DNA of 64,000 nt from Anaerolineae bacterium (GTDB lineage: Bacteria > Chloroflexota > Anaerolineae > CG2-30-64-16). The position numbers were made by a program, and so were the translations under genes. The stretch is from the NCBI GenBank assembly GCA_038214535.1, contig JBBQRS010000009.1, positions 4,176 through 68,175 of the forward strand, in the 5' to 3' direction. Positions 1 through 64,000 of this stretch are shown one piece after another. Below the pieces are notes generated by a model that was not told the origin of the DNA, did not search any database, and saw only the letters and a program-made list of their open reading frames with translations. The stretch's first letter is position 1. Each line of letters starts with the position of its first letter.

Positions 1-644
1 CGACGGCGACCGCTACGCCAACCGAGACACCGACAGCTACGCCGACGGATGAGCCGACGCCAACGGCAACGGCGACCGATGAACCAACCATTACGCCAAC
101 GGAGACGGCCACTCTAGTGCCTGACCAAACGCCGGTTGTTCCCGGCAACTCGCCCACGCCGACCGCAACCGCCACGCGACCGGTGCGCCTGCCGCCGGTG
201 TATGTCAGCGAGGTACTCTCCGTGCCGGGCGTCACGGATTGGGATGGCGATGGCCTTGTTGGGCAAGGCGACGCGTGGATCGAGTTGCATAATGGTTCCA
301 CACGGGCGGTCAGCCTGACCGGCTACCGGCTTGATACGGGACGTGGCACGCCGGTATATCGCATTCCCAGGGGCGTCATCCTGCGACCGGGCGCGTATAC
401 AGTGCTGTTCGGCAGCCAGACCGGTTTGGCGCTGAGTGAGCGCGGCGGCCAAATCCGGCTGCTGGATGCCCGTGGGCGATTGGTGGAGACCGTGACCTAC
501 GGCGCATTGACGCCAGACGCCAGCCAGAGTCGGGACGCCGCGGGTCAGTGGCATCTCGATTATCCGCCCAGCCCCGGCGCAAGCAACTTACCGTCGTCCG
601 CCAACACCACTCCGACTGTCGAGATCATATCCCCGACGCGTTGA
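1..644 (+). CDS. Lamin-tail-domain (LTD) surface protein, partial (5' end lies outside the window). A Thr/Pro-rich linker precedes a C-terminal LTD domain.
   Basis: The reading frame is open from base 3 (TATATPTETPTATPTDEPTPT...). The C-terminal ~110 aa match the LTD pattern (GDAWIELHN...LTGYRLD...IRLLDARGRLVETVTYG). Stop at 644. Confidence 0.7.
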   Translation, partial: TATATPTETPTATPTDEPTPTATATDEPTITPTETATLVPDQTPVVPGNSPTPTATATRPVRLPPVYVSEVLSVPGVTDWDGDGLVGQGDAWIELHNGSTRAVSLTGYRLDTGRGTPVYRIPRGVILRPGAYTVLFGSQTGLALSERGGQIRLLDARGRLVETVTYGALTPDASQSRDAAGQWHLDYPPSPGASNLPSSANTTPTVEIISPTR

Positions 645-682
645 TTCCTGGATACACATAACCGCGGAGTACGCATCCTCAG

Positions 683-2074
683 ATGCGCACTCCGCGGGGA
701 CGGCGCGTCATCAGCAAGCGGGTAGCCCTGCCTTTGGTGCATTGGGGCGAGGGTGCTACACTTGGCGCGGCCATGCTCACGACCGAAGCCTTCTCCAGCG
801 CCCGCGTCCGACTTCAACGGACCCTTTTCGGTCACGCGGCCGAAACCCTCGAGGACCGTAACTATCGCAACCTGCTCATCAGCGGCGCGTGGTTCGGCCC
901 CGCAGAGGGCGGCGTCTTCCAGTTTCTCGCTGTTTTTGTCGCCCGACTTGGCGCTTCACCGACCATTGTCAGTATGTTGACGGCGGGGCCGGCCCTCGTC
1001 AATATTTTCGTGGGGATCCCCGGCGGCGCGTACGCGGAACGCCGCGCCGATCAGGTGCGGCTCGTGGTGTGGGCGGGCTTCTTCGCGCGGTTGAGTTACC
1101 TGCTGATCGCTCTGCTGCCCTTCTTCTTGCCCCCTGATAAGATCGCCATCGGCATTGTGATCCTCTGGTCGTTGACGGCGATCCCGAACGCGGCCCACGT
1201 GCCGGCCTGGACCTCGATGATGCAGCGCGCCGTCTCGGCCAAGCGCCGCCCCAAGCTCAACGGGACGCGCTGGGGGCTGATGAGCCTCATCTCCGGGATT
1301 TCGCTGACCATCTACGGGTTCATGCTCGACCGCATGGCTTTCCCCATCGGTTATCAAATCATCTTCATGATCTCGTTCCTGGCCGCGCTGATGAACCTGT
1401 ATTATTTCAGCAAAGTCGTGATCCCGCCCTTTGTGTCGGGGCGCGAAGCGGGTCAGGGCCAGGGTTCCATCTTTGCCGAGATCCCCGAGCTCTTTAGGTC
1501 TTATGTCTCAACCCCGCGTTTTGTGCGGTTTCTGATTGCCAGCGGCGCGTTCCGGCTGGCGCTGGCGATGCCGGTCGGCCTATTCAGTATCTATTGGGTG
1601 AATGACCTTCAAGCCACCGACGGGTGGATCGGTCTGCGCGGCACGGTGGGGGCGTTTGCGCTGGTGATCGGTTATTTCTTCTGGGGGCGCACCGCGAATC
1701 GCATCGGTCATCGGCGGATGTTGCTGATCTGCGGGGTCGGACAGGCGTGCTACCCGGTTCTCACGGCGTTGGCCCCAAATGAATACTGGTTGTTGCCCGC
1801 CGCGTTCGTCTCAGGGATCACCGCGGGCGGGATTGATCTGGGCCTGTTCGACATGCTGCTCGCCGCGTGCCCTGAAGGCCGCCAGCCGACCTTCGCCGCC
1901 GGCTCCGCGGTCTTCACCAGCATGGCCGTGACCGTTGGCCCGCTGCTTGGGGCGGCGATGGCGCAATCAGCAAGCACGCGGACGGCATTGTTCATCATTG
2001 GCGGGTTACAGGCGATCGCGACGCTGGGGTTCCTCCTCCTGCCGAGTCGTGAACAGGAAAACCACGAGTTATGA
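683..2074 (+). CDS. MFS transporter (EntS/MFS_3-like). The true start is probably the internal Met near 772.
   Basis: About 12 predicted TM segments. The N-terminal 'RNYRNLLISGAWF' motif resembles the MFS_3 N-terminus. Hydrophobic throughout. Confidence 0.75.
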   Translation: MRTPRGRRVISKRVALPLVHWGEGATLGAAMLTTEAFSSARVRLQRTLFGHAAETLEDRNYRNLLISGAWFGPAEGGVFQFLAVFVARLGASPTIVSMLTAGPALVNIFVGIPGGAYAERRADQVRLVVWAGFFARLSYLLIALLPFFLPPDKIAIGIVILWSLTAIPNAAHVPAWTSMMQRAVSAKRRPKLNGTRWGLMSLISGISLTIYGFMLDRMAFPIGYQIIFMISFLAALMNLYYFSKVVIPPFVSGREAGQGQGSIFAEIPELFRSYVSTPRFVRFLIASGAFRLALAMPVGLFSIYWVNDLQATDGWIGLRGTVGAFALVIGYFFWGRTANRIGHRRMLLICGVGQACYPVLTALAPNEYWLLPAAFVSGITAGGIDLGLFDMLLAACPEGRQPTFAAGSAVFTSMAVTVGPLLGAAMAQSASTRTALFIIGGLQAIATLGFLLLPSREQENHEL

Positions 2075-2085
2075 CGGGCGGAGCG

Positions 2086-2115
2086 TTGATATTTCGGCGC
2101 GCTTTGGTGTATAAT
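2086..2115 (+). promoter_or_regulatory. Sigma70-like promoter upstream of ftsK: TTGATA, 18-nt spacer, TG-containing TATAAT.
   Basis: TTGATA at 2086-2091 and gTGtATAAT ending at 2115, about 55 nt upstream of the ftsK ATG at 2171. Confidence 0.45.
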
Positions 2116-2170
2116 CGGTGTAACATAGAACATTTGCACGGATTGCATACGCAGTACCGGGAACAGAGAG

Positions 2171-4597
2171 ATGGCGAGACGACGGGCTAAACCCAAACCA
2201 AAAACCGGCCCTAACCTGGAGCAGTTGTTCCGTGGGGAGATCATCGGCGGCATCCTGGTGGTGCTGGCGATCCTCCTCATGCTGAGCCTGCTCTCGTCGA
2301 ACCGCGGGGAGTTTACGGGCGCGGTGGTTAACGGGCTGCGCGATCTGTTCGGCGTGGGCGTCTGGCTGGCGCCGCTGATCCTGGGGTTTGTCGGTGCATG
2401 GCTGGCGCTGCGCCACATCGCCGCCGACGATCCGATCTGGACGCGCCGGTTGATCGGCGTGTTCGCGCTTTTTCTCGTCGTCGAGAGCGTACTGCACATC
2501 CTGCTGCGCGACCGTTCGCTGCCCCCTGCCCCTTCCGGCGAGGCGGGCGGCGTGGTTGGTTCGCTGCTGGGGCAGGGCCTCGAAGACGCGCTGGGGCTGC
2601 CCGTGACCCTGACGCTGCTCTTCTTGCTGGCAGTTGGGATTTTAATCCTGATCGCCGGTTGGACCTCGGCCCAGATGGGGCAGACGCTGGCAGATAGCTG
2701 GGACGGCCTCAGGGGCGCGTTCAAAGGCCCCGACGGCAAGAACATCAATCCGCCGCTGCCGCTGGGTGAACCATCGCCGCTGAAAGAGTGGTGGCGGCAA
2801 TTGACGGCCGGCCGCGCCGCATCGTCCAAACCGTCGGAGGTCTTCCAACCATCTCCGCCGATTGCCATTAACCCGGCGCAATCTGCCAAAGCACAAACGC
2901 CGCCTTCGCCGCGCCCTTCGCTCTTTGCCCGCCCGACTACGCCTGCGACGGCTTCGCCGGCTGCGACCCGGACGCCGTCCGTAGAAACCCAGCCGCGCAT
3001 CGTGGGTGGGCGCGGGCAGACGTGGCGGCTGCCGGTGCTGGCGGAGATGCTCGAAGAAAGCTCGGAGGTGGATATCCAGAGCGATGACCTGCGGCGTCGG
3101 GCGCAGATCATCGAAACCACGCTGGAAGGCTTCGGCGTGCCGGTGCAGGTGGTCGAGGCGAACCAGGGGCCTGCCGTCACGCAGTTTGGGTTGCGCCCCG
3201 GCATCATCATACGCAAAGATCGCAAGGGCGAAGAAAAGCGCATCAAAGTCCGCGTCTCGCAGATTCAACAACTCTCCAACGATCTGTCGTTGGCGCTGGC
3301 GGCCTCACCGATCCGTATCGAGGCCCCCGTGCCCGGCCGCGACATTGTCGGGGTCGAGGTGCCCAACGTCCAGACGGCGCTCGTCGCCTTGCGCGGCGTG
3401 ATGGAGTCGGACGAATTTCGCGGGGCGCGTGGCCCGCTCACGATTGGGCTGGGGCGCGACGTTTCCGGCGCGCCCGCCGTCACCGATATGACCAAGATGC
3501 CGCACCTGCTCATTGCCGGGGCGACGGGATCGGGCAAGTCGGTGTGCGTCAACGCCATCATCACGGCGCTGTTGATGACGCATACGCCCGATACGTTGCG
3601 GTTCCTGATGATTGACCCGAAACGTGTGGAGTTGACCGTCTACAACGGCATCCCGCACCTGATTGCCCCTGTGGTGGTGGACGTGGAGCGCGCCGTGCCC
3701 GTGTTGCTGTGGGCGACGCGTGAGATGGAGCGTCGTTATAAGCTGTTTTCAAAGGCCGGGGCGCGCAACATCGAATCCTACAATGAAAAACTCGTGGCGA
3801 GCGGCGAACCGAGCCTGCCCTACATCGTCGTGATGATTGATGAGCTGGCCGACCTGATGCTCTCTGCGCCCGATGAGGTGGAGCGCCACGTTTGCCGGCT
3901 GGCGCAGATGGCGCGCGCCACGGGCATCCATCTGGTCATCGCCACGCAGCGCCCCAGCGTTGACGTGGTCACCGGTCTCATCAAGGCCAACTTCCCGGCG
4001 CGCATCGCCTTTGCCGTGACCTCGCAGATTGATAGCCGCGTGATCCTGGATACGCCCGGCGCGGAACAACTACTGGGCCGCGGTGACATGCTCTTCATGG
4101 CCCCGGACAGCAGCAAGCTCCATCGCCTGCAAGGCTGCTGGGTCTCGGATCGCGAGACGCAACACCTGGTGCGCTATTGGCGCGGCGCGCGGGCCTTTGT
4201 TGAGGACGGCGCGCCCGACGGGTTGCCGGTGGATGCGCTGGGCGCAACGCAGGCTGGGACGAGTGATGGGGCCGCGACCGGCGAGCTCGAGCCGCCGTGG
4301 TTGCCTGGGCAGGAAGCGCTGCAACAGCCGCTCTGGACCGATATGGCCGGGGTGGAAGCCAGCCTGTCGGGTAAGGATGACATGTATAACCAGGCGGTCG
4401 AAGAGGTGCGCAAAGCCGGGCGCGCCAGCGTGTCGCTGCTCCAGCGCCGACTGCGGATCGGTTATAGCCGGGCTTCGCGGCTGATCGAGGAGTTGGAGGC
4501 CGACGGCATCGTCGGGCCGGATCAGGGCGGCAGCCGCGGCCGCGAGGTGTTGCCGGATCAGGGCGAGGGTTCCGCGGCTGCGAGCTACGATGGGTGA
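2171..4597 (+). CDS. ftsK: DNA translocase FtsK: N-terminal TM domain, Pro/Ala-rich linker, RecA-like motor and a C-terminal gamma (winged-helix) domain.
   Basis: Walker A 'GATGSGKS' and Walker B 'VVMIDELADL' motifs. C-terminal 'SVSLLQRRLRIGYSRASRLIEELE' gamma domain. N-terminal hydrophobic helices. Confidence 0.95.
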   Translation: MARRRAKPKPKTGPNLEQLFRGEIIGGILVVLAILLMLSLLSSNRGEFTGAVVNGLRDLFGVGVWLAPLILGFVGAWLALRHIAADDPIWTRRLIGVFALFLVVESVLHILLRDRSLPPAPSGEAGGVVGSLLGQGLEDALGLPVTLTLLFLLAVGILILIAGWTSAQMGQTLADSWDGLRGAFKGPDGKNINPPLPLGEPSPLKEWWRQLTAGRAASSKPSEVFQPSPPIAINPAQSAKAQTPPSPRPSLFARPTTPATASPAATRTPSVETQPRIVGGRGQTWRLPVLAEMLEESSEVDIQSDDLRRRAQIIETTLEGFGVPVQVVEANQGPAVTQFGLRPGIIIRKDRKGEEKRIKVRVSQIQQLSNDLSLALAASPIRIEAPVPGRDIVGVEVPNVQTALVALRGVMESDEFRGARGPLTIGLGRDVSGAPAVTDMTKMPHLLIAGATGSGKSVCVNAIITALLMTHTPDTLRFLMIDPKRVELTVYNGIPHLIAPVVVDVERAVPVLLWATREMERRYKLFSKAGARNIESYNEKLVASGEPSLPYIVVMIDELADLMLSAPDEVERHVCRLAQMARATGIHLVIATQRPSVDVVTGLIKANFPARIAFAVTSQIDSRVILDTPGAEQLLGRGDMLFMAPDSSKLHRLQGCWVSDRETQHLVRYWRGARAFVEDGAPDGLPVDALGATQAGTSDGAATGELEPPWLPGQEALQQPLWTDMAGVEASLSGKDDMYNQAVEEVRKAGRASVSLLQRRLRIGYSRASRLIEELEADGIVGPDQGGSRGREVLPDQGEGSAAASYDG

Positions 4598-6098
4598 GGG
4601 TGTCGCGCTGAGGCGGGTCTTGCTGCTCGCCATTCTTGCCATCTATGTGTTGTTGGGAACGCTCTACGCCGTCAACACCCCCGACTGGCAGGCCCCCGAC
4701 GAACCGGCGCACTACAATTACATCCGCACCTTGGTCACAACAGGCCGCTTCCCCGTGCTCCAACCGGGCGACTATCCCGCCGACTATCTGGATGAGATCA
4801 AGCGCCTGGGGTTCCCGGCCGAGATGAGCATTGATCCGATTCGCTACGAGTTCCACCAACCGCCGCTATATTACATACTGGCAGCTCCATTTTATATCCT
4901 GGGCAACGGCGCGCTGTTGCCCATCCGCTTGTTTTCGGTGTTCCTGGGTGTGGGTATCGTGTGGGCCGCCTACGCGGTGGCGCGCCTGATTGTTCCACGT
5001 GAGCCTGCTATTGCGCTCGGTACGGCGGCGCTGATCGCGTTTTTGCCGCAACATCTCGCGACGGTCTCACAGGTGGGCAATGACGTGCTGGCGGAACTGC
5101 TGGTGGGGCTGGTGTTGCTGATATTGCTCATCTGGTTGCGCCCGCCGGTGGGGCAGATGCGCGCGTCGGGTGGGTGGCCGCTGTTCGGCCTGGGGCTGCT
5201 GCTGGGGCTGATCCTCATCACCAAGACGACGGCGTACATTGCCGTGCCTCTGGTATTCGGCGTGATGTTGTGGCGCTGGCTGGCCGAGCGGGCGTCGCTG
5301 CGCCGCGTCGCGTCCGACACGGTTGCCGTCTGGGTCCCGGCTATACTGATCGCGCTGCCGTGGTATGCCCGCAATCTCGCAATTTACGGCTGGCCGGACG
5401 CGCTGGGGTTGCTGCGGCATGATGCGGTGGTCGTGGGGCAACTGCGTACCGAGGAGTTCCTGGCCCAGAACGGTGCAGGTGTATACGTCGAGCGGTTGGG
5501 CGAGTTCACGTTCAAGAGCTTCTGGGGCGTCTTCGGCTGGCTGGGCATCTTCATGGATAGCCGCGTGTATTTTGTTTTGACGCTGCTCACGGTGTTGGCC
5601 GTGGCCGGGCTGTTCTTCCGGTGGCTGGTGTGGCCGCGCCGCCAACGTGCAGGAGCCGCGAAGCGCGCCGCCTATGCCCCGGTGCTGCGTGTGCCCTGGA
5701 AGGGCGCGCAGATCGTCGCCGCGCCGATGCTTTTCACCGTGATGGCGTATGGTTGGTATAACATCCAGTTCGTCCAGCACCAGGGGCGCTATCTGTTCAC
5801 GGCGCTCATCCCCATCGCCATCGGGTTCTGCCTGGGGTGGGATGAAGCCGTGACGCCGCGCAGCGCGCGCTTCCTCGCGGCGGGGCTGGTATTATTGGGC
5901 CTCGTCATGGCCGGGGCGACGCTGTGGCTGGGACAGGGGTTGCCCAAATGGCCGCTCGCGCTGACGGGGGCGGCCGCGGTTGCGTTGGCGCTGGCGTCCA
6001 TCCTGCCCGCGCGCTTCCGCTATCTGAGTTACGCGGCCCCCTTCTTGCTCTTGCCGATCATCGCAATTTACGCTGTCTGGGGGCCGATCACGCCCTGA
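4590..6098 (+). CDS. Glycosyltransferase family 39 / PMT_2-type (ArnT-like) membrane glycosyltransferase.
   Basis: Multi-TM protein with the 'DEPAHY' motif typical of PMT_2/GT39. ATGGGTGA start overlaps the ftsK stop. Confidence 0.7.
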   Translation: MGEGVALRRVLLLAILAIYVLLGTLYAVNTPDWQAPDEPAHYNYIRTLVTTGRFPVLQPGDYPADYLDEIKRLGFPAEMSIDPIRYEFHQPPLYYILAAPFYILGNGALLPIRLFSVFLGVGIVWAAYAVARLIVPREPAIALGTAALIAFLPQHLATVSQVGNDVLAELLVGLVLLILLIWLRPPVGQMRASGGWPLFGLGLLLGLILITKTTAYIAVPLVFGVMLWRWLAERASLRRVASDTVAVWVPAILIALPWYARNLAIYGWPDALGLLRHDAVVVGQLRTEEFLAQNGAGVYVERLGEFTFKSFWGVFGWLGIFMDSRVYFVLTLLTVLAVAGLFFRWLVWPRRQRAGAAKRAAYAPVLRVPWKGAQIVAAPMLFTVMAYGWYNIQFVQHQGRYLFTALIPIAIGFCLGWDEAVTPRSARFLAAGLVLLGLVMAGATLWLGQGLPKWPLALTGAAAVALALASILPARFRYLSYAAPFLLLPIIAIYAVWGPITP

Positions 6099-6100
6099 GG

Positions 6101-7051
6101 ATGAGGAGTGTTATGGATTTCGTTCAATTCGCCCGCGCCGTCCAGGATAACGTCGGCAAAGTCATCATCGGCAAGGAAGAGGCGACCGAGTTGTTGCTGG
6201 TCGCCCTGCTGGTGGAGGGCCACGCGTTATTGGAAGACGTGCCCGGCATCGGCAAGACCACGCTGGCGAAAGCGCTGGCGCGCAGCATTGACCTGAGCTT
6301 CGCGCGCATCCAGTTCACGCCCGACCTGCTGCCCGGCGACGTGACCGGCATCAGTTTCTACAACCAGAAGCAGCAGGAGTTCGAGTTCCGGCCCGGCCCC
6401 GCCTTCAGCCAGGTCCTGCTGGCCGACGAGATCAACCGGGCGACGCCTCGCACGCAGTCGGCGCTGTTGGAGGCGATGCAGGAGCAACAGGCGACGGTGG
6501 ACGGGGAGACCTATACCTTGCCCCGCCCGTTCCTCGTGCTGGCAACGCAGAACCCCATCGAGTTGGAGGGCACGTTCCCACTGCCCGAAGCCCAGGTGGA
6601 TCGCTTTCTCGTGCAGATTAAGCTGGGCTATCCCTCGGAGCAGGACGAAGAAGAAATCCTGTTGCGCTATCAGCGGGACGATCCGCTATTGGCGCTCCAA
6701 CCCGTGGCGACCGTCGCCGATGTGACGACGCTTCAGCAACAGGTGCGCGAAATTCACGTGAGCGACGACGTGCGGCGTTATGTGACGCAGGTGACGCGTG
6801 CCACGCGCGAGCATCCATCGGTAGACCTGGGCGTCTCGCCGCGCGGCACGCTCGCGCTGTTCAAGGCGAGCCAGGCATTGGCTGCCCTGCGCGGGCGTGA
6901 TTTCGTGATCCCCAGCGACGTGCAGGCCTTGTGTGAGCCGGTGCTGACCCATCGCGTCCACATCAGCCCGCAGGTGCGGCTGCGCGGCCGCACGCCCGCG
7001 CAGGTGATTGCCGAAGTCACCCAGACCGTGCCGGTTCCGGTGACGGAGTAG
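6101..7051 (+). CDS. MoxR-family AAA+ ATPase.
   Basis: 'EDVPGIGKTTLAKALARSI' Walker A and 'LLADEINRATPRTQSALLEAMQE' sensor region. Start chosen at the ATG three nt after the upstream stop; the ORF track extends further upstream. Confidence 0.9.
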   Translation: MRSVMDFVQFARAVQDNVGKVIIGKEEATELLLVALLVEGHALLEDVPGIGKTTLAKALARSIDLSFARIQFTPDLLPGDVTGISFYNQKQQEFEFRPGPAFSQVLLADEINRATPRTQSALLEAMQEQQATVDGETYTLPRPFLVLATQNPIELEGTFPLPEAQVDRFLVQIKLGYPSEQDEEEILLRYQRDDPLLALQPVATVADVTTLQQQVREIHVSDDVRRYVTQVTRATREHPSVDLGVSPRGTLALFKASQALAALRGRDFVIPSDVQALCEPVLTHRVHISPQVRLRGRTPAQVIAEVTQTVPVPVTE

Positions 7052-7054
7052 CGG

Positions 7055-8428
7055 GTGGCTGCGATGGAACCGGGCGCGCCTCCGATTGACGGCCCGACCC
7101 GCGCGGCTGCGCCGCCGGGCGGAAGTTCCGACGGCAAGGCAGGCACGCCGCGCGGCAAGCGCTATATTGATGAGACCAAAGATACCCAGTTCACCAGCGC
7201 ATGGCTCGTCCTGGGGTTGATCCTGACGGTCGCCGGGTTCTTGCTGAACAGCCGCTTCTTGCTCGCCGTGGCGCTCAGCCTGTTCGTCATTAGCGTGGCC
7301 GCGTGGGCATGGAATTACTTTGCGCTCACCGGTGTGGAATATACGCGCAAGTTCGGTGAGACGCGCGCATTTCAGGGCGAGACGGTCGAGCTGATGCTGG
7401 AGGTGCGCAACCGTAAGCTGCTGCCCGTCAGTTGGGTGCAGGTCATTGACGTTTTCCCCGCCGCGCTGACGGTCAACGAGCGGCAGGTTGTCACGAACCA
7501 GTCTACCAATCAGGGCGAGTTCACCAGTTTCTGGAGCCTGGGCGCGTTCGGGCGCGTCACCCGGCGGTTCGAGGTCGCTTGCACCCGCCGCGGGTACCAC
7601 GCCTACGGCCCCGCATCCATCTCTACCGGCGACGCGTTCGGGATGTTCAGTTCCAGCGGCACGCTGACGGGCAGCCAGCGCCTGATCGTCTACCCGCGCA
7701 TCTATGCCGCCGCAGAACTGGGCTTACCGGCAAAGAACCCGTTTGGCGAGCGTCTCGCCGTCTCTCCGCTCATTGAAGACCCCCTGCGCACCGCGGGCAT
7801 CCGCGACTGGCAGCCCGGTGATGGGGTGCAGCGCGTGCATTGGAAGGCCACGGCGCGCCACCAGGCGTTGTTGAGCCGGCTTTATGAGGCCAGCCAGGAG
7901 TCGCAGGTGATGATCTTCCTGAACGTGGCGACCATGGAGCGGCACTGGCTGGGGCATTACCCCGAACTGATGGAGTTGGCGATCAGCGTGGCCGGCAGCC
8001 TGGCCGTGATGTCCGCCGAAATGCGCCTGCCGGTGGGGTTGATCGCGAACGGCTTCCTGCCCGGCAGCGACCAGCCGTTGCGTCTGTTGCCCGGCCGCAG
8101 CCCCGAGCAGATCGTACACATCATGGAACTGCTGGCGGCGGTCACGGCGTTTGCTACCGAGCCGATCGAAGGCCTGTTGCTGCGCGAGGCGCGGCGGCTG
8201 CCGTGGGGCGCGACGATCCTGGTGGTCACGGGGATTGCTCACGAGGGCCTGCTGGCGAGCCTGGCCGAACTGCTGCACGCGGGACGCAAGGTGGTGCTCT
8301 TCACGCTGGCCGAGAGTCCGCCGGAGGGACAGATCCCCGGTTTGGTGGTGTATCACATGCCGCAACTGTTGGATGATCTTGTGGCGCCCGATCTGGTGGC
8401 CGAAGGCGGGAATCATGCTGCTCGCTGA
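7055..8428 (+). CDS. DUF58 domain protein, the MoxR partner.
   Basis: 'GIRDWQPGDGVQRVHWKATARHQALLSRLYE' matches the DUF58 signature. N-terminal TM helices. Immediately downstream of moxR. Confidence 0.8.
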   Translation: MAAMEPGAPPIDGPTRAAAPPGGSSDGKAGTPRGKRYIDETKDTQFTSAWLVLGLILTVAGFLLNSRFLLAVALSLFVISVAAWAWNYFALTGVEYTRKFGETRAFQGETVELMLEVRNRKLLPVSWVQVIDVFPAALTVNERQVVTNQSTNQGEFTSFWSLGAFGRVTRRFEVACTRRGYHAYGPASISTGDAFGMFSSSGTLTGSQRLIVYPRIYAAAELGLPAKNPFGERLAVSPLIEDPLRTAGIRDWQPGDGVQRVHWKATARHQALLSRLYEASQESQVMIFLNVATMERHWLGHYPELMELAISVAGSLAVMSAEMRLPVGLIANGFLPGSDQPLRLLPGRSPEQIVHIMELLAAVTAFATEPIEGLLLREARRLPWGATILVVTGIAHEGLLASLAELLHAGRKVVLFTLAESPPEGQIPGLVVYHMPQLLDDLVAPDLVAEGGNHAAR

Positions 8429-9830
8429 TCGCCGCCGCACGTTGATTTTCCTGTGTATGGCGGGCATGGAGGCGGCCTGGATCACCCCGTTCGTGCTGTT
8501 GATGTTTCGCCCCACGCCGTCAACACCGGTGGCGTATGGCGTCGTCCTGGCCGGGCTGCTCGCGTGGATCCTCATCCTGGAACTGTTGGGCCGTTCCGAG
8601 GTTCCCTCGCCGCTGTACGAGGTCGTCGCCTTTGGCGTGATGTTGCTGGCGGGGTTGGTCATGGTGCGCGTCTTACTCTATCGGCAGTGGCCGCTGAGCG
8701 ACTTCGGCTGGCTGCCGCAGACGGTGCGGGACATCGCACGCTCCGCGGGCGGAAAGCCGCCCGCGGTAGCGATCTTCATCACGAACCTATTCCTGTGGCA
8801 CCGCGCGACGACAGCCACGGGCCGGGAGATCAGCTTCTTCAACGTGGGCATGAGCTTCCGCCGCGGGTTGTTGTTGTTGATCGCCGGGGCGGGGCTATAT
8901 GGCTATTTTAGGGGCGGCGCGCCGTTGTTGCTGCTCTGGTTGTTCCTGGGTTTCGGGCTATCGGCGGTCGCGCTGGCCCGCATTGACGAGAAGGCGCGCC
9001 CCGTTCAGAGCGCGGGGGTTCCGCTGCCGCCGCGCCGCATGGCGCAACTCGTGCTCGCGATCACGGCGACTGTGGCGAGCGCCGCGCTGGTGTCGCGTGC
9101 GTTCACACAGAGCACGCTTGTCGCCCTGTTGCAACAACTCGCGCCCGTGTGGCGGTTGATCGAGCCGGTCCTGGCCGGCCTGGTTGCTCTGATTGTGCGT
9201 CTGCTGGACCCACTCTTTCGTCTCCTGGACGGCATCCTGAGTTCGCTGCTGGCCGGGGCCGCCATGCCTACCCTGACCGAATACGGGCCGTCAACTGCGC
9301 CGGATGGTCAGGACGCATTGACGCGGGAACTGCCCTACTGGTTGACGGACCTGCTGCCGCGCATCCTGACGGTTGCTGTGCTGGTGATTGCCGTCGTGGC
9401 GATTGTGACCTTCCTGCTGTTGTGGCTCGAACGCTCGCGGGGTCGCAGGGTGGATCGGCAAGAGGCAGAAGAGGAAACGACGGAGCCGTGGACGCCGGGC
9501 GCAGGTCTTTTGGGCTATCTGAAGAACGTCGCTTCGCTGGCCTCACGGCGCGGCGTGAACCGACAGTTACTGGCGGCGGCTTCCGTGGAGAACATCTACG
9601 CCAACGTGTGCCGGTTGGCGCGGCGTCGGGGCTATGGGCGGTTGCCTGCACAGCCGCCGGATGATTATATCGCGGTGCTGGTGCGTGCGTTTGGGGGGCA
9701 CGAGGAGGCGCTGAACCGCATCACGACCGCATATATGCGCGTGCACTACGGCGATCACCCCGTCTCGCGCGCCGAACTGGACGCAATTCGTGCGGACTAT
9801 CAGGCGTTGCGCGCAAGCCAGGCTACGTGA
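8415..9830 (+). CDS. Multi-TM membrane protein with a C-terminal DUF4129-like domain, third member of the MoxR operon.
   Basis: Start set at MLLADRRR (ATG 8415). Six or more hydrophobic helices. C-terminal 'PPDDYIAVLVRAFGGHEEALNRITTAYMRVHYG' resembles DUF4129. Confidence 0.6.
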   Translation: MLLADRRRTLIFLCMAGMEAAWITPFVLLMFRPTPSTPVAYGVVLAGLLAWILILELLGRSEVPSPLYEVVAFGVMLLAGLVMVRVLLYRQWPLSDFGWLPQTVRDIARSAGGKPPAVAIFITNLFLWHRATTATGREISFFNVGMSFRRGLLLLIAGAGLYGYFRGGAPLLLLWLFLGFGLSAVALARIDEKARPVQSAGVPLPPRRMAQLVLAITATVASAALVSRAFTQSTLVALLQQLAPVWRLIEPVLAGLVALIVRLLDPLFRLLDGILSSLLAGAAMPTLTEYGPSTAPDGQDALTRELPYWLTDLLPRILTVAVLVIAVVAIVTFLLLWLERSRGRRVDRQEAEEETTEPWTPGAGLLGYLKNVASLASRRGVNRQLLAAASVENIYANVCRLARRRGYGRLPAQPPDDYIAVLVRAFGGHEEALNRITTAYMRVHYGDHPVSRAELDAIRADYQALRASQAT

Positions 9831-10911
9831 TGAGCATCGCATCGCCGAAGCTGTAGAAACGATAGCGCTCGCGAATCGCTTCCTGGTAAGCGCGATCCAT
9901 CAATTCTTTACCGGCGAACGCGCTGACCAGCATCAGCAGCGTCGAACGGGGCAGGTGAAAGTTGGTGATCATCGCATCCACGGCGCGGAAACGATGCCCC
10001 GGCTTGATGAACAGGTCCGTTTCGCCCTGAAACGCCGCGACCGTCTGCCAGCCGCACACCGACCCCTCGGGGATCTCGTCGCACGGTTTGAAACCGAGCG
10101 CGATCTTGGCGGCGCTCTCCAGCACGCGGACGGCCGTCGTGCCGATAGCGACCACCCGCCCGCCCGCCAGGCGCGTTTCGTTCACCGTGCGCGCCGCCTG
10201 AGAACTTAACTCCGCCCACTCGCGGTGAATCTCGTGCTGCGCGATCTCCTCTACCTGCACGGGCCAAAAGGTGTCCAGCCCGATGTGCAGCGTCACGAAG
10301 GCTATATTGACGCCGCGCGCCCGCAACTCCAGCAGGAGGTCGGGCGTGAAGTGCAACCCCGCCGTTGACGACGCGACGGAGCCCTCGATCCGGCTATAGA
10401 CCGTCTGATAGCGTTCGGCGTCATCTAATGTGCTGTGGATATAAGGCGGCAGCGGCGTCTCGCCCACGTCCCACAACCACTCCTCGACCGGTGGATCGAA
10501 CGCCACGATGCGCCCGCCCGTCTCCGTCTCGTCGAGAATACGCGCCCGCACTTCATGCCGGCCGGTCGGGTCGTTCACCCTGACCTCTGCGCCGGGCCGC
10601 AGCCCCTTGCCGCCCACCAGGCACTCCCATGCCGTCGCTGCGTGTTCGCCCTGCGCAGGACGGAGCAAAAAAATCTCAACGGCCCCGCCGGTGGATTTGA
10701 CGCCGTGCAGCCGCGCCGGGATCACGCGGCTGTCGTTGCCCACCAGCAGATCGCCGGGACGCAGGTAGGAAGGCAGATCGCTGAAGGTGCGGTGCGCCAG
10801 CTCGCCGCTCGCCCGCTCGACGACCAGCAGACGCGACGCATCGCGCGGCTTGATGGGCTGCTGCGCGATCAGTTCCGGCGGCAGCGCGTAATCGAAATCA
10901 CTGGTTTTCAT
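9823..10911 (-). CDS. queA: S-adenosylmethionine:tRNA ribosyltransferase-isomerase.
   Basis: Canonical QueA N-terminus '[19 protein letters not shown]'. Confidence 0.95.
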
Positions 10912-11969
10912 GCGTTGTCAGATTCGCTGCCCGGTGGGGTGTTTCCGTTGAAGAGGGCCGGCTGGTCGGGCGATTCGGGATAGGGCTCGCCCAGATGCGC
11001 GTAGGCGCGTCGGGTTGCCACGCGGCCGCGGGGAGTGCGCTCCAGGAAGCCGAGTTGCAGCAGATATGGCTCGACGACATCCATGATGGTATCGGGCTCT
11101 TCGGAGAGCGCCGCCGCAATGGTCTCCAGCCCGGCCGGCCCGCCGCGAAAGTCGCGGATCAGCCGGAAGAGCACCTGCCGGTCGAGGTTGTCCAGCCCCA
11201 GGTCGTCCACGTCGAGCAGTACCATCGCCTCACGGGCGACGTCGGCGGTGATGACCCCGTCGGCCCTGACCTGGGCATAGTCGCGCACGCGGCGCAACAT
11301 CCGCAAGGCGACGCGGGGCGTGCCGCGGCCGCGCCGGGCGATTTCCGAGACGCCCGCCTCGGTCGCGGTCACTTGCAGCAGTCCGGCGGCGCGCTCGACG
11401 ATGCGCTCCATCGCTTCCGGCTCATAGAAGTCGAACCGGTAGACCGCCCCGAAGCGCGCCCGCAGCGGCGCGGTCATCAGGGCGAGGCGGGTGGTCGCGC
11501 CGATCAAGGTGAAGCGTGGCAGCTTGAGCCGGATGTTCCGCGCGCTCGGCCCCTTGCCGATGACGATATCCAGCGCGAAGTCTTCCATCGCCGGGTAGAG
11601 CACTTCTTCGACGGCGCGGCCCAGGCGATGCACCTCGTCAATGAAGAGGATGTCGCCCTGGCGCAAATTGGTGAGAATTGCGGCCAGGTCGCCCGCCCGC
11701 TCGATGGCCGGCCCCGCCGTCACCTTCAGGCCGACGCCCATCTCGTTGCTGATGACGTGCGCCAGGGTAGTCTTGCCCAGGCCGGGCGGGCCGTAAAGCA
11801 GGACGTGATCCAGCGGCTCGCCCCGGCTGCGCGCGGCCTCGATGAGGATCATCAGGTTCTCGCGCAACCGGTCTTGCCCGACCATCTCGGTCAGGCTGTG
11901 GGGGCGCAGGGCCGCATCCACCACGACTTCTTCGGGGCGGCTCTGGGGTGCAATTGGGCGGTCAACCAT
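10908..11969 (-). CDS. ruvB: Holliday junction branch migration helicase RuvB.
   Basis: '[23 protein letters not shown]', '[10 protein letters not shown]', and a winged-helix C-terminus. Four-nt overlap with queA. Confidence 0.95.
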
Positions 11970-12073
11970 CGGTTTTTTGTTACTCCGTAGCGCACATTAT
12001 ACCAGAAACACCGCACATGGGATATCAGGGATTCCAAAGCAGGTTCAAAACTTAAAGTTCGTATGCGCGCCGG

Positions 12074-12102
12074 TTGACGAGCAACATATTCCGTGGTATA
12101 AA
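12074..12102 (+). promoter_or_regulatory. Near-consensus sigma70 promoter: TTGACG, 17-nt spacer, TATAAA.
   Basis: TTGACG at 12074-12079 and TATAAA at 12097-12102, about 75 nt upstream of the DksA/TraR-like gene. Confidence 0.5.
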
Positions 12103-12181
12103 ACGACAACTTTGCGCCCGGCAGCGAAATGTGCCTGCCGCAAAGCGTTGAGTCGCTGTGATTTTACAGGAGTGGATGTTG

Positions 12182-12568
12182 ATGGTAACCCGGGAAGAAA
12201 TTGCGTTACAGGAACGCCAGAAACTTTTAGACGAAGCGGAGCGCATCAAGGGCGCGCTCGAGCACCTCCGTGAAGCCATGAAAGAAGAAGTGGACGTTGA
12301 TGCGGAAGAGGGCGACCCGGACTTGATCGAGCGCGAGAAAAACGTGGCGCTCTCTAACCAACTCGAGCGCAAGCTAGAGGGTGTGCAGGCGGCATTGCGC
12401 GCGATTGAGAAGGGCCGCTACGGCATTTGCGAGCGTTGCAACAAGGAGATTGACCCCGAGAGGCTGGAGGTGCGGCCCGATGCCACGTTATGCCTCCAAT
12501 GTCAGGTCGAGGTCGAGAAGCTCATCAAGCGGGGGCTGATGCCGACCCCGCCGCCCGATATCCAGTAA
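12182..12568 (+). CDS. DksA/TraR-family C4-type zinc-finger protein.
   Basis: Coiled-coil N-terminus and C-terminal 'CERCNKEIDPERLEVRPDATLCLQCQ' zinc finger. AGGAG Shine-Dalgarno 9 nt upstream of ATG 12182; an alternative start lies at 12176. Confidence 0.8.
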   Translation: MVTREEIALQERQKLLDEAERIKGALEHLREAMKEEVDVDAEEGDPDLIEREKNVALSNQLERKLEGVQAALRAIEKGRYGICERCNKEIDPERLEVRPDATLCLQCQVEVEKLIKRGLMPTPPPDIQ

Positions 12569-12679
12569 GCGCCCTGCGGTCAAAGCAATCTCACCACGAT
12601 TGAGCGTCAGGGGCGATTTGCATGTGTCACTCGCCATGCAGTTCACATAACACGCAGACCCGTTCCGGAGTGCGGGTCA

Positions 12680-12716
12680 GGCCAGGCATTTATCCGCCGG
12701 TCTGGCCCGTTTTTTG
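12680..12716 (+). terminator. Intrinsic-terminator-like hairpin followed by T6, 24 nt upstream of the upp start codon. Either a leader attenuator or the terminator of the upstream gene.
   Basis: Eight-bp stem ggccaggc/gtctggcc (12680-12687 and 12700-12707) followed by cgTTTTTT (12710-12715). Confidence 0.5.
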
Positions 12717-12739
12717 CGCCCAAAGGGGAGAACCGAACC

Positions 12740-13372
12740 ATGTCCACACCCAACGTCTTCGTTACCGGCCACCCGCTGATCCAGCACAAGTTAGCCATTT
12801 TGCGCGACAAGACCACCGAATCGAAGAAGTTCCGCGAATTGGTCCGCGAGATTTCGATGCTGTTGACCTATGAAGCCACCGCCGACCTGGGGCTGACGCC
12901 CTGCGATGTGGAGACGCCGATGGGGACGGCGCACTGTCAGGAGTTGACCGAGGCGATCGGGTTGGTACCGATCTTGCGGGCCGGCCTCGGCATGGTAGAA
13001 GGCGCCTGGGAGATGATGCCCGGCGCGGAGGTGTGGCATATCGGCCTGTTTCGCGATGAACAGACGCTGCGCCCGGTGCAGTATTACAACAAGCTGCCGA
13101 TCGCGCCCACCGTGCAGGTGTGCCTGGTGCTCGACCCGATGCTGGCGACGGGCGGCTCAGCCGTCGCCACGATAGACATCCTCAAGCAGTGGGGCGCGCA
13201 GCGGATCAAATACGTGGGCATCATCGGTGCGCCGGAAGGCGTGGCGCGCTTGCACGCCGCGCATCCGGATGTGCCGATCCACCTCGCGGACATTGACATC
13301 AAGTTGAACGAGATCGGGTATATCGTCCCCGGCCTGGGCGACGCCGGCGACCGGCAGTTCGGCACGGCGTGA
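12740..13372 (+). CDS. upp: Uracil phosphoribosyltransferase.
   Basis: '[26 protein letters not shown]' and the PRPP-binding motif '[14 protein letters not shown]'. GGGGAG Shine-Dalgarno. Confidence 0.95.
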
Positions 13373-13392
13373 ACGCACAGGGAGACGCAATC

Positions 13393-13851
<459 letters not shown>

Positions 13852-13926
13852 GGCGAGGGTCTTCCGCAATTCTCGCCCTGCCGGTTTTTTCCCTGCGCGC
13901 AGGTCATGCTATACTATTGAGGCTAC

Positions 13927-14002
<76 letters not shown>

Positions 14003-14045
14003 AGCCGGGCCAGGCAGACATCACTGCCTGGCCTCGTGTTTTTAC

Positions 14046-15662
14046 ATGGAGTTCGCGTCTATGCGACACACTTCCCGCTTTCTGTGGATCGGGCTGGCCT
14101 TCTTGCTCTCGGCATGTATGCAAGTCCCGACCCGAACCGATACGCCGTCTGCACTTCCCACCCTCACCGCCCCCACCGCTACATCCGAAGCCGAACCGAT
14201 CGTCGCGCCGGAAGTGACGCCCGTACCCACGGTCGCGCCCACTGCCGAACCCGCACTGGTGACTCAGCCTCTTTTTGCGCCCCTGAGCGACGCGCAAATT
14301 CTGATGGAGACGCTGCGCCCCGAAGCCGAGATGACGCCCGAAGGTACGGCCGACATGACGCGCTATGACATGACTGTGCAGTTGGCCGACGACCTGAGCG
14401 CCGTCACCGGCGAGGCGACCATCCGCTACACCAATCGCGAGGCGGTCCCGCTTGATGCGCTCTATCTGCATCTTTTCCCCAATCTGTGGGACGGTGGGCT
14501 GACGGCGGCTAATGTGAAGGTGGACGGCGCGCCTGTCGAAATTGCGTGGCCGTCGGGCGACGACATCCTCGGCGGCGTGCTGCCCGCGCCGCTGATGCCG
14601 GGCGAAACCGTGGAGCTTGCGCTGGAGTTCGCCATGGATGTGCCGTCGGGCGACGGCGTGGGCAATTATGGTGAGTTCGCCTATCAGGACGGTATTCTGG
14701 CGTTGGCGCACTTCTACCCGACGATGGTGGTCTATGATACGGATTGGCGGCTCGAGACGCCGTCGTCGCAGGGTGACGTGATCTTCAACGACGCCAGCCT
14801 GTATGACGTGACCTTCATCGCGCCCACCGGCATGAAGGTGGCGGCGACCGGCGCGACCGTGGAGAGCCGCGATCTGCCCGATGGCCGCACGGCCTGGCAT
14901 CTGGTGGGCGGCCCGATGCGCGATTTTAATATTGTCGCAAGCAAGTCCTACGCGTCTGAAGCCCAGCAGGTCGGCGGGGTCGAAGTGACCAGTTATTTCC
15001 TGCCGGAGGATAAGACGGGCGGCGAACTGGCGCTGAAATATGCCGCCGATGCGCTGCGCGTCTACGGGGACGCGTTCGGGCCGTATCCGTATCGCGAGCT
15101 GGATGTGGGCGCCACGGCGACCGAGGCCGGCGGGATCGAGTACCCCGGGCTGGTCGTCGTCGCGCGCGCGCTGTATCAGGCTGCCGACCCCACGGGCTTC
15201 TTTCAGGCCGCGACGGCGCATGAAGTGGCGCATCAGTGGTGGTACAACGTGGTCGGCAACGACCAGATCAACGACCCCTGGCTGGATGAGGCGACCGCGC
15301 AATACGCGACGGAGCTATATTACGGCCATGTCTACGGGCCGGGCGGCGCGGCAGCGTTCGAGAAATCGCTGGATGACCGCTGGGCGCGCGTGGATCACGC
15401 CGACAAGCCCATCGGCCTGCCCGTCGAGGACTATGTGGACCGTGAGTATGGGGCCATCGTCTACGGGCGAGGGCCGCTGTTTCTCAATGCCCTGCGTGAC
15501 CGCATCGGTGGGGAGAAGATGACGGAGTTCTTGCGGCGCTACTACGAGGAAAATCGCTGGGGCATCGCCACGCCCGCGCGCTTCGAGGCGTTGGCCGAAG
15601 AAGTCTCCGGTCAGGACCTCAGCGACCTGTTCGCGGAATGGGTTTACGGACTGCCCCAATAA
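14046..15662 (+). CDS. Secreted M1-family metallopeptidase (aminopeptidase N-like).
   Basis: N-terminal signal peptide/lipobox (LLSAC). 'HEVAHQWWYNVVGND' HEXXH motif followed by 'LDEATAQY'. Confidence 0.85.
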   Translation: MEFASMRHTSRFLWIGLAFLLSACMQVPTRTDTPSALPTLTAPTATSEAEPIVAPEVTPVPTVAPTAEPALVTQPLFAPLSDAQILMETLRPEAEMTPEGTADMTRYDMTVQLADDLSAVTGEATIRYTNREAVPLDALYLHLFPNLWDGGLTAANVKVDGAPVEIAWPSGDDILGGVLPAPLMPGETVELALEFAMDVPSGDGVGNYGEFAYQDGILALAHFYPTMVVYDTDWRLETPSSQGDVIFNDASLYDVTFIAPTGMKVAATGATVESRDLPDGRTAWHLVGGPMRDFNIVASKSYASEAQQVGGVEVTSYFLPEDKTGGELALKYAADALRVYGDAFGPYPYRELDVGATATEAGGIEYPGLVVVARALYQAADPTGFFQAATAHEVAHQWWYNVVGNDQINDPWLDEATAQYATELYYGHVYGPGGAAAFEKSLDDRWARVDHADKPIGLPVEDYVDREYGAIVYGRGPLFLNALRDRIGGEKMTEFLRRYYEENRWGIATPARFEALAEEVSGQDLSDLFAEWVYGLPQ

Positions 15663-15673
15663 GCTCCCAAGCC

Positions 15674-15735
15674 TTTGTAGTGACGGCTTTAGCCGTTGCG
15701 TGCGCCAAAACGGCTGAAGCCGTCACTACGAAGGC
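15674..15735. repeat. Nested palindromic intergenic repeat, copy 1 (REP-like), acting as a bidirectional terminator between convergent genes.
   Basis: TTTGTAGTGACGGCTTTAGCCGTT, 12-nt spacer, AACGGCTGAAGCCGTCACTAC. Each arm contains an ACGGCT/AGCCGT mini-hairpin. In minus orientation it is followed by TTTTGG. A near-identical copy lies at 29946-30010. Confidence 0.7.
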
Positions 15736-17114
15736 TGACCGGCCAGGGGTAGGGTAAGCGTGAAGGTTGCGCCGTGGCCCGGCGCGCTTTCTACGGTGAG
15801 ATTGCCGCCATGCGCCAGCGCCAACTGGCAGGCGATGGCCAGCCCCAGCCCTGCCCCGCCGCCGCGCCGGCTGCGGCTTTTGTCGGCGCGATAGAAGCGG
15901 TCGAAGACGTAGGGCAGGTCTTCCGGCGCGATGCCGCTGCCGGTATCCTCCACGATCAGCCGCGCCTCTCCCTCCGCCTGCTCGACCCGTATGGTGACGC
16001 TGCCTCCTGCGGGTGTGTGCCGCAACGCATTGCTCACCAGGTTTCGCACGATCTGCCCCAGCCGATCTCGGTCGCCGAGAACGATGGCTTCGCGCGCTGC
16101 CTGCTCTAATTTGAGTTGTATCCCGGCAGATTCGGCGGGCGGGCCGAAGTTCGCGGCCGCAACCTGCGCCACCTCTCGCACGTCCAAAGGCTGGGCGTCC
16201 ATCCGGAGTTGCCCCGCTTCGGCCAGCGCCAGATCGCGCAAATCGTCCACCAGGCGGGTGAGCAGGCGCGTCTCGTCGTATAGCCCGGCGATTTGCGCCT
16301 GATCCAGCGGGTAGATGCCGTCGAGCATGGCCTGCAAGTTGCCCTGGATCACGGTCAGCGGAGTGCGCAATTCGTGCGCGACGTCGGCCATTACATGCCG
16401 GCGCAGCGCCTCGGCGTCCTCCAGGTTGGCCGCCATACCGTTGAAGGTGCGTCCGAGTTCTGCGAGCTCGTCCTCGCCCACGGCTTCGACCCGCTGCGAG
16501 AGATCCCCGGTGGAAATCGCGCCCGCCGCGCCGGTCAATCGTCTCAGGGGTGAAGTCAGTCGCCGGCTCATCCAAAGCCCGACAAACAGGGCCAGCGCAA
16601 CCGCAGCGAGCGCGGCCAACAACAGCGCGCGTTGCACGGCAGCGAGAAACGCCTGGCCGGGGTCGTCGAGCACCAGATCGGCGGATGCCAGCGTGAGCAA
16701 CGTACCCACCTGTTGCCCCGAGGCGGTGGTGATCGGCAAACCGTGGGCAAGCAGCGCCGGTGAAAGCGTCTGCCCTGTCAACTCGCCGGTTGGGTCGGCG
16801 ACCACGCGGCCTGTGTCGTCCGCCAGCACCGCCCGGAATCCGCCGCGCCGACCACGGCCGCCCATCATCTGCCCCATGCCCTGACCGGGCGCGGTCTCTT
16901 CTAATAGAGGCTCCACGCCCTGCCATGTCCCGTATGTTGCGTAGTACGTGGCGAGGTTTTCGACCGCCTGGGGTGACAACATCATGTTACTGCGCACGAC
17001 ATACTGGCGGAACTCATCGCCGGTGGCGCGCAACACCACCGCCGCAACAACGGCCACGGCCAGCAACGCGACGGCGACAAAGGCCAGGGTCAGCTTGACC
17101 CAGAGGCGGTTCAC
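15726..17114 (-). CDS. Sensor histidine kinase (TM, HAMP, HisKA, HATPase_c).
   Basis: 'HELRTPLTVIQGN' H-box. 'DTGSGIAPEDLPYVFDRFYRAD' and 'GGAGLGLAI' G-boxes. N-terminal TM helix and HAMP region. Confidence 0.9.
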   Translation of the reverse strand: MNRLWVKLTLAFVAVALLAVAVVAAVVLRATGDEFRQYVVRSNMMLSPQAVENLATYYATYGTWQGVEPLLEETAPGQGMGQMMGGRGRRGGFRAVLADDTGRVVADPTGELTGQTLSPALLAHGLPITTASGQQVGTLLTLASADLVLDDPGQAFLAAVQRALLLAALAAVALALFVGLWMSRRLTSPLRRLTGAAGAISTGDLSQRVEAVGEDELAELGRTFNGMAANLEDAEALRRHVMADVAHELRTPLTVIQGNLQAMLDGIYPLDQAQIAGLYDETRLLTRLVDDLRDLALAEAGQLRMDAQPLDVREVAQVAAANFGPPAESAGIQLKLEQAAREAIVLGDRDRLGQIVRNLVSNALRHTPAGGSVTIRVEQAEGEARLIVEDTGSGIAPEDLPYVFDRFYRADKSRSRRGGGAGLGLAIACQLALAHGGNLTVESAPGHGATFTLTLPLAGQPS

Positions 17115-17809
17115 GAAGCGTCTCCGTCGTGGTCTTCAAACTTATAGCCGACGCCGTAAACCGTTTGGATGTAGCGCGGCCGGCGTGGGTCGTCGCCCAG
17201 CTTGGCGCGCAGGTTCTTGATGTGCGCGTCTACCGTGCGCTCGTAACCCTCATAGGCGTAGCCCTGCACCCGGTCGAGCAGGTCGAGCCGCGTGAAAGCG
17301 CGTCCGGGGTGATGCAGCATCACGACCAGCAGGTCGAACTCGGTCGGCGTCAGGTCGAGCAGCCGGCCCGCGCGGGTTGCCCGATGCGCCGTTACGTCAA
17401 CCTCGAGGTCGCCCGCCCCAAGCACTTCATTCACCGGCGCAGCGCCAGAGGTGCGCCTTAACACCGCGCGCACGCGCGCGACCAGCTCGCGCGGGTTGAA
17501 CGGTTTTGCCACGTAATCATCCGCGCCCAGCTCAAGCCCGATGATGCGGTCGGTATCGTCTACCCGCGCGGTCAGCATGATGATCGGGGTATCGCCCGCG
17601 CGACGGAGCGCCCGCGCGACTTCCAACCCATCTATGCCCGGCAACATCAGGTCCAGGATCACCAGATCGGGCTTTTCGCGGCGCGCCTGAATCAGCGCCG
17701 TCTGGCCGTCAGTTGCGGTCACCACCGTGTAGCCCGCCTGCTCCAGATAAGACCGCACCAGTTTGACGATTTTTGCCTCGTCATCTACCACCAGGATTTT
17801 CGCGCCCAT
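17111..17809 (-). CDS. OmpR-family response regulator.
   Basis: Receiver domain 'ILVVDDE...DLVILDLMLPGIDG' and winged-helix C-terminus 'YIQTVYGVGYKFE'. Four-nt overlap with the histidine kinase gene. Confidence 0.95.
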   Translation of the reverse strand: MGAKILVVDDEAKIVKLVRSYLEQAGYTVVTATDGQTALIQARREKPDLVILDLMLPGIDGLEVARALRRAGDTPIIMLTARVDDTDRIIGLELGADDYVAKPFNPRELVARVRAVLRRTSGAAPVNEVLGAGDLEVDVTAHRATRAGRLLDLTPTEFDLLVVMLHHPGRAFTRLDLLDRVQGYAYEGYERTVDAHIKNLRAKLGDDPRRPRYIQTVYGVGYKFEDHDGDAS

Positions 17810-17956
17810 GAATCATCACCTCTCTCTGGGTCTGACCTATCGCCGCATTTGATCGGTTTGCGCCGTGTGATGCTATAATGCCGTGTGCTCCGCTTCGACC
17901 GGCCGCTGCGACGTTGCGAGCGATGGGTACAATCTACCTGCCGGAAAGGACAGGGT

Positions 17957-19069
17957 ATGCGCGCCGAAGACCATTCGCCTCCGGCCCCCAAACAGCCGCC
18001 CCGTGCCAAACGCGGGCTATGGCTGCTTGCAGCGCTCCTCTTACTACTTCAGATGCCGGGATGCGCCGCGCCACGGCGCGCGATGCCCACGCAACCATCA
18101 TCGCAGATCACAGATACGGCCACCGCAACGGCCGCTGCACCGCGTGAAACCATAGCGCCCACGGTAACGGCAAGCCCCACCCTTGCGAAGACCGCCACCG
18201 CCACAGCGACCGCGGCAACTCCCGCAGACAAAATTATCATCCCCGAAACTTTGCGGGCGAAGATCGAGATTGTCTGGCCGCATGACGGCGCCACGGTGCG
18301 AGAAGCGACGCAGGCCAACCTCACCGCGTATCTCATGGGTGTTGACTCCTACAAGTCCCCACCGTGCGCCTGGGAGCCCACGGTGCGCCTGTGGATGGCG
18401 CTGAACGCCGAACCGGCTCGCCCCATCGCCGTGGCGGAGAAGCGCATGTTGGACACCGGCGGGCGGGATTTCCCCGTCTGGGATTTCAACGATATTGACG
18501 TCAGCGCCGCGCGCGACCCCTTCAACAAGCTCACATTTTACGTCACTGTGGATGATGTGGATACTTACCATAACATATGGGTCCACGCGCAGGACGCCCG
18601 CACCCTTCAAGCGCAACCCAACCAGCCAACCGAGTTGCTGTCACAACCGCCGCAGGAAGTGGACGCACGCATCAAGATCGTCTGGCCGCATGATGGCTTG
18701 TCGGTCGAACAGGCGGAACTGGCGAACATCACGGCGTCGCTGTTCAAAGCAGGCACGCTTTCGGCGATTTCAGGCGGAGCATCATGGAATCCCGCCGTTC
18801 GGCTCCATCGCTCGCTCAATGCGGACGCCGAATCGCCATCCGATCCGCCGATCACGGGTCAACGTCGCGCCATCCCAACCGAAACCGGCGCTGAGATGTG
18901 GGCCTGGGATTTCAACGATGTTGACGTGCGCGCCGCCCAGGACCGGTTGAACAAGCTCTACTTCTGGGTCAGCGTTGACGGCGTCGCGACGTTCCCAAAT
19001 ATCTGGACGCACGGCGCGGATACCCCCACCGTATTCCCGCAGGTAGACGTGCTGGAATCTTGCCGGTAG
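17957..19069 (+). CDS. Secreted protein made of two tandem copies (~130 aa each) of an unrecognised domain.
   Basis: Signal peptide (LWLLAALLLLLQMPGCAAP). Repeat 1 reads 'KIEIVWPHDG...WDFNDIDVSAARDPFNKLTFYVTVDDVDTYHNIWVH' and repeat 2 'KIVWPHDG...WDFNDVDVRAAQDRLNKLYFWVSVDGVATFPNIWTH'. Divergent from the two-component system. Confidence 0.7.
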   Translation: MRAEDHSPPAPKQPPRAKRGLWLLAALLLLLQMPGCAAPRRAMPTQPSSQITDTATATAAAPRETIAPTVTASPTLAKTATATATAATPADKIIIPETLRAKIEIVWPHDGATVREATQANLTAYLMGVDSYKSPPCAWEPTVRLWMALNAEPARPIAVAEKRMLDTGGRDFPVWDFNDIDVSAARDPFNKLTFYVTVDDVDTYHNIWVHAQDARTLQAQPNQPTELLSQPPQEVDARIKIVWPHDGLSVEQAELANITASLFKAGTLSAISGGASWNPAVRLHRSLNADAESPSDPPITGQRRAIPTETGAEMWAWDFNDVDVRAAQDRLNKLYFWVSVDGVATFPNIWTHGADTPTVFPQVDVLESCR

Positions 19070-19087
19070 GCATTCCCGGCAAATTGC

Positions 19088-21286
19088 CTATCTCCGCAAT
19101 TCCAGTGTGGGGTCACCCAATAAGTTAAAAGTCAGCAACACCTCGCGTACCCCCGCGGTCTGATCGGTAACGCTCGTCTGCGCCTGCAACACCGCGTCGC
19201 CCAGCCGGGCTGCGTTGTCCTGGCCGCCCGGCCTGATTGCCAGCGCGTCTGCCAGGGCCTGCGAAAGGGGTCTTTGATCCGCCAGCAACGCTGCGCCGGA
19301 GGGCACCAGCGCCGCGACTGCGCCGCCACCCGCGTGTCGCACCAGCGCCTCACCCAGCGATACGGTCGAGGGGTGTACGAAGAACCCGCTCAGGCACGTG
19401 ACCGTGAAAACGACGGGCAGGCGATCTCCATTCTTCAACGCCGGTACATCCTCGACTTTCAGGATGCCTTCCTGCGCCCAGAGCGTCACGCTGCCGTGGC
19501 CGGTGTAACCCATCAGCCCGACCCCGGCGTCGAACGCGCCCAACACAGCCGTGCGCGCCGCGCTTCCATCGCCCGTCACCGGCGCGACCTCGGCCTGAAA
19601 CCCCGTCAGCCTCGCCCCGAACGCCTGCGCCTCGACCAGGAAGTCGGGATCATCGTTATCGGCGGGCAAAATTGCCTGGCGTCGCCATCCGGCTGCTGCG
19701 TTGCCCTGCTCATAAGCGAGGGTCTTGGCGACCATCGCACGCACCTGTTCGGACGTCTGCGCCGGGAGCCGGCCCACCGCCATGACTGGTTTCAACGATG
19801 GGGCGGCGTCGCCTGCCTTCAAGGTGATGCCATCTCCCTCAAAAACGGTGGGCGGCAACGCGTACCATACGTCTGATGCGGTCCAACCCGTGTAGGTTGT
19901 GGCGATGAACTGGGCAGGGATGATATCCTTCTCGGCCCCAGCGAGATAGCCGGATGGATCGTAGGAGGCGTCGCCGACCAGAAGGAGATAGGCAGGGGCG
20001 GGCGCAGACCAATTTGCCCGCGCATATTGCACGAGGTCGCGGATTGCCGACGGGTCGGGCCGGCTGCGGCTGAACGCGTCATATACCGCCGCCGCATCCA
20101 GCACGGCCACGCGCAGACCAGCCTTCTCGCGCGCCGCGATGAGCGGCTGGAGCGCCTCGCGGAACTCGGGCGCAGTTACGACGATCACGTCTGCGCCGCC
20201 GGGCCACCCGGGCAGGCTGCCGGGTGCAACGCCCGCGATGGATGCGGGCTGGAGTAAGCCATCCTTGAGTGCAACCACGTAACGTCGCGCCGTCCCATCG
20301 GAGCCGAAGCGCAACGCGCCATCGGCAATCGCATATCCGGTCAGGGGTTGGGGCTGTGCGGGGTCGGTCACATCCCACACGGCGAGGTCATCGGGTTGCA
20401 ATCGCCCGGCGGTCAACGCGACGCGGAAGCCGGACGCCTGGCCACCAAATTCCAGCGGTGCAGCGCCGGCGACGAGCGGGCGCTGATAGGTCACTTCGGC
20501 CCAGTCCACCAGCACGGAATCGGCAGGCGCGCCCGTGTCGCCGGGCGCGGTGAGTTTGAGGCGATTTTCGCCGGGTTTCAGCAGGCCCGCGGGCAGCGGC
20601 AGCTCCACGAGGTGCGTGCCGCGGCCGTCCCACGTCGTTTCGCCCAGCGCGACGTCGTTCATCGTGAGGATGATCCGATGGTCGGGGTTGACCGGGGCCA
20701 TGGACTCGGCCCACAGGCGCAGCCGGAGCAGGCCTTCCGCGGGCAGCGGGTCAACTATTGCGAACGGGATTTCAAAATCGGCGGGCGCAAAGAGCGAGGT
20801 CCAGAACCAGCGGTCGCCGCCCGGCTCGGCATCGGGCAGGTAACGCTTTTGCTCCTCCGCGCGCACCGTGACCCAACCCGTATCGGTCAGATTGGCGTCC
20901 GCGGGCGGGGGGGCCGGTTGCGCTGCCGCTGACCCCTGACCGGCCGCCAGCCGGTACACATTGCGGTAAGATTGGCCCGGACGGCGATTCGCCCGGCCAT
21001 AGAAGCGCACGGCGGCTTGTTCGTCCTCTCCCACGCGTTCCAGGGCGACGGGGCGACCATCCACGCTCAGGGACAACCCGGCGGCATCTGTTACGGCCAA
21101 CCCTGTGTTGCGTAGGGCGTCGAGCGAGAGGGAATACAGGCCATCTTCTCCGATCACCAGTTTGACGGCGGCGATGGTCTGCGGCGCGGGCGGGGTCTGC
21201 GGGGTCTTCGACGTGCAGGCGGCGACCGCAAGCAAGAGCAGGAGCGGCAAAATCCACTTCCGCCGCAGGGCGCGTGGGGGCGTCAT
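19088..21286 (-). CDS. C25-family (gingipain-like) cysteine peptidase, paralog 1, secreted or lipoprotein.
   Basis: 'LMGYTGHGSVTLWAQ' (catalytic His region) and 'LPVVFTVTCLSGFF' (catalytic Cys region). Signal peptide LLLLLAVAACTS. Start trimmed to MTPPRALRRKW to avoid overlapping the upstream gene. Confidence 0.75.
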   Translation of the reverse strand: MTPPRALRRKWILPLLLLLAVAACTSKTPQTPPAPQTIAAVKLVIGEDGLYSLSLDALRNTGLAVTDAAGLSLSVDGRPVALERVGEDEQAAVRFYGRANRRPGQSYRNVYRLAAGQGSAAAQPAPPPADANLTDTGWVTVRAEEQKRYLPDAEPGGDRWFWTSLFAPADFEIPFAIVDPLPAEGLLRLRLWAESMAPVNPDHRIILTMNDVALGETTWDGRGTHLVELPLPAGLLKPGENRLKLTAPGDTGAPADSVLVDWAEVTYQRPLVAGAAPLEFGGQASGFRVALTAGRLQPDDLAVWDVTDPAQPQPLTGYAIADGALRFGSDGTARRYVVALKDGLLQPASIAGVAPGSLPGWPGGADVIVVTAPEFREALQPLIAAREKAGLRVAVLDAAAVYDAFSRSRPDPSAIRDLVQYARANWSAPAPAYLLLVGDASYDPSGYLAGAEKDIIPAQFIATTYTGWTASDVWYALPPTVFEGDGITLKAGDAAPSLKPVMAVGRLPAQTSEQVRAMVAKTLAYEQGNAAAGWRRQAILPADNDDPDFLVEAQAFGARLTGFQAEVAPVTGDGSAARTAVLGAFDAGVGLMGYTGHGSVTLWAQEGILKVEDVPALKNGDRLPVVFTVTCLSGFFVHPSTVSLGEALVRHAGGGAVAALVPSGAALLADQRPLSQALADALAIRPGGQDNAARLGDAVLQAQTSVTDQTAGVREVLLTFNLLGDPTLELRR

Positions 21287-21296
21287 GGCAGGTATC

Positions 21297-22283
21297 TCAG
21301 GGACGGCGCATGCGAAGCGCGGTCGCCGCGACCACACCGAGCGTTACGCCGACGGCCAGTGTCAGGGCGATCACCACCCCGATGGGCAGCCCCCCTTTGC
21401 TGCTTGCGTTCGTGTTCGCTATCGGGACCTGCGCATCGGTGGGCGTGTCCGCGGAAGCTTCGCTTCGCGCGGCAAATACTACCGGCGCAGGGGTCAGGGT
21501 CGGTGTTACGGTTGGGCGCGGCGTGTGCGACGGAGTTGCGGTCGGCGTTTCCGTGGGTAAGGGGGTGGGCGAAGGCGTCGGGATGGGCTGCGTTGCGGTC
21601 GCGGGCAATGGGATCGCTGCGAGGACCGGTTCGCCGGTCGGCCTGGTGACGACCCCCGGGCCGGGCTTCGGCGCCGGGACCGCGGGCACAACCGGCTGCT
21701 GAGGTTGCACCGGTGGAATGAGCGTCGCGGGCATCGGCGTCGGTGGTATGGGGGTGTTCGTATAGCGTCGCGTGGCGGTTGGCGGGTCGGTGCTGGTGGC
21801 TGTACCGGCAACATAGACCCAGCGGGTTGAAGTGGCGTTCGTCGTGCCGCCGGGATTCACGGGGCCATGCCACGACGAACCGCCCGCAGAGGTCAGCTCT
21901 TCCAGCCGGTAGTAGTAATTACGCCCTGCGATCAGCTCCGACGCGGGGTCTGTGTAGCTGTAGGTCGCGCCGGTGACGCTGTTGCCCTGCGCCTGTTGCG
22001 TGGCGACTACTTGCCCCACCATGTTCGGGCTTTCAGACCGATAGACGCGAAACGCCACCGTATCAATTTCGGTCGCGGTCTCCCACTCCACGAGGATGGA
22101 GCCGTCGCCCTGGCGTGTGGCCTTGAAGCTTTTGAGGGTGACCGACGCATCCACGCGATGCAGGGTTACCCCCGAGAGAAGCACCGTCACGGCCAGCAAC
22201 ATCACTGCCCAGACCCACATGACCGCGCGTCGCCCATTGTGAAAGTGTTTACGAGAATCCATATCCATCATCTTGCCTGCCAA
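21297..22283 (-). CDS. Membrane-anchored Fn3-like domain protein with a Pro/Thr-rich stalk and a C-terminal TM helix plus basic tail (P1).
   Basis: N-terminal TM/signal. Fn3-like 'ILVEWETATEIDTVAFRVYRSESP...YYYRLEELTSAGGSSWHGPV'. About 130-aa P/T-rich linker. C-terminus 'GLPIGVVIALTLAVGVTLGVVAATALRMRRP'. Start codon uncertain (TTG, or downstream ATGs). Confidence 0.65.
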   Translation of the reverse strand: MAGKMMDMDSRKHFHNGRRAVMWVWAVMLLAVTVLLSGVTLHRVDASVTLKSFKATRQGDGSILVEWETATEIDTVAFRVYRSESPNMVGQVVATQQAQGNSVTGATYSYTDPASELIAGRNYYYRLEELTSAGGSSWHGPVNPGGTTNATSTRWVYVAGTATSTDPPTATRRYTNTPIPPTPMPATLIPPVQPQQPVVPAVPAPKPGPGVVTRPTGEPVLAAIPLPATATQPIPTPSPTPLPTETPTATPSHTPRPTVTPTLTPAPVVFAARSEASADTPTDAQVPIANTNASSKGGLPIGVVIALTLAVGVTLGVVAATALRMRRP

Positions 22284-22335
22284 CCGCGCCGCTCCACATC
22301 ATCCTCAATACAATAAGAACCTGGCCGAAAACTCC

Positions 22336-22358
22336 GTAGTTTAGCCCCTCATGGGCGT
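22336..22358. repeat. Twenty-three-nt conserved intergenic motif, copy A (GTAGTTTAGCCCCTCATGGGCGT on the plus strand).
   Basis: Reverse complement ACGCCCATGAGGGGCTAAACTAC matches 36557-36578 (ACGCCCACGAGGGGCTAAACTAC) at 22 of 23 positions. Confidence 0.6.
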
Positions 22359-22406
22359 TGGCGACGGGTACAAGGCCCTAAGCTACGATTCGGATAGACA
22401 CAAACT

Positions 22407-24716
22407 TCAACGCAACACGTGCGGCAGATACGTCCATTCTTTGCCTGACGGCAATCGCATTGCCGGATCGCCATACAACGTCATGGTTGCCAGTACATAG
22501 TTATCCCCGTACTGGCGATAGAATTGCTCTTTCGCCAACTGAAGCGCCATGCCCAGCTCTGGCACATCGTTCCGGAACAGCTCGGTCATCACCAGCTTTC
22601 GGAGGTTCTGCTGATCGGGGGCCAGCCCCCGGCCGGTCGCCGAGATCGCCGCAATGGAACCCCCACCCTGTCGCAACAGCATGGTCTCCGCCATGCTGGG
22701 CGTCCCGGGATAGGCGAAGTACCCATCCAGACAGTTGAGCGTCATCACCACCGGCAGAGCACCGCCGTTTTGTAACCCTGCAACGTCTATTGTACGCCAG
22801 ATTTGCTCATGCGCCCAACTCGTGATCTCACCATGCCCGGTATAGTGGAGCATGAACGCCCCGCTCTGGATCGCGTTGGCGATGGCCTGACGCGCGGCGT
22901 CGGCGTTTGGGATGGCCGGGGTGTTCAGGTAAATCCGCTCGGCATACTGGTCGCGCGGGAGATCATCACGAATGATCTCATCGGATAGCGCCTGAAAGTT
23001 GCCGGCGTAATCGGGACCGTTGCTGTCGGTGTTGTCGGCCACAAATATCGAACGGCGCTGCCAGCGCGCCAGTCGCAGCGAATCGTCATAGGCAATGATC
23101 TTGCCGACCACCGTGTTGGCTTCGGCCAGCGTGTTTGCCGGGATGCGCCCGACGGCATATTCGGAGCGTCCGTCGCCGTTGGTGTCGCCGTACAGCGCAT
23201 CGGCGGGCGCCTCGCCCTGCCACGGGTCCACGAAAGCGAGATAAGGCGGCACGAGATTCGGCGCGGGCGGATACTTCGCCGGGTTGTACCCCTTGAAATT
23301 CCAGTGCCCATCTCCGAGCAACGTCAAGTACCTGGGCGACGCGCCTTCCCAGTGCGTTTGGGCCCAGGCCAGCATGGCCGGCACGGCGCGCGGGTGATAA
23401 ATCCCGTCATTGAATTCGTCCACCACATCGCGGAACAGCGCCACGATGGGACGACGGCCATGACTGATATGCCAGTTTGCCAGGGTTTGCGCCGCGGGCA
23501 ACAGACTTTCGTCGGTCACGATCACCACATCCGCGCCGCCGGCCGGCGCGCGTAGCGTCGTTGGGGGCCGCAGCCGCACCGACGCGGGCGCGTTCAGCGT
23601 CTCGACCGTTTGCAGCCAGGAGCGCGAGCTTGCGCCATCCTCGACGCGGAAGCGCGCCTGGAGGCCGCCCGCGCCGGGCTGGAACGCCGCGCCCGTCAAC
23701 CGGCGCGGCGATGCCGGCGTCGAGATGTCCCAGACCTCAACCTGATCGTTCGGCCAGCCCGAAGTCAGATATTCGTGCGTCCCCGGTGACTCGGCAGTGA
23801 AGCTCAGGCGGCCCGCATTGGCCCGGAAAAGCCGCCGATAATCCAGCTCTAGATAGTTGACATAAACATCATCCACGACCAGATTCGCCGGGACGAGCGC
23901 GCTCACCGCCGCCGTGTTCGCGCCTGCGGCCAGCAGCCCGCCCGGTACGTTGGTCTGGAAGACCCTACGCACTTTGCCGTCCCAGCTTTCATCGAGCAGC
24001 GGCGCGCCGTTAAGAGTGATCGTCGTGCGATGATCGGGGGCGTAGTTGTTGTTATAGCCGCGCGCAACCACTTCCACGCGCAGGGTCGCCGCGGCGCTGG
24101 GCGCAGGGTCGGGGACAAAGAGGCTCAGGTTGGCGGTCGCCGGGGCCGTGACGGCGGTCAGTCGCGCCCAGAACCATGTATCTTGCGTATCCAGCTTGAG
24201 CGTGTCCAGCGACCACCACTCCAGCGATTCTTCGGCGTGCAGGGTGTCGGGGAAATCGGCCGGCGGGGTGAGGTTGCCCTGCGGCGCGGCGGCAATGTCA
24301 AGGACGCGCGGCCCAGGCGCGCCGCCCATGTCCAGCCAGTAAACGCGTTCATCGGTATATTTTTGCTGCATCTCCGGGCCGCGAAAACGTTGGCCGTAGA
24401 AGATCAGCCGGTCATCGGGATCGAAGCGGCCATCGGCCTCGCCCGTGACGCGCACGGCCACCGGTTGCCCCATGCTGCTCAGCGCGAACGTCAGCGGGTT
24501 GACGGAAGCTGGGTCAATGCCTGCGGCGGCCAAGTCTTGCGGGCGTAGGACGGTGAGGCCGTCCGTGGTCACGCCGATGCGGAGGCGTGTGGTTCCATCC
24601 GGTTGGGCGAGGTTTGGTTGGGCATGGCCGGTTGGGGCAGGAAGGAGGGCGGCGAGGACGGCGACAAGAACGAACGCGCGGATCAGGCGCAATGTAAATT
24701 GGCGGGTTTGATTCAT
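22407..24716 (-). CDS. C25-family (gingipain-like) cysteine peptidase, paralog 2, secreted.
   Basis: 'MLHYTGHGEITSWAHEQ' and 'LPVVMTLNCLDGYF'. Signal peptide. Overall collinear with paralog 1. Confidence 0.75.
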   Translation of the reverse strand: MNQTRQFTLRLIRAFVLVAVLAALLPAPTGHAQPNLAQPDGTTRLRIGVTTDGLTVLRPQDLAAAGIDPASVNPLTFALSSMGQPVAVRVTGEADGRFDPDDRLIFYGQRFRGPEMQQKYTDERVYWLDMGGAPGPRVLDIAAAPQGNLTPPADFPDTLHAEESLEWWSLDTLKLDTQDTWFWARLTAVTAPATANLSLFVPDPAPSAAATLRVEVVARGYNNNYAPDHRTTITLNGAPLLDESWDGKVRRVFQTNVPGGLLAAGANTAAVSALVPANLVVDDVYVNYLELDYRRLFRANAGRLSFTAESPGTHEYLTSGWPNDQVEVWDISTPASPRRLTGAAFQPGAGGLQARFRVEDGASSRSWLQTVETLNAPASVRLRPPTTLRAPAGGADVVIVTDESLLPAAQTLANWHISHGRRPIVALFRDVVDEFNDGIYHPRAVPAMLAWAQTHWEGASPRYLTLLGDGHWNFKGYNPAKYPPAPNLVPPYLAFVDPWQGEAPADALYGDTNGDGRSEYAVGRIPANTLAEANTVVGKIIAYDDSLRLARWQRRSIFVADNTDSNGPDYAGNFQALSDEIIRDDLPRDQYAERIYLNTPAIPNADAARQAIANAIQSGAFMLHYTGHGEITSWAHEQIWRTIDVAGLQNGGALPVVMTLNCLDGYFAYPGTPSMAETMLLRQGGGSIAAISATGRGLAPDQQNLRKLVMTELFRNDVPELGMALQLAKEQFYRQYGDNYVLATMTLYGDPAMRLPSGKEWTYLPHVLR

Positions 24717-24728
24717 AGAGGAAACATT

Positions 24729-25352
24729 TTACCGCGTGGAGGTCTTGTATGCAAAGATGCCCTGTCGTATCGCCCCAACCAGCGTGTCAAATGGGGGCTG
24801 GGTCATCTTGCGGCCCCTCTGACTCAGCGACTCAAACAGCGTCTTGCGCAGGCCATAGCTGATTTCGAGCTGGCAGCCCTGCCCGGTCGCGCCCCGATTG
24901 CAGATGTTGTCCGGCTCCTGTCCTGCGAGGTCGCGGTTGATGGTTCCGCGAGTGGTGAAACCCGCGGCCATCAGGGCGTCCATCATGTGGCGACTCAGTT
25001 CAACATTGCGCCCACCCAGATAGATGACCGGTTCTTCACCCGCGCAACCGTGGAGGGCCAACACAACACGGTGTTTTGCAACAAGTTCCCGGCATGACGG
25101 TTCGTCAAATCGCGTGCTGGTGATGTGCAGCATTTCGTTACGACGCAATTTCACGCCCTCGAAGCAGTAGAACGAATACGATTCCCCTGCGACCGCCCGG
25201 GCGATCTCACCGGTTCCCGGTTCGATGCCGCCGGCATGGGGCGCAACGATGATGACCGGCGCAAGACGTTCACGATCCGTGATGCGATAGTCCTGGCCAA
25301 CGACTTCAACGGACGCTAAATCGGCGAAGCGCGCGTAACGGTCACGAGGCAT
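24729..25352 (-). CDS. Poly-gamma-glutamate hydrolase (PghP/YjqB, PF05908-like) family protein.
   Basis: 'IIVAPHAGGIEPGTGEIA' and 'LALHGCAGEEPVIYLGGRN' resemble the PghP zinc-site motifs. About 200 aa. Confidence 0.55.
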   Translation of the reverse strand: MPRDRYARFADLASVEVVGQDYRITDRERLAPVIIVAPHAGGIEPGTGEIARAVAGESYSFYCFEGVKLRRNEMLHITSTRFDEPSCRELVAKHRVVLALHGCAGEEPVIYLGGRNVELSRHMMDALMAAGFTTRGTINRDLAGQEPDNICNRGATGQGCQLEISYGLRKTLFESLSQRGRKMTQPPFDTLVGAIRQGIFAYKTSTR

Positions 25353-25776
25353 TGGCGTTTGCGGCGCGCTGCTGACCCCCGCGCACCCATAGGAAGATCA
25401 CGAATCCGGCCAGCCCGCCCAGAATCAGCGCGTGCCGCCAATCGAACGCGGAAGTTCGGCTTGCCACCGGCCCGTGCAGGTTGACTGCCCCGGATTTCTC
25501 GATCTCCTGGAGCTGATAGTAATACGTCACGCCGGGCCGCGCGGTCGTATCCTCGAAGGTGTATTCCCCGCCGACCAGTGGATCGCTCGCCGGGGGGATG
25601 AGTTGCGGGTTGACCTTCACGTCGAACGGCCCATCCGGCGATTCGCCCCGATACAGGTTGAAGCCCGCCGTGTTGATCTCGCTCTCGGTGCTCCATTCCA
25701 CCCGCACCGATGAAGTGCAGCCGGCGAGCAGCAGGGCCAGGAGGAGCCACATGACAGGGCGCGGCGCGCGTGACAT
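25342..25776 (-). CDS. Lipoprotein with an Fn3-like domain and a C-terminal TM helix, paralog of P1 (P2).
   Basis: Start set at MSRAPRPVMWLLLALLLAGC (lipobox LAGC). 'VEWSTESEINTAGFNLYRGESP...YYYQLQEIEKSGAVNLHGPV'. C-terminal 'ALILGGLAGFVIFLWVRGG'. Confidence 0.6.
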   Translation of the reverse strand: MSRAPRPVMWLLLALLLAGCTSSVRVEWSTESEINTAGFNLYRGESPDGPFDVKVNPQLIPPASDPLVGGEYTFEDTTARPGVTYYYQLQEIEKSGAVNLHGPVASRTSAFDWRHALILGGLAGFVIFLWVRGGQQRAANANAS

Positions 25777-25787
25777 AGAGCGCAAGC

Positions 25788-27635
25788 CTATTCTACGCCC
25801 GTCGGGCATTCGAACAGGTGATCCGTGTCGAGCCAGCCCTGCCAGCGACAGCGGCCCGAGCTGAGATAGATGGGCCACGGCGGTACACCGGCCTGCTTCC
25901 GCACGGTCAGCGCGTAGGGCAAGGGTTGCACCGTGCGCGGCAGCCGGTAATCGAGCCGAACAACGTGGCTGTCGCCGGGGCGCAGCACGAAGACACCGGC
26001 GATCACCGTGGTGTCGGCTTCGCCGGTCTCGACCAGTACGCGCTCCAGCCCGTCCGTCGCCGTCACCTCGGCCCCCGGGGGCACGTACACGCGCAGATAA
26101 TCCCAGAAGCAGCGCCGCACCATTTCGTTATAGGAATCCCCATAGCGCGGCGTCCGGTCGCACGCCTGGTCGGGCGGCAGGGGCTGCGCTCCGTGGGTAT
26201 AGGTGATCAGCAGCGTCGCATTCAACAACCCTTCATTATTGCTCACCCGATAATCAATCATGTTTCGGATGGCCGCGCTGGTCTTGTTGAAGCTCAGGTT
26301 GCTGTCAACCACCGCCAGATAGTCCTGGCCGGGGACGGGGCGCATCGCGCCGTCCCAGCCCTGCTCGGCCAACAGCGTCGAGATCGTGGGATCGTCCACG
26401 AAGATCTGCAAATGACGCCCGTTCAGCATCGTAATCAAGGCTTTCGCCAACGCCGTTGGGTTCAAATCCGCGCCGCTTTGCAGCCGGGTCAGCGCCGTCG
26501 ATACCAGGTCGCCCATGAAGTCTTTGCGCTTGAACCACCAGTCTCCCGTGGCAGAGGAAGCCACCGTTTCGGTGCTGTCGGCGGGGCGTTCCCAGGCGCG
26601 TTTCATGTTATCCACGAGGTTGTCGGCGGTTACCGGCCCCTCGATGCCGGGTACATCCAGCGGCCCCAGCGCTTCCACCAACAGGCGCACGGCTTCCATA
26701 TCGAGCGCGATGACGCCATCGGTGTAGACGTCCTGGTCCTGGGCGTAAAGGGAACGCGCAACTTCGGCGCTGGTGGGGAAATCCGGCGACCAGTTGCTAT
26801 CGCGCAGCAGCAGCATTTGCGCGCCCATCCACTCGCTCAACGGCAGCGGCGGCGACGGATGCGGCTTCGACAGGTCGTCTGCCGCATAGCTGTCCGCCAT
26901 CTTGAGGTCGGTCAGCCGTCCGCCTTCGAAGCGCGCAACCCCCGCGCCGCTGATGAAGCCGCCGGTGGGGCGCATTTCATCGTTGTTCTGCGCCAGAATC
27001 AGGTAAGAGCGAGGTTCATCCACGCCCAGCAGCACAGGCGCAATCTGTGCGGCCTGCAATCCCACCCGCGCTAGGGGCAAGATGCGGTCTACCTGTGCCA
27101 TCTGGCCCTGGAAGCGCCCCGGCAGCGGTTGGGTGATGGATGCCCGGGCGGCCTCCGCGCGCGCGATGTGTTCTTCGGCGGCGGCCAACTCGGGTTGCGC
27201 GGCCTGCAACGCAGCGACCACTTGCCCCAACCCGTCGCCCGCGCCGTGCTCGCGCAGGCCCACGAGCGCAGGCCGCAATGCCGTCAGGGCTTGATTCCCG
27301 CCGGTTGCGGTTTCCACCGCCATATCCAGCAGCGCCGGGGCCGACCCTGCCAGCGGGCCGACTTTGGGCAACCAGCCAAATGCGGGGGCGAGAGGCATGA
27401 AGGGCCCGACGGCGCTGCGCACGGCTTTAAGGTGCGTCTCCAGGGCCGCCATCTCCGGGGCGACGGCGTCGAGCGCCGCCATGTCGGGGTTATCGGCCGC
27501 GGCCTGGATGCGATCCAATGCAGCCAGAGCCTTGCGCGTTTCTGTGGCCGCGCGGATCGCGCTGAACCCCACCCAGATCACCAGCAGCAGCAGGGCGACG
27601 CCGGCAACCATCAGGATGCGTCGTTTGTTGGTCAT
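25788..27635 (-). CDS. DUF4012 domain membrane-anchored protein.
   Basis: N-terminal TM helix followed by a ~580-aa extracytoplasmic domain containing 'ILAQNNDEMRPTGGFISGAGV', reminiscent of DUF4012. Four-nt overlap with the next gene. Confidence 0.55.
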   Translation of the reverse strand: MTNKRRILMVAGVALLLLVIWVGFSAIRAATETRKALAALDRIQAAADNPDMAALDAVAPEMAALETHLKAVRSAVGPFMPLAPAFGWLPKVGPLAGSAPALLDMAVETATGGNQALTALRPALVGLREHGAGDGLGQVVAALQAAQPELAAAEEHIARAEAARASITQPLPGRFQGQMAQVDRILPLARVGLQAAQIAPVLLGVDEPRSYLILAQNNDEMRPTGGFISGAGVARFEGGRLTDLKMADSYAADDLSKPHPSPPLPLSEWMGAQMLLLRDSNWSPDFPTSAEVARSLYAQDQDVYTDGVIALDMEAVRLLVEALGPLDVPGIEGPVTADNLVDNMKRAWERPADSTETVASSATGDWWFKRKDFMGDLVSTALTRLQSGADLNPTALAKALITMLNGRHLQIFVDDPTISTLLAEQGWDGAMRPVPGQDYLAVVDSNLSFNKTSAAIRNMIDYRVSNNEGLLNATLLITYTHGAQPLPPDQACDRTPRYGDSYNEMVRRCFWDYLRVYVPPGAEVTATDGLERVLVETGEADTTVIAGVFVLRPGDSHVVRLDYRLPRTVQPLPYALTVRKQAGVPPWPIYLSSGRCRWQGWLDTDHLFECPTGVE

Positions 27636-29188
27636 TGTGGTGTCATCTTTACGAGTGCTCCGACCGGCTCCTCAATCAGATCCGGCGCGTTGATGTCAAT
27701 CGGGCCGGCGCGATAGACCGGCAGGCGGTTCGCTACATCTGCGACGAAAGCGTCCACATCCGGCGCATCTAAGCCGACGGGCGGCAATACTCCGGGATGG
27801 TGGCTTGCCAGGGTGCGCCGATACCAGGGGAAAGCATACAGCCGGACGTTGACCGGCGTCAAGTCGGGGCGGCGCTGCAAGCCGTAGATGCCGTACCACA
27901 GCGCGAACGTGCGCGCATCTTCCTCAACGAGAATCACGGCGTCCGGCGCGGCCTCGGAGAGCGCGGCGTCGAGAAAGGCTTGCGCACGCATATCGCTGCG
28001 TGCGTCCATCGTCGCGCCGTGCCGCAATACAGAGGCGACCGGCAGGCTCAACAGGAACAGACCGAGCAGGATGCCCGACAGGGTGCGCCCCAACGGGATC
28101 GGCTGTTTACCGTCCGGCGTTCCCGCCGCGAGTTCGGCCAGCCAGTTCAGCCCTTCCGCCAGCCAGAAGGCAATCGCCGTCCACGCGGGGATGAGATACA
28201 GGTACGCGTCCGCCGTGTCGTAACCGATCGCGTAGATGCTGTAGGCGACCACGATGAGCAGGGTGAAACGCTGCCAGAGATGTTCGCGCCGGTCGAGCCG
28301 CCACAGGCCGAGCAACGCAATCAGCGCTCCCCACGGCCCCCCGCCGAACTGCCAGACGAGCTCGCTGCCCCAGGCCGCCACCCGACCGGGAAGCGCGCTC
28401 AGGCTGACGCCGAACATCAGCGGCCGGTAAATCTGCCCGGCGACCACTTGCCAGAACCGGAGTGGTGTGCTCGGGTCGCCCCAGTTCACCGGCGGGTCGG
28501 CGGCCGCGGCAAGGGGCAGATAGAGATAGACGGTCAACCCCAGCGCGGCTGCGGCCGCGGCGCTAAGCCATTCCCGTCTGTGGTCGGCTTGCTTCCGCCG
28601 GGTGTGCCACAGCCAATCGGCAGCCGCGGGGAGCATGAGGAGGGTCGTCAGGTGATTGCCCAGGCTCAGGCCAAATATCAGCCCTGTCGCCGCGGACGAC
28701 CCACGCCACGCGCCGCGCCCCCAGGACCACAGCAACGTCATCAGCGCGACGACCAGCAGGAAGTTCAGCCCGTGTACCTCGGTGATGACGGCCTGGCTCC
28801 ACAGCGCCGGCGATGCGGCCAGACAGAGTGCGGCAGAGAGCGCCACGGGGCCGCGCCAGACCGTCCCGGCCAACACTCGATAGGCGAGCGCCGCGAACAG
28901 ACTGACGCCCAGGGCCGCGCAACCGGCGGAGAGCCAGTTCCCCCAGCGCGCCGTCTCACCGGGCAACCAAGTGATCGCCCGCAATAATATCGCGTAGGTG
29001 GGATATCCGGAGGGATGCGGCACGCCCCTGACGAGCGCGGCTGCAAGGAAGTCGCCACCGTCGGAGCCATGATGCGCCCACGTCAGCCCGGGCGCGAGGG
29101 TTGCCGCATATAGAAGCAAAGCGACCGGCCCTGCAATCAGGGCCGGCCAAATGCCCCGAAGGGCGGAGCGAATCGAGTCGGCGGTCAT
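27632..29188 (-). CDS. DUF2723 (TMEM260-like, GT-C fold) putative protein O-mannosyl/glycosyltransferase.
   Basis: 'LAPGLTWAHHGSDGGDFLAAALVRGVPHPSGYPTY' N-terminal signature of DUF2723. Ten or more TM helices. Confidence 0.7.
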   Translation of the reverse strand: MTADSIRSALRGIWPALIAGPVALLLYAATLAPGLTWAHHGSDGGDFLAAALVRGVPHPSGYPTYAILLRAITWLPGETARWGNWLSAGCAALGVSLFAALAYRVLAGTVWRGPVALSAALCLAASPALWSQAVITEVHGLNFLLVVALMTLLWSWGRGAWRGSSAATGLIFGLSLGNHLTTLLMLPAAADWLWHTRRKQADHRREWLSAAAAAALGLTVYLYLPLAAAADPPVNWGDPSTPLRFWQVVAGQIYRPLMFGVSLSALPGRVAAWGSELVWQFGGGPWGALIALLGLWRLDRREHLWQRFTLLIVVAYSIYAIGYDTADAYLYLIPAWTAIAFWLAEGLNWLAELAAGTPDGKQPIPLGRTLSGILLGLFLLSLPVASVLRHGATMDARSDMRAQAFLDAALSEAAPDAVILVEEDARTFALWYGIYGLQRRPDLTPVNVRLYAFPWYRRTLASHHPGVLPPVGLDAPDVDAFVADVANRLPVYRAGPIDINAPDLIEEPVGALVKMTPQ

Positions 29189-29203
29189 ACTCTGAGGCAG
29201 ACC

Positions 29204-29890
29204 CTAACGGGGTCTGCCCGGATCGGCCCACGCGCCGCCCACCGGCGGCAGTTCCACCGGCGGCCAGATCAGGATCGCCTGCGCCACGGCCACGCTGCCG
29301 CCCGCCGCCGTTGCCTTTGCCACGTTCGTCAGTTCAGGCCCTGAGCCCGGAACCGGCCCTGCCAGTGCTGAGAAGCGAATCGTGTATTCGCCACCCGGCG
29401 GCAGCACGGCCACCTGCGCGCGGAGGGTGCGGCCATCCCATGCCGCGTCGCGACCTTCCAGCACCACGCCCGGCTCCAACCCCGGCGGCAGGGTATCTTC
29501 GAGCGAGATGCCCTGCAACGAGGTCGCGCCCTGGTTGCTGAGCGTCAGGGTGAAACCCACGGTCTCCCCCGGCCAAATCTGCCGGTGGTCGGCCCGTTTC
29601 TGAAGCACGAGTTGCGCGCCTTGCGCAGGCGCGATCGGGACGATGGGGGCGACGGTTGCGCCCGGCGCGACGGTCACACCCGGCGCGGGGGTTGCGCCCG
29701 GTGCCGGCGGCTGCCCGGGATCGGGCTTATCGGGGTCGGGCCGCTCCGGCGGCTCTGGAGGCTTGGGCGGTACAGTCTGGTTCGCCGGGCTTTGACCTGG
29801 TGTGGCCCATACGACCGGGCCGGACAGCGCCACGCCGACCAGCGCGACGGCCACCAACCCATAAATGATCCATTTCTTACTTCGTCCCAT
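29204..29890 (-). CDS. Membrane-anchored DUF11 (conserved repeat domain) surface protein with a Pro-rich stalk.
   Basis: N-terminal TM, 'PPKPPEPPERPDPDKPDPGQPP' linker, and 'GETVGFTLTLSNQGATSLQGISLEDTLPPGL' DUF11-type repeat. Confidence 0.6.
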   Translation of the reverse strand: MGRSKKWIIYGLVAVALVGVALSGPVVWATPGQSPANQTVPPKPPEPPERPDPDKPDPGQPPAPGATPAPGVTVAPGATVAPIVPIAPAQGAQLVLQKRADHRQIWPGETVGFTLTLSNQGATSLQGISLEDTLPPGLEPGVVLEGRDAAWDGRTLRAQVAVLPPGGEYTIRFSALAGPVPGSGPELTNVAKATAAGGSVAVAQAILIWPPVELPPVGGAWADPGRPR

Positions 29891-29945
29891 CGGATCCTCC
29901 CAGGCCGGAAAGGCATGACGTGCTCCGGCGGGTAGTTACACACCA

Positions 29946-30010
29946 CTTTGTAGTGACGGCTTCAGCCGTTGTCGTGCCCCCCCAAAACGGCTGAAGCCGT
30001 CACTACAAAG
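29946..30010. repeat. Nested palindromic intergenic repeat, copy 2, with perfect 24-bp arms.
   Basis: CTTTGTAGTGACGGCTTCAGCCGT, 16-nt spacer, ACGGCTGAAGCCGTCACTACAAAG. Lies between the stop of the flippase-like gene and the start of the DUF11 gene. In minus orientation the inner hairpin is followed by TTTTGGGGGGG. Confidence 0.75.
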
Positions 30011-30044
30011 GAGAGCGACGCACAGTTTTTGGATAGATTCTAAG

Positions 30045-31082
30045 TTATGGTTGCGTATCGAGCGTCCCCGGCAAGTCTGCCGTCGCCTCGCGGAGACGGC
30101 GGAGGTTCAGGCTGCGCGCCCACAGCGCAAGGGCTGCCCAGACGCCAATCGTTCCAAAAGCAATCGCATAGAGCACGACGCCGTAACTGAAGCTCGCCGC
30201 TTCGGGCACGCCGAAAACGGACAGCGCCGCCACACAGAGATACTGAAAAACGCCGATCTTGCCCGGCGTCGAAGGGATCGCCACGCCCCCCTGCAAGACG
30301 ACCAGCAGGAACACCGCGATCAGAAACGACGGCGGCAGCCCAAACGCCAACAACAGGAACCAGTTCGTGAGCGCCGACAGCAGCCAAGCGATCACCGTCC
30401 AGCCCCAGATCGCCGGCGCCGGTCTGCCCGCGCTGAGCACCGCTAATCCATCCATGAGCGACCGCAAACGGCCTTCCCAGCGCACCGCGAGGGTGGGAGA
30501 GAGCCGGTTCAACGCCCGCTGCATCAGCGCCAGCCACAATCGCCGGCCCGCCAGGAACACCGCAATCGCCAGCCCCACGGCGACGGCCATCACCAGCACC
30601 GGCGTCGTCCGCAGGGTGAACCGCTCGGGCAGCGCGACCAGCGGAACCAGCGCCGCGACCAGCACGGCCAGCATCACCAGATCGAGCAGCTTCTCGGCGG
30701 CAATCGTCCCAAAGACGTAGGATTTGTTAATGCCGGTTTCTTCGCCGCCCAGATATGTGCGGGCAAGCTCGCCGAAACGCCCCGGTACGATCAAATTGAC
30801 CGCCTGGCCGATCACCAGGGGGCCGCTCAACGCCAGGGTGCTCGCTTCAACCTGTTTCGGATAGAACAGCCAGCGCCAGCGCACGGTCTTTGCCAGCGGC
30901 GTCAACACGGTCGCCCCGACGGCCAGAAGCACGTAGAGCGGTTGAATCGTGCCGAGAACGGCCCATACCTGCCGCAAGTCAGTGTTGCGCGCCGCCAGCG
31001 CAAGCACCATCAGGCCCAGCGCCAGCCCAATCCAGGTGCGGATGCCGAACAGAGGACCCCGGCGCGCCCCCGCAGACGCCAT
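30045..31082 (-). CDS. Flippase-like UPF0104 / LPG_synthase_TM-domain membrane protein.
   Basis: Eight TM helices. 'WRWLFYPKQVEASTLALSGPLVIGQAVNLIVPGRFGELAR' is typical of PF03706. Confidence 0.65.
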   Translation of the reverse strand: MASAGARRGPLFGIRTWIGLALGLMVLALAARNTDLRQVWAVLGTIQPLYVLLAVGATVLTPLAKTVRWRWLFYPKQVEASTLALSGPLVIGQAVNLIVPGRFGELARTYLGGEETGINKSYVFGTIAAEKLLDLVMLAVLVAALVPLVALPERFTLRTTPVLVMAVAVGLAIAVFLAGRRLWLALMQRALNRLSPTLAVRWEGRLRSLMDGLAVLSAGRPAPAIWGWTVIAWLLSALTNWFLLLAFGLPPSFLIAVFLLVVLQGGVAIPSTPGKIGVFQYLCVAALSVFGVPEAASFSYGVVLYAIAFGTIGVWAALALWARSLNLRRLREATADLPGTLDTQP

Positions 31083-31097
31083 CAGGTTCAGTTGAAC

Positions 31098-31910
31098 CTA
31101 TTGCGCCGGAACCGGGCGGGCGATGACCACGAGACGATGTGTATTGTTCCACGGCGGCCAGCAGGTGATGATCGTCACCCGCTCGTCATCCGTCGGATTC
31201 ATGAAACGCGCGTTCGCCATCCGTTGTTCGGCGGACACACCCGTATCGCGCAGCCGATAGAACTCCTCGATCTGATAATCTACTTCCTGGCCGTCCGCGC
31301 CGAAAAGTTGCACAGTGCGACCATTCAAGACGTCGGAGCGATCCGTGAATTTGTCCACGGCGACCCGCGTGTCGTTGTTCCACGACTTGCTGATGGACTC
31401 GAACACCTTGCTGTAGATGTTGTTGTGGCCGGAGATCACTAGGTTGCCCTGCTCACCCAGCGACGCGCTGTTGATGTGATGGCCGGCCTCGATCTTCGGG
31501 ATCACCCATTCCGAAACCGGACCGTTGGCCGTATCCACCACGCGCCAACTCATCGGGATCACTGGCGTATCAATCTTCAGGTCGGGGATGACCAGCCGCA
31601 CGGGGGGCTGAAGAACCACCGGCGCGGACGTTGCGGTCGGCTCGACCGTCGGTTCTACCGGCTCAGCCGTGGCCGTAGGCGCTTCCGCGAGGGCGGCCTC
31701 TGTAGGCACGGGTGAAGGTTCGGGCGCGACCGTCGAGGTCGGGGGCGGCGTGCGCGAAGGCACGACGACCACTGCGGTGGGATCGCTGGCGGCTTGCGCG
31801 GCAGCCGCGTCGGGCGGCGTCCCGGTCTGGCAGCCGGCGATCAGCAGCGCGCTGACCAGCATCGCAGCCGCCCATTGAGTGATACGAAGATTGACGTGAG
31901 AACGCAACAT
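31098..31910 (-). CDS. Sortase-family transpeptidase (class E/F-like), membrane anchored.
   Basis: N-terminal TM plus Pro/Ala linker. 'GNLVISGHNN' (His), 'RVTIITCWP' (Cys) and downstream 'RLVVIARP' (Arg). Confidence 0.75.
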   Translation of the reverse strand: MLRSHVNLRITQWAAAMLVSALLIAGCQTGTPPDAAAAQAASDPTAVVVVPSRTPPPTSTVAPEPSPVPTEAALAEAPTATAEPVEPTVEPTATSAPVVLQPPVRLVIPDLKIDTPVIPMSWRVVDTANGPVSEWVIPKIEAGHHINSASLGEQGNLVISGHNNIYSKVFESISKSWNNDTRVAVDKFTDRSDVLNGRTVQLFGADGQEVDYQIEEFYRLRDTGVSAEQRMANARFMNPTDDERVTIITCWPPWNNTHRLVVIARPVPAQ

Positions 31911-32025
31911 AGAAATATCCTTGGAAGTGCGATGAAAGGGGCGCGACCCGGCGCTTTAGCATTGCGCGCCCGCCAGCAACGAGTATAGCACCAACGCGGC
32001 ATTCCCGCAATATCGAAATTGGTAC

Positions 32026-32054
32026 TTGACATCGAACACCCGTTCTGATATGAT
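32026..32054 (+). promoter_or_regulatory. Consensus sigma70 promoter of lexA: TTGACA, 17-nt spacer, TATGAT.
   Basis: TTGACA at 32026-32031 and TATGAT at 32049-32054. A LexA box lies in the spacer. Confidence 0.6.
32034..32045. promoter_or_regulatory. LexA (Cheo-type) box 1: GAACACCCGTTC, inside the lexA promoter spacer.
   Basis: GAAC-N4-GTTC palindrome of the Gram-positive-type SOS box class. Confidence 0.55.
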
Positions 32055-32061
32055 GCATTCA

Positions 32062-32073
32062 GAACATTCGTTC
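32062..32073. promoter_or_regulatory. LexA (Cheo-type) box 2: GAACATTCGTTC, just downstream of the -10 element.
   Basis: Second GAAC-N4-GTTC palindrome, 8 nt after the -10 hexamer. Confidence 0.55.
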
Positions 32074-32112
32074 GCGACGCCGACGACACATACCTGCGTC
32101 GAGGAGATCAAG

Positions 32113-32829
32113 ATGGCATTTACCCGCATGACACAAATTAGCGAGCAACTGACCGAAATCGAGGCGCGCGTCCTGTGCTACCTCGAACAGACTCTGCGGC
32201 CCGGTTTCTGCCCCAGCCGTGAGGAACTCAGCCGCGCCGCCGGGCTGGGCAGCCGCGGCTACCACATCAATCAGGTCTTGAAAAGCCTGGATGAGAAGGA
32301 ATTCATCGAGCTGACGCCGGGCCGGTCGCGTTCGATCGCCCTGTTGCGCCGCGCCGATGGCCGACCCTTCAGCTTCAACACCATTTGGGCGCCGGTGGCG
32401 GGCATCATCGGGGCGAGCTGGCCCCGCGACACCGCGACCGAGGATGACAATGTCTTCGCCGATGAGGCCGTGGAGTTGACCCGCAGCCTGGTCGGCGGGC
32501 ACGAAGATGTCGTCACGCTGCGCGTATCGGGCGACTCCATGATCGAGGCCGCCATCAACGACGGCGATCTGGTGGTGATCTCTCCATCGGATGAGATTCG
32601 CAACGGCGATCTGGTGGCGGCGAACGTCAAAGGCGTGGGCCGCACGTTGAAATACTTCTATCGGCATAACGACAACGTGGAGTTGCGCCCGGCGAATGCG
32701 AAGATGAAGCTGGATCCGATGATCTATCATCCGAACCTGGTGCGCATCGAGGGCAAGGTACTGCTCGTCATTCGCCAGGTCACGGCTCCGGCAGATGGCC
32801 GGGCATCGCTGAATCTGATCGCCGCGTGA
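32113..32829 (+). CDS. lexA: LexA repressor (wHTH plus S24 peptidase domain).
   Basis: N-terminal wHTH collinear with E. coli LexA. 'VSGDSM' catalytic Ser and a downstream Lys (TLKYF). Start at MAFTRM. Confidence 0.9.
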   Translation: MAFTRMTQISEQLTEIEARVLCYLEQTLRPGFCPSREELSRAAGLGSRGYHINQVLKSLDEKEFIELTPGRSRSIALLRRADGRPFSFNTIWAPVAGIIGASWPRDTATEDDNVFADEAVELTRSLVGGHEDVVTLRVSGDSMIEAAINDGDLVVISPSDEIRNGDLVAANVKGVGRTLKYFYRHNDNVELRPANAKMKLDPMIYHPNLVRIEGKVLLVIRQVTAPADGRASLNLIAA

Positions 32830-32868
32830 GCGCCGCTCCTCCAGGAGCGCCATCCTTCCTGCCGGAGT

Positions 32869-33960
32869 TTGACCATGGCTCGCAAATACGATATGCAGGC
32901 CGCCCGCATCGAATCGGTGCTGGGCGCGCACAAAGTGCCCGCCCGTGTCTGGCAGGCGACCATTACGCCGCGCTTCGTGCGGTTTGACGTGACGACGGCG
33001 ATCGGCACGAAAATCAACAAGGTGAGCAATCTGGCCGAGGAACTGGCGTTCTCGCTGGGCGCGCGCAGCACGCGCGTCTATCGTGAGGGCGGAATGCTGC
33101 ACGTGGAGGTGCCGCGCGATGCGCCGCGAACCGTCGAGCTCCTGGAACTGTGCGGCGGGTTAAGCACCGTACCGCCTAACTGCGCCGTGCTCGGCATTGA
33201 TGAGGGGGGGCTCCCTTTGCTGCTCAGGCTCGATAGCCCGGACGTGGCGCACGTCCTTCTGGCCGGCACGACGGGCAGCGGCAAGACGGCGCTCTTGCGC
33301 ACGTTGCTGGTTTCGCTGGCAATGCACAACCATCCCGGTCGCCTCCAGGTCGTCCTGATTGATCCCAAGGCGCGGGGGCTGACGGCGCTCTCTGCGTTGC
33401 CGCACGTCTGGCGAGGGCAGGGCGTCGTCCACGATGTGGCGGAGGCGGGCGAAGTGCTGGATGTCCTCGTCGCCGAGATGAGCCGGCGCGATGTGGCCCG
33501 CGTGTCGCTGCCGCGGCTGGTGGTGGCGATTGACGAACTCGCGGATCTCCTCGTGACCGGGGGCAAGTCGTTGGCCGATGCCGTGACGCGGCTGACCCAA
33601 CGTGGCCGTGAGGCGGGTATCCACGTGGTGGCTGCCACGCAGCGGCCTTCGTCGGCCCTCGTCGGCGGCATGATGAAGGCGAACTTCCCGGTGCGGCTGG
33701 TGGGCAGCGTCGCCAGCCCCGAAGATGCAAAGGTCGCATCGGGGCTGGCCGGCACGGAAGCGGAACGGCTTCTGGGCCGCGGCGATTTTCTGCTGGTCGC
33801 CAAGGGGCAGACCATCCGGTTTCAGGCCGCCTATGCGGCCACCCCTGAACTGGAGGGCATTCTGAATCGCATCCGGGCCGGGGGGCGTAAGCGACGGTCG
33901 TGGCGGCCTGAATCCGAGAGCCGCGGCGTGCGGCGGCTGGCGGCAGGTAGACCGTCATGA
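32869..33960 (+). CDS. Soluble FtsK/SpoIIIE-family ATPase carrying the motor alpha/beta domains only, with no TM domain and no gamma domain.
   Basis: 'LLAGTTGSGKTALLRT' Walker A and 'VVAIDELADL' Walker B. 'IHVVAATQRPS' and 'LLGRGDFL' parallel ftsK motifs 'IHLVIATQRPS' and 'LLGRGDML'. No hydrophobic N-terminus. Confidence 0.85.
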   Translation: MTMARKYDMQAARIESVLGAHKVPARVWQATITPRFVRFDVTTAIGTKINKVSNLAEELAFSLGARSTRVYREGGMLHVEVPRDAPRTVELLELCGGLSTVPPNCAVLGIDEGGLPLLLRLDSPDVAHVLLAGTTGSGKTALLRTLLVSLAMHNHPGRLQVVLIDPKARGLTALSALPHVWRGQGVVHDVAEAGEVLDVLVAEMSRRDVARVSLPRLVVAIDELADLLVTGGKSLADAVTRLTQRGREAGIHVVAATQRPSSALVGGMMKANFPVRLVGSVASPEDAKVASGLAGTEAERLLGRGDFLLVAKGQTIRFQAAYAATPELEGILNRIRAGGRKRRSWRPESESRGVRRLAAGRPS

Positions 33961-34325
33961 AGAAGATCATCATCCCCGTCATGCTGGGTTTTGGCGTGGC
34001 AATGGCGCTGATCATCGGCCAGCGGATGAGCACCGACGCGATGGCCGTCGTGATCGGGGTCGTCGTCGGGGTGGCGTCGAGCGTGCCGACGAGCATCCTG
34101 TTGATGGCGCTGTTGCGGCGTGAGCGCGCCGGCATGACGAGTTGGCGACAGGAAGCGCCGCCTCCGCCACAAATCCAGACGCCGAATTTCATCGTCCTGA
34201 ACCCATCTGATCTGGTGAATGGACGGACCTCGCAGATGCAGGTTCCCATGCCGCCGCCCAACTATGGGATGGATGGCGGCCTACGCCGGCTGCGCGTCGT
34301 CGGCGACGAGGACGAGTGGAGCTAA
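33957..34325 (+). CDS. Small membrane protein with two N-terminal TM helices and a Pro-rich C-terminus.
   Basis: 'IIIPVMLGFGVAMALIIG' and 'AVVIGVVVGVASSVPTSILLMALL' helices. ATGA start overlaps the upstream stop, indicating translational coupling. Confidence 0.6.
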   Translation: MKKIIIPVMLGFGVAMALIIGQRMSTDAMAVVIGVVVGVASSVPTSILLMALLRRERAGMTSWRQEAPPPPQIQTPNFIVLNPSDLVNGRTSQMQVPMPPPNYGMDGGLRRLRVVGDEDEWS

Positions 34326-34365
34326 CCACGCCCCCAAGAGGGCGTTTGATTTCTAAGGAGTCCTC

Positions 34366-34722
34366 ATGCTAAACAAAGACACGAATCCGGTGCAGATCTC
34401 GGTCCGCCCCGATGGGTTCACGCCGCAAGCATTTCGATGGGAAGACAGACTGGTGCGGGTGCTGGCGGTGGAGCGCATCCGCACTTTCGGCACGGAGCGG
34501 CGTTACCGCGTGGTCACTGCCGAGGGTCGCTTCGAACTGAGTTACTATGCCGATGCCGGACTGTGGTATGTGCGGTGCAGCCCGACGCGGCTGGGGCGCG
34601 CCCTGTGCCGGTGGGAGGCCACGCCACGCTACGCCTTGCCGATGTGGCGGCGACGCGCGCATCGCCGACCGGCAGGAAGGATCAAGGGGGCGCGAAATGC
34701 AGATGGGCTTGCTCTGGTTTGA
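34366..34722 (+). CDS. Hypothetical protein of 118 aa.
   Basis: ORF with coding-like composition in operon context. Its Arg-rich C-terminal tail overlaps the next ORF, so the true end is uncertain. Confidence 0.4.
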   Translation: MLNKDTNPVQISVRPDGFTPQAFRWEDRLVRVLAVERIRTFGTERRYRVVTAEGRFELSYYADAGLWYVRCSPTRLGRALCRWEATPRYALPMWRRRAHRRPAGRIKGARNADGLALV

Positions 34723-34960
34723 CAGCGACCCCGGTCGCGATGTGATCGCCAAGGCGCGGGATGCGGCGCGACGTTACCGCGAGAAATTCGGCGCACTGCC
34801 CGATACCTGTTATGTCAATATTGATGCGCTGACCGGGGCACAGTTCATCGAGTTAGAGGGGGCCGGAGGGCCGACGTTGCGCGTGGTTCCGGCGGACAAC
34901 ATCCTGGCGCATCACTTCTGGGTGGGGGTCGAGGAACGGCGGGAGCCCAGCGCGGCGTAG
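34697..34960 (+). CDS. Hypothetical protein of 87 aa.
   Basis: ATG at 34697 preceded by AAGGGGG. 'MQMGLLWFDSDPGRDVIAKARDAARRYREKFG...'. Confidence 0.4.
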   Translation: MQMGLLWFDSDPGRDVIAKARDAARRYREKFGALPDTCYVNIDALTGAQFIELEGAGGPTLRVVPADNILAHHFWVGVEERREPSAA

Positions 34961-34971
34961 AGTCGGACGCG

Positions 34972-36015
34972 TCAGGCGAGGGCGAGTTGGGCCAGCAGCA
35001 CGTCCATCGCCTCGCGGTCCGTCATCTTGCCGGTCTTGATCGCCTCGTCGGCGGCCAGCACGTGTTCCAGCGCGCGCTGGAGGCCGGCAAAGGTGTGACG
35101 TGCGGCCTGGTTCAGTAGTTTGTTAGCCGTCCAGTCGGGAATCCCCAGCGCCTGCCCCACTTCCTGCGGGCGAGCCGCCCTGGCCTGCATCGCCTTCGCC
35201 TGAAGCAACAGCCGAAACTGCCGCGCGATCATCGTCAGGATGATAAGCGGTTGTTCGCCGTCAATATCGAGCATATGGCGCATCAGGCTTGCGGCGCGGC
35301 GCGTATCGCCCATTCCCAGCGAATCCACCAGGTCGAAAATGTTGGCGGCGCGGGTGGCGGCGACGAGCAGGCGCACGTCGGCGCGGGTGACCGTTCTTCC
35401 GGCGGCGTAATCGGTCAGCTTGATCAACTCCTGGTCGAGTTGACGCAGGTCGTCGCCCACGAATTCGGCCAGATCGTTGACGGCTTCACCGGCCAGTTTC
35501 AGCGTGTGCTGCGCCGCGCGCGCGCGAATCCAGCCGGTCAGGTCGTTGCGCCCCGGTTTCTGACACAACACGATGCGAGCCTGGTTGGATCGTTGCAGCT
35601 CCATGAGCCGGCGCAGCAGCGGCCCGCTGCCTACGGCGTCCTCCTCGATCAACACCAACTCGGTCGTCTCAGGGATCTGCTCGATGTATTCGATGAAGCG
35701 GCGCGCCTCGACGGCGGCGGAATCGGTAGAACCTGTGTCCTCTGCGTCTGTCTGATCCTCTCGCTTCGAGCCGCCCCGTGACTTGCGTGACCCCGCAAGC
35801 CGGCGCACCAACCCCTCGATGATGACCAGGCGATGCTCCGCCAAAAAGGGCAGGGTCTCGCAGACGTTCTCGATCTCGGCCAGGGTGGCCTTGCGCCCGT
35901 CAATCACGTGGGTATTGACTTCCAGAAAAGCGGGGTCGTCGCCCAGCCCGGCGCGCAGGCTCGCCAGCGCCTCGGTGCGCAACAACTCCGCCGGCCCGTG
36001 AATCAACGTAATCAC
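34972..36015 (-). CDS. holA: DNA polymerase III subunit delta.
   Basis: 'MITLIHGPAELLRTEA...', the typical HolA N-terminal and C-terminal domains, about 345 aa. Confidence 0.8.
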   Translation of the reverse strand: MITLIHGPAELLRTEALASLRAGLGDDPAFLEVNTHVIDGRKATLAEIENVCETLPFLAEHRLVIIEGLVRRLAGSRKSRGGSKREDQTDAEDTGSTDSAAVEARRFIEYIEQIPETTELVLIEEDAVGSGPLLRRLMELQRSNQARIVLCQKPGRNDLTGWIRARAAQHTLKLAGEAVNDLAEFVGDDLRQLDQELIKLTDYAAGRTVTRADVRLLVAATRAANIFDLVDSLGMGDTRRAASLMRHMLDIDGEQPLIILTMIARQFRLLLQAKAMQARAARPQEVGQALGIPDWTANKLLNQAARHTFAGLQRALEHVLAADEAIKTGKMTDREAMDVLLAQLALA

Positions 36016-36037
36016 CGAACCACCTCAATAAACGCCA

Positions 36038-36529
36038 TCAAGCTGAAATGACCACGCGGTGGCAAACGAGCGGGCCGGTGTCGCAGCGCTTCACGTCAAC
36101 GACGCGCAAGCCGCCGACCTGTGGCGAGGTGGTCACCTTCGCCTGCGCCAGCCGCCCCAGCGGCGGGGCCACCATCAGCGCGGCGGTCGCCGCCAGCACT
36201 GCGCCGGGGGCGCGATCCCACAGCGAACGTTTGCTATCTCCGGCGGTAAGCAAGACGGCCAGGCCGCTCAACACAGCCGCCGTCACGAGGTTGGTGCCGC
36301 AATTCGGGTGAACGGCCAACCGCGCCTCGCCGGCCTCCAACCGCGCCAGGGCCTCTTCAGCGGCGGCGCGCAGCTCCATCGTCGCCACGTCGCCGTAAAC
36401 GACGAATCCTCTGGAGTCGCTGCGCGCAAATAGCTGAACCTGCGGCGCATACCGGCTCAACAGGGTCAGGGTCGCATGTTCGATGCCATGATGCTGGCGC
36501 ACGGCTTGTACCCAGGAACGTTGCGTCAT
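36038..36529 (-). CDS. Conserved hypothetical protein.
   Basis: ORF of 163 aa with a GGGAGG Shine-Dalgarno 8 nt upstream. No recognisable motif. Confidence 0.5.
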   Translation of the reverse strand: MTQRSWVQAVRQHHGIEHATLTLLSRYAPQVQLFARSDSRGFVVYGDVATMELRAAAEEALARLEAGEARLAVHPNCGTNLVTAAVLSGLAVLLTAGDSKRSLWDRAPGAVLAATAALMVAPPLGRLAQAKVTTSPQVGGLRVVDVKRCDTGPLVCHRVVISA

Positions 36530-36556
36530 CGTTTAGGCCTCCCATATCCGCGGCGA

Positions 36557-36578
36557 CGCCCACGAGGGGCTAAACTAC
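36557..36578. repeat. Twenty-three-nt conserved intergenic motif, copy B (ACGCCCACGAGGGGCTAAACTAC).
   Basis: Matches the reverse complement of 22336-22358 at 22 of 23 positions. Confidence 0.6.
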
Positions 36579-36591
36579 CGGTGTCAATTTC

Positions 36592-37560
36592 TTAAGATTC
36601 TTCTGTGGGCGGCTTGCTCAACCAATCGCGCACCACATAGATCGGTTTATCCTGCGCCTCGTAATAGGTCCGCATCACCATTTCAGCCAACAGCCCCATG
36701 CTCAACATCTGAACCCCCACGATCACCAGCAAGATGGCGAGCATCAAGAGTGGGCGGTTGCCGATGTCCTGGCCCAGCACAAACTTGACGAAGGTGAGAA
36801 AGATACCGATGAGGATGCCCAGGCCGCCCATAATCAGCCCCAACCGGCCAAACACGTGGATGGGCCGGGTCGCATAGCCCAGCAGGAAGCGCACGGAGAT
36901 CAAGTCCAGCATCACGCGGAAGGTGCGGCCGATGCCGTATTTGCTCGCCCCGAACTTGCGGGCGCGGTCGTTCACCGGCACCTCGGCTACCTCGACGCCC
37001 ATCCAGCTTGCCAGCGCCGGGATGAACCGGTGCAACTCGCCGTACAGGTTGACGTTCTTTACGACTTCGCTCCGATAAGCCTTGAGCGAGCAGCCGTAAT
37101 CGTGGAGTGAGACGCCGGTCGCGCCGGAGATCATCCGGTTTGCCATCATCGAGGGCAGACGCCGGCTGAGGAACGGCTCCTTGCGATCTACCCGCCAGCC
37201 GCTGACGATATCGTATCCCCCTTCCTCCATCTTGGCGATCAACTTGGGGATGTCTTGCGGGTCGTTTTGCAGGTCAGCGTCGCTGGTGATCACGATGTCG
37301 CCCTGCGCGGCGGCAAACCCGGCGGCGAACCCGGCAGTCTGGCCGAAGTTGCGCCGGAAGCGGATGATCTGCCAGCGCGGGTCGCGCGCGTTGATCTCAC
37401 GCAACCGGTCGAAGCTGCCATCCTTGCTGCCGTCATCCACTACCACGACCTCGTAAGGCCGCCCGGTGGCTTCCAGCGCGGCAGTCAGTTCGTCGTAGAG
37501 CGCCGGAATGCTCTCGACTTCATTGTATAACGGAATAACGACGGAGATTTCAGGGTCCAT
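36592..37560 (-). CDS. GT2-family glycosyltransferase (dolichyl/polyprenyl-phosphate sugar synthase-like) with C-terminal TM helices.
   Basis: 'ISVVIPLYNE', 'VVVDDGSKDGS' and 'TSDADLQNDP' GT2 motifs plus two C-terminal TM helices. Start set at MDPEIS. Confidence 0.85.
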   Translation of the reverse strand: MDPEISVVIPLYNEVESIPALYDELTAALEATGRPYEVVVVDDGSKDGSFDRLREINARDPRWQIIRFRRNFGQTAGFAAGFAAAQGDIVITSDADLQNDPQDIPKLIAKMEEGGYDIVSGWRVDRKEPFLSRRLPSMMANRMISGATGVSLHDYGCSLKAYRSEVVKNVNLYGELHRFIPALASWMGVEVAEVPVNDRARKFGASKYGIGRTFRVMLDLISVRFLLGYATRPIHVFGRLGLIMGGLGILIGIFLTFVKFVLGQDIGNRPLLMLAILLVIVGVQMLSMGLLAEMVMRTYYEAQDKPIYVVRDWLSKPPTEES

Positions 37561-38557
37561 GTGCTTCTTCGCATCCGTGATGGGCGGCCGGCGCATCGGA
37601 ACCGCCGGTCGCCGGTTTGACTCGCGTGCGGCGAATCCCGCCGAAAAGGTAGATGATGCCGCCGAGCAGCCCGGTGGCGAGCGTGATGATATAGACGCCG
37701 AGCGACAGCGCGACCGCTTGCGCCTGGGGCACGCCGACCGAATCAAACAGCCCGGCGTAGGTCAGCTCGCGCACGCCAAGGCCGCCGAACGCGGGCAAGA
37801 GCAGGGTGACGGCGGTCAGCGGCACGAACACAAAATACGCGATCGGCGGCGCTTCGATGTGCAGGCCGCGCGCAATTGCCATGTTCCAGCCGACCTGCAA
37901 AAAGTTGAAGAGCAGCGAGATCACCAGCGCCTTGCCAAGCGTGCGCCGGTCATACGGGCGCACCGCGGCGGAGAACGACGGGATGCGCAGGGTCGAAACC
38001 GTCTTGCCCACCAGGCCGGGGCGCGTCGCCAGTTCATCCCACCAGGGCATTGCCAGCGCGACCGCGGCGATCAGCCCGGCCACAAAGAGCGCCGCCGTGA
38101 ACCAAAGCACCGCGGCCGGCGCAACGCCCGGCACAAGCAACCCCCCGATGACCCCCATCGCCAGCAATACCATCAGCCCCAGATAGCGATCCACCAGCAC
38201 GCTGTTGACCGCCACGTCGAGGCGCTGCGTGTCCTGCGCCAATTCGGCGACTCGCACGGCGTCGCCGCCGAAGCCGGTGGGCAGCACCATGTTGAAGAAG
38301 CTGCCGACGAAGTACCAGGCGCTCAGTTCGGCCAGCGAGCGCGGCATGTCCAGCGCATCCAGCAGGGTCTGCCAGCGCGCGGCCCGCACCACTACACCGA
38401 GGACGAACATGCCCCACGCCAGCGCCAGCCAGCCCGGCTCGATGCGTCGGAGGGCCTCGGTCACTTCGGTCCAGTGAACCTGCCGCAGGATAATGGTCAA
38501 CAGCGCGACGCTGATGACCACCTGAAGCGCGCCGCGGAGGCGCTTGCGGGTAATCAT
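37550..38557 (-). CDS. Flippase-like UPF0104 / LPG_synthase_TM-domain membrane protein, paralog 2.
   Basis: 'NMVLPTGFGGDAVRV' and eight TM helices. Eleven-nt overlap with the downstream GT2 gene. Confidence 0.7.
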   Translation of the reverse strand: MITRKRLRGALQVVISVALLTIILRQVHWTEVTEALRRIEPGWLALAWGMFVLGVVVRAARWQTLLDALDMPRSLAELSAWYFVGSFFNMVLPTGFGGDAVRVAELAQDTQRLDVAVNSVLVDRYLGLMVLLAMGVIGGLLVPGVAPAAVLWFTAALFVAGLIAAVALAMPWWDELATRPGLVGKTVSTLRIPSFSAAVRPYDRRTLGKALVISLLFNFLQVGWNMAIARGLHIEAPPIAYFVFVPLTAVTLLLPAFGGLGVRELTYAGLFDSVGVPQAQAVALSLGVYIITLATGLLGGIIYLFGGIRRTRVKPATGGSDAPAAHHGCEEAHGP

Positions 38558-38566
38558 GGATGTGAG

Positions 38567-41050
38567 TTAACGCTGAACCATTTTGGCAACGGTCACGCCT
38601 TCGCCGCCTTCGCTGTTCTCGCCAGCGCGATATTCGCTGACCAGCGGGTGGCCGCGCAGTTGGTCGCGCACGGCCTGGCGCAGCGCGCCCGTGCCCTTGC
38701 CGTGAATCAGCCGGACAAACGGCAATCCGGCCAGATACGCCGTGTCGAGGTAGCGATCCAACTCCATCAGCATATCATCTACCGTCAGGCCGCGCAGGTC
38801 GAGTTCCATGCCCGGATTCGCGGCTTTCGGCAGCGACCCCGCGGATTGAACCGCTTGAATCGCCGGCAGTTCGCCGCGCTGTTGCAACTCTACCCGGTTG
38901 CGTCCCAGCTTGACCCGGAACGAACCGATCTTGACCTCCACTTCGTTCTGGCCCACGGCCGCGATTTCGCCGCTGGCCTGGAGCGACGGCACCCACACCC
39001 GGTCGCCGGGCAGCAGCGGCCCATCCACGATGATCGGCTCGGTGGCTTTGGCGCGCGGCAACGGGCGCACTTCCTCGGCGCGCTTTGCCATGATGGCTTC
39101 CGCCTCGGCCAACCAGGTCTCATGCCGGCTGGTCCCTCTGGGCGCGGCTTCGACCGGCCCCAACCCGGCCAGCCGCTCGCGCGTCCCTTCGATCTCCTCG
39201 CGAATCGCGTCTAACTCGGCCTGCGCCTGCGTCCTGGCTTCGTCCAGCACGCCCCGGCGCGCTTCTTCGACGCCCGCCAGTCGGAACTGAAGGTCTGCGC
39301 GCAACGCTTCGGAGCGACGCAGGTTCGCCTTCGCGTCCGACTCAGCCGTCAGCGCCGCCTCGCGCGAACGCTTGATCTCCGCCAGCATCGTCTCGACTTC
39401 CATGGATTGCGGTGAGACGAGCGCCTCGGCCTGAGACACGATCGAGGATGGCAAGCCCAGCCGTTGCGCGATCGCCAGCGCGTTCGAGCGCCCCGGCAGG
39501 CCGATGCTCAACCGGTAGGTCGGGCTGAGCGTCTCGATGTCGAACTCGACGCTCGCGTTGGCGACGTAGGGCGTGTTGTGCGCGAAGACTTTGATCTCGG
39601 AATAATGCGTGGTCGCCACGGTGGTGATGCTGCGCGCCAGCAGCGTATTGAGCAAGGCCTGCGCCAACGCCGCGCCCTCTTCGGGGTCTGTCCCCGCGCC
39701 CAACTCATCCAACAGCACCAGCGACCGCGAATCGGCCCGGTCGAGGATGTCCACGATGTGCGTCATGTGCGACGAGAAGGTGGAGAGACTCTGCTCGATG
39801 CTCTGCTCGTCGCCGATGTCCGCGAATACATCCTCGAACACTGTCAGCGCGGAGCCGTCCGCGGCGGGGATCGAGAGGCCGGCCTGCGCCATGAGGGTCA
39901 GCAGCCCGGTGGTCTTCAGACTCACCGTCTTGCCGCCGGTGTTCGGTCCGGTGATGACGATGATGAAATAGTCGGCGTCGGTGTAAATGTCTACCGGCAC
40001 CACAGTGAGCGGATTCAGCAGCGGGTGGCGCGCCTTGATAAGCTTGATGAGGCTGCCCGGGTGATGGACGTTTGGCGCAACGTCCTCTGTGACTTCCGAC
40101 GCAGACTCAGCAGCCTTGCGCGCGCCGCGCGCCGGACGAGCGTGTGCGACCGTGGGCGCCTTAAAAGGCAAAAGCTCCGGCTCGACGCCGCGCAACTCGC
40201 TGCCGTAGCGCGCCTTGGCGAAGATCAGGTCGAGATCGCCCAGCGCTACGATGGTGCGCTGGATCGCTCCGCCCGACTGTGCCACCAGTTCGGTGAGTTG
40301 CGCCAGGATGCGGCGGATTTCCTCTTCCTCGGCCAGTTGCGCCTCGCGCCACTTGTTGTTCAACTCAACCACGGCCAGCGGCTCGATGAACAACGTCGCC
40401 CCGCTCCCCGATTGGTCGTGAACCAACCCCGGAATGCGGCCCTTGAACTCAGCGCGGAGCGGGATCACATAACGCCCCTGCCGCTGCGTAACGATGGCCT
40501 CTTGCAGGTATTGCGACGTGCCGGATGAACTGACGTAACGCTGGAGCCGGTCCATCAGCTTGTTGTGGGCGTCGCGCAACTCGCGCCGCACGCGCGCCAG
40601 GGTGTCGCTGGCATTGTCCAGCACCTCGCCGCGCTCGTCAATGCAGCGCGTGATCTCGTCAATCAGGCCCTGCGGCACAGAGATGCGCCCCGCGACATCG
40701 GCCAGGTAGGGGAACTGGTCATCCAGCCGAGTCAACGTGCGGTGCAGCGCTTTCGCGCGTTGCAATGTGCTGCGCACCTCGATGAGGTCCATCGGCAACA
40801 GCGGGCTGCCGCGCAACGCCTGCTCAACCCGCGGCCGCACGTCGTGGACGCCACCCAGGTGTACGTCGCTCTTCTCTTCGAGCAACCGCCGCCCCTCGCG
40901 GGTCTCTTCCTGCCATTCCTGCGCCTGCCGCAGGTCATCGGTCGGCTCCAGCGCCAGGGCGCGCTCGACCCCCAGCGAGAAGGAGGCAAAGCCGGCCAGC
41001 CGGTCGCGAATCTTATCGAATTCCAGGACGCGTAACGCTCTCGGATCCAT
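38567..41050 (-). CDS. mutS2: Endonuclease MutS2 (MutS domains III-V plus a Smr domain).
   Basis: 'ITGPNTGGKTVSLKTTGLL' Walker A, 'LVLLDELGAGTDP', and the C-terminal Smr domain 'LDLRGLTVDD...RLIHGKGTGALR'. Confidence 0.9.
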   Translation of the reverse strand: MDPRALRVLEFDKIRDRLAGFASFSLGVERALALEPTDDLRQAQEWQEETREGRRLLEEKSDVHLGGVHDVRPRVEQALRGSPLLPMDLIEVRSTLQRAKALHRTLTRLDDQFPYLADVAGRISVPQGLIDEITRCIDERGEVLDNASDTLARVRRELRDAHNKLMDRLQRYVSSSGTSQYLQEAIVTQRQGRYVIPLRAEFKGRIPGLVHDQSGSGATLFIEPLAVVELNNKWREAQLAEEEEIRRILAQLTELVAQSGGAIQRTIVALGDLDLIFAKARYGSELRGVEPELLPFKAPTVAHARPARGARKAAESASEVTEDVAPNVHHPGSLIKLIKARHPLLNPLTVVPVDIYTDADYFIIVITGPNTGGKTVSLKTTGLLTLMAQAGLSIPAADGSALTVFEDVFADIGDEQSIEQSLSTFSSHMTHIVDILDRADSRSLVLLDELGAGTDPEEGAALAQALLNTLLARSITTVATTHYSEIKVFAHNTPYVANASVEFDIETLSPTYRLSIGLPGRSNALAIAQRLGLPSSIVSQAEALVSPQSMEVETMLAEIKRSREAALTAESDAKANLRRSEALRADLQFRLAGVEEARRGVLDEARTQAQAELDAIREEIEGTRERLAGLGPVEAAPRGTSRHETWLAEAEAIMAKRAEEVRPLPRAKATEPIIVDGPLLPGDRVWVPSLQASGEIAAVGQNEVEVKIGSFRVKLGRNRVELQQRGELPAIQAVQSAGSLPKAANPGMELDLRGLTVDDMLMELDRYLDTAYLAGLPFVRLIHGKGTGALRQAVRDQLRGHPLVSEYRAGENSEGGEGVTVAKMVQR

Positions 41051-41209
41051 GCAATGGAGTATAGCATACCCGCGAGAGCGCCGAAAACGACGAACCGGTC
41101 ATTGAAAGCAGGTTCGTAGCGCGCGCTCCTGAGCGCCGGGGACGGCGCGCTACGAACCTTTTGTGAAAACCATCTGGCGCAGGGCGCAAGATTCGTGTAA
41201 AATTGCGCC

Positions 41210-44110
41210 ATGTCCGATCTCGCCCTGTTCATTCCCATCCTGTTGCCCCTGCTGGGCGCATTGCTGGCCGCGCTCTATGGTCTTCCAGGAGTCAATCGGC
41301 GTTTGTCGCTGCGGGGCGTGTGTTGGGCGCTTGCCGTCCTCCCGTTGATCTCGTTCCTGTTCCTGCTGGGTCGTGTCGCCGATGTCAACGCGGCCGGCCC
41401 GCAGACCTTCCGCGTTGCCTGGATTCCCTCGCTGGGCGTCAATTTCTCTCTGTGGCTGGATAGCTTGAGCCTGCTGTTTTTGCTGCTGGTGTCGGGCATC
41501 GGCGCGCTGGTGGTCGTCTACAGCGGGTATTATTTCTCCGCGGGCAGCGAGTGGCGCTTCCTGACCTACTTGTTCCTGTTCATGACCGCCATGTCCGGCA
41601 TCCTGCTGGCGGGCGACGTTGTGACGCTGTTCCTCTTCTGGGAAGGCACCAGCGTCACATCGTTCCTCCTGATTGCCTACAAGACTTCGGATGCGGCGGC
41701 GCGGCGCGGCGCGTTCAAGTCGCTCTTCATCACGGGCGGCGGCGGCGTGGCGATGCTCGCCGGGTTGCTGTTCACGGCCTCGGTGGCGGGCGGGCTGGAT
41801 TTCGCCACGATCCTCGCCAGCGGCGACGTGTTGCGCAGCAGCCCGATCTACCCGGTGATGCTGGCGCTGGTGGCGTTCGGCGCGTTCACCAAGAGCGCGC
41901 AAGCCCCGGCGCACATCTGGCTGCCAGACGGGATGTCGGCCCCCACTCCGGCCAGCGCCTATCTCCATTCCGCCACGATGGTGAAGGCCGGCATCTACCT
42001 GATGGCGCGCATGAACCCGGCGCTGGGACAGACCGAGTTATGGTTCTGGCTGCTCACCGGCTTCGGGCTGTTCACCATGATGCTCGGCGCGTTCGTCGGC
42101 CTGAAGCAACGTGATCTCAAGGCCCTGCTGGCCTACTCGACCATCAGCCAGCTCGGCGTGATGATGATGCTTATCGGCGATGACACGTCTGCCGCCTTCA
42201 AAGCGCTGGTGGTGAGTGTGGTGGCGCACGCATTGTACAAGAGCGCGCTCTTTCTTGTCGTTGGCATCATTGACCACGAAACGGGCACGCGCAATGTCTA
42301 CCGGCTGGGCGGGCTGCGTGCATCTATGCCGCGCACGATGGTGGTCGCGACCGTGGCCGCGCTCTCGATGGCCGGTCTGCCGCCCATGTTCGGCTTCCTC
42401 GCCAAGGAGACTTTGTTGGCCTCGGTGACGCACCCCTCGATGCCGCCGGTGCTGGGCAGCATCCTCGTCGGCGGCGTTCTGTTTGCCGCGGCCTTCCTCT
42501 TTGCCCAGGCCGGCACGCTGATTTGGGATACGTTCATGGGGAAACCGCGCGACCCGGAGGTTCACGGCCACGAACCGCCGGTCTGGATGCTGCTGATGCC
42601 GGCGGTCCCGGCCCTGCTGTCGCTGACGCTGGGTCTGCTGCCCGAGCCGAAGGCGCTGGCCGAATTCATATCGCGCGCTGCCGAGGCGGCCTATGGCGGC
42701 CAGGTCAAGGTGTCGCTGGCGCTGTGGGCAGGGATTACGCCGCCACTCGTCCTGAGCATTATCGCCATCGCCGGCGGCTTCGTGATCTGGCTCAACCGGG
42801 GTCGCGTCATCGCCTGGCAGGGCGGCTTCGCCGATCGGTTCTCGGCCAACCGGCTTTACGATGGGACGCTGAGCCTGCTGGATCGCACCGCGGGACTGGC
42901 GCTGCGCACGCAAGACGGCCACCTGCGGCATTACCTTGCGACCATCCTGATTGGCGCGGGCGCGTTGATCGTCCTGCTGGGCGAGATCCCGCAGACGGCA
43001 TCCGCGCTGACCTTCGGCCCGCCCGCCGAATTGCCCCTGTTGCGCGTCTTCGCGCTGGCGCTGGCCGCCGCTTCCGCCGCGGCTTCGATCATCCTGCGCC
43101 GCGACTTTTTCGCGATCCTGGCGCTCAGCACCTCCGGCCTCAGCATCGCGCTATTGATGCTATTACAGCCCGCGCCCGACGTGGCACTGGTGCAGGTGGT
43201 GGTTGACCTGCTCAGCGTGGTGGTGCTGACGCTGGCGCTGACCATCATCCCGCGCGAACAGCTCATGCGCGCAACCCTGCTCACCTACCGGCAAAGTCGC
43301 CCCGAGTTGTTCCGCGACATCGCGATTGCGGTGGGCGCGGGCTTTGTGATGACCTCCGTGAGCCTCTTCTCTCTGACGTCGCGGCCGCGCGCTTCGGTCG
43401 TTACCCCCTACTACGAGGCAGGCGCGAAACCGCTCACCGGCGCGGCCGATATCGTCGGCGCGATCGTGGTGGATTTCCGCGGGTTCGATACGCTGGTCGA
43501 AATCACCGTCTTCGCCATGGCCGGCATCGGGATGTACACCCTGATCCGTTACGCGATGCACCATGACGCAGCGTCATTCGCCACAACGGTGCGCGCCCAG
43601 TTGCGCAAAGGGGTAGCTCAACCGGACGCCGCCCCCGCGCACACCGTCTTCGGCATTGACGGGATGCCTACGTCGTCGTTGATACACCTGCTGGCGTATG
43701 TTCTCCTGCCGGTGATGATGGTCCTCGGCGCGACGCAAGTGATGTATGGGCACGACCAGCCGGGCGACGGCTTCACGGCGGGGGTGATCATCAGCCTTGC
43801 CATCGCGTTCTGGTACGTCGTCTTCGGCTATCAGGAGACGCGCCGCAAACTGCGATGGCTCAAATCGTCGCTCCTGGTGGGCCTGGGCCTGTTGCTGCAA
43901 ACCGTCAACGCATCCCTGACCGCGCTGTTCACGGGATCGTTCTTCAGCCATGTAGATTATGGCGCATTGGTTGGTCTGCCGCTGCCCAAAGGTTTTAACT
44001 TCAGTTCATCCTTTATCTTCGAACTCGCGATTTGCATCACGGTGCTGGGCGGCGCGACCTTGATCCTGGGCGCGCTTGGCCACCCGACCGACCCACCGGT
44101 GGAGGGATAG
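41210..44110 (+). CDS. mrpA: Na+/H+ antiporter subunit A fused to subunit B (MrpA/MnhA, 966 aa).
   Basis: NuoL-like multi-TM protein with a C-terminal MrpB-like extension. First gene of the mrp cluster. Confidence 0.85.
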   Translation: MSDLALFIPILLPLLGALLAALYGLPGVNRRLSLRGVCWALAVLPLISFLFLLGRVADVNAAGPQTFRVAWIPSLGVNFSLWLDSLSLLFLLLVSGIGALVVVYSGYYFSAGSEWRFLTYLFLFMTAMSGILLAGDVVTLFLFWEGTSVTSFLLIAYKTSDAAARRGAFKSLFITGGGGVAMLAGLLFTASVAGGLDFATILASGDVLRSSPIYPVMLALVAFGAFTKSAQAPAHIWLPDGMSAPTPASAYLHSATMVKAGIYLMARMNPALGQTELWFWLLTGFGLFTMMLGAFVGLKQRDLKALLAYSTISQLGVMMMLIGDDTSAAFKALVVSVVAHALYKSALFLVVGIIDHETGTRNVYRLGGLRASMPRTMVVATVAALSMAGLPPMFGFLAKETLLASVTHPSMPPVLGSILVGGVLFAAAFLFAQAGTLIWDTFMGKPRDPEVHGHEPPVWMLLMPAVPALLSLTLGLLPEPKALAEFISRAAEAAYGGQVKVSLALWAGITPPLVLSIIAIAGGFVIWLNRGRVIAWQGGFADRFSANRLYDGTLSLLDRTAGLALRTQDGHLRHYLATILIGAGALIVLLGEIPQTASALTFGPPAELPLLRVFALALAAASAAASIILRRDFFAILALSTSGLSIALLMLLQPAPDVALVQVVVDLLSVVVLTLALTIIPREQLMRATLLTYRQSRPELFRDIAIAVGAGFVMTSVSLFSLTSRPRASVVTPYYEAGAKPLTGAADIVGAIVVDFRGFDTLVEITVFAMAGIGMYTLIRYAMHHDAASFATTVRAQLRKGVAQPDAAPAHTVFGIDGMPTSSLIHLLAYVLLPVMMVLGATQVMYGHDQPGDGFTAGVIISLAIAFWYVVFGYQETRRKLRWLKSSLLVGLGLLLQTVNASLTALFTGSFFSHVDYGALVGLPLPKGFNFSSSFIFELAICITVLGGATLILGALGHPTDPPVEG

Positions 44111-44112
44111 GC

Positions 44113-44445
44113 ATGGATTTGTTACAGGCGTTAGCCATCGGCGTGATGTTCGGCGTAGGCGTCTTCCAACTGCTGCGCCGCAACGTCATTCGCACCGCCA
44201 TCGGCATGTTGATCCTCTCGAACGCCGTGAACCTGTTCCTGTTGACCGCCGGCGCGTATGACGGCATCGTGGACGCCTACACCAATCTCGCCGGCCAGCG
44301 CAGCGACGCGTTGCCGCAGGCGCTCGTCCTCACCGCCATCGTCATCAGCCTGGCGGGTTTCTCGTTTGTGCTGGCCCTGCTCTACGCGATTTCAATGCGT
44401 CTGGGCACGGCCGATTCCGATGAGATGGACCGGCTAAAACATTGA
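44113..44445 (+). CDS. mrpC: Na+/H+ antiporter subunit C (NuoK-like).
   Basis: Three-TM protein of 110 aa; start at MDLLQALAIG. Confidence 0.8.
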   Translation: MDLLQALAIGVMFGVGVFQLLRRNVIRTAIGMLILSNAVNLFLLTAGAYDGIVDAYTNLAGQRSDALPQALVLTAIVISLAGFSFVLALLYAISMRLGTADSDEMDRLKH

Positions 44446-45932
44446 ATCCGCATCTCGTCCTGTTGCCCATCCTGATTCCGCTTGCGGGGACGCCGGTAGC
44501 TCTGCTGCTGCGCCGGCGACCGCGCGCGCAATCGGCATGGGCGTTAGGCGTGATGCTCACCACGCTGCTGGTCAGTCTCCGGCTGCTCGGGGTGATCTGG
44601 AGCGGCGGCCAACCTGTCACCTTCCAGCTTGGCGGTTGGCCTGCGCCCTTCGGCATCACCCTGATGGGTGACCTGCTTGGCGTGACGATGACGGTGATGT
44701 CCGCGCTGGTGCTGGGCCTGGGTCTCGTCTATGCGGCGGGTTGCGGCGACCGCTGCATCACCTACCCGCATTTCTACCCGCTTTTCCTGGCCCTGGCCGC
44801 CGGGCTGATCGGCATCTTCCTGACCGGCGATATCTTTAACATGTTTGTCTTTGCCGAACTGCTGGTGATCTCCGGCACAGCGCTGACGGCCATCTCCGAT
44901 GACCCAAACGGAACCGAGGCGGCCTACAAATACTTCTTCATGAGCCTGCTGGCGTCCATCTTCCTGCTGATCGCGATGGGTAGCCTCTACGTGGCCTACG
45001 GCACGCTGAATATGGCCGACCTGGCGCAGCGTATTGCCGCCGAACCGGCCCGCCAGCCCGCGCCGCTGGCGATGGCGCTGCTTTTCGCCTTCTTCATGGT
45101 GAAGAGCGCCGTCGTGCCGTTCCACTTCTGGCAACCCGATTTTCACGCCGCCTCGCCGACGCCGGTGAGCGCGATGCTCTCATCGGTGGTGGTCAAGGTC
45201 GGCGTTTACGGCTTCATCCGCATGACGACGCTGTTGTTCGTCCCGGTGGCCGCGCCGCTTAAGACGGCCCTCATCGTACTCGGTGTGGTTGGCGTGATTT
45301 TTGGTGGGTTCACGGCGCTGGGCGCAACCCACGCCAAGCGGATGTTGGCCTACTCGACGCTGGGGCAGGTCGGCTTTATCCTCGTCGCTATCGGCTGGGG
45401 CACGCCGGCCGCGCTGACGGCGGCGATCATCCTGACCTTCAACCACAGCCTGATTAAGGCGGCCATGCTGATGCTGGCGGGCGCAGTCGCCAGCCGCGCG
45501 CCGGTGAAGTCCGCGTCCTTCGATGTGATCACCGGGATGGGCAAGGCCATTCCCTTCGGGGGGGTGTTGTTCTTCATCGGCGCGCTGGCGCTGGCCGGCG
45601 TGCCGCCCACCAACGGTTTCGTGGGCAAGCTGACGCTGTTCGGCAGCGGCATCCAGGCGCAAGCCTACCCGGCGCTCCTACTGATCGGCGTCTTCAGCAT
45701 CATGACGCTGATGTACGTCATCCGCGCGTTCCAGGTCATCTGGTGGACGCCGCCCGCCGAGGGCCAAAAAGCCAAATCGAAGGGCGATGCGTTATTGGCC
45801 CCGGCGATTCTGATCGGCCTGTGCGTGTTGCTGGGCCTGTGGAGTGAACCGCTGGCGCGCCTGGCTGTGGATATCGCCGGATCGGTGGGAAATCCGGCTC
45901 TGTACATCCTGACCGCCCTGGGAGGGAGATAG
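44442..45932 (+). CDS. mrpD: Na+/H+ antiporter subunit D (NuoN/M-like).
   Basis: 496-aa multi-TM protein of proton-pumping subunit type. Confidence 0.85.
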   Translation: MNPHLVLLPILIPLAGTPVALLLRRRPRAQSAWALGVMLTTLLVSLRLLGVIWSGGQPVTFQLGGWPAPFGITLMGDLLGVTMTVMSALVLGLGLVYAAGCGDRCITYPHFYPLFLALAAGLIGIFLTGDIFNMFVFAELLVISGTALTAISDDPNGTEAAYKYFFMSLLASIFLLIAMGSLYVAYGTLNMADLAQRIAAEPARQPAPLAMALLFAFFMVKSAVVPFHFWQPDFHAASPTPVSAMLSSVVVKVGVYGFIRMTTLLFVPVAAPLKTALIVLGVVGVIFGGFTALGATHAKRMLAYSTLGQVGFILVAIGWGTPAALTAAIILTFNHSLIKAAMLMLAGAVASRAPVKSASFDVITGMGKAIPFGGVLFFIGALALAGVPPTNGFVGKLTLFGSGIQAQAYPALLLIGVFSIMTLMYVIRAFQVIWWTPPAEGQKAKSKGDALLAPAILIGLCVLLGLWSEPLARLAVDIAGSVGNPALYILTALGGR

Positions 45933-46412
45933 ATGCAACGCGTTGTTGCCGGAGCGGGCCTGCTGGCGTTATATCTCGCCCTGACGAGCAATCTGACGCT
46001 ATCGAATATGATTGTCGGCGCCGTTGTGGCGGCGTTGATCGCCGCGCTCTTGCCGATCGAAGCGCGCCCCTTTGATCTGCGTCGGCTGGTGGTTGCCCTG
46101 GGTGCGGCGATCCTCTACGTCGGCGTCCTGATGCTGGATGTGGTCAAGAATGGCGTCACGATGGGCAGGCTGATCCTGAATCCGCGACTGCCGATGAACC
46201 CCGGCATCGTCGCCATTCCCGCCTGCTGTCAAAGTGAGTTGGCGACGGCCTTGAGCGCACATGCCATGACGGTCTCGCCGGGCGAGTTGGTGATCGGCAT
46301 TGACGCCGTGGGCGTGATGTACACGCATATCCTGGATGTATCCAAAGAGACCGAATACACCGAGGACGCAAGCGGTCGGCGCCGGAACCTGTTGAGCAGG
46401 ATTTTCCCATGA
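45933..46412 (+). CDS. mrpE: Na+/H+ antiporter subunit E.
   Basis: 159-aa protein with two TM helices at its position in the operon. Confidence 0.7.
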   Translation: MQRVVAGAGLLALYLALTSNLTLSNMIVGAVVAALIAALLPIEARPFDLRRLVVALGAAILYVGVLMLDVVKNGVTMGRLILNPRLPMNPGIVAIPACCQSELATALSAHAMTVSPGELVIGIDAVGVMYTHILDVSKETEYTEDASGRRRNLLSRIFP

Positions 46413-46684
46413 GCGCCGCCCTCTCATTCGTCCTGCACGCCGCCCTGATATTGCACATCGCGCTGATCGCGTTGTGCGTCTGGCGCGTCTGGCGCGGCGA
46501 AAACGTGATTGATCGCCTGATCGGCGCGGATCTGGTCGGCACGCTGATTCTCGGCATGTTGGTGATTATTGCCATGATCCGCGGCAACGCGCTCTACATT
46601 GACGTAGCCCTGGGGCTGGCGGCCCTGGGCTTCGTCAGCACCATCGCGCTCGCCAAATATGTCGCCGACGGGCGGATGTTCTGA
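46409..46684 (+). CDS. mrpF: Na+/H+ antiporter subunit F.
   Basis: 91-aa protein with three TM helices at its position in the operon. Confidence 0.7.
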   Translation: MSAALSFVLHAALILHIALIALCVWRVWRGENVIDRLIGADLVGTLILGMLVIIAMIRGNALYIDVALGLAALGFVSTIALAKYVADGRMF

Positions 46685-46691
46685 GGATGCC

Positions 46692-47048
46692 ATGACGACT
46701 TTGCTGCAAGCTTTCGCGATCCTCGCCATCATCACCGGCGCGGCGTTCTCCACCCTGGGCGTGCTCGGATATTATCGCCTGCCCGACGTCTATACCCGGC
46801 TACACGCCACGGGCAAGGTGAGCGTCTTCGGCGTGGTGTTGCTGGTGGTTGCCGCGGCCGTGCTGACCCCTCTGGGCTTCGGCAAGGGGCTGGTGCTGAT
46901 CTTCATGCTGGTGCTCGGCGGCCCCGTCGCATCACACGCCATCGCCTCGGCGGCGCATACCATCGGCATTCCCCTGGCGCGTACGACGCGTGACGATCTG
47001 GCCGTAGTTCAGGATGCCGCGCCATTCGACCCGGGGGCCGGTTCGTAA
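46692..47048 (+). CDS. mrpG: Na+/H+ antiporter subunit G.
   Basis: About 118 aa. 'MTTLLQAFAILAII...' TM helices. Last gene of the operon. Confidence 0.7.
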   Translation: MTTLLQAFAILAIITGAAFSTLGVLGYYRLPDVYTRLHATGKVSVFGVVLLVVAAAVLTPLGFGKGLVLIFMLVLGGPVASHAIASAAHTIGIPLARTTRDDLAVVQDAAPFDPGAGS

Positions 47049-47249
47049 CCTCCTCGGCGCCGCTGCGCATCTGACGCCATCTCGTGGCGTGCGCACTCCA
47101 CCGGGAACGTGGGGCCTGAATTGCAAACCGCCCTGCAAATTGTGTTCCCGCAAAGCGCTATGGTATCATCTTAATACTACAAGGGCCCCGGTTTGCCTGT
47201 CCGAAGCCGCGCCGGTAAATCCGCCTCCGCGGGCCCGCCAGGAGTTGCC

Positions 47250-49829
47250 ATGAAAGCGGTGGTGATGGCCGGCGGCGAGGGATCGCGGCTCCGCCCGCTG
47301 ACCCTCGAACGCCCCAAACCGATGCTGCCGGTGGTGAATCGCCCGGTACTGGGCCATATCCTCTACTTGCTGAAACAACATGGCATCGAGGACGTGGTGA
47401 TTACCGTGCAGTATCTGGCTGCCCAGATTCAGGATGCCTTCGGCGACGGCAAGGCGCTGGGCATGAACATCGAGTACGTGGTTGAAGAAACGCCCCTCGG
47501 CACAGCGGGCAGCGTGCGCCATGCGCGCCGTCTCCTACCCGCCAATGAACCGTTCCTGGTGATCAGCGGTGACGCGCTGACGGACTTCAACCTGACCGAT
47601 CTGATCGCGTTTCACCGCGATAACCGGGCATTGATTACCATCGCGCTTTACCGCGCCCCCGACCCGCTCGACTACGGCGTCATCAATGTGGATCGGGCGG
47701 GCCGCGTGACCCAATTTTTGGAAAAACCTGCGTGGCGTGAGGTCACGTCCGATACTGTCAATACCGGTATCTATGTGGTCGAGCCGGAGACGATTGACGC
47801 CATCGCCGCGGACCACCCGACGGACTGGAGCCAGGAAGTCTTCCCTGCCTTACTCGCCCAGGGGCGTCCGATATATGGCTATATCGCCAAAGGTTATTGG
47901 TGCGACATCGGCACGCTGGCCGAATATCGACGCGCCAATACTGATCTTCTCAGCGGGCTGTTGAACATGGGCGAATTGGGCAGGCGTATCGGCGCGGGGA
48001 TCTGGGCCGCCGGATCCGTGGACATCGCGCCCGACGCCGAGCTTTACGGACCCATTTACCTGGGCGATGAGGTGGATATTCGCAGCAAGGCGATGATTAA
48101 AGGCCCTGCCGTCATTCGCGATTATACGGTGGTTGATGAACAGGCGCAGGTGGACCGGTCCATCATCTGGCGCAACTGCTATATCGGCCCCAGAACTCAG
48201 ATTCACGGCGCCGTCATTGCGCGTCAGTGCAGCTTGAAGGCGGGCGCGTCCGTTTATGAGGGCGCCGTGATCGGCGACCGCACCTTGATCGGGCCGGGCG
48301 CGCTGATTCAGCCGGGCGTGAGAATCTGGCCGGGCAAGGAAGTGGAGAGCGGCGCCACGGTCAGCCGCAGCATCATCTGGGGTTCCTATGGGCGGCGTGC
48401 GCTTTTCGGGCGCTACGGCGTCACCGGCATCGTGAACGTGGATATGACGCCCGATTCGGTGGCCCGGCTGGGCGCGGCATTTGGCTCCGTGTTGCCCAAG
48501 GGGAGCACGGTGGTAGTGAACCGGGACCCGCATCGCAGTTCTCGGATGATCAAGCGTGCGCTTATTTCTGGCTTGCCTTCCGCAGGCAATAATGTGCTGG
48601 ATGTACGCACCGTGCCGATTCCCGTCGCACGCTACCAGATTCAGGCGGCGCGCGCGGCAGGCGGCGTCCACGTGCGCGTCTCGCCCTTCGATCCGCGTGT
48701 GGTGGATATTCGCTTTTTCGGCGCGGACGGGTTGAGCCTGACGCGCGAGCAGGAACGGGCCATCGAGCGGATCTACTTCCGCGAAGATTTCCGCCGGGCC
48801 TATATGGATGACATCGGCAATATCGAGTACGCGCTTGACGCCGCCGACGTCTATGCGCGCGGCTACCTGGACGCGCTTGACGCCGATGTGATTCGTGATG
48901 CGCACTTACGTATCGTGGTGGATTATGCCCACTCGCCCGCCGCTGACGTACTGACCGAAATCCTGGATGACCTCAACGTCGAGGTGGTGCCGTTGAACGC
49001 GCGCAGCGACCCCAACAAGATTTCGCTTGCGCCGGAAGAATTTCGCGCCGGGCTGCGTCAGCTTTCCCGTATCACCGGCGCGTTACAGGGCATTGATCTG
49101 GGCGTGCGGCTCGATGTGGGCGGTGAGCGGATATACATCGTGGATGACGTTGGTACGAACATCCCCGGGCCGGTCATGGCCGCGGCGATGGTCTCGCTGG
49201 TGTTCCAGACCCGGCCGGGCAGCCGTGTCGCGATCACCACGGATCAATCGCGCGTTTTCGAGCGGCTGGCGAAGCGCTATGGCGGATCGGTGCTGCGCTG
49301 CCCGGTGGATTTGCAGGCGCTGGCGCGTATCTCTGCGCGGGTTCAGGCCGATCTTGCCGCAGACAGCACGGGCAATTTCATCTTTCAGGAGTTGCATCCC
49401 GTCAACGATGGTCTTCTGGCCGTGGGCAAGTTATTGGAGTTCCTGGCGCGGCAAAAAATGCGACTGTCCGATGTGATTACCGGCTTGCCGCCGATTTTCA
49501 TCTCGTCGGGTAATGTGCCCGGCTTCTGGGAGACCAAGAGCCGGGTCATGGGCTGTCTGATGCAGCAACTCAGCAAGCTCGAGCACGAAACCATTGACGG
49601 CATCAAGATCAATCTCAACGACCACGAATGGGTCCTGATTCGGCCCGACGAAGAAACGGCGTCTTTCCACCTCATTGCCGAGGCCCGTTCCATCTCGGAC
49701 GCGCAGCAACTGATCGCCGATTATGGCGGGCTCGTCCAGACGCTGGTGCAGGAGCCTTGCCCCGACTCGCCGGAGCCGGCCGGCTTCGACAGCGAGTTCT
49801 CAGGTATATCGTATGAGGGTGCGGGTTGA
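47250..49829 (+). CDS. Bifunctional sugar-1-phosphate nucleotidyltransferase (with LbH) and phosphohexomutase, mannose-1-P guanylyltransferase/phosphomannomutase-like.
   Basis: N-terminal '[28 protein letters not shown]' NTP-transferase domain, a central left-handed beta-helix region, and a C-terminal ~450-aa PGM/PMM-like domain. Confidence 0.75.
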
Positions 49830-49857
49830 CGCGATCTGCATAATCTGTCGCCCGGCC

Positions 49858-49886
49858 TTGCAACGACTTGCTTCGTTCACTTACAT
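49858..49886 (+). promoter_or_regulatory. Sigma70-like promoter: TTGCAA, 17-nt spacer, TTACAT.
   Basis: TTGCAA at 49858-49863 and TTACAT at 49881-49886, upstream of the phosphohexomutase gene with an AGAGG Shine-Dalgarno. Confidence 0.4.
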
Positions 49887-49908
49887 CACATCTTAGAGAG
49901 GCGATTTC

Positions 49909-51357
49909 ATGACCATTGAATTCGGCACCGACGGCTGGCGCGCCGTCATCAGCGATGAATTTACGTTTGATAACGTGCGGCACGTGGCCCAGGCCATCGC
50001 CGAAGTGTTGCTGGAAAAACAGGAGACGCCGGGCGAAGATCTCGCGATGGCGCCCCTCGCCGTGGTCGGCTTCGATACGCGGTTTCTCTCCGACCGTTAC
50101 GCCCTGGCCGTCAGCGAGGTGCTTGCGGCCAACGGCATTCGTGTGGCGCTGGCGAAGGCCGATGCGCCCACGCCGGTCATTTCCTATGCGATTCCCACAC
50201 TGGGCGCGGTCGGCGGCGTGATGATTACGGCCAGCCACAACCCGCCCCGCTACAACGGCATCAAGCTCAAGGCCGGTTACGGCGGCAGCGCCACCCCCAC
50301 CGATACGAAGCTGGTGGAAAAGCATCTGGCGGAGAATCTCGCCGCGGGCAAGCAACCGCAGCGCATGGGCCTGGAACGCGCACTCGTTGAAGGCTGGATC
50401 GAGCGTTTCGACCCGTTCCCCTCCTACCGGGAGCATCTGCACACCCTGGTGGATTTCGACGCGATCGGCGCGGCCAACCTGCGCATCGTCGTAGACGCGA
50501 TGTACGGCTCGGGGCGCGGATATCTGCGGGATCTGCTGCTCGAGGCGGGCGCAGAGGTGGTTGAGATTCGCGGCGAGATGAACCCCGGCTTCAACGGCAT
50601 TCACCCTGAGCCGATCGCCCGGCATCTCGTCCCGCTCATCGAAGAAGTGACCGGGGGCGACTATGACCTGGGGCTGGCGATGGACGGCGACGCCGACCGG
50701 ACAGGCGCCGTCGGGCCGACGGGGCGCTTCATTGATCCGCATGCTATCATGGCGCTGACCCTGCGTTTTCTGGTGGGCCGCGGCCAGACCGGCGCGGTCG
50801 TCAAGACCGTTTCCACCACCCAAATGCTCAACCGGCTGGCCGAGGTTTACGGCCTGCCGCTGCATGAAACCCCGGTGGGCTTCAATCACATCAGCGATCT
50901 AATGCTCAGCGGCGACGTATTGATCGGTGGCGAGGAATCGGGCGGTATCAGCATCAAGGGCCACATCCCCGAAGGGGACGGTGTGCTGATGGGGATGCTG
51001 ATGGCCGAGATGGTCGCGCGTTCCGGCAAGTCGCCGGAAGCGCTGCTGGACGAGGTGATGGCCGAAATCGGGCCGTTCTACTACGCGCGCAACGACTTTC
51101 AGGTGCGTCCGTTCAAGAAGGCGGCGTTGGTCGCCGATCTGGTCTCGCACGCGCCGGCGGAAATGGCGGGCATCCGCGTCGCGTCCGTCAACACGCTCGA
51201 TGGCGTCAAGTATCTGCTGACCGATAACAGTTGGCTGCTGATTCGCCCGTCGGGTACAGAGCCGGTCTTGCGGGTTTACGCTGAAGCGCGCAGCGCCGAA
51301 ACCGTCGAGAGTCTGCTGGCGCAAGGTCGCGCTCTGGCCGACGCCGCCGGCGTCTGA
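49909..51357 (+). CDS. Phosphoglucomutase/phosphomannomutase (alpha-D-phosphohexomutase).
   Basis: 'GGVMITASHNPPRYNGIKL' active-site Ser loop and 'GGEESGG' sugar-binding motif. Confidence 0.9.
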   Translation: MTIEFGTDGWRAVISDEFTFDNVRHVAQAIAEVLLEKQETPGEDLAMAPLAVVGFDTRFLSDRYALAVSEVLAANGIRVALAKADAPTPVISYAIPTLGAVGGVMITASHNPPRYNGIKLKAGYGGSATPTDTKLVEKHLAENLAAGKQPQRMGLERALVEGWIERFDPFPSYREHLHTLVDFDAIGAANLRIVVDAMYGSGRGYLRDLLLEAGAEVVEIRGEMNPGFNGIHPEPIARHLVPLIEEVTGGDYDLGLAMDGDADRTGAVGPTGRFIDPHAIMALTLRFLVGRGQTGAVVKTVSTTQMLNRLAEVYGLPLHETPVGFNHISDLMLSGDVLIGGEESGGISIKGHIPEGDGVLMGMLMAEMVARSGKSPEALLDEVMAEIGPFYYARNDFQVRPFKKAALVADLVSHAPAEMAGIRVASVNTLDGVKYLLTDNSWLLIRPSGTEPVLRVYAEARSAETVESLLAQGRALADAAGV

Positions 51358-51387
51358 CCCGTCGCTCACCCACAAGCTATAAAACCA

Positions 51388-51416
51388 AGCCGGCCCTCTT
51401 TGTGAGGGCCGGCTTC
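51388..51416. terminator. Bidirectional intrinsic terminator between convergent genes.
   Basis: Perfect stem AGCCGGCCCTC/GAGGGCCGGCT with a TTTGT loop, U-rich on both flanks. Confidence 0.65.
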
Positions 51417-51419
51417 TGA

Positions 51420-52745
51420 TTAACGCGCGATCTGCGGCAAGTGTAACTGGAAGGACTGCGCCCGGATCCCGTGTGGGCCGGGACCATCGGGCGTCCGGGT
51501 GTGGCAAACCGTGCACCGATTCGCCGCCCCGATAGCGAGGTTCACGCCCTGCAGATCCAGGAACTTGATGGCGTCATTCGGCTCGCGGCTGGGCGCGATG
51601 GCATGGGTGCTATCGTGGCATGCTTCGCAATATAACCCGCCATGTCCGCGCGATTGACGGTATAGCGGTTGATCCTGGGCATATTGTGCGCCGTGACAGT
51701 TTGCGCTGTCACAACGCGGCTCGTTCAGCCAGGGGTTCCGATTCTGACTCACGTGTTCCATGGAGCCGTGACAATCAACGCAGTCCATGCCGCGCTGCGA
51801 CATCACGTCGCGCAGGCATTTGGTCTGCGGCCCCGGATGGCAATTGTAGCAGCCGTCCTCATCGTTGCTGACTTTATCGGCGTGCTTCTCGTGCATGGCT
51901 TTTGAGAGATTTGGCACACCGGGCGCGCCCGGCGCGCCCAGGGCGTTGGATGCGTGACACTCGGCGCACAGGATGGGCGTGCGCCCTGTTAGTGGGCCGG
52001 TGTGCCCCGGCGGATACTCACCCTGATTCTCTTTGTCGTGCAGAGTCAGGATGTTCAACTCGACAGAACCAGTGGCGATGTCCTCTTGCATTCCGTCGGC
52101 GTGACAGAAATCGCAGCGCATTTCCGTAGAGACCGGGCTGACGGTGGTGGCTTGTGTCAGCATCTGGCCGGTGGCTGTATTTCTTACAGCGATGGTGGCC
52201 AATTGATACGGGTAGGGGGCCGGATGCGCGGGATTGGCCGCATAGTCGGCATCGCGAAACTCAGTGAGCGGAATCCCTTCGGCCACGAAGTAAGACTTGC
52301 CCGGCAAGAGGTCCATATCACCGCTCAGTCCATTGCCGGTGAGACCGACATTGGGCGGCAAGTCCACGCCGAACAGCGCAAGGTCGTATTGCCAGAAGTT
52401 GGACTTGCCGACAGAGAAGGTGTTTTCGGGGAAGCCGTAACTGATGGAGACGCCGTCTGTCACGATCACGGGTGGGTTGCCGCGCAGGACCACCTGCGCC
52501 CAGAGGTTATTGTAGGGCGGCAAGACCGCAAGATATCGGAAATCGCGGTTATAGCAGTGCATTCCCAGGTCGTTCCAGCTCAGGACAACGTAGTCATCCG
52601 TTGCCGGCGCAGATACATCGGGCGCAGCCGCCGCGGAGGATCTGTCGGCGGATAGTCCGAGGACGAGCGCTGCACTTAGCGCCAGCCCACAGATAGCAAA
52701 CAAGAGGAGTTGCGGTTTCGCTTGTCTGTTCACGTCTTCCTCCAC
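51420..52745 (-). CDS. Secreted multiheme c-type cytochrome with six canonical CXXCH motifs.
   Basis: CDFCH, CAECH, CYNCH, CVDCH, CEACH and CTVCH motifs. Signal peptide. GTG start inferred. Confidence 0.8.
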   Translation of the reverse strand: MEEDVNRQAKPQLLLFAICGLALSAALVLGLSADRSSAAAAPDVSAPATDDYVVLSWNDLGMHCYNRDFRYLAVLPPYNNLWAQVVLRGNPPVIVTDGVSISYGFPENTFSVGKSNFWQYDLALFGVDLPPNVGLTGNGLSGDMDLLPGKSYFVAEGIPLTEFRDADYAANPAHPAPYPYQLATIAVRNTATGQMLTQATTVSPVSTEMRCDFCHADGMQEDIATGSVELNILTLHDKENQGEYPPGHTGPLTGRTPILCAECHASNALGAPGAPGVPNLSKAMHEKHADKVSNDEDGCYNCHPGPQTKCLRDVMSQRGMDCVDCHGSMEHVSQNRNPWLNEPRCDSANCHGAQYAQDQPLYRQSRGHGGLYCEACHDSTHAIAPSREPNDAIKFLDLQGVNLAIGAANRCTVCHTRTPDGPGPHGIRAQSFQLHLPQIAR

Positions 52746-52923
52746 ATCTGAAACAGCATTCGTCCGCGCGCGCAGGACGCTGCAAGAAGCCGACCGGTGC
52801 GAGGCGGATAATCTTGAAAGCGAACGGAATGGCGTCTCCTTATGTTCGTGAGATCAGGATTTGTGCAGGTGGTAAGTCGCCTGATAGCTGGCAGCTACAT
52901 TATGCCTGTTATCATATATGGCG

Positions 52924-54759
52924 TCAAAGTCCCAATGCCGCCAACGTCTCGGACGAGGGCGCGCCGTCGGGGAGCCAGCCGCGCCCGGCGTAGTACTCCT
53001 CCAGGATCAGCGGCAGGTCGGGCAGGTTGCCTTCCGCGCCGCCGGAGGGTCGCGGTTGGGTGAGGATGCGCGGAGGCAGCGTGTCGTCTGCGCGCCGGAT
53101 GCCGTAACGGTTGTTGATCAGGCGCTTGAGGTTGAAGATGCGCGCGCCGGTGGTCAGCAACTCGTCGCCGGTGATGTTCCAGCCGGTCGCCACTCCGACG
53201 AAGCGGGCGACGTCATCCGGCGGGAGGCCCGTCTTGCCGATGAACTTGCATAGGCCCAGCGGGTTGTACGTCCCGAAGTAGTCTTGGAAGGCGATGGTCA
53301 CCGCGACCGCGCCGGGGCTGGCGAGCCGGTCGTGCGGGCCTTCTTGCCAGCCTGGGAATTCGATGCCGTAGCCGCGCCAGTAGGCGATAGACTCAAGGTG
53401 GCACGCGCCGCGCGCCGCGGTCGCATAGGTCGCGCCCATTGAGACGAAAGCTCGTGGATCATGATAGGGCAGCTCCATGCCCTTGACGTGGGCCGCGAAT
53501 TCGTCCGCGCCGCGGCCCAGATGCGCGGCCGCGGCGCGCGCCCCATCGGCCAGATACGCGCCCGCGCCTTCCCGTGCGGTGATGAGGTCGAGAAGCCGGA
53601 ACGCGCCGACAGGCTCACCCCATTCGAGCGCCACGCCGCCCGTATCCTCCGGGCCGATCAGCCCGCGCTCGAACGCCTCATAGGCGAACGCGATGACCGA
53701 CGAAGAGCTGATGGTGTCCAGCCCAGCGCGCGCACACAGATCGTTCAGCGCGGCGATGGAGGACAGATCGTCGTTCAGGAGTTGTGCGCCGAAACCGGCC
53801 AGCGTCTCATACTCCGGGCCTTCGCCGCGCACGCCCGCGTATGGCCCCTCGCGCACTTCGATCAGCTTGCCACACCCGATGGGGCACGCGTAACAGAAGG
53901 TGTGCTTGACCCACATCTGCTCGTGGATGGACGGGCCGGAGATTTTTTGCGCGCCCTCGGGCCATGAGCCGTCGCGCCAGTTGCGCAGCGGCAGGTCGCC
54001 CTTGCCCTCCGCGCCGACTACGCCGCCTGCTGTGCCAAAGTTGGACATCGGCATGGAATGCTCTTTGATGAAGGCATTATCCTCGCGCACGCGGTCGCGG
54101 AAGCCGGTGGGGTCGGCATAGACCGGTTTATCCCTCCCCCGGCAGACGATGCCCTTGACGTGTTTGCTGCCCAGCACCGCGCCCATGCCGCCGCGTCCCG
54201 CGGCGCGGCTGTGCTCACGCCCGCCCTGCATCACGTTGGCGAAGTGGACGAGGTTCTCGCCCGCGGGGCCGATGACCGCGGCGCGCGCCTTTGGGTCAGT
54301 TGCCGCCACCATCGCGTCGAACGCGTCGTAGGTGTCCATGCCCCATATCGCGGATGCGTCACGAATCTCGGCCATCTCGTCGTGGACGTAAAGATAGACC
54401 GGCTTCTCGGCGCACCCGATGATCACCAGCCCGTCCAGCCCGGCGAAGCGCAGTTCCGCGCCCCAGTGACCACCCATGTTCGACTCGTTCCAGATGCCCG
54501 TCAGCGGGCTACGACCACACCAGCTCGATCGACAGCCGGTAGGCGCAAATGTGCCGCTCATCAGGCCGTTGAAGATGTAGATGGGGCTGCGCGGGTCGAG
54601 CGGCGGCGAGTCGGGGTCCATCTCGCGGTGCATCAGCAGGGCCGCATATCCGCTACCCAGGTAGAAACGGCGGACGTCCTCGTCGGCGATGGTCTCGATG
54701 TGCTGCTCGCCGCTGGTCAGGTCAACCCGCAGATATTTCCCTGCATGAACATAGGTCAT
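52924..54759 (-). CDS. Tungsten-type aldehyde:ferredoxin oxidoreductase (AOR family), paralog 1.
   Basis: 'MTYVHAGKYLRVDLTSGEQ' AOR N-terminal domain. 611 aa. Cys-rich 4Fe-4S/pterin-binding region. Confidence 0.85.
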   Translation of the reverse strand: MTYVHAGKYLRVDLTSGEQHIETIADEDVRRFYLGSGYAALLMHREMDPDSPPLDPRSPIYIFNGLMSGTFAPTGCRSSWCGRSPLTGIWNESNMGGHWGAELRFAGLDGLVIIGCAEKPVYLYVHDEMAEIRDASAIWGMDTYDAFDAMVAATDPKARAAVIGPAGENLVHFANVMQGGREHSRAAGRGGMGAVLGSKHVKGIVCRGRDKPVYADPTGFRDRVREDNAFIKEHSMPMSNFGTAGGVVGAEGKGDLPLRNWRDGSWPEGAQKISGPSIHEQMWVKHTFCYACPIGCGKLIEVREGPYAGVRGEGPEYETLAGFGAQLLNDDLSSIAALNDLCARAGLDTISSSSVIAFAYEAFERGLIGPEDTGGVALEWGEPVGAFRLLDLITAREGAGAYLADGARAAAAHLGRGADEFAAHVKGMELPYHDPRAFVSMGATYATAARGACHLESIAYWRGYGIEFPGWQEGPHDRLASPGAVAVTIAFQDYFGTYNPLGLCKFIGKTGLPPDDVARFVGVATGWNITGDELLTTGARIFNLKRLINNRYGIRRADDTLPPRILTQPRPSGGAEGNLPDLPLILEEYYAGRGWLPDGAPSSETLAALGL

Positions 54760-54790
54760 CGAAAATCTCCAGATTTACCAAGAAGACACG

Positions 54791-54880
54791 AAGACACGAA
54801 GTTTTTTGCCACGAATTTCACGAATTGAGCGAATTTATGAAAGAATCTTTTTCAATTCGTATAATTCGTGAAATTCGTGG
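54791..54880. promoter_or_regulatory. AT-rich array of ACGAA(G) half-sites, including an 18-bp perfect inverted repeat, at the AOR1 promoter / AOR2 3' end.
   Basis: GACACGAA repeated twice in tandem. CCACGAATTTCACGAATT at 54809-54826 and AATTCGTGAAATTCGTGG at 54863-54880. ATTCGT repeated three times at 8-9 bp spacing. Confidence 0.5.
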
Positions 54881-54887
54881 CTCCTTT

Positions 54888-56780
54888 CTATGCCAGCCAG
54901 GCCAGGTCGAGTTCCCGTAGCTTGGCGGGGGTTGGGTTGCCGGTGGCGACGTCCCAGCCGCACAGCGCATAGTAGTCATCCAGCGCTGCAGCCAGTTCCT
55001 CGCGGGTCACGGCCACACCGTCTGACGCGCCGCCCACCAGCGGGTCATCGAAGATGCGCTTCGGTAATGTGTCCTGATCGCGGCCCGCGCCCTCGCGCGC
55101 GTTGAAGGCGCGCATCAAGTTCAAGCGGCGCTCGCCGACGCGCTGCATCTCCTCGATGGTGAAATCCCAGCCGGTGGCGGCCCGCATCAGCGCGACCATG
55201 TCATCCGGCCCGAAGAGTTGCCACGACGGCCCATAGACGAACTGGCACAGGTCAGCGGTATCCATGAACGAGTAGTTCCACTGGGTGCGCATGGCATATT
55301 CGACCTTCGCGTGGTTGAGCGTCTGATTAGGTTGCGGGTCGGTGAGACCGAGCTGCGCCAGCCGTGTCAGGCTCTCCGCCGCCGCGTCAGGCGTGTAGCC
55401 CGGATCGTGTTCGTGCGATTGGTGGTCGGCCCCGAACGGGTTGACCGCGTAGATCAACGCGAGGCTGCGCTTGACCTGTGGCATGTGCGCCGGAAGCTCG
55501 CCCGCCTTGACGGCGACCACGTAGTCCTCAGAGCCTTTGCCGATGGCCTGCGCGGCGAGCGCGGAGCCTTCGCCCAGTAGCCGGCCCAATCCTTCGCGGT
55601 GTGCGATCTGCTCGACCATTTTCAGCATCGCGTCGGCGTCGCCGAAACGTAGCTCGATGCCGCCGGTATCCTCAAGCGTCAGGATGCCCCGCTCGAAGCA
55701 TTCCATGGCCCAGGCGATGGTCGCGCCGCACGCGATGGTGTCCACGCCGTACTCGGCGCAGAGCTGGTTCGCCAGCGACACGGCGGCGAGGTCGCCCACC
55801 ATACAGTAGGAGCCGAAGGTCGCCAGCGACTCATACTCCGCGCCGCCGTACAACCCGATCACGTCGCGTCCCTGGTACTCCGTCTCGACCACGCGCTTGC
55901 AGCGGACGGAGCAGGCGTAGCAGGTGTCGTTTTCCACCAGGATGGTGTCGGCCATCGTTTCGCCGCAAATCTCGTCGGCCTGCGCGAAGGTTCCGCTCGT
56001 GTAATTGCGTGTGGGCAACCCGCCGCTGGTGTCCTGATACATCACGACGCCCCCGGTGCCGTACTTTTGGAGCGCTTCGACATCGAGGTATTCGGGGATG
56101 GACTTTGCGCCTCGGCGCGCCAGCTTCGCAACGGCGGTTTTGTCGGCCAGGTTGATCTTGCCGTGACCGCGCACCGCGATGGCCTTGAGGTTTTTGCTGC
56201 CCATCACCGCGCCCATGCCGGTGCGCCCGTGGGCGCGATTCGACATGTTCATGATGGCTGCATAACGCACACCGCGCTCACCGGCGATGCCGCATTGCGC
56301 GACCTCGATCTTGGAGTCGCCTAACTCTTCCTGGATCAGGCGTTGCGCATCGCCGGTGGTCTGGTCCCACAGGTGTGACGCGTCGCACAGTTCCGCTTCG
56401 CCGTCATGCACCCAAAGGTAGACGGGGGTCGCGCTCTTGCCGGTGACCACGATGCCGTCGAACCCGGCGAACTTGAGCTCGGCGGGCCAGAAGCCGCCGG
56501 CCTGGCTGTCGCCGATCAGCCCGGAGAGCGGGCTTTTGGCGGTCGCGGTGGCGCGGCTCTGCCCGCTGATGGGCGCGCCGGTTGTGGCCGAAAGCATCAG
56601 GCTCAGCGTGTTTTCCGGCCCCAACGGGTCGGCCCCGGCGGGAGTGTTTTTCAGCAGGTAGTAAACGCCCATAGCGCTGCCGCCCACGTAGGTGCGATAA
56701 AATGCCTCTTCGGGCTGCTCGACCTCAATCTGCCCCGTGCTCAAATCAACGTGTAAAATCCTGCCCGCATATCCGTACAT
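54888..56780 (-). CDS. Tungsten-type aldehyde:ferredoxin oxidoreductase (AOR family), paralog 2.
   Basis: 'MYGYAGRILHVDLSTGQ'. 630 aa. Collinear with paralog 1. Confidence 0.85.
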   Translation of the reverse strand: MYGYAGRILHVDLSTGQIEVEQPEEAFYRTYVGGSAMGVYYLLKNTPAGADPLGPENTLSLMLSATTGAPISGQSRATATAKSPLSGLIGDSQAGGFWPAELKFAGFDGIVVTGKSATPVYLWVHDGEAELCDASHLWDQTTGDAQRLIQEELGDSKIEVAQCGIAGERGVRYAAIMNMSNRAHGRTGMGAVMGSKNLKAIAVRGHGKINLADKTAVAKLARRGAKSIPEYLDVEALQKYGTGGVVMYQDTSGGLPTRNYTSGTFAQADEICGETMADTILVENDTCYACSVRCKRVVETEYQGRDVIGLYGGAEYESLATFGSYCMVGDLAAVSLANQLCAEYGVDTIACGATIAWAMECFERGILTLEDTGGIELRFGDADAMLKMVEQIAHREGLGRLLGEGSALAAQAIGKGSEDYVVAVKAGELPAHMPQVKRSLALIYAVNPFGADHQSHEHDPGYTPDAAAESLTRLAQLGLTDPQPNQTLNHAKVEYAMRTQWNYSFMDTADLCQFVYGPSWQLFGPDDMVALMRAATGWDFTIEEMQRVGERRLNLMRAFNAREGAGRDQDTLPKRIFDDPLVGGASDGVAVTREELAAALDDYYALCGWDVATGNPTPAKLRELDLAWLA

Positions 56781-56803
56781 TGGTAATTCTCCTCATATTT
56801 TTT

Positions 56804-56866
56804 ACCACGAAGGAACGAAGAAGTGAAGTCTTTAAAAAAATCTTCGTTACTTCGCTTCTTCGTGGT
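56804..56866. promoter_or_regulatory. AT-rich inverted array of three ACGAAG units per arm at the AOR2 promoter.
   Basis: ccACGAAGgaACGAAGaagTGAAG, then tctttaaaaaaat, then CTTCGTtaCTTCGCttCTTCGTgg. In gene orientation it is followed by TGGTAAAAAAT (extended -10-like) and GAGGAG (Shine-Dalgarno). Confidence 0.5.
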
Positions 56867-56950
56867 GAATCCCTTTGACATGCTCCAGATTATAGTCCGA
56901 AAGAGCCATCTGTTCCAACCAGGGCCGAACTACAGAGTTTCGGCGGTTGG

Positions 56951-58069
56951 TTATGGGGTGTTCACCGGCGCTTTCGTAGCTGCGGGCTGTTGCTGGGTGA
57001 TGCAGTGGATGTTCCCACCGCCCAGCAGAATCTCCCGCGCGGGTATGCCCACGATACGGCGTTCGGGCAACAGGCGCGCCAGCGTTTCCAGCGCCGCGGC
57101 GTCATAGGGGCTGTTGAAGGTGGGCACGATGACGCCGCCGTTGGCGATGTAGAAATTGATGTAGGAGGCGGCGAGCCGGTTGCCCGCGCGGCGCGGCAGT
57201 GTGCCCGGTGCGTGTTGCACGCTGGCGCTCTCCTCTGCGGTGACGGTCAGTGGGTCGGGCTGGTGCAGCTTGACCACCTCCAGCGTGCGGCCGCGCGCGT
57301 CCGACGCCCGGCTCAGGCGTGCGTAGGCGTCCTGCGAGATTGGGTATTGCGGGTCGGTCGTGTCGCCCGTCCAGGTGAGGGTCACAACGCCGGGTCGGAC
57401 GAAGCAGCACAGGTTGTCTACGTGACCGTCCGTCTCGTCGCCATAGACGCCCTGCCCCAGCCAGATGATCTTCTCGATGCCCAGGTAGGCGCACAGATAC
57501 GCCTCGATCTGGGCTTGCGACAACGCGGGGTTACGGTTGGAATTGAGCAGGCATTCCTCGGTGACCAGCAGCGTCCCTTGCCCGTCGGCGTGGATCGCGC
57601 CGCCCTCCAGTACCAGCGGCGCGGCGTAGCAATCCAGCCGCTCGATCTCCAGTATCTTGCGCGCAACCAGTGTATCCTGTTCCCAACTCGCGTAGATGCC
57701 ACCCAGCGCGCCGCCGTAGGCGTTGAATTCCCAATCCACGCCGCGCACTTCGCCCCGGTCGTCTACCACGAAAGTGGGGCCGGTATCGCGCGCCCAGGCG
57801 TCGTCGCCGGCGATTTCGACCACGCGCACTTCGGGGGGCAGCAGACGTCGTGCATTGGCCCATTGCATGGCCGACGCGCCCACGCTCACCAGCTCGAAGC
57901 GAGCGATGGCTGTGGCAACGGCCGCGAACGCACCCTGCGCCGGAACTGCTGACTCGCGCCAGTTGTCGGGCCGTTCCGGCCATAGCAGCCAGCAACCGGC
58001 GTGCGGCTCCCATTCGGCGGGCATATGGAACCCGTCGGCGCGGGGGGTGGTGGTCAGGGTGCGCATCAT
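56951..58069 (-). CDS. aguA: Agmatine deiminase (PAD_porph family).
   Basis: '[25 protein letters not shown]' is the canonical AguA N-terminus. Start at the MMRTLTT ATG, four nt after the upstream stop. Confidence 0.85.
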
Positions 58070-58073
58070 GGCG

Positions 58074-59084
58074 CTACTCCGCGAGCAATGTCTCGATGCG
58101 CCCGCGGTGATACGCATGCAGGGCGAGCGAAGACTGTTTAAGACGCGGCTGAATCAACCACGCAAGCAACGCCTTCTCGGTGTGCAGGCGATTTTCGGCC
58201 TGGTCGAAGATGATGGATTGCGGCGAATCCAGCACCTCGTCGGTGGCCTCGACGCCGCGCGATGCAGGGAGGCAGTGCATGAACTGGCAATGCGCCGGGG
58301 CCAGCCGCAGCAAGTCCATGGTCACCTGATAGCGCGGCATGAAAGCGGCGCGCCGATCCGGGATCTCGTCTTCCTGGCCCACCCACCACCAGAGGTCGGT
58401 GTAGAGGAAGTCGGCTTTGCGCACGGCGGCCTCGACATCCTCGGTAATGGTCAGGCTGCCGCCCGACGCTGCGCAATTGGCTTCTGCCAGCGCGCGCCAC
58501 GCGACAGGGGGTTGATACCTTTCGGGCGCGGCGTGAGTGAAGTGCATTCCCAGCCGGGTGCAGATCAGCATCAACGAATTGAGAACGTTGGTCGCGTCGC
58601 CGACGAAGGTGACATGCAGGTCTTCCAGCCGCTTGCCCGCGGGTAGATATTCGGTCATGGTGAAGACGTCACACACGGCCTGCGTGGGATGGTTGTAGTC
58701 GGTCAGGCCGTTGATCACCGGCACGGTGGCCGTCTCCGCCAGTTCGGTGATCGTCGCATGTTTCAGGGTGCGCGCCATGATGCAATCGGTCATGCGCGAG
58801 ATGACTTTTGCCGTGTCGCCCAGCGACTCGCGCGCGCCCAGGTGAATTTCGCCCGGCTTGAGATAGAGCGCGTGACCGCCGAGTTCCGTCATCGCGACCT
58901 CGAACGAAATGTGCGTCCGGGTGGACGGCTCCTCGAAGATCATCGCCAGCGACGCATCGGGCAACAGCTTCGGGGTCACGCCCTGTTGATCGGCTTCCTT
59001 CAGCCTGCGCACCAGTTCGATCAGATGGAGTAATTCTTCCCGGGTGTAGTCTTGCGTGTCAACGAAATGGCGTAGTTGCATCAC
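58074..59084 (-). CDS. Putrescine/ornithine carbamoyltransferase (ATCase/OTCase family), putrescine carbamoyltransferase by context.
   Basis: '[12 protein letters not shown]' carbamoyl-phosphate motif and 'HCLPA' motif. Sits between aguA and patA. Confidence 0.8.
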
Positions 59085-59092
59085 GTAGACCC

Positions 59093-60451
59093 CTAAACCG
59101 CTGCGCTGATTTCGGCCAGCGTATCGGCCAGCCGGTCGAGCACGGCGTCAATCTGCTCGTAAGTGATAATCAACGGCGGCTCGATGCGGACGGTGTGTGC
59201 GCTGGTGAGCGTTCCAGCAACCAGGACGCCGCGCTGGAACAGCCCCGCGGCGACTTTGTAGCCGATCTCTGCATCATTGAAGTGTTGCCCGATGAGCAAG
59301 CCCTTGCCGGTGATGCCCTCGTAGATGGCGGGGTATTGTTCGGCCAGCGCGTTCAGGTGCGCCATGAAGTACTCGCCCTTCGCGGCGGCCTGCTCCCACA
59401 ACCGGTCGCGCAGCGTGACGTTGATGGCGGCGATGGCCGCGCTGCACGCCAGCGCCCCGCCGCCGGTGGTGGTGGTGTGGATGAACGGGTTGGGGTCCAT
59501 CATCACCTGCCAGATTTCTTCGGTCGAGCAGAAGGCGCTCACGGGCATCACGCCACCGCCCAGCGACTTGGCGACCGAAAGGATGTCGGGCGCGACGTCC
59601 CAGTGATCCACGCCCCAGAGTTTGCCGGTGCGGCCCATGCCGGTCTGCACCTCATCTGCGATGAGCAGCACGCCATAGCGCCGGGTCATCTCGCGCAAGC
59701 GCGGCCAAAAGTCATCGGGAGGCACGATCGCGCCGGCCTCGCCCTGGATCGGCTCCATCAGGACGCCGGCAATGTCTACGCCCACCTGTTGACAGATTGC
59801 GAGCTGACGCTCCACTGCATCGGCGTCGCCGTAGGGCACGTGGTAGACCGGCCCGCCGTAGAGCGTGCCGGGCGGCTGGCGATAGTCGGCCTTGCCCATC
59901 ATGCTTAGGCTGCCCATCGTCTTGCCGTGGAACGCCTTGACCGCGACAATGAAGCCGTTCTTCTTCGTGTACATTTTCGCCAGTTTGATCGCGCCCTCGA
60001 TGGCCTCGGTGCCGCTGGCGCAGAAGAAGCTGTACTTGATGTCACCAGGGGTAATCTGGGCCATCAGGCGAGCCAGCACACCACGCAGCGGGTCAATCAG
60101 CTCCTGGCTGGGCATGGGGGTGCGGTCGAGTTGGTTGCGCACCGCCTCGACCACTTCGGGGTGGCCCCAGCCCAGGTCCATCATGCCGTAACCGCCCAGG
60201 CAATCAATGTATTCGCGGCCCAATACATCGCGGAAGATTGCGCCTTCCCCCGTCCATTCCGTCACGGCCCAATCGCCGGCCTCCGTCACCGACTTGCGAT
60301 AGTTCAGCCAGCCGCGGTTGAAATGCTCGGCGAAATTATACAGGCTTTCGTTGATGATTTCCTTGCCCTGGGCTTCGGACACAACGGGGGATTTGATGAG
60401 CTCGAGCCAGCGCGTCGAGTAGGCGATAGCGTCATCGAATGATTGTGGCAT
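59093..60451 (-). CDS. patA: Putrescine aminotransferase (class III PLP aminotransferase, PatA/YgjG-like).
   Basis: N-terminus collinear with E. coli PatA (NRGWLNYRKSVT...REYIDCLGGYG...SQELIDPLR...KYSFFCASGTE). Confidence 0.8.
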   Translation of the reverse strand: MPQSFDDAIAYSTRWLELIKSPVVSEAQGKEIINESLYNFAEHFNRGWLNYRKSVTEAGDWAVTEWTGEGAIFRDVLGREYIDCLGGYGMMDLGWGHPEVVEAVRNQLDRTPMPSQELIDPLRGVLARLMAQITPGDIKYSFFCASGTEAIEGAIKLAKMYTKKNGFIVAVKAFHGKTMGSLSMMGKADYRQPPGTLYGGPVYHVPYGDADAVERQLAICQQVGVDIAGVLMEPIQGEAGAIVPPDDFWPRLREMTRRYGVLLIADEVQTGMGRTGKLWGVDHWDVAPDILSVAKSLGGGVMPVSAFCSTEEIWQVMMDPNPFIHTTTTGGGALACSAAIAAINVTLRDRLWEQAAAKGEYFMAHLNALAEQYPAIYEGITGKGLLIGQHFNDAEIGYKVAAGLFQRGVLVAGTLTSAHTVRIEPPLIITYEQIDAVLDRLADTLAEISAAV

Positions 60452-60478
60452 AGAGAACGCTCCTTCGGTGAAATGGAG

Positions 60479-60955
60479 TCAGGCGGCGCACCGGCCCGAT
60501 GGGATAGGCCAGCCGTGGTCGTCTTTAAGGATGATGGGCAGCAAGACGGTGGTCGTCCTGCGGACGCCGGGGACATCGGCAATGACCTCGGTGACGAAAC
60601 GGTAGAGGCTGCCGTTGTCTTCGGCCACGATCTGGATGCTCAGGTCGTTCGCGCCGGTCGAGCACGCGACGTAGGTGACACAGTCGAATTCCGCGATCTG
60701 CTTGCCGGCAGCCATCACGCGCCCTGGTTCGACTTCGATAAACACGTCCGCCGTAACAGGCAGCCCAACGGCGGCGCGGTTTACGACCGCGGTTACCTGG
60801 ATGACCTTCTCGCGGATCAAGCGGTCGAGCCGGTAGCGGACGGCGCGTTCGGTGATATTGCCGATACGTTGGGCCATGTCTGCACCCGACATGCGCCCAT
60901 CTTCGATCAGCAGATCAACAATCGCGCGGTCAATGGGGTTAATTTTGGTAGGCAT
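60479..60955 (-). CDS. Lrp/AsnC-family transcriptional regulator.
   Basis: HTH 'IDRAIVDLLIEDGRMSGADMAQRIGNITERAVRYRL' plus a C-terminal RAM domain. Start set at MPTKINP. Confidence 0.8.
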   Translation of the reverse strand: MPTKINPIDRAIVDLLIEDGRMSGADMAQRIGNITERAVRYRLDRLIREKVIQVTAVVNRAAVGLPVTADVFIEVEPGRVMAAGKQIAEFDCVTYVACSTGANDLSIQIVAEDNGSLYRFVTEVIADVPGVRRTTTVLLPIILKDDHGWPIPSGRCAA

Positions 60956-61072
60956 GACGGCATCCGTAGGAGTAACACTGTTTCGGAAGGAAATGCTACC
61001 TTGTGTTTCCGAAAACGTCAAAGAATGGGAAATATATGATGATAATGCCGTAATTAAAATCTGGAGTCCGCG

Positions 61073-61100
61073 TTGCTATGTTTGCAATTGGTGCTATAAT
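61073..61100 (+). promoter_or_regulatory. Promoter with extended -10: TTGCTA, 16-nt spacer, TGcTATAAT.
   Basis: TTGCTA at 61073-61078 and TATAAT at 61095-61100 in an AT-rich divergent region between lrp and the DUF1003 gene. Confidence 0.45.
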
Positions 61101-61179
61101 CGCATGGAAATCGCCCGTCATGCAGGGTCGGTTCCGGTGAAAGGCCGGATGGATCATCCTATATGTAGGAAGTTCAAAG

Positions 61180-61710
61180 ATGGAGCAAACGGATTCAACC
61201 ACGATACCCGTGCCCCGTTATCCGCATCTGCATCCGCCGGTGCAGAACGTCAACGACGTGCTTGCCGAACAAATTACGCTGGAGCAGCGCGCCGCCGATG
61301 CCTTTGCCAATCTGATCGGGAGTTGGCGTTTTATCATCGTGCAGAGCGTGATTCTGTTCATCTGGATCATCCTCAATGTCATGGCCTGGATCAATCACTG
61401 GGATCCATACCCGTTCATCCTGCTTAATCTGGCGCTCAGCTTTCAGGCGGCCTACTCCGGCCCCATCATCATGATGAGCCAGAACCGCCAGGCCGAGAAA
61501 GACCGGCTGACGGCGCAACTCGATTATGAAGTTAACGTCAAGGCGGAAGATGAAATTCAGGCGTTGATGTGTCGGATCGAAGACACTGAGGCCTATGTGT
61601 TGGAGATCTTGACGCTGCTGAAGGAGCAGGAGAAGCGACTGAAGAGGCAGGAGCAGTTACTAAACGGGCAGGAAAATGGGAACAGCACCCAGCCCGGGCC
61701 GAGGGTATGA
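61180..61710 (+). CDS. DUF1003 domain membrane protein.
   Basis: 'FILLNLALSFQAAYSGPIIMMSQNRQAEKDRLTAQLDYEVNVKAEDEI' DUF1003 signature. Two TM helices and a C-terminal coiled coil. Confidence 0.8.
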   Translation: MEQTDSTTIPVPRYPHLHPPVQNVNDVLAEQITLEQRAADAFANLIGSWRFIIVQSVILFIWIILNVMAWINHWDPYPFILLNLALSFQAAYSGPIIMMSQNRQAEKDRLTAQLDYEVNVKAEDEIQALMCRIEDTEAYVLEILTLLKEQEKRLKRQEQLLNGQENGNSTQPGPRV

Positions 61711-61714
61711 AACT

Positions 61715-62467
61715 TTAAAATATGGCTTGCTGTGATGTTACCCAGGCGGAGTCCATCTTTTGCAAGCGATTCTTCTTGAGGTTTTCCCGCATGATCCAGC
61801 GCACATCGGGATCGGCAGAGGTTAACCACTGCTCTATTAAAGGCTTGCCGGTTTCCGGATGGGCGGCGACGGCCACGCTCCAACAATAGCCAAGCGCCTG
61901 CCGCAGGGTTTTGAATGCGGCGGATTTGCGGGCCGGTTGTGGAGTTTGACTGAGGCGGACTGTGATTTCGTCGAGAATTTGAAGCACGTGTGCCGCGTGG
62001 TCGGGACTTCGTAACAGGCGCGGCTCGCACAAGGCCGCGGCAGCAGCGCGCTGCACCAGAGGATCATTCGTTGTTGCCCAGGTCTGCATCTCCGCCAACA
62101 GCGCGGCCATGTCCGCGTCGCCCCAACGTTGAAACGCCATTGCGACTGCCTCGCGGGTGCGCCAGCGCGGATCGGCGGCGAACGCGCGCAGTTCTTGCCG
62201 CCCCGAGATCGTTTCCCCTCTGGTCAGAGCTCGCCCCAATCCCAACACACCGCAAAACGTCAGGAACTCTTCCGGGGAGTTGACGGGGGCCTGTTCCGGG
62301 GTTAGCGCACGCCAGCGGGCGAGTTGCGCGTCGCTCGCTTCATCCGCCACAACTTGCGCCAGCTCCAGGTTGCCGCGCGGGCCGGGGAGGCCGGAATGCG
62401 CAAGCAGATACGGCTCCCACTCGGAGAGGGCGCGCAGATGGCGGCGATACTCGTCAGATTTGCTCAT
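61715..62467 (-). CDS. DNA alkylation repair (AlkD-like HEAT-repeat) protein, tentative.
   Basis: 250-aa all-helical protein, weak resemblance to PF08713. Immediately downstream of sbcD. Confidence 0.4.
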   Translation of the reverse strand: MSKSDEYRRHLRALSEWEPYLLAHSGLPGPRGNLELAQVVADEASDAQLARWRALTPEQAPVNSPEEFLTFCGVLGLGRALTRGETISGRQELRAFAADPRWRTREAVAMAFQRWGDADMAALLAEMQTWATTNDPLVQRAAAAALCEPRLLRSPDHAAHVLQILDEITVRLSQTPQPARKSAAFKTLRQALGYCWSVAVAAHPETGKPLIEQWLTSADPDVRWIMRENLKKNRLQKMDSAWVTSQQAIF

Positions 62468-62494
62468 GGCCGGTTCGTGAACGTGCCTGATCGG

Positions 62495-63745
62495 TTACTC
62501 TGCGAAGTCGTCCTGCATCAGGGTTTGCGCGCGCTCCAGCAGCAGCTTGGTGCGTTCGGGCGCGACGCCACGGGCCTCGAAGTAGTGCTCCAGAAGTTGC
62601 AGGGGCGTCAGGGCCTCGACCGAAATGCCGCCAAGACGGCTGCGCTCGACCCGCTGAACGTCTTTCTGCAGCGCAGCGACGAAGTAGGCGTCATCCAGCG
62701 CGCGCTTGATCTCCCGCTCGACCAGCAACGGCTCCTGTTCCTGGCGGAGTTTTACGATCAAGCGCACAACGGTCGTGCTGAGGTCGTCATGGCGCTGGAT
62801 TTCGGCGATTATGGCCTCGGTGGGATCGGTGGCTTCGCGCACGTCGACTTCGATTGTCAGGAACGGGCGTGCCTTGAGATGATAACCGGTAAGAAACTCC
62901 CAGGTGGTTGGCCCGTCGCTGATCTCCGCAACGACAAACCCTTTTTTCTCGTGCTCCTCGCCGAAATCAATCCGCTCGATGCTGCCGCTGTAGACGATGG
63001 GCGGCTGGAGGTCATGGTTGAGGCTCTGGTGTTTGTGGATATGCCCCATGGCAACGTAACGCCAGGCGGGGTTCGCCAGCTCGGAGCGCGGCACCGACGC
63101 ATCGCGCCCGATCATGATGTTCTTCTCCGAGCCGGTACTGGCCTCACTGACGCTGAAATGGCCCATCAGGATGGCCGGCACATCCGGGGTCTTGTGCGCT
63201 TCCTCCGCCAGCGCCCGCGCGTTGTCAATCATGATGCTCTGAAGGAGGCCATCCAGCTCGGCCAGGCTCTTGCCCTGGTGGTCTTCGCGGCTGATCAGCG
63301 CCGACCGCAACGGGTAGGGGATCGCCGCAACGTTGAGCCGTTGACCGTCGCGGCACGTGATCGGATAGATTTCCTCGCGATAGGCCACGGTGACGTTAGG
63401 CACATCGAGCGTGCCGAAGATGTCAATGCTGCTGGCGCGCCGCGAGACGGCGGGCAGGTCGTGATTGCCCACCAGCATTACCACGGGAATGCCCGCATCG
63501 GCAACGCGTTTGATGCGCCGTGCGAACTCGCGCTGATAGGTGGGGTTGGGGTCGCGCGTGCGATACGCGTCGCCCGCGAAGATCAACACGTCAACGTCGT
63601 TTTCGATGGCATAGTCGCCGATGTCGGTCAGCCGGCGCAGGAAGTCCATGACGCGCGCGTTGATCCCCGTCTCCGGGTCCACGCGCCCGTAGTTCTCCAT
63701 GCCGATGTGAATGTCGGCGGTGTGCAACAGTTTGATCGGTTTCAT
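62495..63745 (-). CDS. sbcD: DNA repair exonuclease SbcD/Mre11 (calcineurin-like phosphoesterase).
   Basis: 'IKLLHTADIHIG', 'DVLIFAGDAY', 'VMLVGNHD' and 'GHIHK' phosphoesterase motifs. Start at MKPIK. Confidence 0.85.
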   Translation of the reverse strand: MKPIKLLHTADIHIGMENYGRVDPETGINARVMDFLRRLTDIGDYAIENDVDVLIFAGDAYRTRDPNPTYQREFARRIKRVADAGIPVVMLVGNHDLPAVSRRASSIDIFGTLDVPNVTVAYREEIYPITCRDGQRLNVAAIPYPLRSALISREDHQGKSLAELDGLLQSIMIDNARALAEEAHKTPDVPAILMGHFSVSEASTGSEKNIMIGRDASVPRSELANPAWRYVAMGHIHKHQSLNHDLQPPIVYSGSIERIDFGEEHEKKGFVVAEISDGPTTWEFLTGYHLKARPFLTIEVDVREATDPTEAIIAEIQRHDDLSTTVVRLIVKLRQEQEPLLVEREIKRALDDAYFVAALQKDVQRVERSRLGGISVEALTPLQLLEHYFEARGVAPERTKLLLERAQTLMQDDFAE

Positions 63746-64000
63746 GGGGTCACGCATCTCTTTGCGGCAGCCATTGAACCGTCACGAAGTGCTCTACGGC
63801 GTGGAATTTCAGTTCCGACTTCATGCTAGGGCGTCACTGCTATTCTACGCCCCCCATCTTCATCCATCAACGGTTAGCCAACAGCTAACCAGGAACTGCC
63901 TTGAGAATAGCTCTGCCCGGCACTTGCCAGAGCAGTCTGAGTTGGTGTTGTTTGTAGTGACGTCATTTTCATGTGCAGCGGTGAGCATTGGCATATAGAC

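Follow-up and report, generated by a model that had tools for sequence, protein, structure and literature searches.

Does the ten-gene run at positions 19088-31910 of the window (the whole 64,000-nt stretch of DNA analyzed) encode one system for anchoring and maturing surface proteins, as an earlier note had proposed? The ORF list and independent gene calls on an identical Logan contig both placed ten codirectional genes on the minus strand, confirming a real, operon-like, ten-gene locus in an uncultured host of the Chloroflexota (Anaerolineae type). Intergenic gaps from the sortase gene to C25b were 15, 154, 15, -4, 11, -11, 12, 186, and 10 nt. The claim that no gap exceeds 15 nt held for seven junctions but not for flippase/DUF11 and C25a/P1, because the refined starts leave 154 and 186 nt there. 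The locus is flanked by plus-strand genes: one at 17957-19069 and, at the sortase end, a LexA-like one from 32026. All proposed domains were matched in Pfam, including C25, sortase, and the former DUF2723, the last of these under an accession other than the PF10034 that had been given (Table 1). A palindrome in the flippase-DUF11 gap (MFE -57 kcal/mol, z -6.8) had no match in an Rfam search, and terminator calling gave no T-tract terminator there. A second copy at 15675-15735 indicates a dispersed element and not one peculiar to the locus.

Table 1. Features of the locus and its surroundings, in locus order from the sortase gene
Feature	Position	Strand	Matches and description
Sortase	31098..31910	-	Pfam Sortase 1.1e-17
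Flippase-like polytopic membrane protein, LPG_synthase_TM/UPF0104	30045..31082	-	Pfam 1.4e-42; NCBIfam TIGR00374 1.3e-21
Palindrome	29943..30013	.	~25-nt arms, inside the 154-nt flippase-DUF11 gap; REP-like
CLIPPER/DUF11 protein	29204..29890	-	Pfam DUF11 2.3e-8; NCBIfam TIGR01451
TMEM260-like GT-C glycosyltransferase	27632..29188	-	Pfam PF11028 (TMEM260-like, formerly DUF2723) 4.7e-18
DUF4012 protein	25788..27635	-	Pfam 4.3e-32
P2	25342..25776	-	Lipobox, Fn3-like domain, C-terminal TM helix ending W[VRW]RGGR
PghP-like (Gamma_PGA_hydro)	24729..25352	-	Pfam 3.2e-61
C25a, secreted PorU-like C25 cysteine peptidase	22407..24716	-	Pfam Peptidase_C25 5e-75
P1	21297..22220	-	Signal peptide, N-terminal Fn3-like domain, stalk, C-terminal TM helix, basic tail
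C25b, PorU-like C25 cysteine peptidase	19088..21286	-	Pfam Peptidase_C25 3.3e-73; NCBIfam PorU 214 bits
Conv	17957..19069	+	Convergent gene beyond the ten-gene run; conserved module B member
ArnC/PgfS-like polyprenyl-phosphate glycosyltransferase (GT2)	~36592-37560	-	NCBIfam ArnC-type 1e-67; PgfS 5e-50
Second LPG_synthase_TM paralogue	37550-38557	-	Pfam 2e-41

Gene content, domains, catalytic residues, motifs, topology signals, and synteny were observed, and all relatives compared were MAGs. Judged by conserved gene order, the ten-gene locus is a composite of two separately conserved modules. Module A consists of the sortase, the flippase-like protein, the CLIPPER/DUF11 protein, the TMEM260-like GT-C, DUF4012, and P2, and module B of C25a, P1, C25b, and the convergent Conv. 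Each module is conserved alone across Anaerolineae/Caldilineales MAGs, and the two lie adjacent in locus order in roughly a third to a half of the loci that were informative. Of the 18 C25-anchored genome loci whose upstream sequence reached a full 10 kb, module A was present in 6 and absent from 12. Close DUF4012 orthologues were compared where at least 5 kb of downstream sequence existed; C25a followed in five of them and was absent in four, and it also follows DUF4012 in a sixth, shorter locus (L073). In L045, L066, L077, and L083, the sequence after module A had no C25 gene over at least 5 kb. The C25a-P1-C25b order with convergent Conv recurs across loci that are 45 to 88% identical. On the two refuting checks that the earlier note had named, failed domain assignments and missing synteny, the proposal came through in part: the domains hold and syntenic relatives exist, but these contain two separable modules rather than a single indivisible system of ten genes.

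Between the modules, the window carries a PghP-like gene with no tblastn match in about 120 related loci; among these are L017, L029, and L073, which are 88% identical and in which P2 abuts C25a. Its GC3 is 0.69, versus 0.76 to 0.82 for its neighbors, and its product, with neither a signal peptide nor a hydrophobic segment, is cytoplasmic by sequence; for this reason, not every product of the locus can be secreted or membrane anchored, as had been claimed. Absence from relatives, low GC3, and lack of a signal peptide together mark the gene as a recent, lineage-specific insertion outside the conserved system. In most relatives, the modules are separated by a RiPP-like cassette (RiPPs being peptides that are ribosomally made and then modified) whose products are an ScmC-like protein (HprK-type kinase), a PqqD-like protein, and a small peptide.

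This junction, an insertion hotspot for the cassette in most relatives and for PghP in the window, suits an alternative explanation in which the locus is an envelope island of two systems side by side: a sortase with a glycosylated CLIPPER substrate (Pgf/PMT-like) and an independent C25a-P1-C25b-Conv protease complex, their adjacency simply inherited. The modules are found apart in many loci, and module B stands alone beside unrelated genes in L125 and L126. However, adjacent modules retain their order and orientation in lineages with only about 50% protein identity, and P2, which is 31 to 36% identical to the P1 domain and by this measure its paralogue, bridges the modules. P1 and Conv also directly follow DUF4012 (or DUF4012-P2) without C25 genes in L048 and L087, the distant loci L089 and L095 have C25 genes beside flippase-GT2-GT-C-DUF4012, and C25-to-CLIPPER fusions exist in L095, P0006, and P0012. 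We therefore consider inherited adjacency unlikely, if still a serious contender, and tentatively favor, at somewhat below an even chance, a supra-operon that makes and decorates surface proteins through two modules with frequent but not universal linkage. A predicted role of the locus in surface-protein anchoring and maturation is plausible; such a pathway fits because of the LPx[TV]G tail of the DUF11 protein and the YLP-box tails of C25a proteins. The domain matches, the synteny, these sorting-type C-terminal motifs, and the PorU-like C25 peptidases sustain part of the proposal of a novel anchoring and maturation system, but the division into two modules, the RiPP-like cassette between them in most relatives, the inserted PghP-like gene, and NCBI models that already cover part of the picture (“YLP-box putative sorting motif” and “putative T9SS sortase PorU2”) weaken it. 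The kinds of components are known, and the combination of the two modules is undescribed.

The sortase has a lipobox-type N terminus (LLIAGC) and an Ala/Pro/Thr-rich linker ahead of its catalytic domain. Its closest PDB entries are the sortases 5go6 and 5go5 (1e-8), with which the catalytic motifs GH, TC, and HR align, and it has the fold and the His, Cys (TxxTC), and Arg of housekeeping and class E (actinobacterial) sortases. Unlike these enzymes, it has the lipobox-type N terminus and scores only 36 bits against the NCBIfam class E model (cutoff, 160) and 30 bits against class F (cutoff, 166), which by profile comparison places it in an unclassified subfamily outside the defined sortase classes. 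It matches 1,020 cluster representatives at an E value of ≤1e-10, nearly all of 220 to 310 aa. A sortase-flippase fusion was seen in L002 only, an assembly with further frameshifts, and in none of 150 representatives.

The DUF11 protein has a single domain, a signal peptide, and an N-terminal stretch rich in Pro, and ends in ELPPVG plus 11 aa without a membrane anchor. CLIPPER is an isopeptide-type (CnaA-like) surface-protein domain typical of sortase-anchored adhesins and pilins (PMC12617251). More than 20 DUF11 orthologues carry LPPAELPx[TV]G near the end followed by 3 to 35 hydrophilic residues, which is likely an “ultrashort” sortase signal, unusual because no membrane anchor comes after LPx[TV]G. 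At least 14 independent loci share the sortase-(flippase)-DUF11 gene order, and the DUF11 protein is likely a dedicated substrate of the locus sortase; its adjacency and LPx[TV]G motif resemble the arrangement of housekeeping and class E sortases (LPXTG/LAXTG). We infer all enzymatic steps, the acceptor, and the substrates of the favored model. In module A, the lipoprotein-type sortase would cleave the neighboring secreted CLIPPER/DUF11 protein at its C-terminal LPx[TV]G and then join it to an envelope acceptor. Canonical sorting signals include a TM helix and a charged tail, and the C termini of the DUF11 protein and its >20 orthologues have neither, a difference from housekeeping and class E substrates that counts against the anchoring reading.

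In module B, the two C25 paralogues are about 31% identical to each other. PorU (PDB 6za2), which serves the type IX secretion system of Porphyromonas gingivalis as C-terminal signal peptidase/sortase, is the best solved relative, with a C25a family profile match of 1.5e-38 versus 1.4e-21 for the gingipain RgpB. C25a aligned over residues 84-759 with positions 63-736 of the NCBIfam PorU model (NF033707), a span that includes the N-terminal beta-rich region, but the scores of C25a (248 bits) and C25b (214 bits) are under the equivalog cutoff of 420. H628 and C662 of C25a are invariant in 31 sequences, and the His and Cys of C25b are kept in 29/29 orthologues. Based on these comparisons, both paralogues have an intact PorU-type His/Cys dyad and are nearer PorU than gingipains. 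In contrast to PorU, both lack the C-terminal third, including the T9SS CTD, and the locus encodes an Fn3/TM partner and two paralogues, of which one is a lipoprotein. T9SS context was not seen, and a T9SS is not known from the host phylum. C25a has a signal peptide and no lipobox (0/46 orthologues), whereas C25b is a lipoprotein (LAVAAC; lipobox in 27/29 orthologues) without a C-terminal tail.

The tail of C25a, TYLPHVLR, is YLP-box-like. The pattern [YF]LPx[VILTA]x[RKH] is found at the end of about half of C25a orthologues and, in related loci, of several unrelated secreted proteins as well; by sequence it corresponds to the YLP-box motif of NCBIfam (25 C-terminal occurrences observed versus 0.3 expected). 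Several of these tails score 13 to 17 bits by NF050076/NF053834 (cutoffs, 15 and 10), but the window's own tail is not matched by these HMMs. A literature search for the motif found no paper, and the model descriptions examined name no cognate sorting enzyme. The presence of the tail is uncorrelated with linkage to module A; this and the missing HMM match of the window's tail count against the favored model.

The C25 proteins could also be degradative proteases feeding protein-fermenting Anaerolineae, with P1 and Conv merely tethering them. Gingipains, the best-characterized C25 members, are degradative proteases, the dyads are intact, and a lipobox and a stalked partner suit a cell-bound protease. 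We nevertheless regard a nutritional role as improbable, since the profile preference for PorU far over gingipains, the reach of the PorU match over the N-terminal domains, the sorting-type tail of C25a, and a strict two-paralogue architecture with distinct anchoring go beyond the needs of such a protease. That C25 enzymes can be plain proteases was counted against the processing reading.

P1 and P2 were without a match in a Pfam search; structure modeling shows the P1 domain as Fn3-like. The P1 stalk is Pro/Thr-rich and about 170 aa long, with conserved motifs PTATR[QR][FY]TNTP, TPxVF, and GRNT. P2 orthologues (52 to 90% identity) always follow DUF4012, keep the C-terminal tail, and have a lipobox in 26/32 cases. 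Conv encodes a secreted or lipoprotein-like product with a Thr/Ala-rich linker, two tandem beta-sandwich domains, and invariant motifs IVWPH, WDFND, and WxHxxDxRT. In the supra-operon model, both C25 peptidases would act at the surface, C25b held on the membrane as a lipoprotein and C25a secreted and retained via its YLP-box tail or the Fn3 domain of stalked, tail-anchored P1. They may perform site-specific C-terminal processing of surface proteins, possibly with transpeptidation, rather than bulk proteolysis, with Conv as a surface beta-sandwich partner or substrate.

Bacterial three-component glycosylation combines a GT2, a flippase, and a GT-C, as in GtrABC, ArnC/ArnT, and Streptococcus mutans Pgf. 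The locus flippase candidate, with about seven hydrophobic segments, is of the UPF0104/MprF type and not the GtrA type, and in distant loci, too, its gene adjoins those for the GT-C and DUF4012. A second flippase-like paralogue and an ArnC/PgfS-like GT2 form a minus-strand pair (36592..38557) 4.7 kb upstream and possibly cooperate with the locus; in distant relatives, GT2 lies inside a flippase-GT2-GT-C-DUF4012 operon. The genes of the route neighbor one for a sortase substrate that has a Cna-type domain, an arrangement shared with Pgf. The top PDB match of the GT-C is the human protein O-mannosyltransferase TMEM260 (9rql; 1.5e-15, residues 27-470). Both share the GT-C fold, and equivalents of D52, H67, and D441, which are essential in TMEM260 (bioRxiv preprint 10.64898/2026.03.17.711096), are kept, suggesting a competent enzyme, but the locus protein lacks the TPR acceptor-binding domain, a point against the favored model. 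DUF4012, which has a single membrane anchor at its N terminus and a large part outside the cytoplasm, had no relative in a PDB search and has no counterpart in TMEM260, GtrABC, ArnT, or Pgf systems.

This core might instead make or modify an exopolysaccharide, sheath, or cell-wall glycan, with the sortase, DUF11, and C25 proteins as mechanistically untied accessories. DUF4012, common to Gram-positives and Chloroflexi, is noted in a Bifidobacterium EPS cluster (PMC6744442), and the flippase-(GT2)-GT-C-DUF4012 order is kept at DUF4012 identities down to 26 to 42%, much farther than the sortase and C25 genes extend. We judge this highly unlikely, as the nearest characterized relative of the GT-C, whose essential residues it keeps, modifies proteins, the locus encodes many secreted proteins of the Pro/Thr-rich and beta-sandwich kinds, and distant flippase-GT-C-DUF4012 trios (L080, L089, L090, L091, and L095) again have YLP-box proteins next to them. 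In the favored supra-operon, the flippase-like protein and GT-C probably form an extracytoplasmic glycosylation route that needs a polyprenyl-phosphate sugar, which the GT2 encoded about 5 kb away would supply. DUF4012 would be a membrane-anchored partner at an unspecified step, and the route may O-glycosylate Pro/Thr-rich or beta-sandwich locus proteins or build a glycan acceptor.

Gene calls from an ORF listing with translation and from an identical 16-kb Logan contig (L001; L numbers denote related loci compared with the window) bore out ten consecutive, co-directional genes running on the minus strand from 31910 down to 19088 in a window of ~64% G+C. Pfam confirmed all domain names proposed in an earlier note with strong E-values; its DUF2723 assignment for the GT-C protein holds at the family level, although the matching model is PF11028. 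The short gaps described in that note occur at all junctions except flippase-DUF11 (154 nt) and C25a-P1 (123 to 186 nt, depending on the start codon), and its view that every product is secreted or membrane anchored does not extend to the PghP-like product, which has neither a signal peptide nor a hydrophobic segment. None of the ten window sequences was named in source annotations or in a cluster look-up, and the label "sortase A" was attached to a single truncated JGI entry in the sortase cluster. Counts of internal promoters, terminators, and RNA elements in the locus were not above those in shuffled controls, with no Rfam match. The 154-nt gap houses one of two intergenic copies (29943-30013 and 15675-15735) of a near-perfect palindrome with ~25-nt arms, CTTTGTAGTGACGGCTTCAGCCGTT ... 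AACGGCTGAAGCCGTCACTACAAAG. This palindrome folds with an MFE of -57 kcal/mol (z -6.8), lacks an Rfam match, and looks like a REP-like dispersed element. The LexA-like and FtsK/SpoIIIE-like pair that diverges from the sortase gene is also kept in L002:272-1808.

Features of the locus and of related loci (positions without an L number are window coordinates)
Feature	Position	Strand	Basis or remark
Sortase	31098-31910	minus	Pfam
Flippase-like	30045-31082	minus	Pfam
DUF11	29204-29890	minus	Pfam
GT-C	27632-29188	minus	Pfam
DUF4012	25788-27635	minus	Pfam
P2	25342-25776	minus	Identity to P1 domain
PghP-like	24729-25352	minus	Pfam
C25a	22407-24716	minus	Pfam
P1	21297-22220	minus	AF2 model
C25b	19088-21286	minus	Pfam
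Conv, beta-sandwich protein gene	17957-19069	plus	Bounds block at C25b end
LexA-like (Peptidase_S24) and FtsK/SpoIIIE-like genes	32026-33960	plus	Divergent from sortase gene
Second LPG_synthase_TM paralogue directly upstream of ArnC/PgfS-like GT2	36592-38557		
YLP-ended unrelated proteins	L080:112-1479, L089:15985-18081, L090:3960-5540, L091:1185-3725, L095:13559-15232, L015:4724-6220, L020:1741-2928		
RiPP-like cassette examples	L002:9025-9932, L004:2950-5375, L010:6471-8827, L014:6641-8941, L003:3464-6968		

We refer to the genes from the sortase to P2 as module A and to C25a, P1, C25b, and the convergent gene Conv as module B. The best-supported reading of their arrangement is a predicted composite locus for surface-protein display and maturation, which would combine a sortase acting on a CLIPPER substrate of its own, extracytoplasmic glycosylation by a TMEM260-like route that includes DUF4012, and a pair of PorU-like peptidases that P1, the stalked Fn3 protein, organizes.

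The sortase matched PF04203 with 64.4 bits (gathering score, 26.6), and its ISGHNN, TIITCWP, and NTHRLVV segments align to the GH, TC, and HR of sortase 5go6, placing the catalytic His, Cys, and Arg; these motifs are conserved in L002 and L029. Scores of 36.3 and 30.2 bits against the class E and class F models (NF033747 and NF033748) fell below the cutoffs of 160 and 166, and the protein fits no curated class. Its N terminus is a lipobox-type signal. The DUF11 protein (PF01345, 34.8 bits; cutoff, 24.6) begins with a cleavable-looking signal peptide (VWA before and TP after the site) and a Pro-rich stretch and contains one CLIPPER domain, a domain typical of covalently stabilized surface stalks (PMC12617251). 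The window protein and >20 orthologues carry a C-terminal LPPAELPx[TV]G followed by 3 to 35 hydrophilic residues, which places an LPXTG-type pentapeptide, ELPx[TV]G, near the C terminus of >20 DUF11 proteins. The tail shares this pentapeptide with canonical cell wall sorting signals but differs from them in lacking a transmembrane (TM) helix or charged tail: no TM segment with a positive tail follows the motif, and no hydrophobic window is present at the C terminus of the protein. We predict that the tail is an "ultrashort" signal built around a conserved pentapeptide of the sortase type. Because the sortase and DUF11 genes are paired, the DUF11 protein is likely a dedicated substrate of the sortase.

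The GT-C protein (PF11028, 66 bits; cutoff, 24.2) has human TMEM260 as its best solved relative (9rql; 1.5e-15). TMEM260 is a protein-specific O-mannosyltransferase that acts on Ig-like IPT domains (PMC10214176); D52, H67, and D441 of TMEM260 are essential, and D441 is the catalytic base (bioRxiv 10.64898/2026.03.17.711096). When the GT-C protein is aligned to 9rql, it has D, H, and D at the equivalent positions, and the alignment runs no further than residue 487 of that 729-residue chain. Relative to human TMEM260, the window protein, ending at residue 518, keeps the essential residues but lacks the acceptor-recruiting luminal TPR domain. The window operon encodes the GT-C protein and a flippase-like protein, and an ArnC/PgfS-like GT2 (match, 1e-67) with two C-terminal TM helices is encoded ~5 kb from them, adjacent to another flippase-like gene. 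Only in distant relatives is the GT2 gene inside the operon, between the flippase-like and GT-C genes. This position in distant loci, along with the proximity of the window GT2 to the second LPG_synthase_TM gene, suggests a glycosylation route at the outer face of the membrane that would use a polyprenyl-phosphate sugar, and the second LPG_synthase_TM-GT2 pair could be the donor-synthesis half of that route. The DUF4012 protein (PF13196, 112 bits; cutoff, 28) has no solved-structure relative; DUF4012 was noted in a Bifidobacterium EPS cluster, and the family is common to Gram-positives and Chloroflexi (PMC6744442). Elsewhere in the window, the region 47193-51357 encodes an 878-aa fusion of NTP_transferase and hexapeptide repeats with phosphoglucomutase/phosphomannomutase, followed by an ORF (49909-51357) that by eye resembles another PGM/PMM-type gene; together these could serve sugar-nucleotide supply. 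A 502-aa polytopic membrane protein without a Pfam match (4590-6098) might be another GT-C-like protein.

C25a and C25b, which are ~31% identical, matched PF01364 with 253 and 247 bits. The H628-C662 dyad of C25a was invariant in 31 sequences, and the GHG and TC of C25b were kept in all 29 orthologues. The family profile matched PorU (6za2) at 1.5e-38 versus 1.4e-21 for gingipain R, and the NCBIfam PorU model aligned to the C25 proteins over both the N-terminal domains and the catalytic domain. Unlike PorU, the pair leaves model positions beyond ~736 of 1095 unmatched (the C-terminal third, with the CTD), and scores for C25a and C25b against the PorU equivalog NF033707 (248 and 214 bits, respectively) were below the cutoff of 420. 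No type IX secretion system (T9SS) family (PorV, PorZ, SprA, and others) was detected among the proteins scanned from the 64-kb window and from loci of ≤22 kb. A lipobox was present in 27 of 29 C25b orthologues versus none of 46 C25a orthologues, and the two paralogues are predicted to be anchored differently in a consistent manner. P1 and P2 had no family match. Their earlier description as Fn3 proteins was upheld by an AF2 model of P1, a confident seven-strand sandwich with Fn3 domains as best matches, and by 31 to 36% identity of P2 to the P1 domain. In P1, the Fn3 domain precedes a ~170-aa Pro/Thr stalk with conserved short motifs, a TM helix, and a basic tail. Some C25a orthologues have a C-terminal extension (...NYFYVVQAAN...) that we also considered as a fused Fn3 domain of the P1 type, but hhalign found no relationship. 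The family that includes Conv numbers 310 proteins, all unannotated; in the Conv model, two beta-sandwiches are confident, and their structural matches are generic ones only.

In many C25a orthologues, the C terminus reads [YF]LPx[VILTA]x[RKH], in some cases after a Pro/Thr linker. Across all loci, this motif occurred at the extreme C terminus of ORFs 25 times, with 0.3 expected from its internal frequency, and NCBIfam names it the "YLP-box putative sorting motif" (NF050076 and NF053834). Orthologue-type tails scored 13 to 15 bits, over the NF053834 cutoff of 10; the window C25a tail, TYLPHVLR, fits the regular expression and has no match to either HMM. The YLP-box also ends unrelated secreted proteins, including Vgb-like and SBBP beta-propellers, a glycosylhydrolase-like protein, and unknowns, several of which adjoin distant flippase-GT2-GT-C-DUF4012 loci. 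In L007 and L014, a small P1 paralogue has a YLP-box replacing the stalk and TM helix, which suggests that the TM-helix and YLP-box ends are alternative retention devices.

All relatives found were Chloroflexota MAGs labelled Anaerolineae, Anaerolineales, or Caldilineales, with a "Chloroflexia" label on a few of the MFD series; the nearest, L017/L029, has a C25a 88% identical to that of the window. We compared window proteins with 43 C25a-anchored and 80 DUF4012-anchored loci. C25a-P1-C25b followed by convergent Conv was present in essentially every locus long enough (45 to 88% identity), with copy-number variants in L026, L034, L038, L007, and L014, in some of which two C25a paralogues are in tandem and in others an extra small YLP-tailed Fn3 protein precedes P1. 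The order sortase-(flippase)-DUF11-GT-C-DUF4012-P2 was kept in at least 14 loci. Both modules were adjacent in the window order in L002, L010, L014, L017, L029, L004/L027, and L018 of the C25a-anchored set and in L047, L049, L067, L071, L073, and L078 of the DUF4012-anchored set. Of 18 distinct genome loci that included all 10 kb upstream of C25a, 6 showed adjacency; for close DUF4012 orthologues with ≥5 kb downstream, C25a was next in 5 and absent in 4, and it was also next in the shorter L073. The modules were not adjacent in, for example, L009, L012, L022, L026, L036, L037, and L041 on the C25 side and in L045, L066, L077, and L083 on the DUF4012 side. The synteny anticipated for relatives is thus seen within each module and sometimes between them, but in many loci they are separate, and modules A and B must be treated as separable.

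Five observations argue that the adjacency of the modules is not pure chance. Window order and orientation are retained across lineages with only ~50% protein identity, and P2 and P1, which belong to modules A and B, respectively, have an Fn3-like domain in common. A variant in L048:1949-5331 and L087:1-3191 joins DUF4012-(P2)-P1 to convergent Conv without C25 genes. In the distant loci L089 and L095 (DUF4012 37 to 40% identical), C25 genes again adjoin flippase-GT2-GT-C-DUF4012. Finally, some polypeptides contain both C25 and CLIPPER/DUF11 domains: Propeptide_C25, C25, and two DUF11 domains in L095 and C25, CLIPPER_2, and an Ig-like domain in the C25a orthologues P0006 and P0012. A sortase-flippase fusion in L002 is probably an assembly artefact and was rejected as Rosetta-stone evidence; that assembly contains other frameshifts, with a split C25b, and no such fusion occurred among the 150 best sortase representatives, whose long proteins were multi-sortase or sortase-LGFP proteins.

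The DUF11 tail and the YLP-box have a common LPx[TV/I] core and no membrane anchor, and so one enzyme family might read both tags. This idea is speculative and is not backed by a link between the YLP-box and module A, as a YLP tail on C25a did not correlate with linkage to module A. A broader scenario, which we consider improbable, is T9SS-independent sorting in Anaerolineae-type Chloroflexota, where the C25 pair, the unclassified sortase, or both would recognize and cleave the anchor-less YLP-box and DUF11 LPx[TV]G tags, with cargo covalently joined to a glycolipid or glycan from the flippase-GT2-GT-C-DUF4012 proteins. Such sorting, if true, would parallel, in a monoderm, PorU/A-LPS attachment or GPI-type transamidation. 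Taken singly, the parts are of known kinds: a sortase and its LPXTG substrate, glycosylation by a GT-C protein, a C25 peptidase resembling PorU, and the YLP-box as curated. Our literature searches found nothing on C25/PorU-like proteins in Chloroflexota, the YLP-box, or this gene combination, and no paper describing the conserved C25a-P1-C25b-Conv module, a CLIPPER protein whose LPx[TV]G signal lacks an anchor, or recurrent linkage of the C25 module and this signal to flippase-GT-C-DUF4012. The locus offers as candidates a sortase subfamily whose substrate signal lacks a membrane anchor, a conserved PorU-like peptidase pair outside any type IX secretion context, and a TMEM260-like bacterial glycosyltransferase that retains its catalytic residues, and it may tie these parts to the YLP-box tag, for which no enzyme is published. 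To our knowledge, the Chloroflexota cell envelope is poorly understood, with surface-protein retention there largely unexplained. If the links hold, the locus would define a new way of anchoring proteins in a bacterial class that is abundant and mostly uncultured, and it would supply new ligases or peptidases that recognize short tags.

Most linked loci have a RiPP-like cassette between P2 and C25a, encoding a ScmC-like HprK-type kinase, a PqqD-like chaperone, a 42- to 51-aa peptide (consensus ...RKPYExPAVVYExxLEVRAGxxLGxxDPLDLxGxxK), and a ~240-aa secreted protein; where module A is absent, the cassette adjoins module B. A literature search on ScmC returned unrelated acronyms only. The window has no cassette between P2 and C25a, and the cassette has been lost in its clade. 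The PghP-like gene (PF05908, 206.6 bits; cutoff, 22) had no match in any related locus compared, even those 88% identical, and we rejected it as a functional member of the system on account of this absence. With a GC of 0.60 and a GC3 of 0.69 (neighbours' GC3, 0.76 to 0.82), it is a recent insertion, and it occupies the exact site of the RiPP-like cassette in relatives.

Follow-up and report, generated by a model that had tools for sequence, protein, structure and literature searches.

A conserved three-gene cassette of Anaerolineae (phylum Chloroflexota) emerges as the main finding of our analysis. The window, by which we mean the whole analysed stretch of 64,000 nucleotides (64 kb) from an Anaerolineae bacterium, encodes on its minus strand, in the order of transcription, the proteins P2 ... 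C25#2 - P1 - C25#1, and the conserved unit is the triad C25#2-P1-C25#1. Judging from sequence features, the cassette comprises a predicted secreted peptidase (C25#2), a predicted stalked type I membrane protein with an Fn3-like domain (P1) and a putative lipoprotein peptidase tethered to the membrane (C25#1). Our overall account, in which the two peptidases are ancient paralogs and the cassette processes envelope proteins close to the membrane, P1 being an adaptor or a substrate, has in our estimate a probability of about 55%. The original prediction described the region as a tandem duplication of a module made of an Fn3-like membrane-anchored protein and a gingipain-like C25 peptidase; the observation behind it is partly confirmed and its interpretation partly supported, as set out below. 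The features discussed are listed in table 1.

Table 1. Coordinates of the features of the triad and its surroundings in the window.
Feature	Position	Strand	Description or basis
X394	17885..19069	+	predicted lipoprotein, convergent neighbour; PT-rich linker and two internal ~130-residue repeats
C25#1	19088..21286	-	732-residue PorU-like C25 cysteine peptidase, predicted lipoprotein; downstream member of triad
C25#1 catalytic C25 (caspase-like) domain	19097..20185	-	PF01364
C25#1 Cys631 motif CLSGFF	19379-19396	-	motif position
C25#1 His597 motif YTGHG	19493-19507	-	motif position
C25#1 N-terminal beta-sandwich region (~residues 36-360)	20207..21181	-	all-beta in AF2 model
C25#1 lipobox V-A-A-C (residues 21-24)	21215..21226	-	motif position
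P1	21297..22283	-	328-residue stalked type I membrane protein (predicted)
P1 TM helix, then RMRRP tail	21315-21392	-	sequence
P1 Pro/Thr-rich linker (P 24%, T 20%)	21396-21854	-	composition
P1 Fn3-like domain	21855-22118	-	pairwise homology with P2
P1 signal peptide/anchor	22161-22229	-	sequence
C25#2	22407..24716	-	769-residue PorU-like C25 peptidase
C25#2 catalytic domain	22452-23525	-	PF01364
C25#2 motif CLDGYF	22716-22733	-	motif position
C25#2 motif YTGHG	22830-22844	-	motif position
C25#2 classical signal peptide	about 24621-24716	-	sequence
Poly-gamma-glutamate (PGA) hydrolase family gene	24729..25352	-	207 residues; PF05908 (Gamma_PGA_hydro), E 3.2e-61
P2	25342..25776	-	144-residue lipoprotein (predicted); member of upstream cassette
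P2 C-terminal TM helix	25375-25434	-	sequence
P2 Fn3-like domain	25456-25713	-	pairwise homology with P1
P2 lipobox LAGC	25717-25728	-	motif position
Upstream conserved envelope cassette	25788..31910	-	Pfam matches
DUF4012	25788-27635	-	Pfam match
TMEM260-like GT-C glycosyltransferase	27632-29188	-	Pfam match
DUF11 protein	29204-29890	-	Pfam match
LPG_synthase_TM (flippase-like)	30045-31082	-	Pfam match
Sortase	31098-31910	-	Pfam match

Family, catalytic dyad and fold of the two peptidases

The assignment of both peptidases to family C25 is borne out by their matches to the Pfam model Peptidase_C25 (PF01364), with E-values of 3.1e-73 for C25#1 (residues 368-730) and 5.2e-75 for C25#2 and scores of 247.6 and 253.4 bits against a gathering cut-off of 23, each match covering profile positions 2-374 of 374. 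It agrees with a Foldseek comparison of the C25#1 AF2 model (pLDDT 87.9) with the gingipains RgpB and Kgp, which returned E-values of 1e-16 to 5e-19 and target-normalised TM-scores of 0.59-0.67. The catalytic part of the model has a caspase-like alpha/beta fold, and the N-terminal half is beta-rich, as had been proposed from the letters. Both proteins stop where the C25 profile ends; C25#1 thus ends with its catalytic domain, with no C-terminal domain beyond it.

C25#1 and C25#2 are indeed collinear paralogs, alignable over nearly their full length with 31% identity (E = 3e-76). The motifs YTGHG and C-L-x-G-[FY]-F, singled out by the original prediction as marks of an intact dyad, occur in both; YTGHG and C-L-x-G align with the RgpB motifs 'YTGHG' (His211) and 'CVNG' (Cys244), and the G-H-G and the cysteine (H597 and C631 in C25#1) are invariant in 23 homologs, both paralogs included. 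The His/Cys dyad is thus intact in both proteins, and both are probably active enzymes.

The two peptidases differ in the predicted mode of export. A regular expression finds a lipobox at the position matching that of C25#1 in 32 of 46 C25#1 orthologs, which are ~50% identical across Anaerolineae, and the consensus of the homolog alignment retains 'AC' at this place. None of the 34 C25#2 orthologs has a lipobox; they carry type I signal peptides instead.

The small proteins and a large family of Fn3-like domains

The homology proposed for P1 and P2 holds as well: a domain of ~85 residues is common to the two proteins (36% identity, E = 8e-14), with a Smith-Waterman score of 139 as opposed to 26.5 +/- 5 for 2000 shuffles. 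The described order of an Fn3-like domain and a C-terminal TM helix is likewise recovered in the AF2 model of P2, in which a TM helix comes after a beta-sandwich (pLDDT 88.8). The structures best superposed on this sandwich in the PDB are Fn3 domains (PelI 3b8y, Ihog 2ic2, human fibronectin), with a Foldseek probability of 1.0 and a TM-score of at most 0.64 normalised by target length, these matches being weak (all E > 0.001, from 3e-3 to 4e-2). Unlike Fn3 domains proper, the family has a signature of its own (W-x-T-x-x-E...GF-x-[LV]-YR...YYY-x-L-x-E...GP). Neither P1 nor P2 matches any Pfam family, PF00041 included, at E <= 0.01, and P1 has no NCBIfam match. Relatives show weak matches to Ig_J_second and Kre9_KNH.

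The large family delimited in this way, for which there is no Pfam model, counts ~30,000 cluster representatives, and ~12,000 at E <= 1e-10; thousands of proteins carry the domain, in 1-20 copies each, and the Fn3 + TM unit also forms the C-terminus of larger proteins. The window contains no copies of the domain besides those in P1 and P2. A profile built from P2 only scores P1-type domains at a median of 51 bits and domains of unrelated larger proteins at 65-130 bits. P1 and P2 thus both belong to this very large family without being sister copies.

The architecture of P1 is repeated in the P1-type gene of ~45 related loci, the TM helix and the basic tail being present in every ortholog. These orthologs were recovered via synteny; a homolog search with the N-terminal region of P1 gave only 3 matches, as the family diverges too quickly for the word index. 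The search with P2 yielded 409 homologs, all devoid of Pfam domains, and the G-C of its lipobox is retained in at least 90% of 43 aligned sequences, four P1-type proteins among them.

Gene order in relatives and the age of the duplication

In the window, the co-directional genes are closely packed (gaps of -11 to 154 nt), with 10 nt between the stop codon of P1 and the start of C25#1. Promoter and terminator scans gave the same counts as shuffled sequence, with nothing above chance, so the operon structure is read from gene spacing alone. The triad order of a C25#2-type gene, an Fn3 gene and a C25#1-type gene recurs in Anaerolineales, Caldilineales, Ardenticatenaceae and Promineifilaceae, and in 45 of 60 loci (a count that includes one locus added by eye) the gene immediately upstream of the C25#1-type one is an Fn3 gene. 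The idea that each C25 gene is preceded by a small-protein gene is therefore correct for P1 and C25#1-type genes, a pairing that recurs in relatives. It fails for P2 and C25#2, which are separated in the window by the PGA hydrolase gene. The latter lies outside the conserved system and fills a variable slot: phmmer detected no homolog of it in 160 related loci, and the slot between P2 and C25#2 holds in relatives 0.6-4.4 kb of variable content, such as a ScmC/PqqD/radical-SAM-like cassette or secreted proteins.

P2 itself is a lipid-anchored Fn3 protein of the upstream cassette, not of C25#2. Its conserved neighbour in relatives is an upstream DUF4012 gene, or a sortase gene, and of the nine P2-seeded loci in which 6 kb or more of sequence follow downstream, only three have any C25 gene there. 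The triad usually lies downstream of the sortase/LPG_synthase_TM/DUF11/TMEM260-like/DUF4012/P2 cassette, the order of its genes from the sortase to DUF4012 being repeated in nine related loci. The gene string that includes P1 also contains a classical sortase and a DUF11 protein whose end bears an LPxTG-like motif, ELPxTGG. One contig, L139, has P2, P1 and the downstream neighbour and lacks the C25 genes, which implies that P1 can function without the peptidases. In many Anaerolineales loci, the C25#1-type gene faces a convergent homolog of X394, for which the Pfam and NCBIfam searches gave no family match; a homolog is present in the C25-less L139, too.

At the DNA level, blastn detected no similarity between the two halves of the proposed duplication (all E >= 0.38). 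In a neighbour-joining tree of 112 C25 sequences, midpoint-rooted without an outgroup, the root splits the sequences 43/69, with all 34 genes located before the Fn3 gene on one side and all 46 genes located after it on the other. The lack of DNA similarity, together with the separation of the C25 genes into two clades, each with a constant position throughout Anaerolineae, indicates that the duplication is ancient; C25#1 and C25#2 descend from one gene duplication, with their relative positions kept ever since. A recent tandem duplication is rejected on these grounds, and the original prediction, right about the paralogy of the peptidases, overstated how recent their duplication is.

One could still think of a tandem duplication of a two-gene unit (Fn3-TM + C25), with P2 serving C25#2 and P1 serving C25#1, as the transcription order in the window, the domain common to P1 and P2, the paralogy of the peptidases and the order P2-type ... 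C25#2-type seen in many loci might suggest. We consider this scenario improbable and already disfavoured, given the gene between P2 and C25#2 and the variable content at that place in relatives, the tie of P2 to DUF4012 or sortase genes with six of the nine informative P2-seeded loci devoid of a downstream C25 gene, and the fact that P1 is not the nearest relative of P2 among the ~12,000 representatives. The two proteins are also built differently, P2 having a lipobox and no stalk and P1 a signal peptide and a stalk of ~150 residues. P2 as a partner of C25#2 in a duplicated module is thus not supported.

Possible role of the triad and comparison with known systems

The triad most likely serves to process proteins of the envelope near the membrane, P1 acting as an adaptor or a substrate, as suggested by family membership and localisation signals. 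C25#1 and C25#2 would reside outside the cell near the cytoplasmic membrane and act as endopeptidases processing or trimming cell-surface proteins. P1 may be an adaptor holding the soluble C25#2 close to the tethered C25#1, or a dedicated substrate of both, and its Pro/Thr stalk could plausibly be glycosylated by the TMEM260-like O-glycosyltransferase encoded with it. The possibility that the anchor type of the peptidase correlates with the Fn3 partner, which would have favoured P1 as the anchor, was rejected: TM-anchored C25#1-type genes have an Fn3 neighbour in five loci and lack it in others, an outcome unfavourable to an adaptor role of P1 for C25#1.

Other peptidases are encoded in the vicinity, e.g. 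an M1 peptidase at 14046-15662. Their presence, the endopeptidase nature of family C25 and the existence of a third, TM-anchored C25 lineage without an Fn3 neighbour are what might be expected if C25#1 and C25#2 were proteases of the ordinary nutritional kind, secreted or displayed at the surface by proteolytic Anaerolineae and functionally unrelated to the Fn3 gene. Such a role seems unlikely to us, as the gene order of the triad has been kept over several taxonomic orders despite a protein identity of only ~35%, P1 and C25#1 are tightly spaced and the membrane tethering of C25#1 is conserved. It is very improbable that P1, as a co-encoded partner, inhibits the peptidases or keeps them latent in the manner of staphostatin and staphopain; the gene of a small beta-sandwich protein does adjoin cysteine peptidase genes, and the title of PDB entry 6za2 presents PorU as regulated by latency, but the Fn3-like domain is a generic module and a long stalk with a TM anchor would be unexpected in an inhibitor.

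[quoted passage not shown] The PDB sequence best matching C25#2 is PorU 6za2 (E = 4.5e-16), and the C25#1 AF2 model has its best PDB match in the same entry (chain 6za2_B; Foldseek E = 8e-29), with 811 aligned columns that take in the N-terminal beta-sandwich region. Residues 84-759 of C25#2 match positions 63-736 of the 1095 positions of the PorU model NF033707. Tethered C25 enzymes might then perform PorU-type sorting without a T9SS, as C-terminal signal peptidases or transpeptidases that cut P1 and larger Fn3-TM proteins at the stalk or the C-terminal anchor, leading to release or to attachment to an envelope polymer. PorU is known to remove a C-terminal beta-sandwich domain and to act as a transpeptidase (PMC11285876). 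In addition to the whole-length match, the tripartite, sorting-signal-like C-terminus of P1, with a semi-conserved pattern RN[ST]...LLGGGA...WRRR in its orthologs, the larger proteins ending in the Fn3 + TM unit and the envelope-biogenesis functions of neighbouring genes would fit this notion.

We nevertheless hold PorU-type sorting to be rather unlikely. The NF033707 scores (214.3 bits for C25#1 and 248 bits for C25#2) are far under the curated equivalog cut-off of 420, those for the PorU2 model NF052324 are 101.9 and 155.8 bits against a cut-off of 450, the enzymes have no T9SS C-terminal domain, and the PDB matches of the Fn3-like domain were to Fn3 domains rather than to T9SS C-terminal domains. 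L139 has P1 without any C25 gene, and a classical sortase is already present at the locus, along with an LPxTG-like substrate for it. As for C-terminal sorting signals (LPXTG/sortase, GlyGly-CTERM/rhombosortase), P1 and its orthologs have a similar succession of a low-complexity linker, a TM helix and an Arg-rich tail, but the window's P1 lacks the GGGA pattern of its orthologs and matches none of the curated NCBIfam CTERM models, the best match among four orthologs being that of one of them to GlyGly-CTERM, at 14 bits versus a cut-off of 15.5. With sub-threshold matches only, a known CTERM sorting domain in P1 was rejected, as was P1 as a classical sortase substrate, since it has no LPxTG and the LPxTG-like motif is borne by the DUF11 protein instead. 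The fuller proposal, that the triad as such constitutes a T9SS-independent, PorU-type surface-protein sorting system of Anaerolineae, is more doubtful still; P1 and larger proteins ending in an Fn3 + stalk + TM module would be recognised by the tethered C25 enzymes and cut within the module close to the membrane, after which they would either be set free or become linked to a polymer of the envelope.

Nearly all characterised C25 peptidases come from Bacteroidota, where they are gingipains or the T9SS sortase PorU. Our literature searches returned no paper joining C25 with Chloroflexi or Anaerolineae and nothing apparently relevant on PorU and Chloroflexi, nor did the part of the DUF4012 literature accessible to us contain anything apparently relevant. 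The triad presents a PorU-like whole-length architecture, without the T9SS C-terminal domain, in another phylum, and in a fixed three-gene order with a stalked Fn3 protein beside a sortase/glycosyltransferase/DUF4012 cassette. Should the two peptidases turn out to process surface proteins or to attach them, they would bear on the building of the poorly understood Anaerolineae envelope and on the origin of PorU-type sortases; were the sorting reading true, PorU-like transpeptidation would be older and more widespread than the T9SS of Bacteroidota. If C25#1 and C25#2 are mere surface proteases, the case is one of routine family expansion.

The peptidases had been called gingipain-like, a label that we replace with PorU-like in view of the coverage of NF033707 and the 6za2 matches. 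With the gingipains RgpB and Kgp (MEROPS C25; 1cvr, 4ief, 4rbm) they have in common the catalytic fold and dyad, the aligned motifs being YTGHG and C-[LV]-x-G, yet the gingipains align only over the catalytic domain (~386 columns versus 811 for PorU) and their succession of prodomain, catalytic, Ig-like and C-terminal domains is missing. Asp163 of the RgpB S1 site is matched by Gln in C25#2, and one would therefore not expect a specificity for Arg, although this reading, from a single pairwise HMM alignment and a residue count by hand, carries low weight. Compared with PorU, the window peptidases score about half of the family cut-off, and as they end with the catalytic domain, ~360 C-terminal model positions, including the T9SS C-terminal domain retained by PorU, are missing; PorU is anchored through PorV, whereas the window peptidases would rely on a lipobox or a signal peptide. 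Chloroflexota are not known to possess a T9SS, and the genes annotated at 12.7-41 kb of the window include no component of this machinery (PorV, PorZ, PorQ and others). What they share with PorU is the order of N-terminal beta domains and the C25 domain, the His/Cys dyad together with an 'ADN' motif, and action at the cell surface, which is that of PorU and is predicted for the window peptidases.

The gene string and the conserved triad

The window's two C25 cysteine peptidase genes, C25#1 and C25#2, and P1, which encodes a small membrane protein with an Fn3-like domain, belong to a string of minus-strand genes running in transcription order from a sortase to C25#1. These genes are closely spaced (from an 11-nt overlap up to 154 nt), with 10 nt between the end of P1 and the start of C25#1 and 123 nt between C25#2 and P1. 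Since a consensus scan for promoters and terminators returned no more sites than shuffled sequence, the picture of a single operon is drawn from gene spacing only.

Features of the window, with the minus-strand genes in transcription order
Feature	Position	Strand	Assignment
Sortase	31098-31910	-	family match
LPG_synthase_TM protein	30045-31082	-	family match
DUF11 protein	29204-29890	-	family match
LPxTG-like motif of the DUF11 protein	29234-29254	-	
TMEM260-like glycosyltransferase	27632-29188	-	family match
DUF4012 protein	25788-27635	-	family match
P2	25342-25776	-	
Gamma_PGA_hydro protein	24729-25352	-	PF05908, E 3e-61
C25#2	22407-24716	-	Pfam Peptidase_C25
P1	21297-22283	-	
C25#1	19088-21286	-	Pfam Peptidase_C25
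X394	17885-19069	+	

The comparison with relatives shows that the C25 pair and a stalked membrane protein with an Fn3-like domain are conserved as a group, beside an envelope-biogenesis cassette. When one genome per species was scanned, relatives turned up in 556 stretches, and the best 80 of these are nearly all from the class Anaerolineae of Chloroflexota (Anaerolineales, Caldilineales, Ardenticatenaceae and Promineifilaceae). Annotated via six-frame ORFs labelled by the window proteins and a profile of the Fn3-like domain, the related loci (here numbered with the prefix L) recurrently display the order C25#2-type gene, Fn3 gene, C25#1-type gene. In 60 loci the sequence extends 1.5 kb or more beyond the seed gene on its upstream side; an Fn3 ORF lies immediately upstream of the seed C25 in 44 of them by automatic labelling and in L016 by eye; in the remaining 15 the C25 has an N-terminal TM anchor and other surroundings, an S24-like gene preceding it in several cases. 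A less likely alternative is that the C25 enzymes are nutritional proteases unrelated in function to the Fn3 gene. A metagenome contig, L139 (Ga0209253_10037871, 1-3748), carries P2, a P1-type gene and a homologue of the neighbouring gene X394 in the usual order with neither C25 gene present, which suggests that the triad has here undergone a natural deletion.

Several further features of these neighbourhoods were observed. X394, a conserved gene convergent to C25#1, has no family assignment. Its product, predicted to be a lipoprotein (MPGC), contains a PT-rich linker and two internal repeats of ~130 residues (K/RI-x-IVWPHDG ... WDFNDIDVSAA ... NIW-HA); its homologues reach about 1,600 residues and converge on the C25#1-type gene in L002, L004-L007, L010, L011, L013, L015-L017, L020, L023, L029, L047, L124, L126 and L139, in the last adjoining P1 even with the C25 genes missing. 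The S24/S26-like peptidase gene (~170-200 residues) often found upstream of the Fn3-less, TM-anchored C25 lineage occurs in L042 (9345-9857; PF00717 at 23.1 bits, slightly below the 23.3-bit cut-off), L051 (9271-9828) and L069 (9244-9840), and also in L021 (7931-8518). In some relatives (L004 1-627, L006 7941-8609, L007 4063-4584, L034 3-332) one more small Fn3-like protein is encoded after the first C25 gene and before the P1-type gene; these proteins have no TM helix and share a Y-L-P-[LF] motif a few residues from the stop, the ends reading …RRYLPLAPVKGR, …KTYLPLILR, …YIYLPLMMH and …DFYLPFITTN. The DUF11 protein beside the sortase has a conserved LPxTG-like motif near its C-terminus (ELPPVGG in the window, AELPPTGG or LELPVTGG in relatives; orthologues with it in L002, L090, L096, L105, L116, L124-L126, L129 and L136), followed by only 6-12 residues and no TM helix; for a sortase signal, the lack of a membrane-spanning part is unusual.

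P2, the Fn3-like domain and the age of the duplication

The original prediction saw a tandemly duplicated module in which each C25 gene is preceded by a small Fn3-like protein. The sequence features behind it, the C25 pair and the similarity of the two small proteins, are real and far beyond chance: P1 and P2 share 36% identity across 84 residues (E 8e-14), with a local alignment score of 139 against 26.5 +/- 5 for 2000 shuffles. The pairing itself holds for P1 and C25#1 but not for P2 and C25#2, which are separated by the gene for a 207-residue poly-gamma-glutamate hydrolase family protein. This gene, overlapping the P2 stop by 11 nt and having no signal peptide visible in translation, has no homologue at this position in any of 160 related loci, so its insertion into this variable slot appears to be lineage-specific.

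P2 is part of another unit than C25#2. In a P2-seeded scan, unbiased as to C25, DUF4012 adjoins P2 in 13 of the 25 loci with enough upstream sequence and a sortase does so in a few more distant ones; of the nine loci whose downstream sequence reaches 6 kb or more, only three contain a C25 gene. Where P2 and C25#2 both occur, they are 0.6-4.4 kb of variable genes apart. P2 follows DUF4012 in L001, with no C25 gene nearby, and in L002 and L003, where ScmC and PqqD genes lie before the first C25. The slot of relatives holds a RiPP-like cassette with ScmC (PF27840) and PqqD (PF05402), at L002 10665-11572, L003 2704-3830, L029 3009-4181 and L038 2296-4555 (where a further protein has a radical-SAM-like CxxxCxxC motif, CNERCTHCY), at times accompanied by small secreted proteins, one with a CBM96 match; in L026 (1458-2930) a 490-residue ORF occupies the slot.

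A confident AlphaFold2 model of P2 (43-sequence alignment, pLDDT 88.8) forms a beta-sandwich over residues 24-107 and then a helix (113-143), its top Foldseek matches in the PDB being Fn3 domains of PelI, Ihog, fibronectin and neogenin, with E values of only 3e-3 to 4e-2. The lipobox G-C is retained in at least 90% of that alignment, and LWLRGGR in the membrane segment is part of the majority consensus; P2 would have two attachments to the membrane, a lipidated Cys at one end and a TM helix at the other. It has 409 detectable homologues, and the 120 matches listed measure 121-232 residues and include none with a Pfam domain. All P1-type proteins are built alike: the Fn3-like domain lies on the N-terminal side, and a long low-complexity linker, a TM helix and a tail of Arg/Lys follow. 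By visual inspection of its translation, P1 carries a signal peptide with a V-D-A/S site; its stalk is rich in Pro and Thr (P 24%, T 20%).

The Fn3-like domain is by no means confined to this locus. Searched against 1.84 billion cluster representatives, its profile retrieves 29,853 proteins at E <= 1e-3 and, at the stricter E <= 1e-10, 11,977; these carry between 1 and 20 copies, or one copy that, with a TM helix, ends a larger protein. When the profile is restricted to P2 orthologues, the median score of P1-type domains is 51 bits, lower than the 65-130 bits of domains from unrelated larger proteins. Among the latter, P0326, P0374, P0376, P0382, P0390 and P0391 (420-718 residues) score 117-130 bits for their C-terminal unit, identifying it as a P2-like Fn3 domain with TM helix, so the P2 module also serves as a C-terminal membrane anchor; the N-terminal parts of the four scanned (P0374, P0376, P0382, P0390) gave no Pfam match.

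Given the size of this family and the low P1 scores, there is no sign that P1 and P2 arose with the peptidase duplication, and the two halves of the locus have no nucleotide similarity. An NJ tree of 112 near-full-length C25 sequences, rooted at its midpoint, divides at the root into groups of 43 and 69; all genes preceding the Fn3 gene (34/34) fall on one side and all those following it (46/46) on the other, the window's copies being placed according to position. This split implies that the C25 duplication predates the divergence of these orders, gene positions having been kept. Separate C25 clades and the lack of nucleotide similarity speak against a recent tandem duplication, and a P1 that is not the nearest relative of P2 speaks against duplication of an Fn3-C25 module.

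The C25 peptidases and their relation to PorU

Profile and catalytic dyad place both peptidases in family C25, as does the fold modelled for C25#1. They match the Pfam Peptidase_C25 profile from one end to the other (E 3.1e-73 for C25#1, 5.2e-75 for C25#2) and, as collinear paralogues, share 31% identity over residues 35-730 and 39-755, respectively (E 3e-76). The predicted motifs are present in both (YTGHG with CLSGFF in C25#1 and CLDGYF in C25#2); in a phmmer alignment they land on catalytic His211 and Cys244 of gingipain R (RgpB, 1cvr), and G-H-G and C are invariant across 23 aligned homologues, both paralogues among them. The label "gingipain-like", however, should give way to "PorU-like", after the T9SS sortase. 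PorU is the top NCBIfam model for both (214 and 248 bits; residues 84-759 of C25#2 cover positions 63-736 of 1095), at scores far under the 420-bit cut-off and thus outside the equivalog, and the leading PDB sequence match (6za2, E 4.5e-16, ahead of RgpB with 4.7e-12). For the C25#1 AlphaFold2 model (pLDDT 87.9, pTM 0.86), the alignment to PorU spans 811 columns (E 8e-29) and that to RgpB/Kgp only about 386-408, the catalytic domain.

A lipobox (VAAC) occupies residues 21-24 of C25#1 and is found by regular expression in 32 of 46 orthologues; C25#2 orthologues have ordinary signal peptides (lipobox in 0/34). The C25#1-type proteins of Promineifilaceae and Ardenticatenaceae bear an uncleaved TM anchor, with or without a preceding Fn3 gene. 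C25#1 and C25#2 are probably active extracytoplasmic PorU-like peptidases, one tethered and one soluble. They may process cell-surface proteins near the membrane. P1 would serve as an adaptor, with the soluble C25#2 as its most plausible partner, or as a substrate; its stalk might be O-glycosylated by the co-encoded TMEM260-like enzyme, as the family name suggests. That P1 instead inhibits the peptidases is an unlikely alternative. In the literature searched, we found no paper linking C25 peptidases with Chloroflexi/Anaerolineae or describing this arrangement, and such enzymes are routinely annotated automatically as "C25 family cysteine peptidase"; the new elements are the conserved triad and a PorU-like architecture outside Bacteroidota.

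The likeness to PorU invites the less likely alternative of a true PorU-type sorting system. PorU keeps its own T9SS C-terminal signal domain and cuts the same domain from cargoes (PMC11285876). Both C25#1 and C25#2 end where the C25 profile ends, and so lack the C-terminal domains of PorU and gingipains, including that signal domain; P1 C-termini stayed below the cut-off of every curated C-terminal sorting model. The window peptidases thus have the domain order of PorU but differ in their below-cut-off scores and absent C-terminal domain, whereas with the gingipains RgpB and Kgp they have the catalytic domain in common and not the architecture.

Follow-up and report, generated by a model that had tools for sequence, protein, structure and literature searches.

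Bacillus subtilis has a second FtsK-family translocase, SftA, which has no transmembrane (TM) domain of its own and contributes to keeping closing septa free of DNA, also after damage. The SOS division inhibitors of Firmicutes and Actinobacteria are, as a rule, small membrane proteins whose genes neighbor lexA, and the integrative conjugative elements of actinomycetes need one FtsK-like protein together with small membrane Spd proteins. In Escherichia coli, ftsK is listed among the genes with a known SOS box (PMC6590174). In Streptomyces, the small membrane protein SmeA is encoded beside the FtsK-like SffA, and both are targeted to sporulation septa (PMC4255298); according to the title of one reference, SmeA targets SffA there. 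The arrangement described here, a motor-only FtsK paralog linked to lexA, is apparently undescribed; like the original prediction, which knew of no such case, we found no paper in the literature describing a lexA-linked ftsK paralog.

The locus, part of a 64-kb window (the whole stretch of DNA that we analyzed), is very probably an SOS-controlled module of an FtsK-like motor and a membrane partner. Its first gene, lexA (32113..32829, + strand, 238 aa), has a GAGGAG Shine–Dalgarno sequence upstream of its ATG at 32113 and encodes a winged helix-turn-helix DNA-binding domain and an S24 self-cleaving peptidase domain (PF01726, PF00717). The product passes the equivalog cut-off of TIGR00498 (118.7 bits versus 110.95) and contains the A96–G97 cleavage site, S142 within GDSM, and K180. 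The FtsK-like gene follows across a gap in which a sequence scan found neither promoter nor terminator, as had been predicted for the promoter, and whose RNA folds no better than shuffled sequence (z = -0.05).

The sole sigma-70-like promoter found by a promoter scan of 31800–35200 lies at 32026..32054 on the + strand, with 11 of 12 matches (TTGACA, 17 nt, and TATGAT, with TG ahead of the -10), and has exactly the same bases in L004 and L013, the two closest relatives. A perfect GAAC-N4-GTTC box, LexA operator 1 (GAACACCCGTTC, 32034..32045), sits inside the promoter spacer, and another, LexA operator 2 (GAACATTCGTTC, 32062..32073), shortly 3' of the -10; neither is assigned a strand. The whole window has three perfect boxes, against 0.79 expected, and its canonical ftsK (2171–4597) has no LexA box. 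The motif is that reported for LexA of Firmicutes and Actinobacteria, with variations reported in Chloroflexi (PMC4951493). Among relatives, the arms of the box are invariant and the N4 is variable (family consensus A-GAAC-R-N-N-Y-GTTC-T), box pairs are typically 22–36 bp apart, and the -35/box/-10 layout is seen again, as it is in 120 metagenome loci.

The SOS control originally predicted from the two boxes is supported by how boxes are distributed among relatives. We counted 106 perfect boxes in 74 genome loci, taken from MAGs labeled Anaerolineae, Caldilineae, Ardenticatenia, Thermoflexia, or, more broadly, Chloroflexia/Chloroflexota; 86 of them lie in the regions just upstream of lexA or of the motor gene, which make up 4.8% of the sequence (binomial p ~1e-93). 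The proposed search for the lexA/ftsK-like arrangement in related genomes found lexA directly upstream of the motor gene in 26 loci. In 29 loci there is no adjacent lexA, yet a perfect box lies at most 300 bp from the motor gene, and of 17 loci inspected for weaker sites, most of which have neither an adjacent lexA nor a perfect box, 12 show a one-mismatch box at most 250 bp upstream of it. An unbiased metagenome search for the promoter-plus-box design returned, as positive controls, LexA (21), RecA (2), LysM YneA-like genes (5), and DUF6504 with DnaE2-like genes; the same scan gave the motor gene (8), the 87-aa family described below (6), a Cys-rich gene (4), and the TM partner (1). We regard SOS control of the motor/partner operon as well supported by this strong comparative evidence, with induction read from the operators only; the arrangement of motor and membrane partner under LexA is, on sequence evidence, kept across Anaerolineae-type relatives.

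The motor gene (32875..33960, + strand, 361 aa) encodes alpha and beta (RecA-like ATPase) domains only (FtsK_alpha, E 2e-10; FtsK_SpoIIIE, E 1e-34); a domain and hydrophobicity scan showed no hydrophobic segment, N-terminal membrane domain, or C-terminal gamma domain. This motor-only architecture is as first described, but the start is not: because homologues begin at ATG 32875, this is likelier than TTG 32869, so that the protein has 361 rather than 363 aa and the gap after lexA is 45 rather than 39 nt. The protein is collinear with residues 310–671 of the window's own FtsK (32% identity), matches the solved P. aeruginosa FtsK at E 3e-43, and carries the Walker A (GTTGSGKT), Walker B (DE), and ATQRPS motifs, in agreement with the earlier reading of motifs, collinearity, and missing domains. 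It has more than 4800 homologues, the best 120 of which are at least 70% identical and 348–484 aa long. In all 71 of 71 family members, Walker A and B, the Arg finger R245 (R620 of P. aeruginosa), and Q256 are invariant, and pore-loop R257, K268, and K286 are basic in 65–68 of the 71; loop-I K657 of the P. aeruginosa protein is replaced by Ala or Pro in 59 and thus not conserved (residue roles taken from PMC7321959 and PMC9410874). Identity with TraB, dismissed at the outset, is rejected at the sequence level: the motor scores 27.7 bits with NCBIfam TraB, whose cut-off is 800, and Streptomyces plasmid FtsK-domain proteins are only 27–28% identical to it over ~50% of the query. The motor is placed outside canonical FtsK and far nearer FtsK than TraB.

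Through an ATGA overlap, the motor gene is joined to the gene for a 122-aa partner with two hydrophobic helices (33957..34325, + strand), a coupling that had been noted before; the called ORFs overlap by 4 nt in at least 11 relatives as well. The partner has 488 homologues and no Pfam family. Of 78 related loci, ~69 have a homologue of it downstream of the motor gene, in most cases as the very next gene. Its C-terminal tail carries the conserved motifs NxIVLNP and DGGxRRLRVVG..EW and is predicted by the positive-inside rule (MKK..., ...RRER) to be cytoplasmic. AlphaFold2 of the partner alone gives helices at 5–23 and 26–62 and a low-confidence tail.

Beyond the TM gene, the two further small ORFs of the original prediction are real genes, although they may not fully share the transcript. 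A weak terminator-like hairpin with a U-rich tail (34328..34355, + strand; ACGCCC-CCAAGA-GGGCGT, then TTTGATTTCT) folds no better than shuffled sequence (z = -0.85) and is therefore a partial terminator at most, with which the last two genes may be co-transcribed only partly. The first of them (34366..34722, + strand, AAGGAG Shine–Dalgarno) encodes a basic 118-aa protein with a DUF6504-like domain at ~5–71 and an Arg-rich tail, and homologues occur in 21 related loci. The window protein by itself has no Pfam match; relatives of it reach 37.6, 29.5, and 25.0 bits with Pfam PF20114, above its gathering score of 24.2, and hhalign matches the window-type to the DUF6504-type subfamily with 97.7% probability (E 2e-12). 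The last ORF (34697..34960, + strand) most likely starts at ATG 34697 (Shine–Dalgarno AAGGGGG) rather than 34547 and encodes a conserved 87-aa protein of unknown fold and function with the motifs GLLWFD.DP, CYVN, and HHFWVG.

We propose that LexA represses the operon, which would be part of the core DNA-damage (SOS) regulon in Anaerolineae-type Chloroflexota. As long as the DNA is undamaged, LexA dimers on the two operators, which overlap the -35/-10 promoter, would hold down lexA, the motor, its two-TM partner, and, to some extent at least, the DUF6504-like and 87-aa genes. Upon DNA damage, RecA filaments would induce LexA self-cleavage at A96–G97, and the operon would be derepressed. The minimal alpha-beta motor would most likely be a hexameric double-stranded DNA translocase, the invariant trans-acting arginine finger implying a ring oligomer. 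Gene linkage suggests that motor and partner touch, and the partner's tail would bring the motor to the membrane, probably at division septa. There, the motor would pump DNA without sequence direction and so clear or rescue an unsegregated or damaged chromosome from the closing cross-walls of the filament, motor carriers being filamentous, multicellular bacteria. This job would resemble those of SOS-induced ftsK in E. coli and of SftA/SpoIIIE in B. subtilis. With no gamma domain, the motor has no known means of setting its direction, and directed clearance of the chromosome is then a less evident function; we rate septal DNA clearance by the pump as possible rather than probable. Other candidate cellular roles are division control and cell-to-cell DNA transfer.

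Where else the family occurs bears on its possible origins. Motors of the same family, 42–63% identical to that of the window, are carried by 13 IMG/VR contigs (L091–L103), in 9 with the TM partner beside them; these contigs have no LexA box at the promoter position and no adjacent lexA, and one has a weak S24-like match 4 kb upstream. Neighboring genes encode a tyrosine integrase, excisionase/RDF, ParA-like protein, replication initiator, primase-helicase, and DNA methylases, and no capsid or terminase was identified among the scanned flanking ORFs. Such integrative-element or prophage-like contigs, on which close relatives of the ATPase/TM pair (43–63% identity) are found, indicate a mobile-element connection for the family, not for the window locus, where no integrase, tRNA, att-like repeat, or compositional/GC break was found; the early dismissal of a mobile-element origin holds for the locus and needs qualifying for the family. 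Because the same pair is found on integrative elements, its ancestral job may have been DNA transfer rather than chromosome segregation. The locus might then be a domesticated Tra/Spd-like double-stranded DNA transfer module, taken from integrative elements of filamentous Chloroflexota, that would, under LexA control, move chromosomal or element DNA through the cross-walls separating neighboring cells of a damaged filament, for instance so that recombinational repair has an intact template. The element gene set does resemble actinomycete integrative conjugative elements, element and chromosomal motor copies are interleaved in an NJ tree, and the carriers are filamentous and multicellular. We nevertheless consider such a transfer module unlikely. 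The motor's kinship is with FtsK, a C-terminal extension of 66–152 aa (a candidate site-recognition domain) present in 14 of 16 element or viral-contig motors is missing from chromosomal copies, flanking genes common to the elements occur in only 2 of 80 genome loci, and neither a transfer origin nor a peptidoglycan-binding domain was identified. Moreover, the motor locus has conserved long-range synteny with holA, DUF6391, rpsT, and mutS2 (holA, rpsT, and mutS2 across orders), and such linkage to housekeeping genes points to host function. This synteny and the featureless surroundings of the window locus also weigh against a selfish or defensive remnant, that is, the remains of an integrative element or prophage in which a LexA-like repressor would still govern a leftover exclusion or anti-phage DNA pump that plays no part in the biology of the host chromosome. 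Besides the element-borne relatives, that origin is suggested by generic FtsK-domain matches to the defense proteins SspH and mad8 and to the phage "moron" family PHROG 1358, and by two tandem LexA paralogs in ten related loci, which mean that one LexA may be module-specific, not global, in some lineages. However, the PADLOC and PHROG matches span the shared ATPase fold only, the repressor is a LexA equivalog using the motif of Firmicutes/Actinobacteria LexA, and the motor, under strong purifying selection, retains its box even when lexA is elsewhere, making a remnant very unlikely.

The remaining alternatives concern division and repair. A small membrane protein encoded next to lexA recalls the Firmicutes and Actinobacteria, and the two-TM protein could be the functional counterpart of YneA, SosA, ChiZ, SidA, or DidA in an SOS division checkpoint; its TM hairpin would block the divisome, and the ATPase would be accessory, for example in septal DNA sensing or release of the block. 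In the family alignment the hairpin is very highly conserved, as expected of a specific intramembrane contact, and the promoter scan found LysM-type YneA-like genes only on low-GC contigs (GC 0.27–0.41) and none at window-like composition, which would leave the division-inhibitor role vacant in this lineage. But the partner almost never occurs without the motor gene in related loci, LysM and other extracellular domains are absent from it, its tail is predicted to be cytoplasmic, and a pure checkpoint protein would not explain the pair on mobile elements without LexA boxes; we find a checkpoint improbable. Alternatively, the motor could be a repair-coupled translocase acting on damaged DNA with the DUF6504-like and 87-aa proteins, for example, much as HerA-type motors do, in protein stripping, in remodeling stalled forks, or in feeding DNA to a nuclease or translesion complex, with the TM protein only localizing or regulating it. 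In Deinococcus deserti, DUF6504 lies between a Y-family polymerase gene and dnaE in an operon opening with lexA (lexA-imuY-dnaE2), and at 5 metagenome loci it stands ahead of DnaE2-like genes under the control of LexA-box promoters. In the metagenome scan, separate LexA-box units were seen for each of the DUF6504-like, 87-aa, and Cys-rich genes, and a mycobacteriophage motor-only FtsK-like gene is two genes from a Ku-like gene. Yet only ~1/4 of motor loci have the DUF6504-like and 87-aa genes, so that neither is an obligatory partner; the motor has no linked nuclease or polymerase gene, and the partner that is obligatory is a membrane protein. A repair-coupled role thus seems quite unlikely.

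Overall, our best explanation, which we put a little short of an even chance, is an SOS-induced, membrane-tethered DNA translocase with a septal clearance role. Each described system shares some of its features. Phage motor-only FtsK-like proteins (PHROG 1358, E 2e-47; Mycobacterium phage Bobby gp183) likewise have an alpha-beta motor from residue 1 and no membrane domain and are 36% identical to the window motor over 94% of the query, but they fall outside the clade of the Anaerolineae family (NJ tree), are not LexA-linked, and have no TM-partner homologue annotated alongside. As with YneA, SosA, ChiZ, DivS, SidA, and DidA, a small LexA-controlled membrane protein is encoded beside lexA; unlike those division inhibitors, it is paired with an ATPase and has no extracellular domain. 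Actinomycete TraB and Spd, which move double-stranded DNA between cells, also combine one FtsK-like motor with small membrane proteins in a filamentous bacterium, and element-borne relatives of our pair adjoin int, xis, rep, and parA; the window motor, far below the TraB profile cut-off, lacks both a C-terminal recognition domain and a mobile-element context. SftA, a much larger protein, has retained its gamma domain, and neither a place in a lexA operon nor a dedicated TM partner is known for it. SmeA–SffA likewise pairs the gene of a small membrane protein with that of an FtsK/SpoIIIE-like protein, although in the reverse order (membrane-protein gene first); its control is developmental (sporulation), and it has not been reported as an SOS target. 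E. coli, too, has an FtsK-type DNA translocase within its LexA regulon, there through an extra promoter on a single full-length ftsK (membrane domain, linker, and alpha-beta-gamma); in the window, by contrast, the canonical ftsK is boxless, and the lexA operon holds a motor-only paralog together with a separate membrane protein.

Sequence and comparative evidence give good support to a LexA-repressed operon that is predicted to encode an apparently active, minimal FtsK-type motor together with its obligatory small membrane partner. ORF listing, sequence reading, and domain scans place five genes in a compact set on the + strand: lexA (32113–32829), the FtsK-like gene (32875–33960, from the ATG start used by homologues, with a TTG at 32869 as a possible alternative), a 122-aa ORF (33957–34325, called the TM partner here) that overlaps the FtsK-like stop codon as ATGA, a 118-aa DUF6504-like ORF (34366–34722), and an 87-aa ORF of a conserved family (34697–34960). 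A sortase gene diverges upstream, and holA (DNA polymerase III delta) and a DUF6391 gene (34972–36529, − strand) converge on the module from downstream. The lexA operon arrangement, the ATGA coupling, and the two promoter boxes of the original prediction are present as claimed, and its gene set stands, with small corrections to two start codons. Between 31800 and 35200, the sole sigma-70-like promoter is TTGACA-17-TATGAT at 32026–32054, where one perfect GAAC-N4-GTTC box (32034–32045) lies within the spacer and another (32062–32073) just past the −10 element. We looked for a terminator between 32829 and 32869 that would leave lexA monocistronic; the lexA/FtsK-like gap contains neither a terminator nor a promoter nor an unusual RNA structure. 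A weak hairpin with a U-rich tail lies 3′ of the 122-aa gene.

The repressor has an N-terminal LexA winged-helix domain (PF01726, E 6e-7, residues 11–73) and an S24 peptidase domain (PF00717, E 1e-21), and sequence reading identifies the A96–G97 cleavage site and the Ser/Lys dyad (S142 in GDSM, K180). Its inter-domain linker is longer than usual, and the whole protein passes the TIGR00498 cutoff by a narrow margin (118.7 versus 110.95 bits). GAAC-N4-GTTC is the reported LexA motif of Firmicutes and Actinobacteria, with variations reported in Chloroflexi (PMC4951493). Because two such boxes lie in its own promoter, and because recA, lexA, and DnaE2-like genes in metagenomes are also preceded by this motif, lexA is predicted to be autoregulated by binding to its own operators, which are of the lineage SOS-box type. 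In ten related genomes (L009, L010, L020, L021, L027, L036, L041, L045, L046, and L067), the FtsK-like gene is preceded by two tandem lexA paralogs. Both have at least one GAAC-N4-GTTC box of their own, and one of the two copies may be a module-specific repressor. In two relatives with 70% identity, the S24 repressor ORF (L002:7463–7999 and L003:3728–4264) is just 166–178 aa long and its alignment begins at LexA residue 52, so part of the DNA-binding domain may be missing or the start may be miscalled; both LexA boxes are retained in each. Finally, two contigs of a single MAG, CAVOHP01 (L004 and L013), carry syntenic copies of the whole region, each 92–93% identical to the window, which looks like strain duplication or an assembly error rather than paralogy. 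The L013 ORFs are frameshifted, and lexA is fragmented in another related locus, L001.

Within the 64-kb window there are 3 perfect boxes versus 0.79 expected. The third, at 33040–33051 inside the motor coding sequence, corresponds to codons E-L-A-F of the conserved LAEELAFSLG motif and is probably a by-product of codon choice, a coincidence rather than an operator. A search for other SOS genes found no enrichment of one-mismatch boxes across the window (25 versus 20 expected). No perfect LexA box precedes the window's canonical 808-aa FtsK gene (2171–4597), whose sole candidate, a one-mismatch site at 2219, falls within the coding sequence.

Across related genomes, the boxes cluster strongly. 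Of the 106 perfect boxes in 74 usable loci, 86 lie immediately 5′ of lexA or of the FtsK-like gene, in regions that make up 4.8% of the sequence (binomial p ~1e-93). lexA lies upstream in 26 loci, all but one of which (25/26) have boxes in the lexA promoter, and 29 loci with no adjacent lexA have a perfect box no more than 300 bp from the FtsK-like start. Of the 17 loci checked for weaker sites, mostly those with neither lexA nor a perfect box, 12 have a one-mismatch box in the 250 bp that precede that start. Box positions outside the search pattern are biased as well (76% for the flanking A and T, 89% for the inner R and Y), and the boxes of related loci are located inside TTGACA...TATAAT-like promoters.

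As an independent test, metagenome contigs were scanned for TTGACA-N2-3-GAAC-N4-GTTCT-N2-TAT, and the first downstream genes were classified in the 120 loci returned. The positive controls were recovered: LexA (21), RecA (2), five YneA-type small membrane proteins with LysM, which come from low-GC contigs, and five cases in which a PHP/PolIII-alpha gene of ~1030 aa comes after DUF6504. Genes of the module were also returned: FtsK-like (8), the 87-aa family (6), a Cys-rich family (4), the TM partner (1), and other DUF6504 genes. Two more families lie directly 3′ of the box promoters, one alkyltransferase-like (six loci: L155, L174, L176, L211, L214, and L250; 122–135 aa, PF01035) and one of LuxR/GerE-type regulators (seven loci: L158, L164, L195, L197, L228, L241, and L248; 130–141 aa). 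Thus, the box distribution and the metagenome returns together indicate that the FtsK-like/TM pair and the small accessory genes are recurrent LexA-box targets in several operon arrangements. The SOS control originally proposed for the unit is borne out by the operators and the comparative box distribution, and induction is predicted.

Domain scans of the motor find the FtsK alpha and FtsK/SpoIIIE domains, with the alpha domain beginning at the protein start. The motor aligns collinearly with residues 310–671 of the window's own FtsK (32% identity), ending before the C-terminal domain, and matches the solved P. aeruginosa FtsK with E 3e-43. In FtsK, an N-terminal multi-pass membrane domain provides septum targeting, and the gamma domain reads KOPS and activates XerD. 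The motor has neither: no 19-residue window exceeds a Kyte-Doolittle hydropathy of 1.6, and no Pfam gamma winged-helix match is found, with ~25 basic residues following the beta domain. Invariant in 71 of 71 family members are G131, G134, G136, K137, T138, D220, E221, R245, and Q256, which cover Walker A, Walker B, the catalytic Glu, the arginine finger (R620, equivalent to R245), and the phosphosensor Gln. The pore-loop equivalents of P. aeruginosa R632, K643, and R661 are Lys or Arg in 68, 67, and 65 of the 71; the K657 equivalent is not conserved (Ala or Pro in 59/71), and the window's own FtsK likewise has no Lys there. These residue roles are those assigned in cryo-EM and simulation studies of P. 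aeruginosa FtsK (PMC7321959, PMC9410874). A trans-acting arginine finger requires a ring of subunits, so the protein is most economically read as an active, hexameric motor on double-stranded DNA.

By profile score, the motor belongs to the FtsK/SpoIIIE superfamily but not to canonical FtsK: it reaches 120 bits versus 24 for PF01580 but 143.5 bits versus a cutoff of 1566 for the canonical FtsK equivalog NF007615. A grouping with conjugative TraB, which would have spoken against the original prediction, did not emerge. The motor scores 27.7 bits versus the 800 cutoff of NF041214, and FtsK is at the top (143 bits) and TraB at the bottom of its NCBIfam ranking. BLAST matches to Streptomyces plasmid homologues are weak; in tblastn against plasmids, Streptomyces FtsK-domain proteins show 27–28% identity over 50–53% of the query and chromosomal-type FtsK 30–36% over ~90%. 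Motor-only FtsK-like phage proteins are 36% identical to the window motor, and neighbor-joining (NJ) trees place canonical FtsKs and two phage references outside the clade of all Anaerolineae copies. In Mycobacterium phage Bobby (L087:1297–3802), a motor-only FtsK-like protein, gp183, is encoded two genes downstream of gp185, a Ku-like double-strand-break-binding gene. We also rejected membership in a defense system, as the PADLOC matches (SspH, mad8, and HerA) span only the common ATPase fold.

The TM partner has 488 relatives, all similar in size and none in Pfam. Its helical hairpin is very strongly conserved, its Pro-rich linker varies, and two motifs are conserved in the tail; AlphaFold2 models it as two helices with a low-confidence tail. 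A PDB profile search was empty, and there was no match in Pfam, NCBIfam, PHROG, or PADLOC. From its charge distribution, the N- and C-termini would both be cytoplasmic, so that the tail could reach the soluble motor.

Alone, the 118-aa protein has no DUF6504 (PF20114) match at E 0.01 or better. Relatives in its family score 37.6, 29.5, and 25.0 bits versus the PF20114 gathering score of 24.2, and hhalign of the window subfamily against the DUF6504 subfamily gives 97.7% probability (E 2e-12); by these profile comparisons, the protein is DUF6504-like. On Deinococcus deserti plasmid 1 (L089:3047–8347; see also L090:3104–5195), a lexA-led operon has a DUF6504 gene between a Y-family polymerase gene and dnaE, which links the domain to SOS in a second phylum. 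Two of the metagenome loci with a LexA box, then DUF6504, and then the ~1030-aa PHP/PolIII-alpha gene are L180 and L238. Judged by gene context, DUF6504 appears to be a so far undescribed part of SOS mutagenesis cassettes; we found no paper on it in the searchable open-access literature. The 87-aa protein has a confident predicted fold (pLDDT 85), and searches with it returned no informative match. In ten related loci (L009:3789–4226, L010:5548–5985, L071:5274–5912, and 7 others), a Cys-rich protein of ~150 aa (CxHR...C...CxxCP, no Pfam family) is encoded between lexA and the FtsK-like gene. Its gene also lies directly 3′ of LexA-box promoters in metagenome loci L172, L233, L261, and L265 and is, by position, a further unnamed SOS gene.

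A protein search found more than 4800 relatives of the motor, the best 120 clusters being at least 70% identical and 348–484 aa long, and long contigs show a recurring order of S24 repressor, FtsK-like, ~120 aa, ~85–97 aa, convergent holA, DUF6391, and mutS2. Scanning one genome per species gave 80 loci, one from a distant Omnitrophota and the rest from Chloroflexota-type MAGs (named as Anaerolineae, Anaerolineales, Caldilineae/Caldilineales, Ardenticatenia, Thermoflexia/Thermoflexales, or generic Chloroflexia/Chloroflexota). Iterative searches on the locus ORFs place the FtsK-like/TM pair in ~69 of 78 loci, frequently with a 4-nt overlap, the 118-aa family in 21, and the 87-aa family in 24. 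lexA is upstream on the same strand in about one third, including the ten with tandem copies. holA and DUF6391 adjoin the module convergently in ~14 loci that span different orders. Clustering of all flanking ORFs placed rpsT 5′ of the FtsK-like gene in four further loci and found no recurrent integrase or phage gene. The lexA/ftsK-like arrangement, sought in related genomes, recurs across Anaerolineae-type loci, and the comparison marks the module as a host gene set conserved among relatives and not peculiar to the window.

The absence of mobile-element genes asserted in the original prediction holds for the window locus but not for the family, some members of which are on integrative-element or prophage-like contigs. 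For the window locus, a mobile-element origin was rejected: there is no integrase, tRNA, att-like direct repeat, or GC shift. An IMG/VR scan yielded 13 contigs (L091–L103) with a motor of the family at 42–63% identity, nine of them with an adjoining TM partner. These contigs have no promoter-position LexA boxes and no adjacent lexA; on one of them, a weak S24-like match lies 4 kb upstream. Neighbors of the element motors include a tyrosine integrase, excisionase/RDF, a ParA-like protein, and a replication initiator, as well as a primase-helicase, PAPS reductase, and DNA methylases. The int/xis/rep context is found in L092–L103 and, among the 80 genome loci, in L070 and L081 only, neither of which has a box or lexA; it is absent in the other 78. 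A C-terminal extension of 66–152 aa, in which no Pfam domain was found, follows the motor in 14 of 16 element copies, versus a median of 13 residues in chromosomal copies. Element copies are interleaved with chromosomal ones, a provisional result because the NJ trees have no bootstrap. Together, these findings make the motor/TM pair a two-gene unit that occurs both in SOS operons of the hosts and on integrative elements or prophages of the same bacteria.

What might such a pair do after DNA damage? B. subtilis SftA and SpoIIIE keep or clear the chromosome from closing septa, and Streptomyces SmeA reportedly targets SffA to sporulation septa. The genes for SmeA and the FtsK-like SffA lie side by side, and both proteins are targeted to these septa (PMC4255298); E. 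coli ftsK belongs to the LexA regulon (PMC6590174). By analogy with these three systems, we tentatively prefer, at somewhat under even confidence, a role in septal DNA clearance: the pair would be produced after DNA damage and would form a membrane-tethered, direction-blind DNA pump that keeps or removes the chromosome from closing cross-walls. The element-borne copies of the pair favor instead a domesticated device for cell-to-cell DNA transfer, which we consider unlikely for a motor that scores so far below the TraB cutoff. A specific form of that idea, which strikes us as quite unlikely, is SOS-induced sharing of double-stranded DNA within the filament for recombinational repair. Here the pair would descend from the transfer module of the integrative elements in which it persists, and after DNA damage, cells of a multicellular Anaerolineae filament would give chromosomal DNA to adjoining cells, or take it from them, across the cross-walls.

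A division checkpoint with the TM protein as inhibitor would account for the conserved TM hairpin and for the position of a small membrane protein beside lexA with LexA boxes, a feature of SOS division inhibitors that the 122-aa protein shares. However, members of Gram-positive type in the YneA/SosA/ChiZ/SidA class have a LysM or other extracytoplasmic effector domain, whereas Pfam and NCBIfam find none in the 122-aa protein, and the checkpoint, too, seems improbable. A further idea, which we hold to be very doubtful, is that of a repair-coupled translocase whose partners are the DUF6504-like and 87-aa proteins. That the module is a selfish or defensive remnant is unlikely given its synteny, its conservation, and boxes that act from a distance.

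Four features of the gene set appear to be new, as the searchable open-access literature yielded nothing on them: a dedicated motor-only paralog that, across the sampled Anaerolineae-type Chloroflexota, lies in the lexA operon or is boxed along with it; an obligatory two-TM partner family of this motor; association of the motor with DUF6504 and other unnamed SOS genes; and a motor/TM pair shared with integrative elements. In line with the original prediction, no lexA-linked ftsK paralog was found in the searchable open-access literature. The analysis also provides a first SOS gene set for the lineage, namely lexA, recA, the FtsK-like/TM pair, DUF6504 and DnaE2-like genes, and the 87-aa, Cys-rich, ATL-like, and LuxR-like genes, with the recA, ATL-like, and LuxR-like members drawn from unassigned metagenome contigs. 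The shared pair would link a host stress operon with an integrative-element transfer or maintenance module in the same bacteria. Further, a natural motor-only FtsK with a separable membrane tether could serve as a tool for studying localization and orientation of a gamma-less translocase. LexA, the FtsK/SpoIIIE superfamily, and small membrane adaptors are already known kinds, and SOS-controlled FtsK activity is precedented in E. coli. If septal clearance is correct, a large, environmentally abundant filamentous group would handle the clash between DNA damage and septation unlike the model organisms, relying neither on a SulA- or YneA-type inhibitor alone nor on an extra ftsK promoter, but on a dedicated minimal pump and membrane adaptor in the lexA operon.
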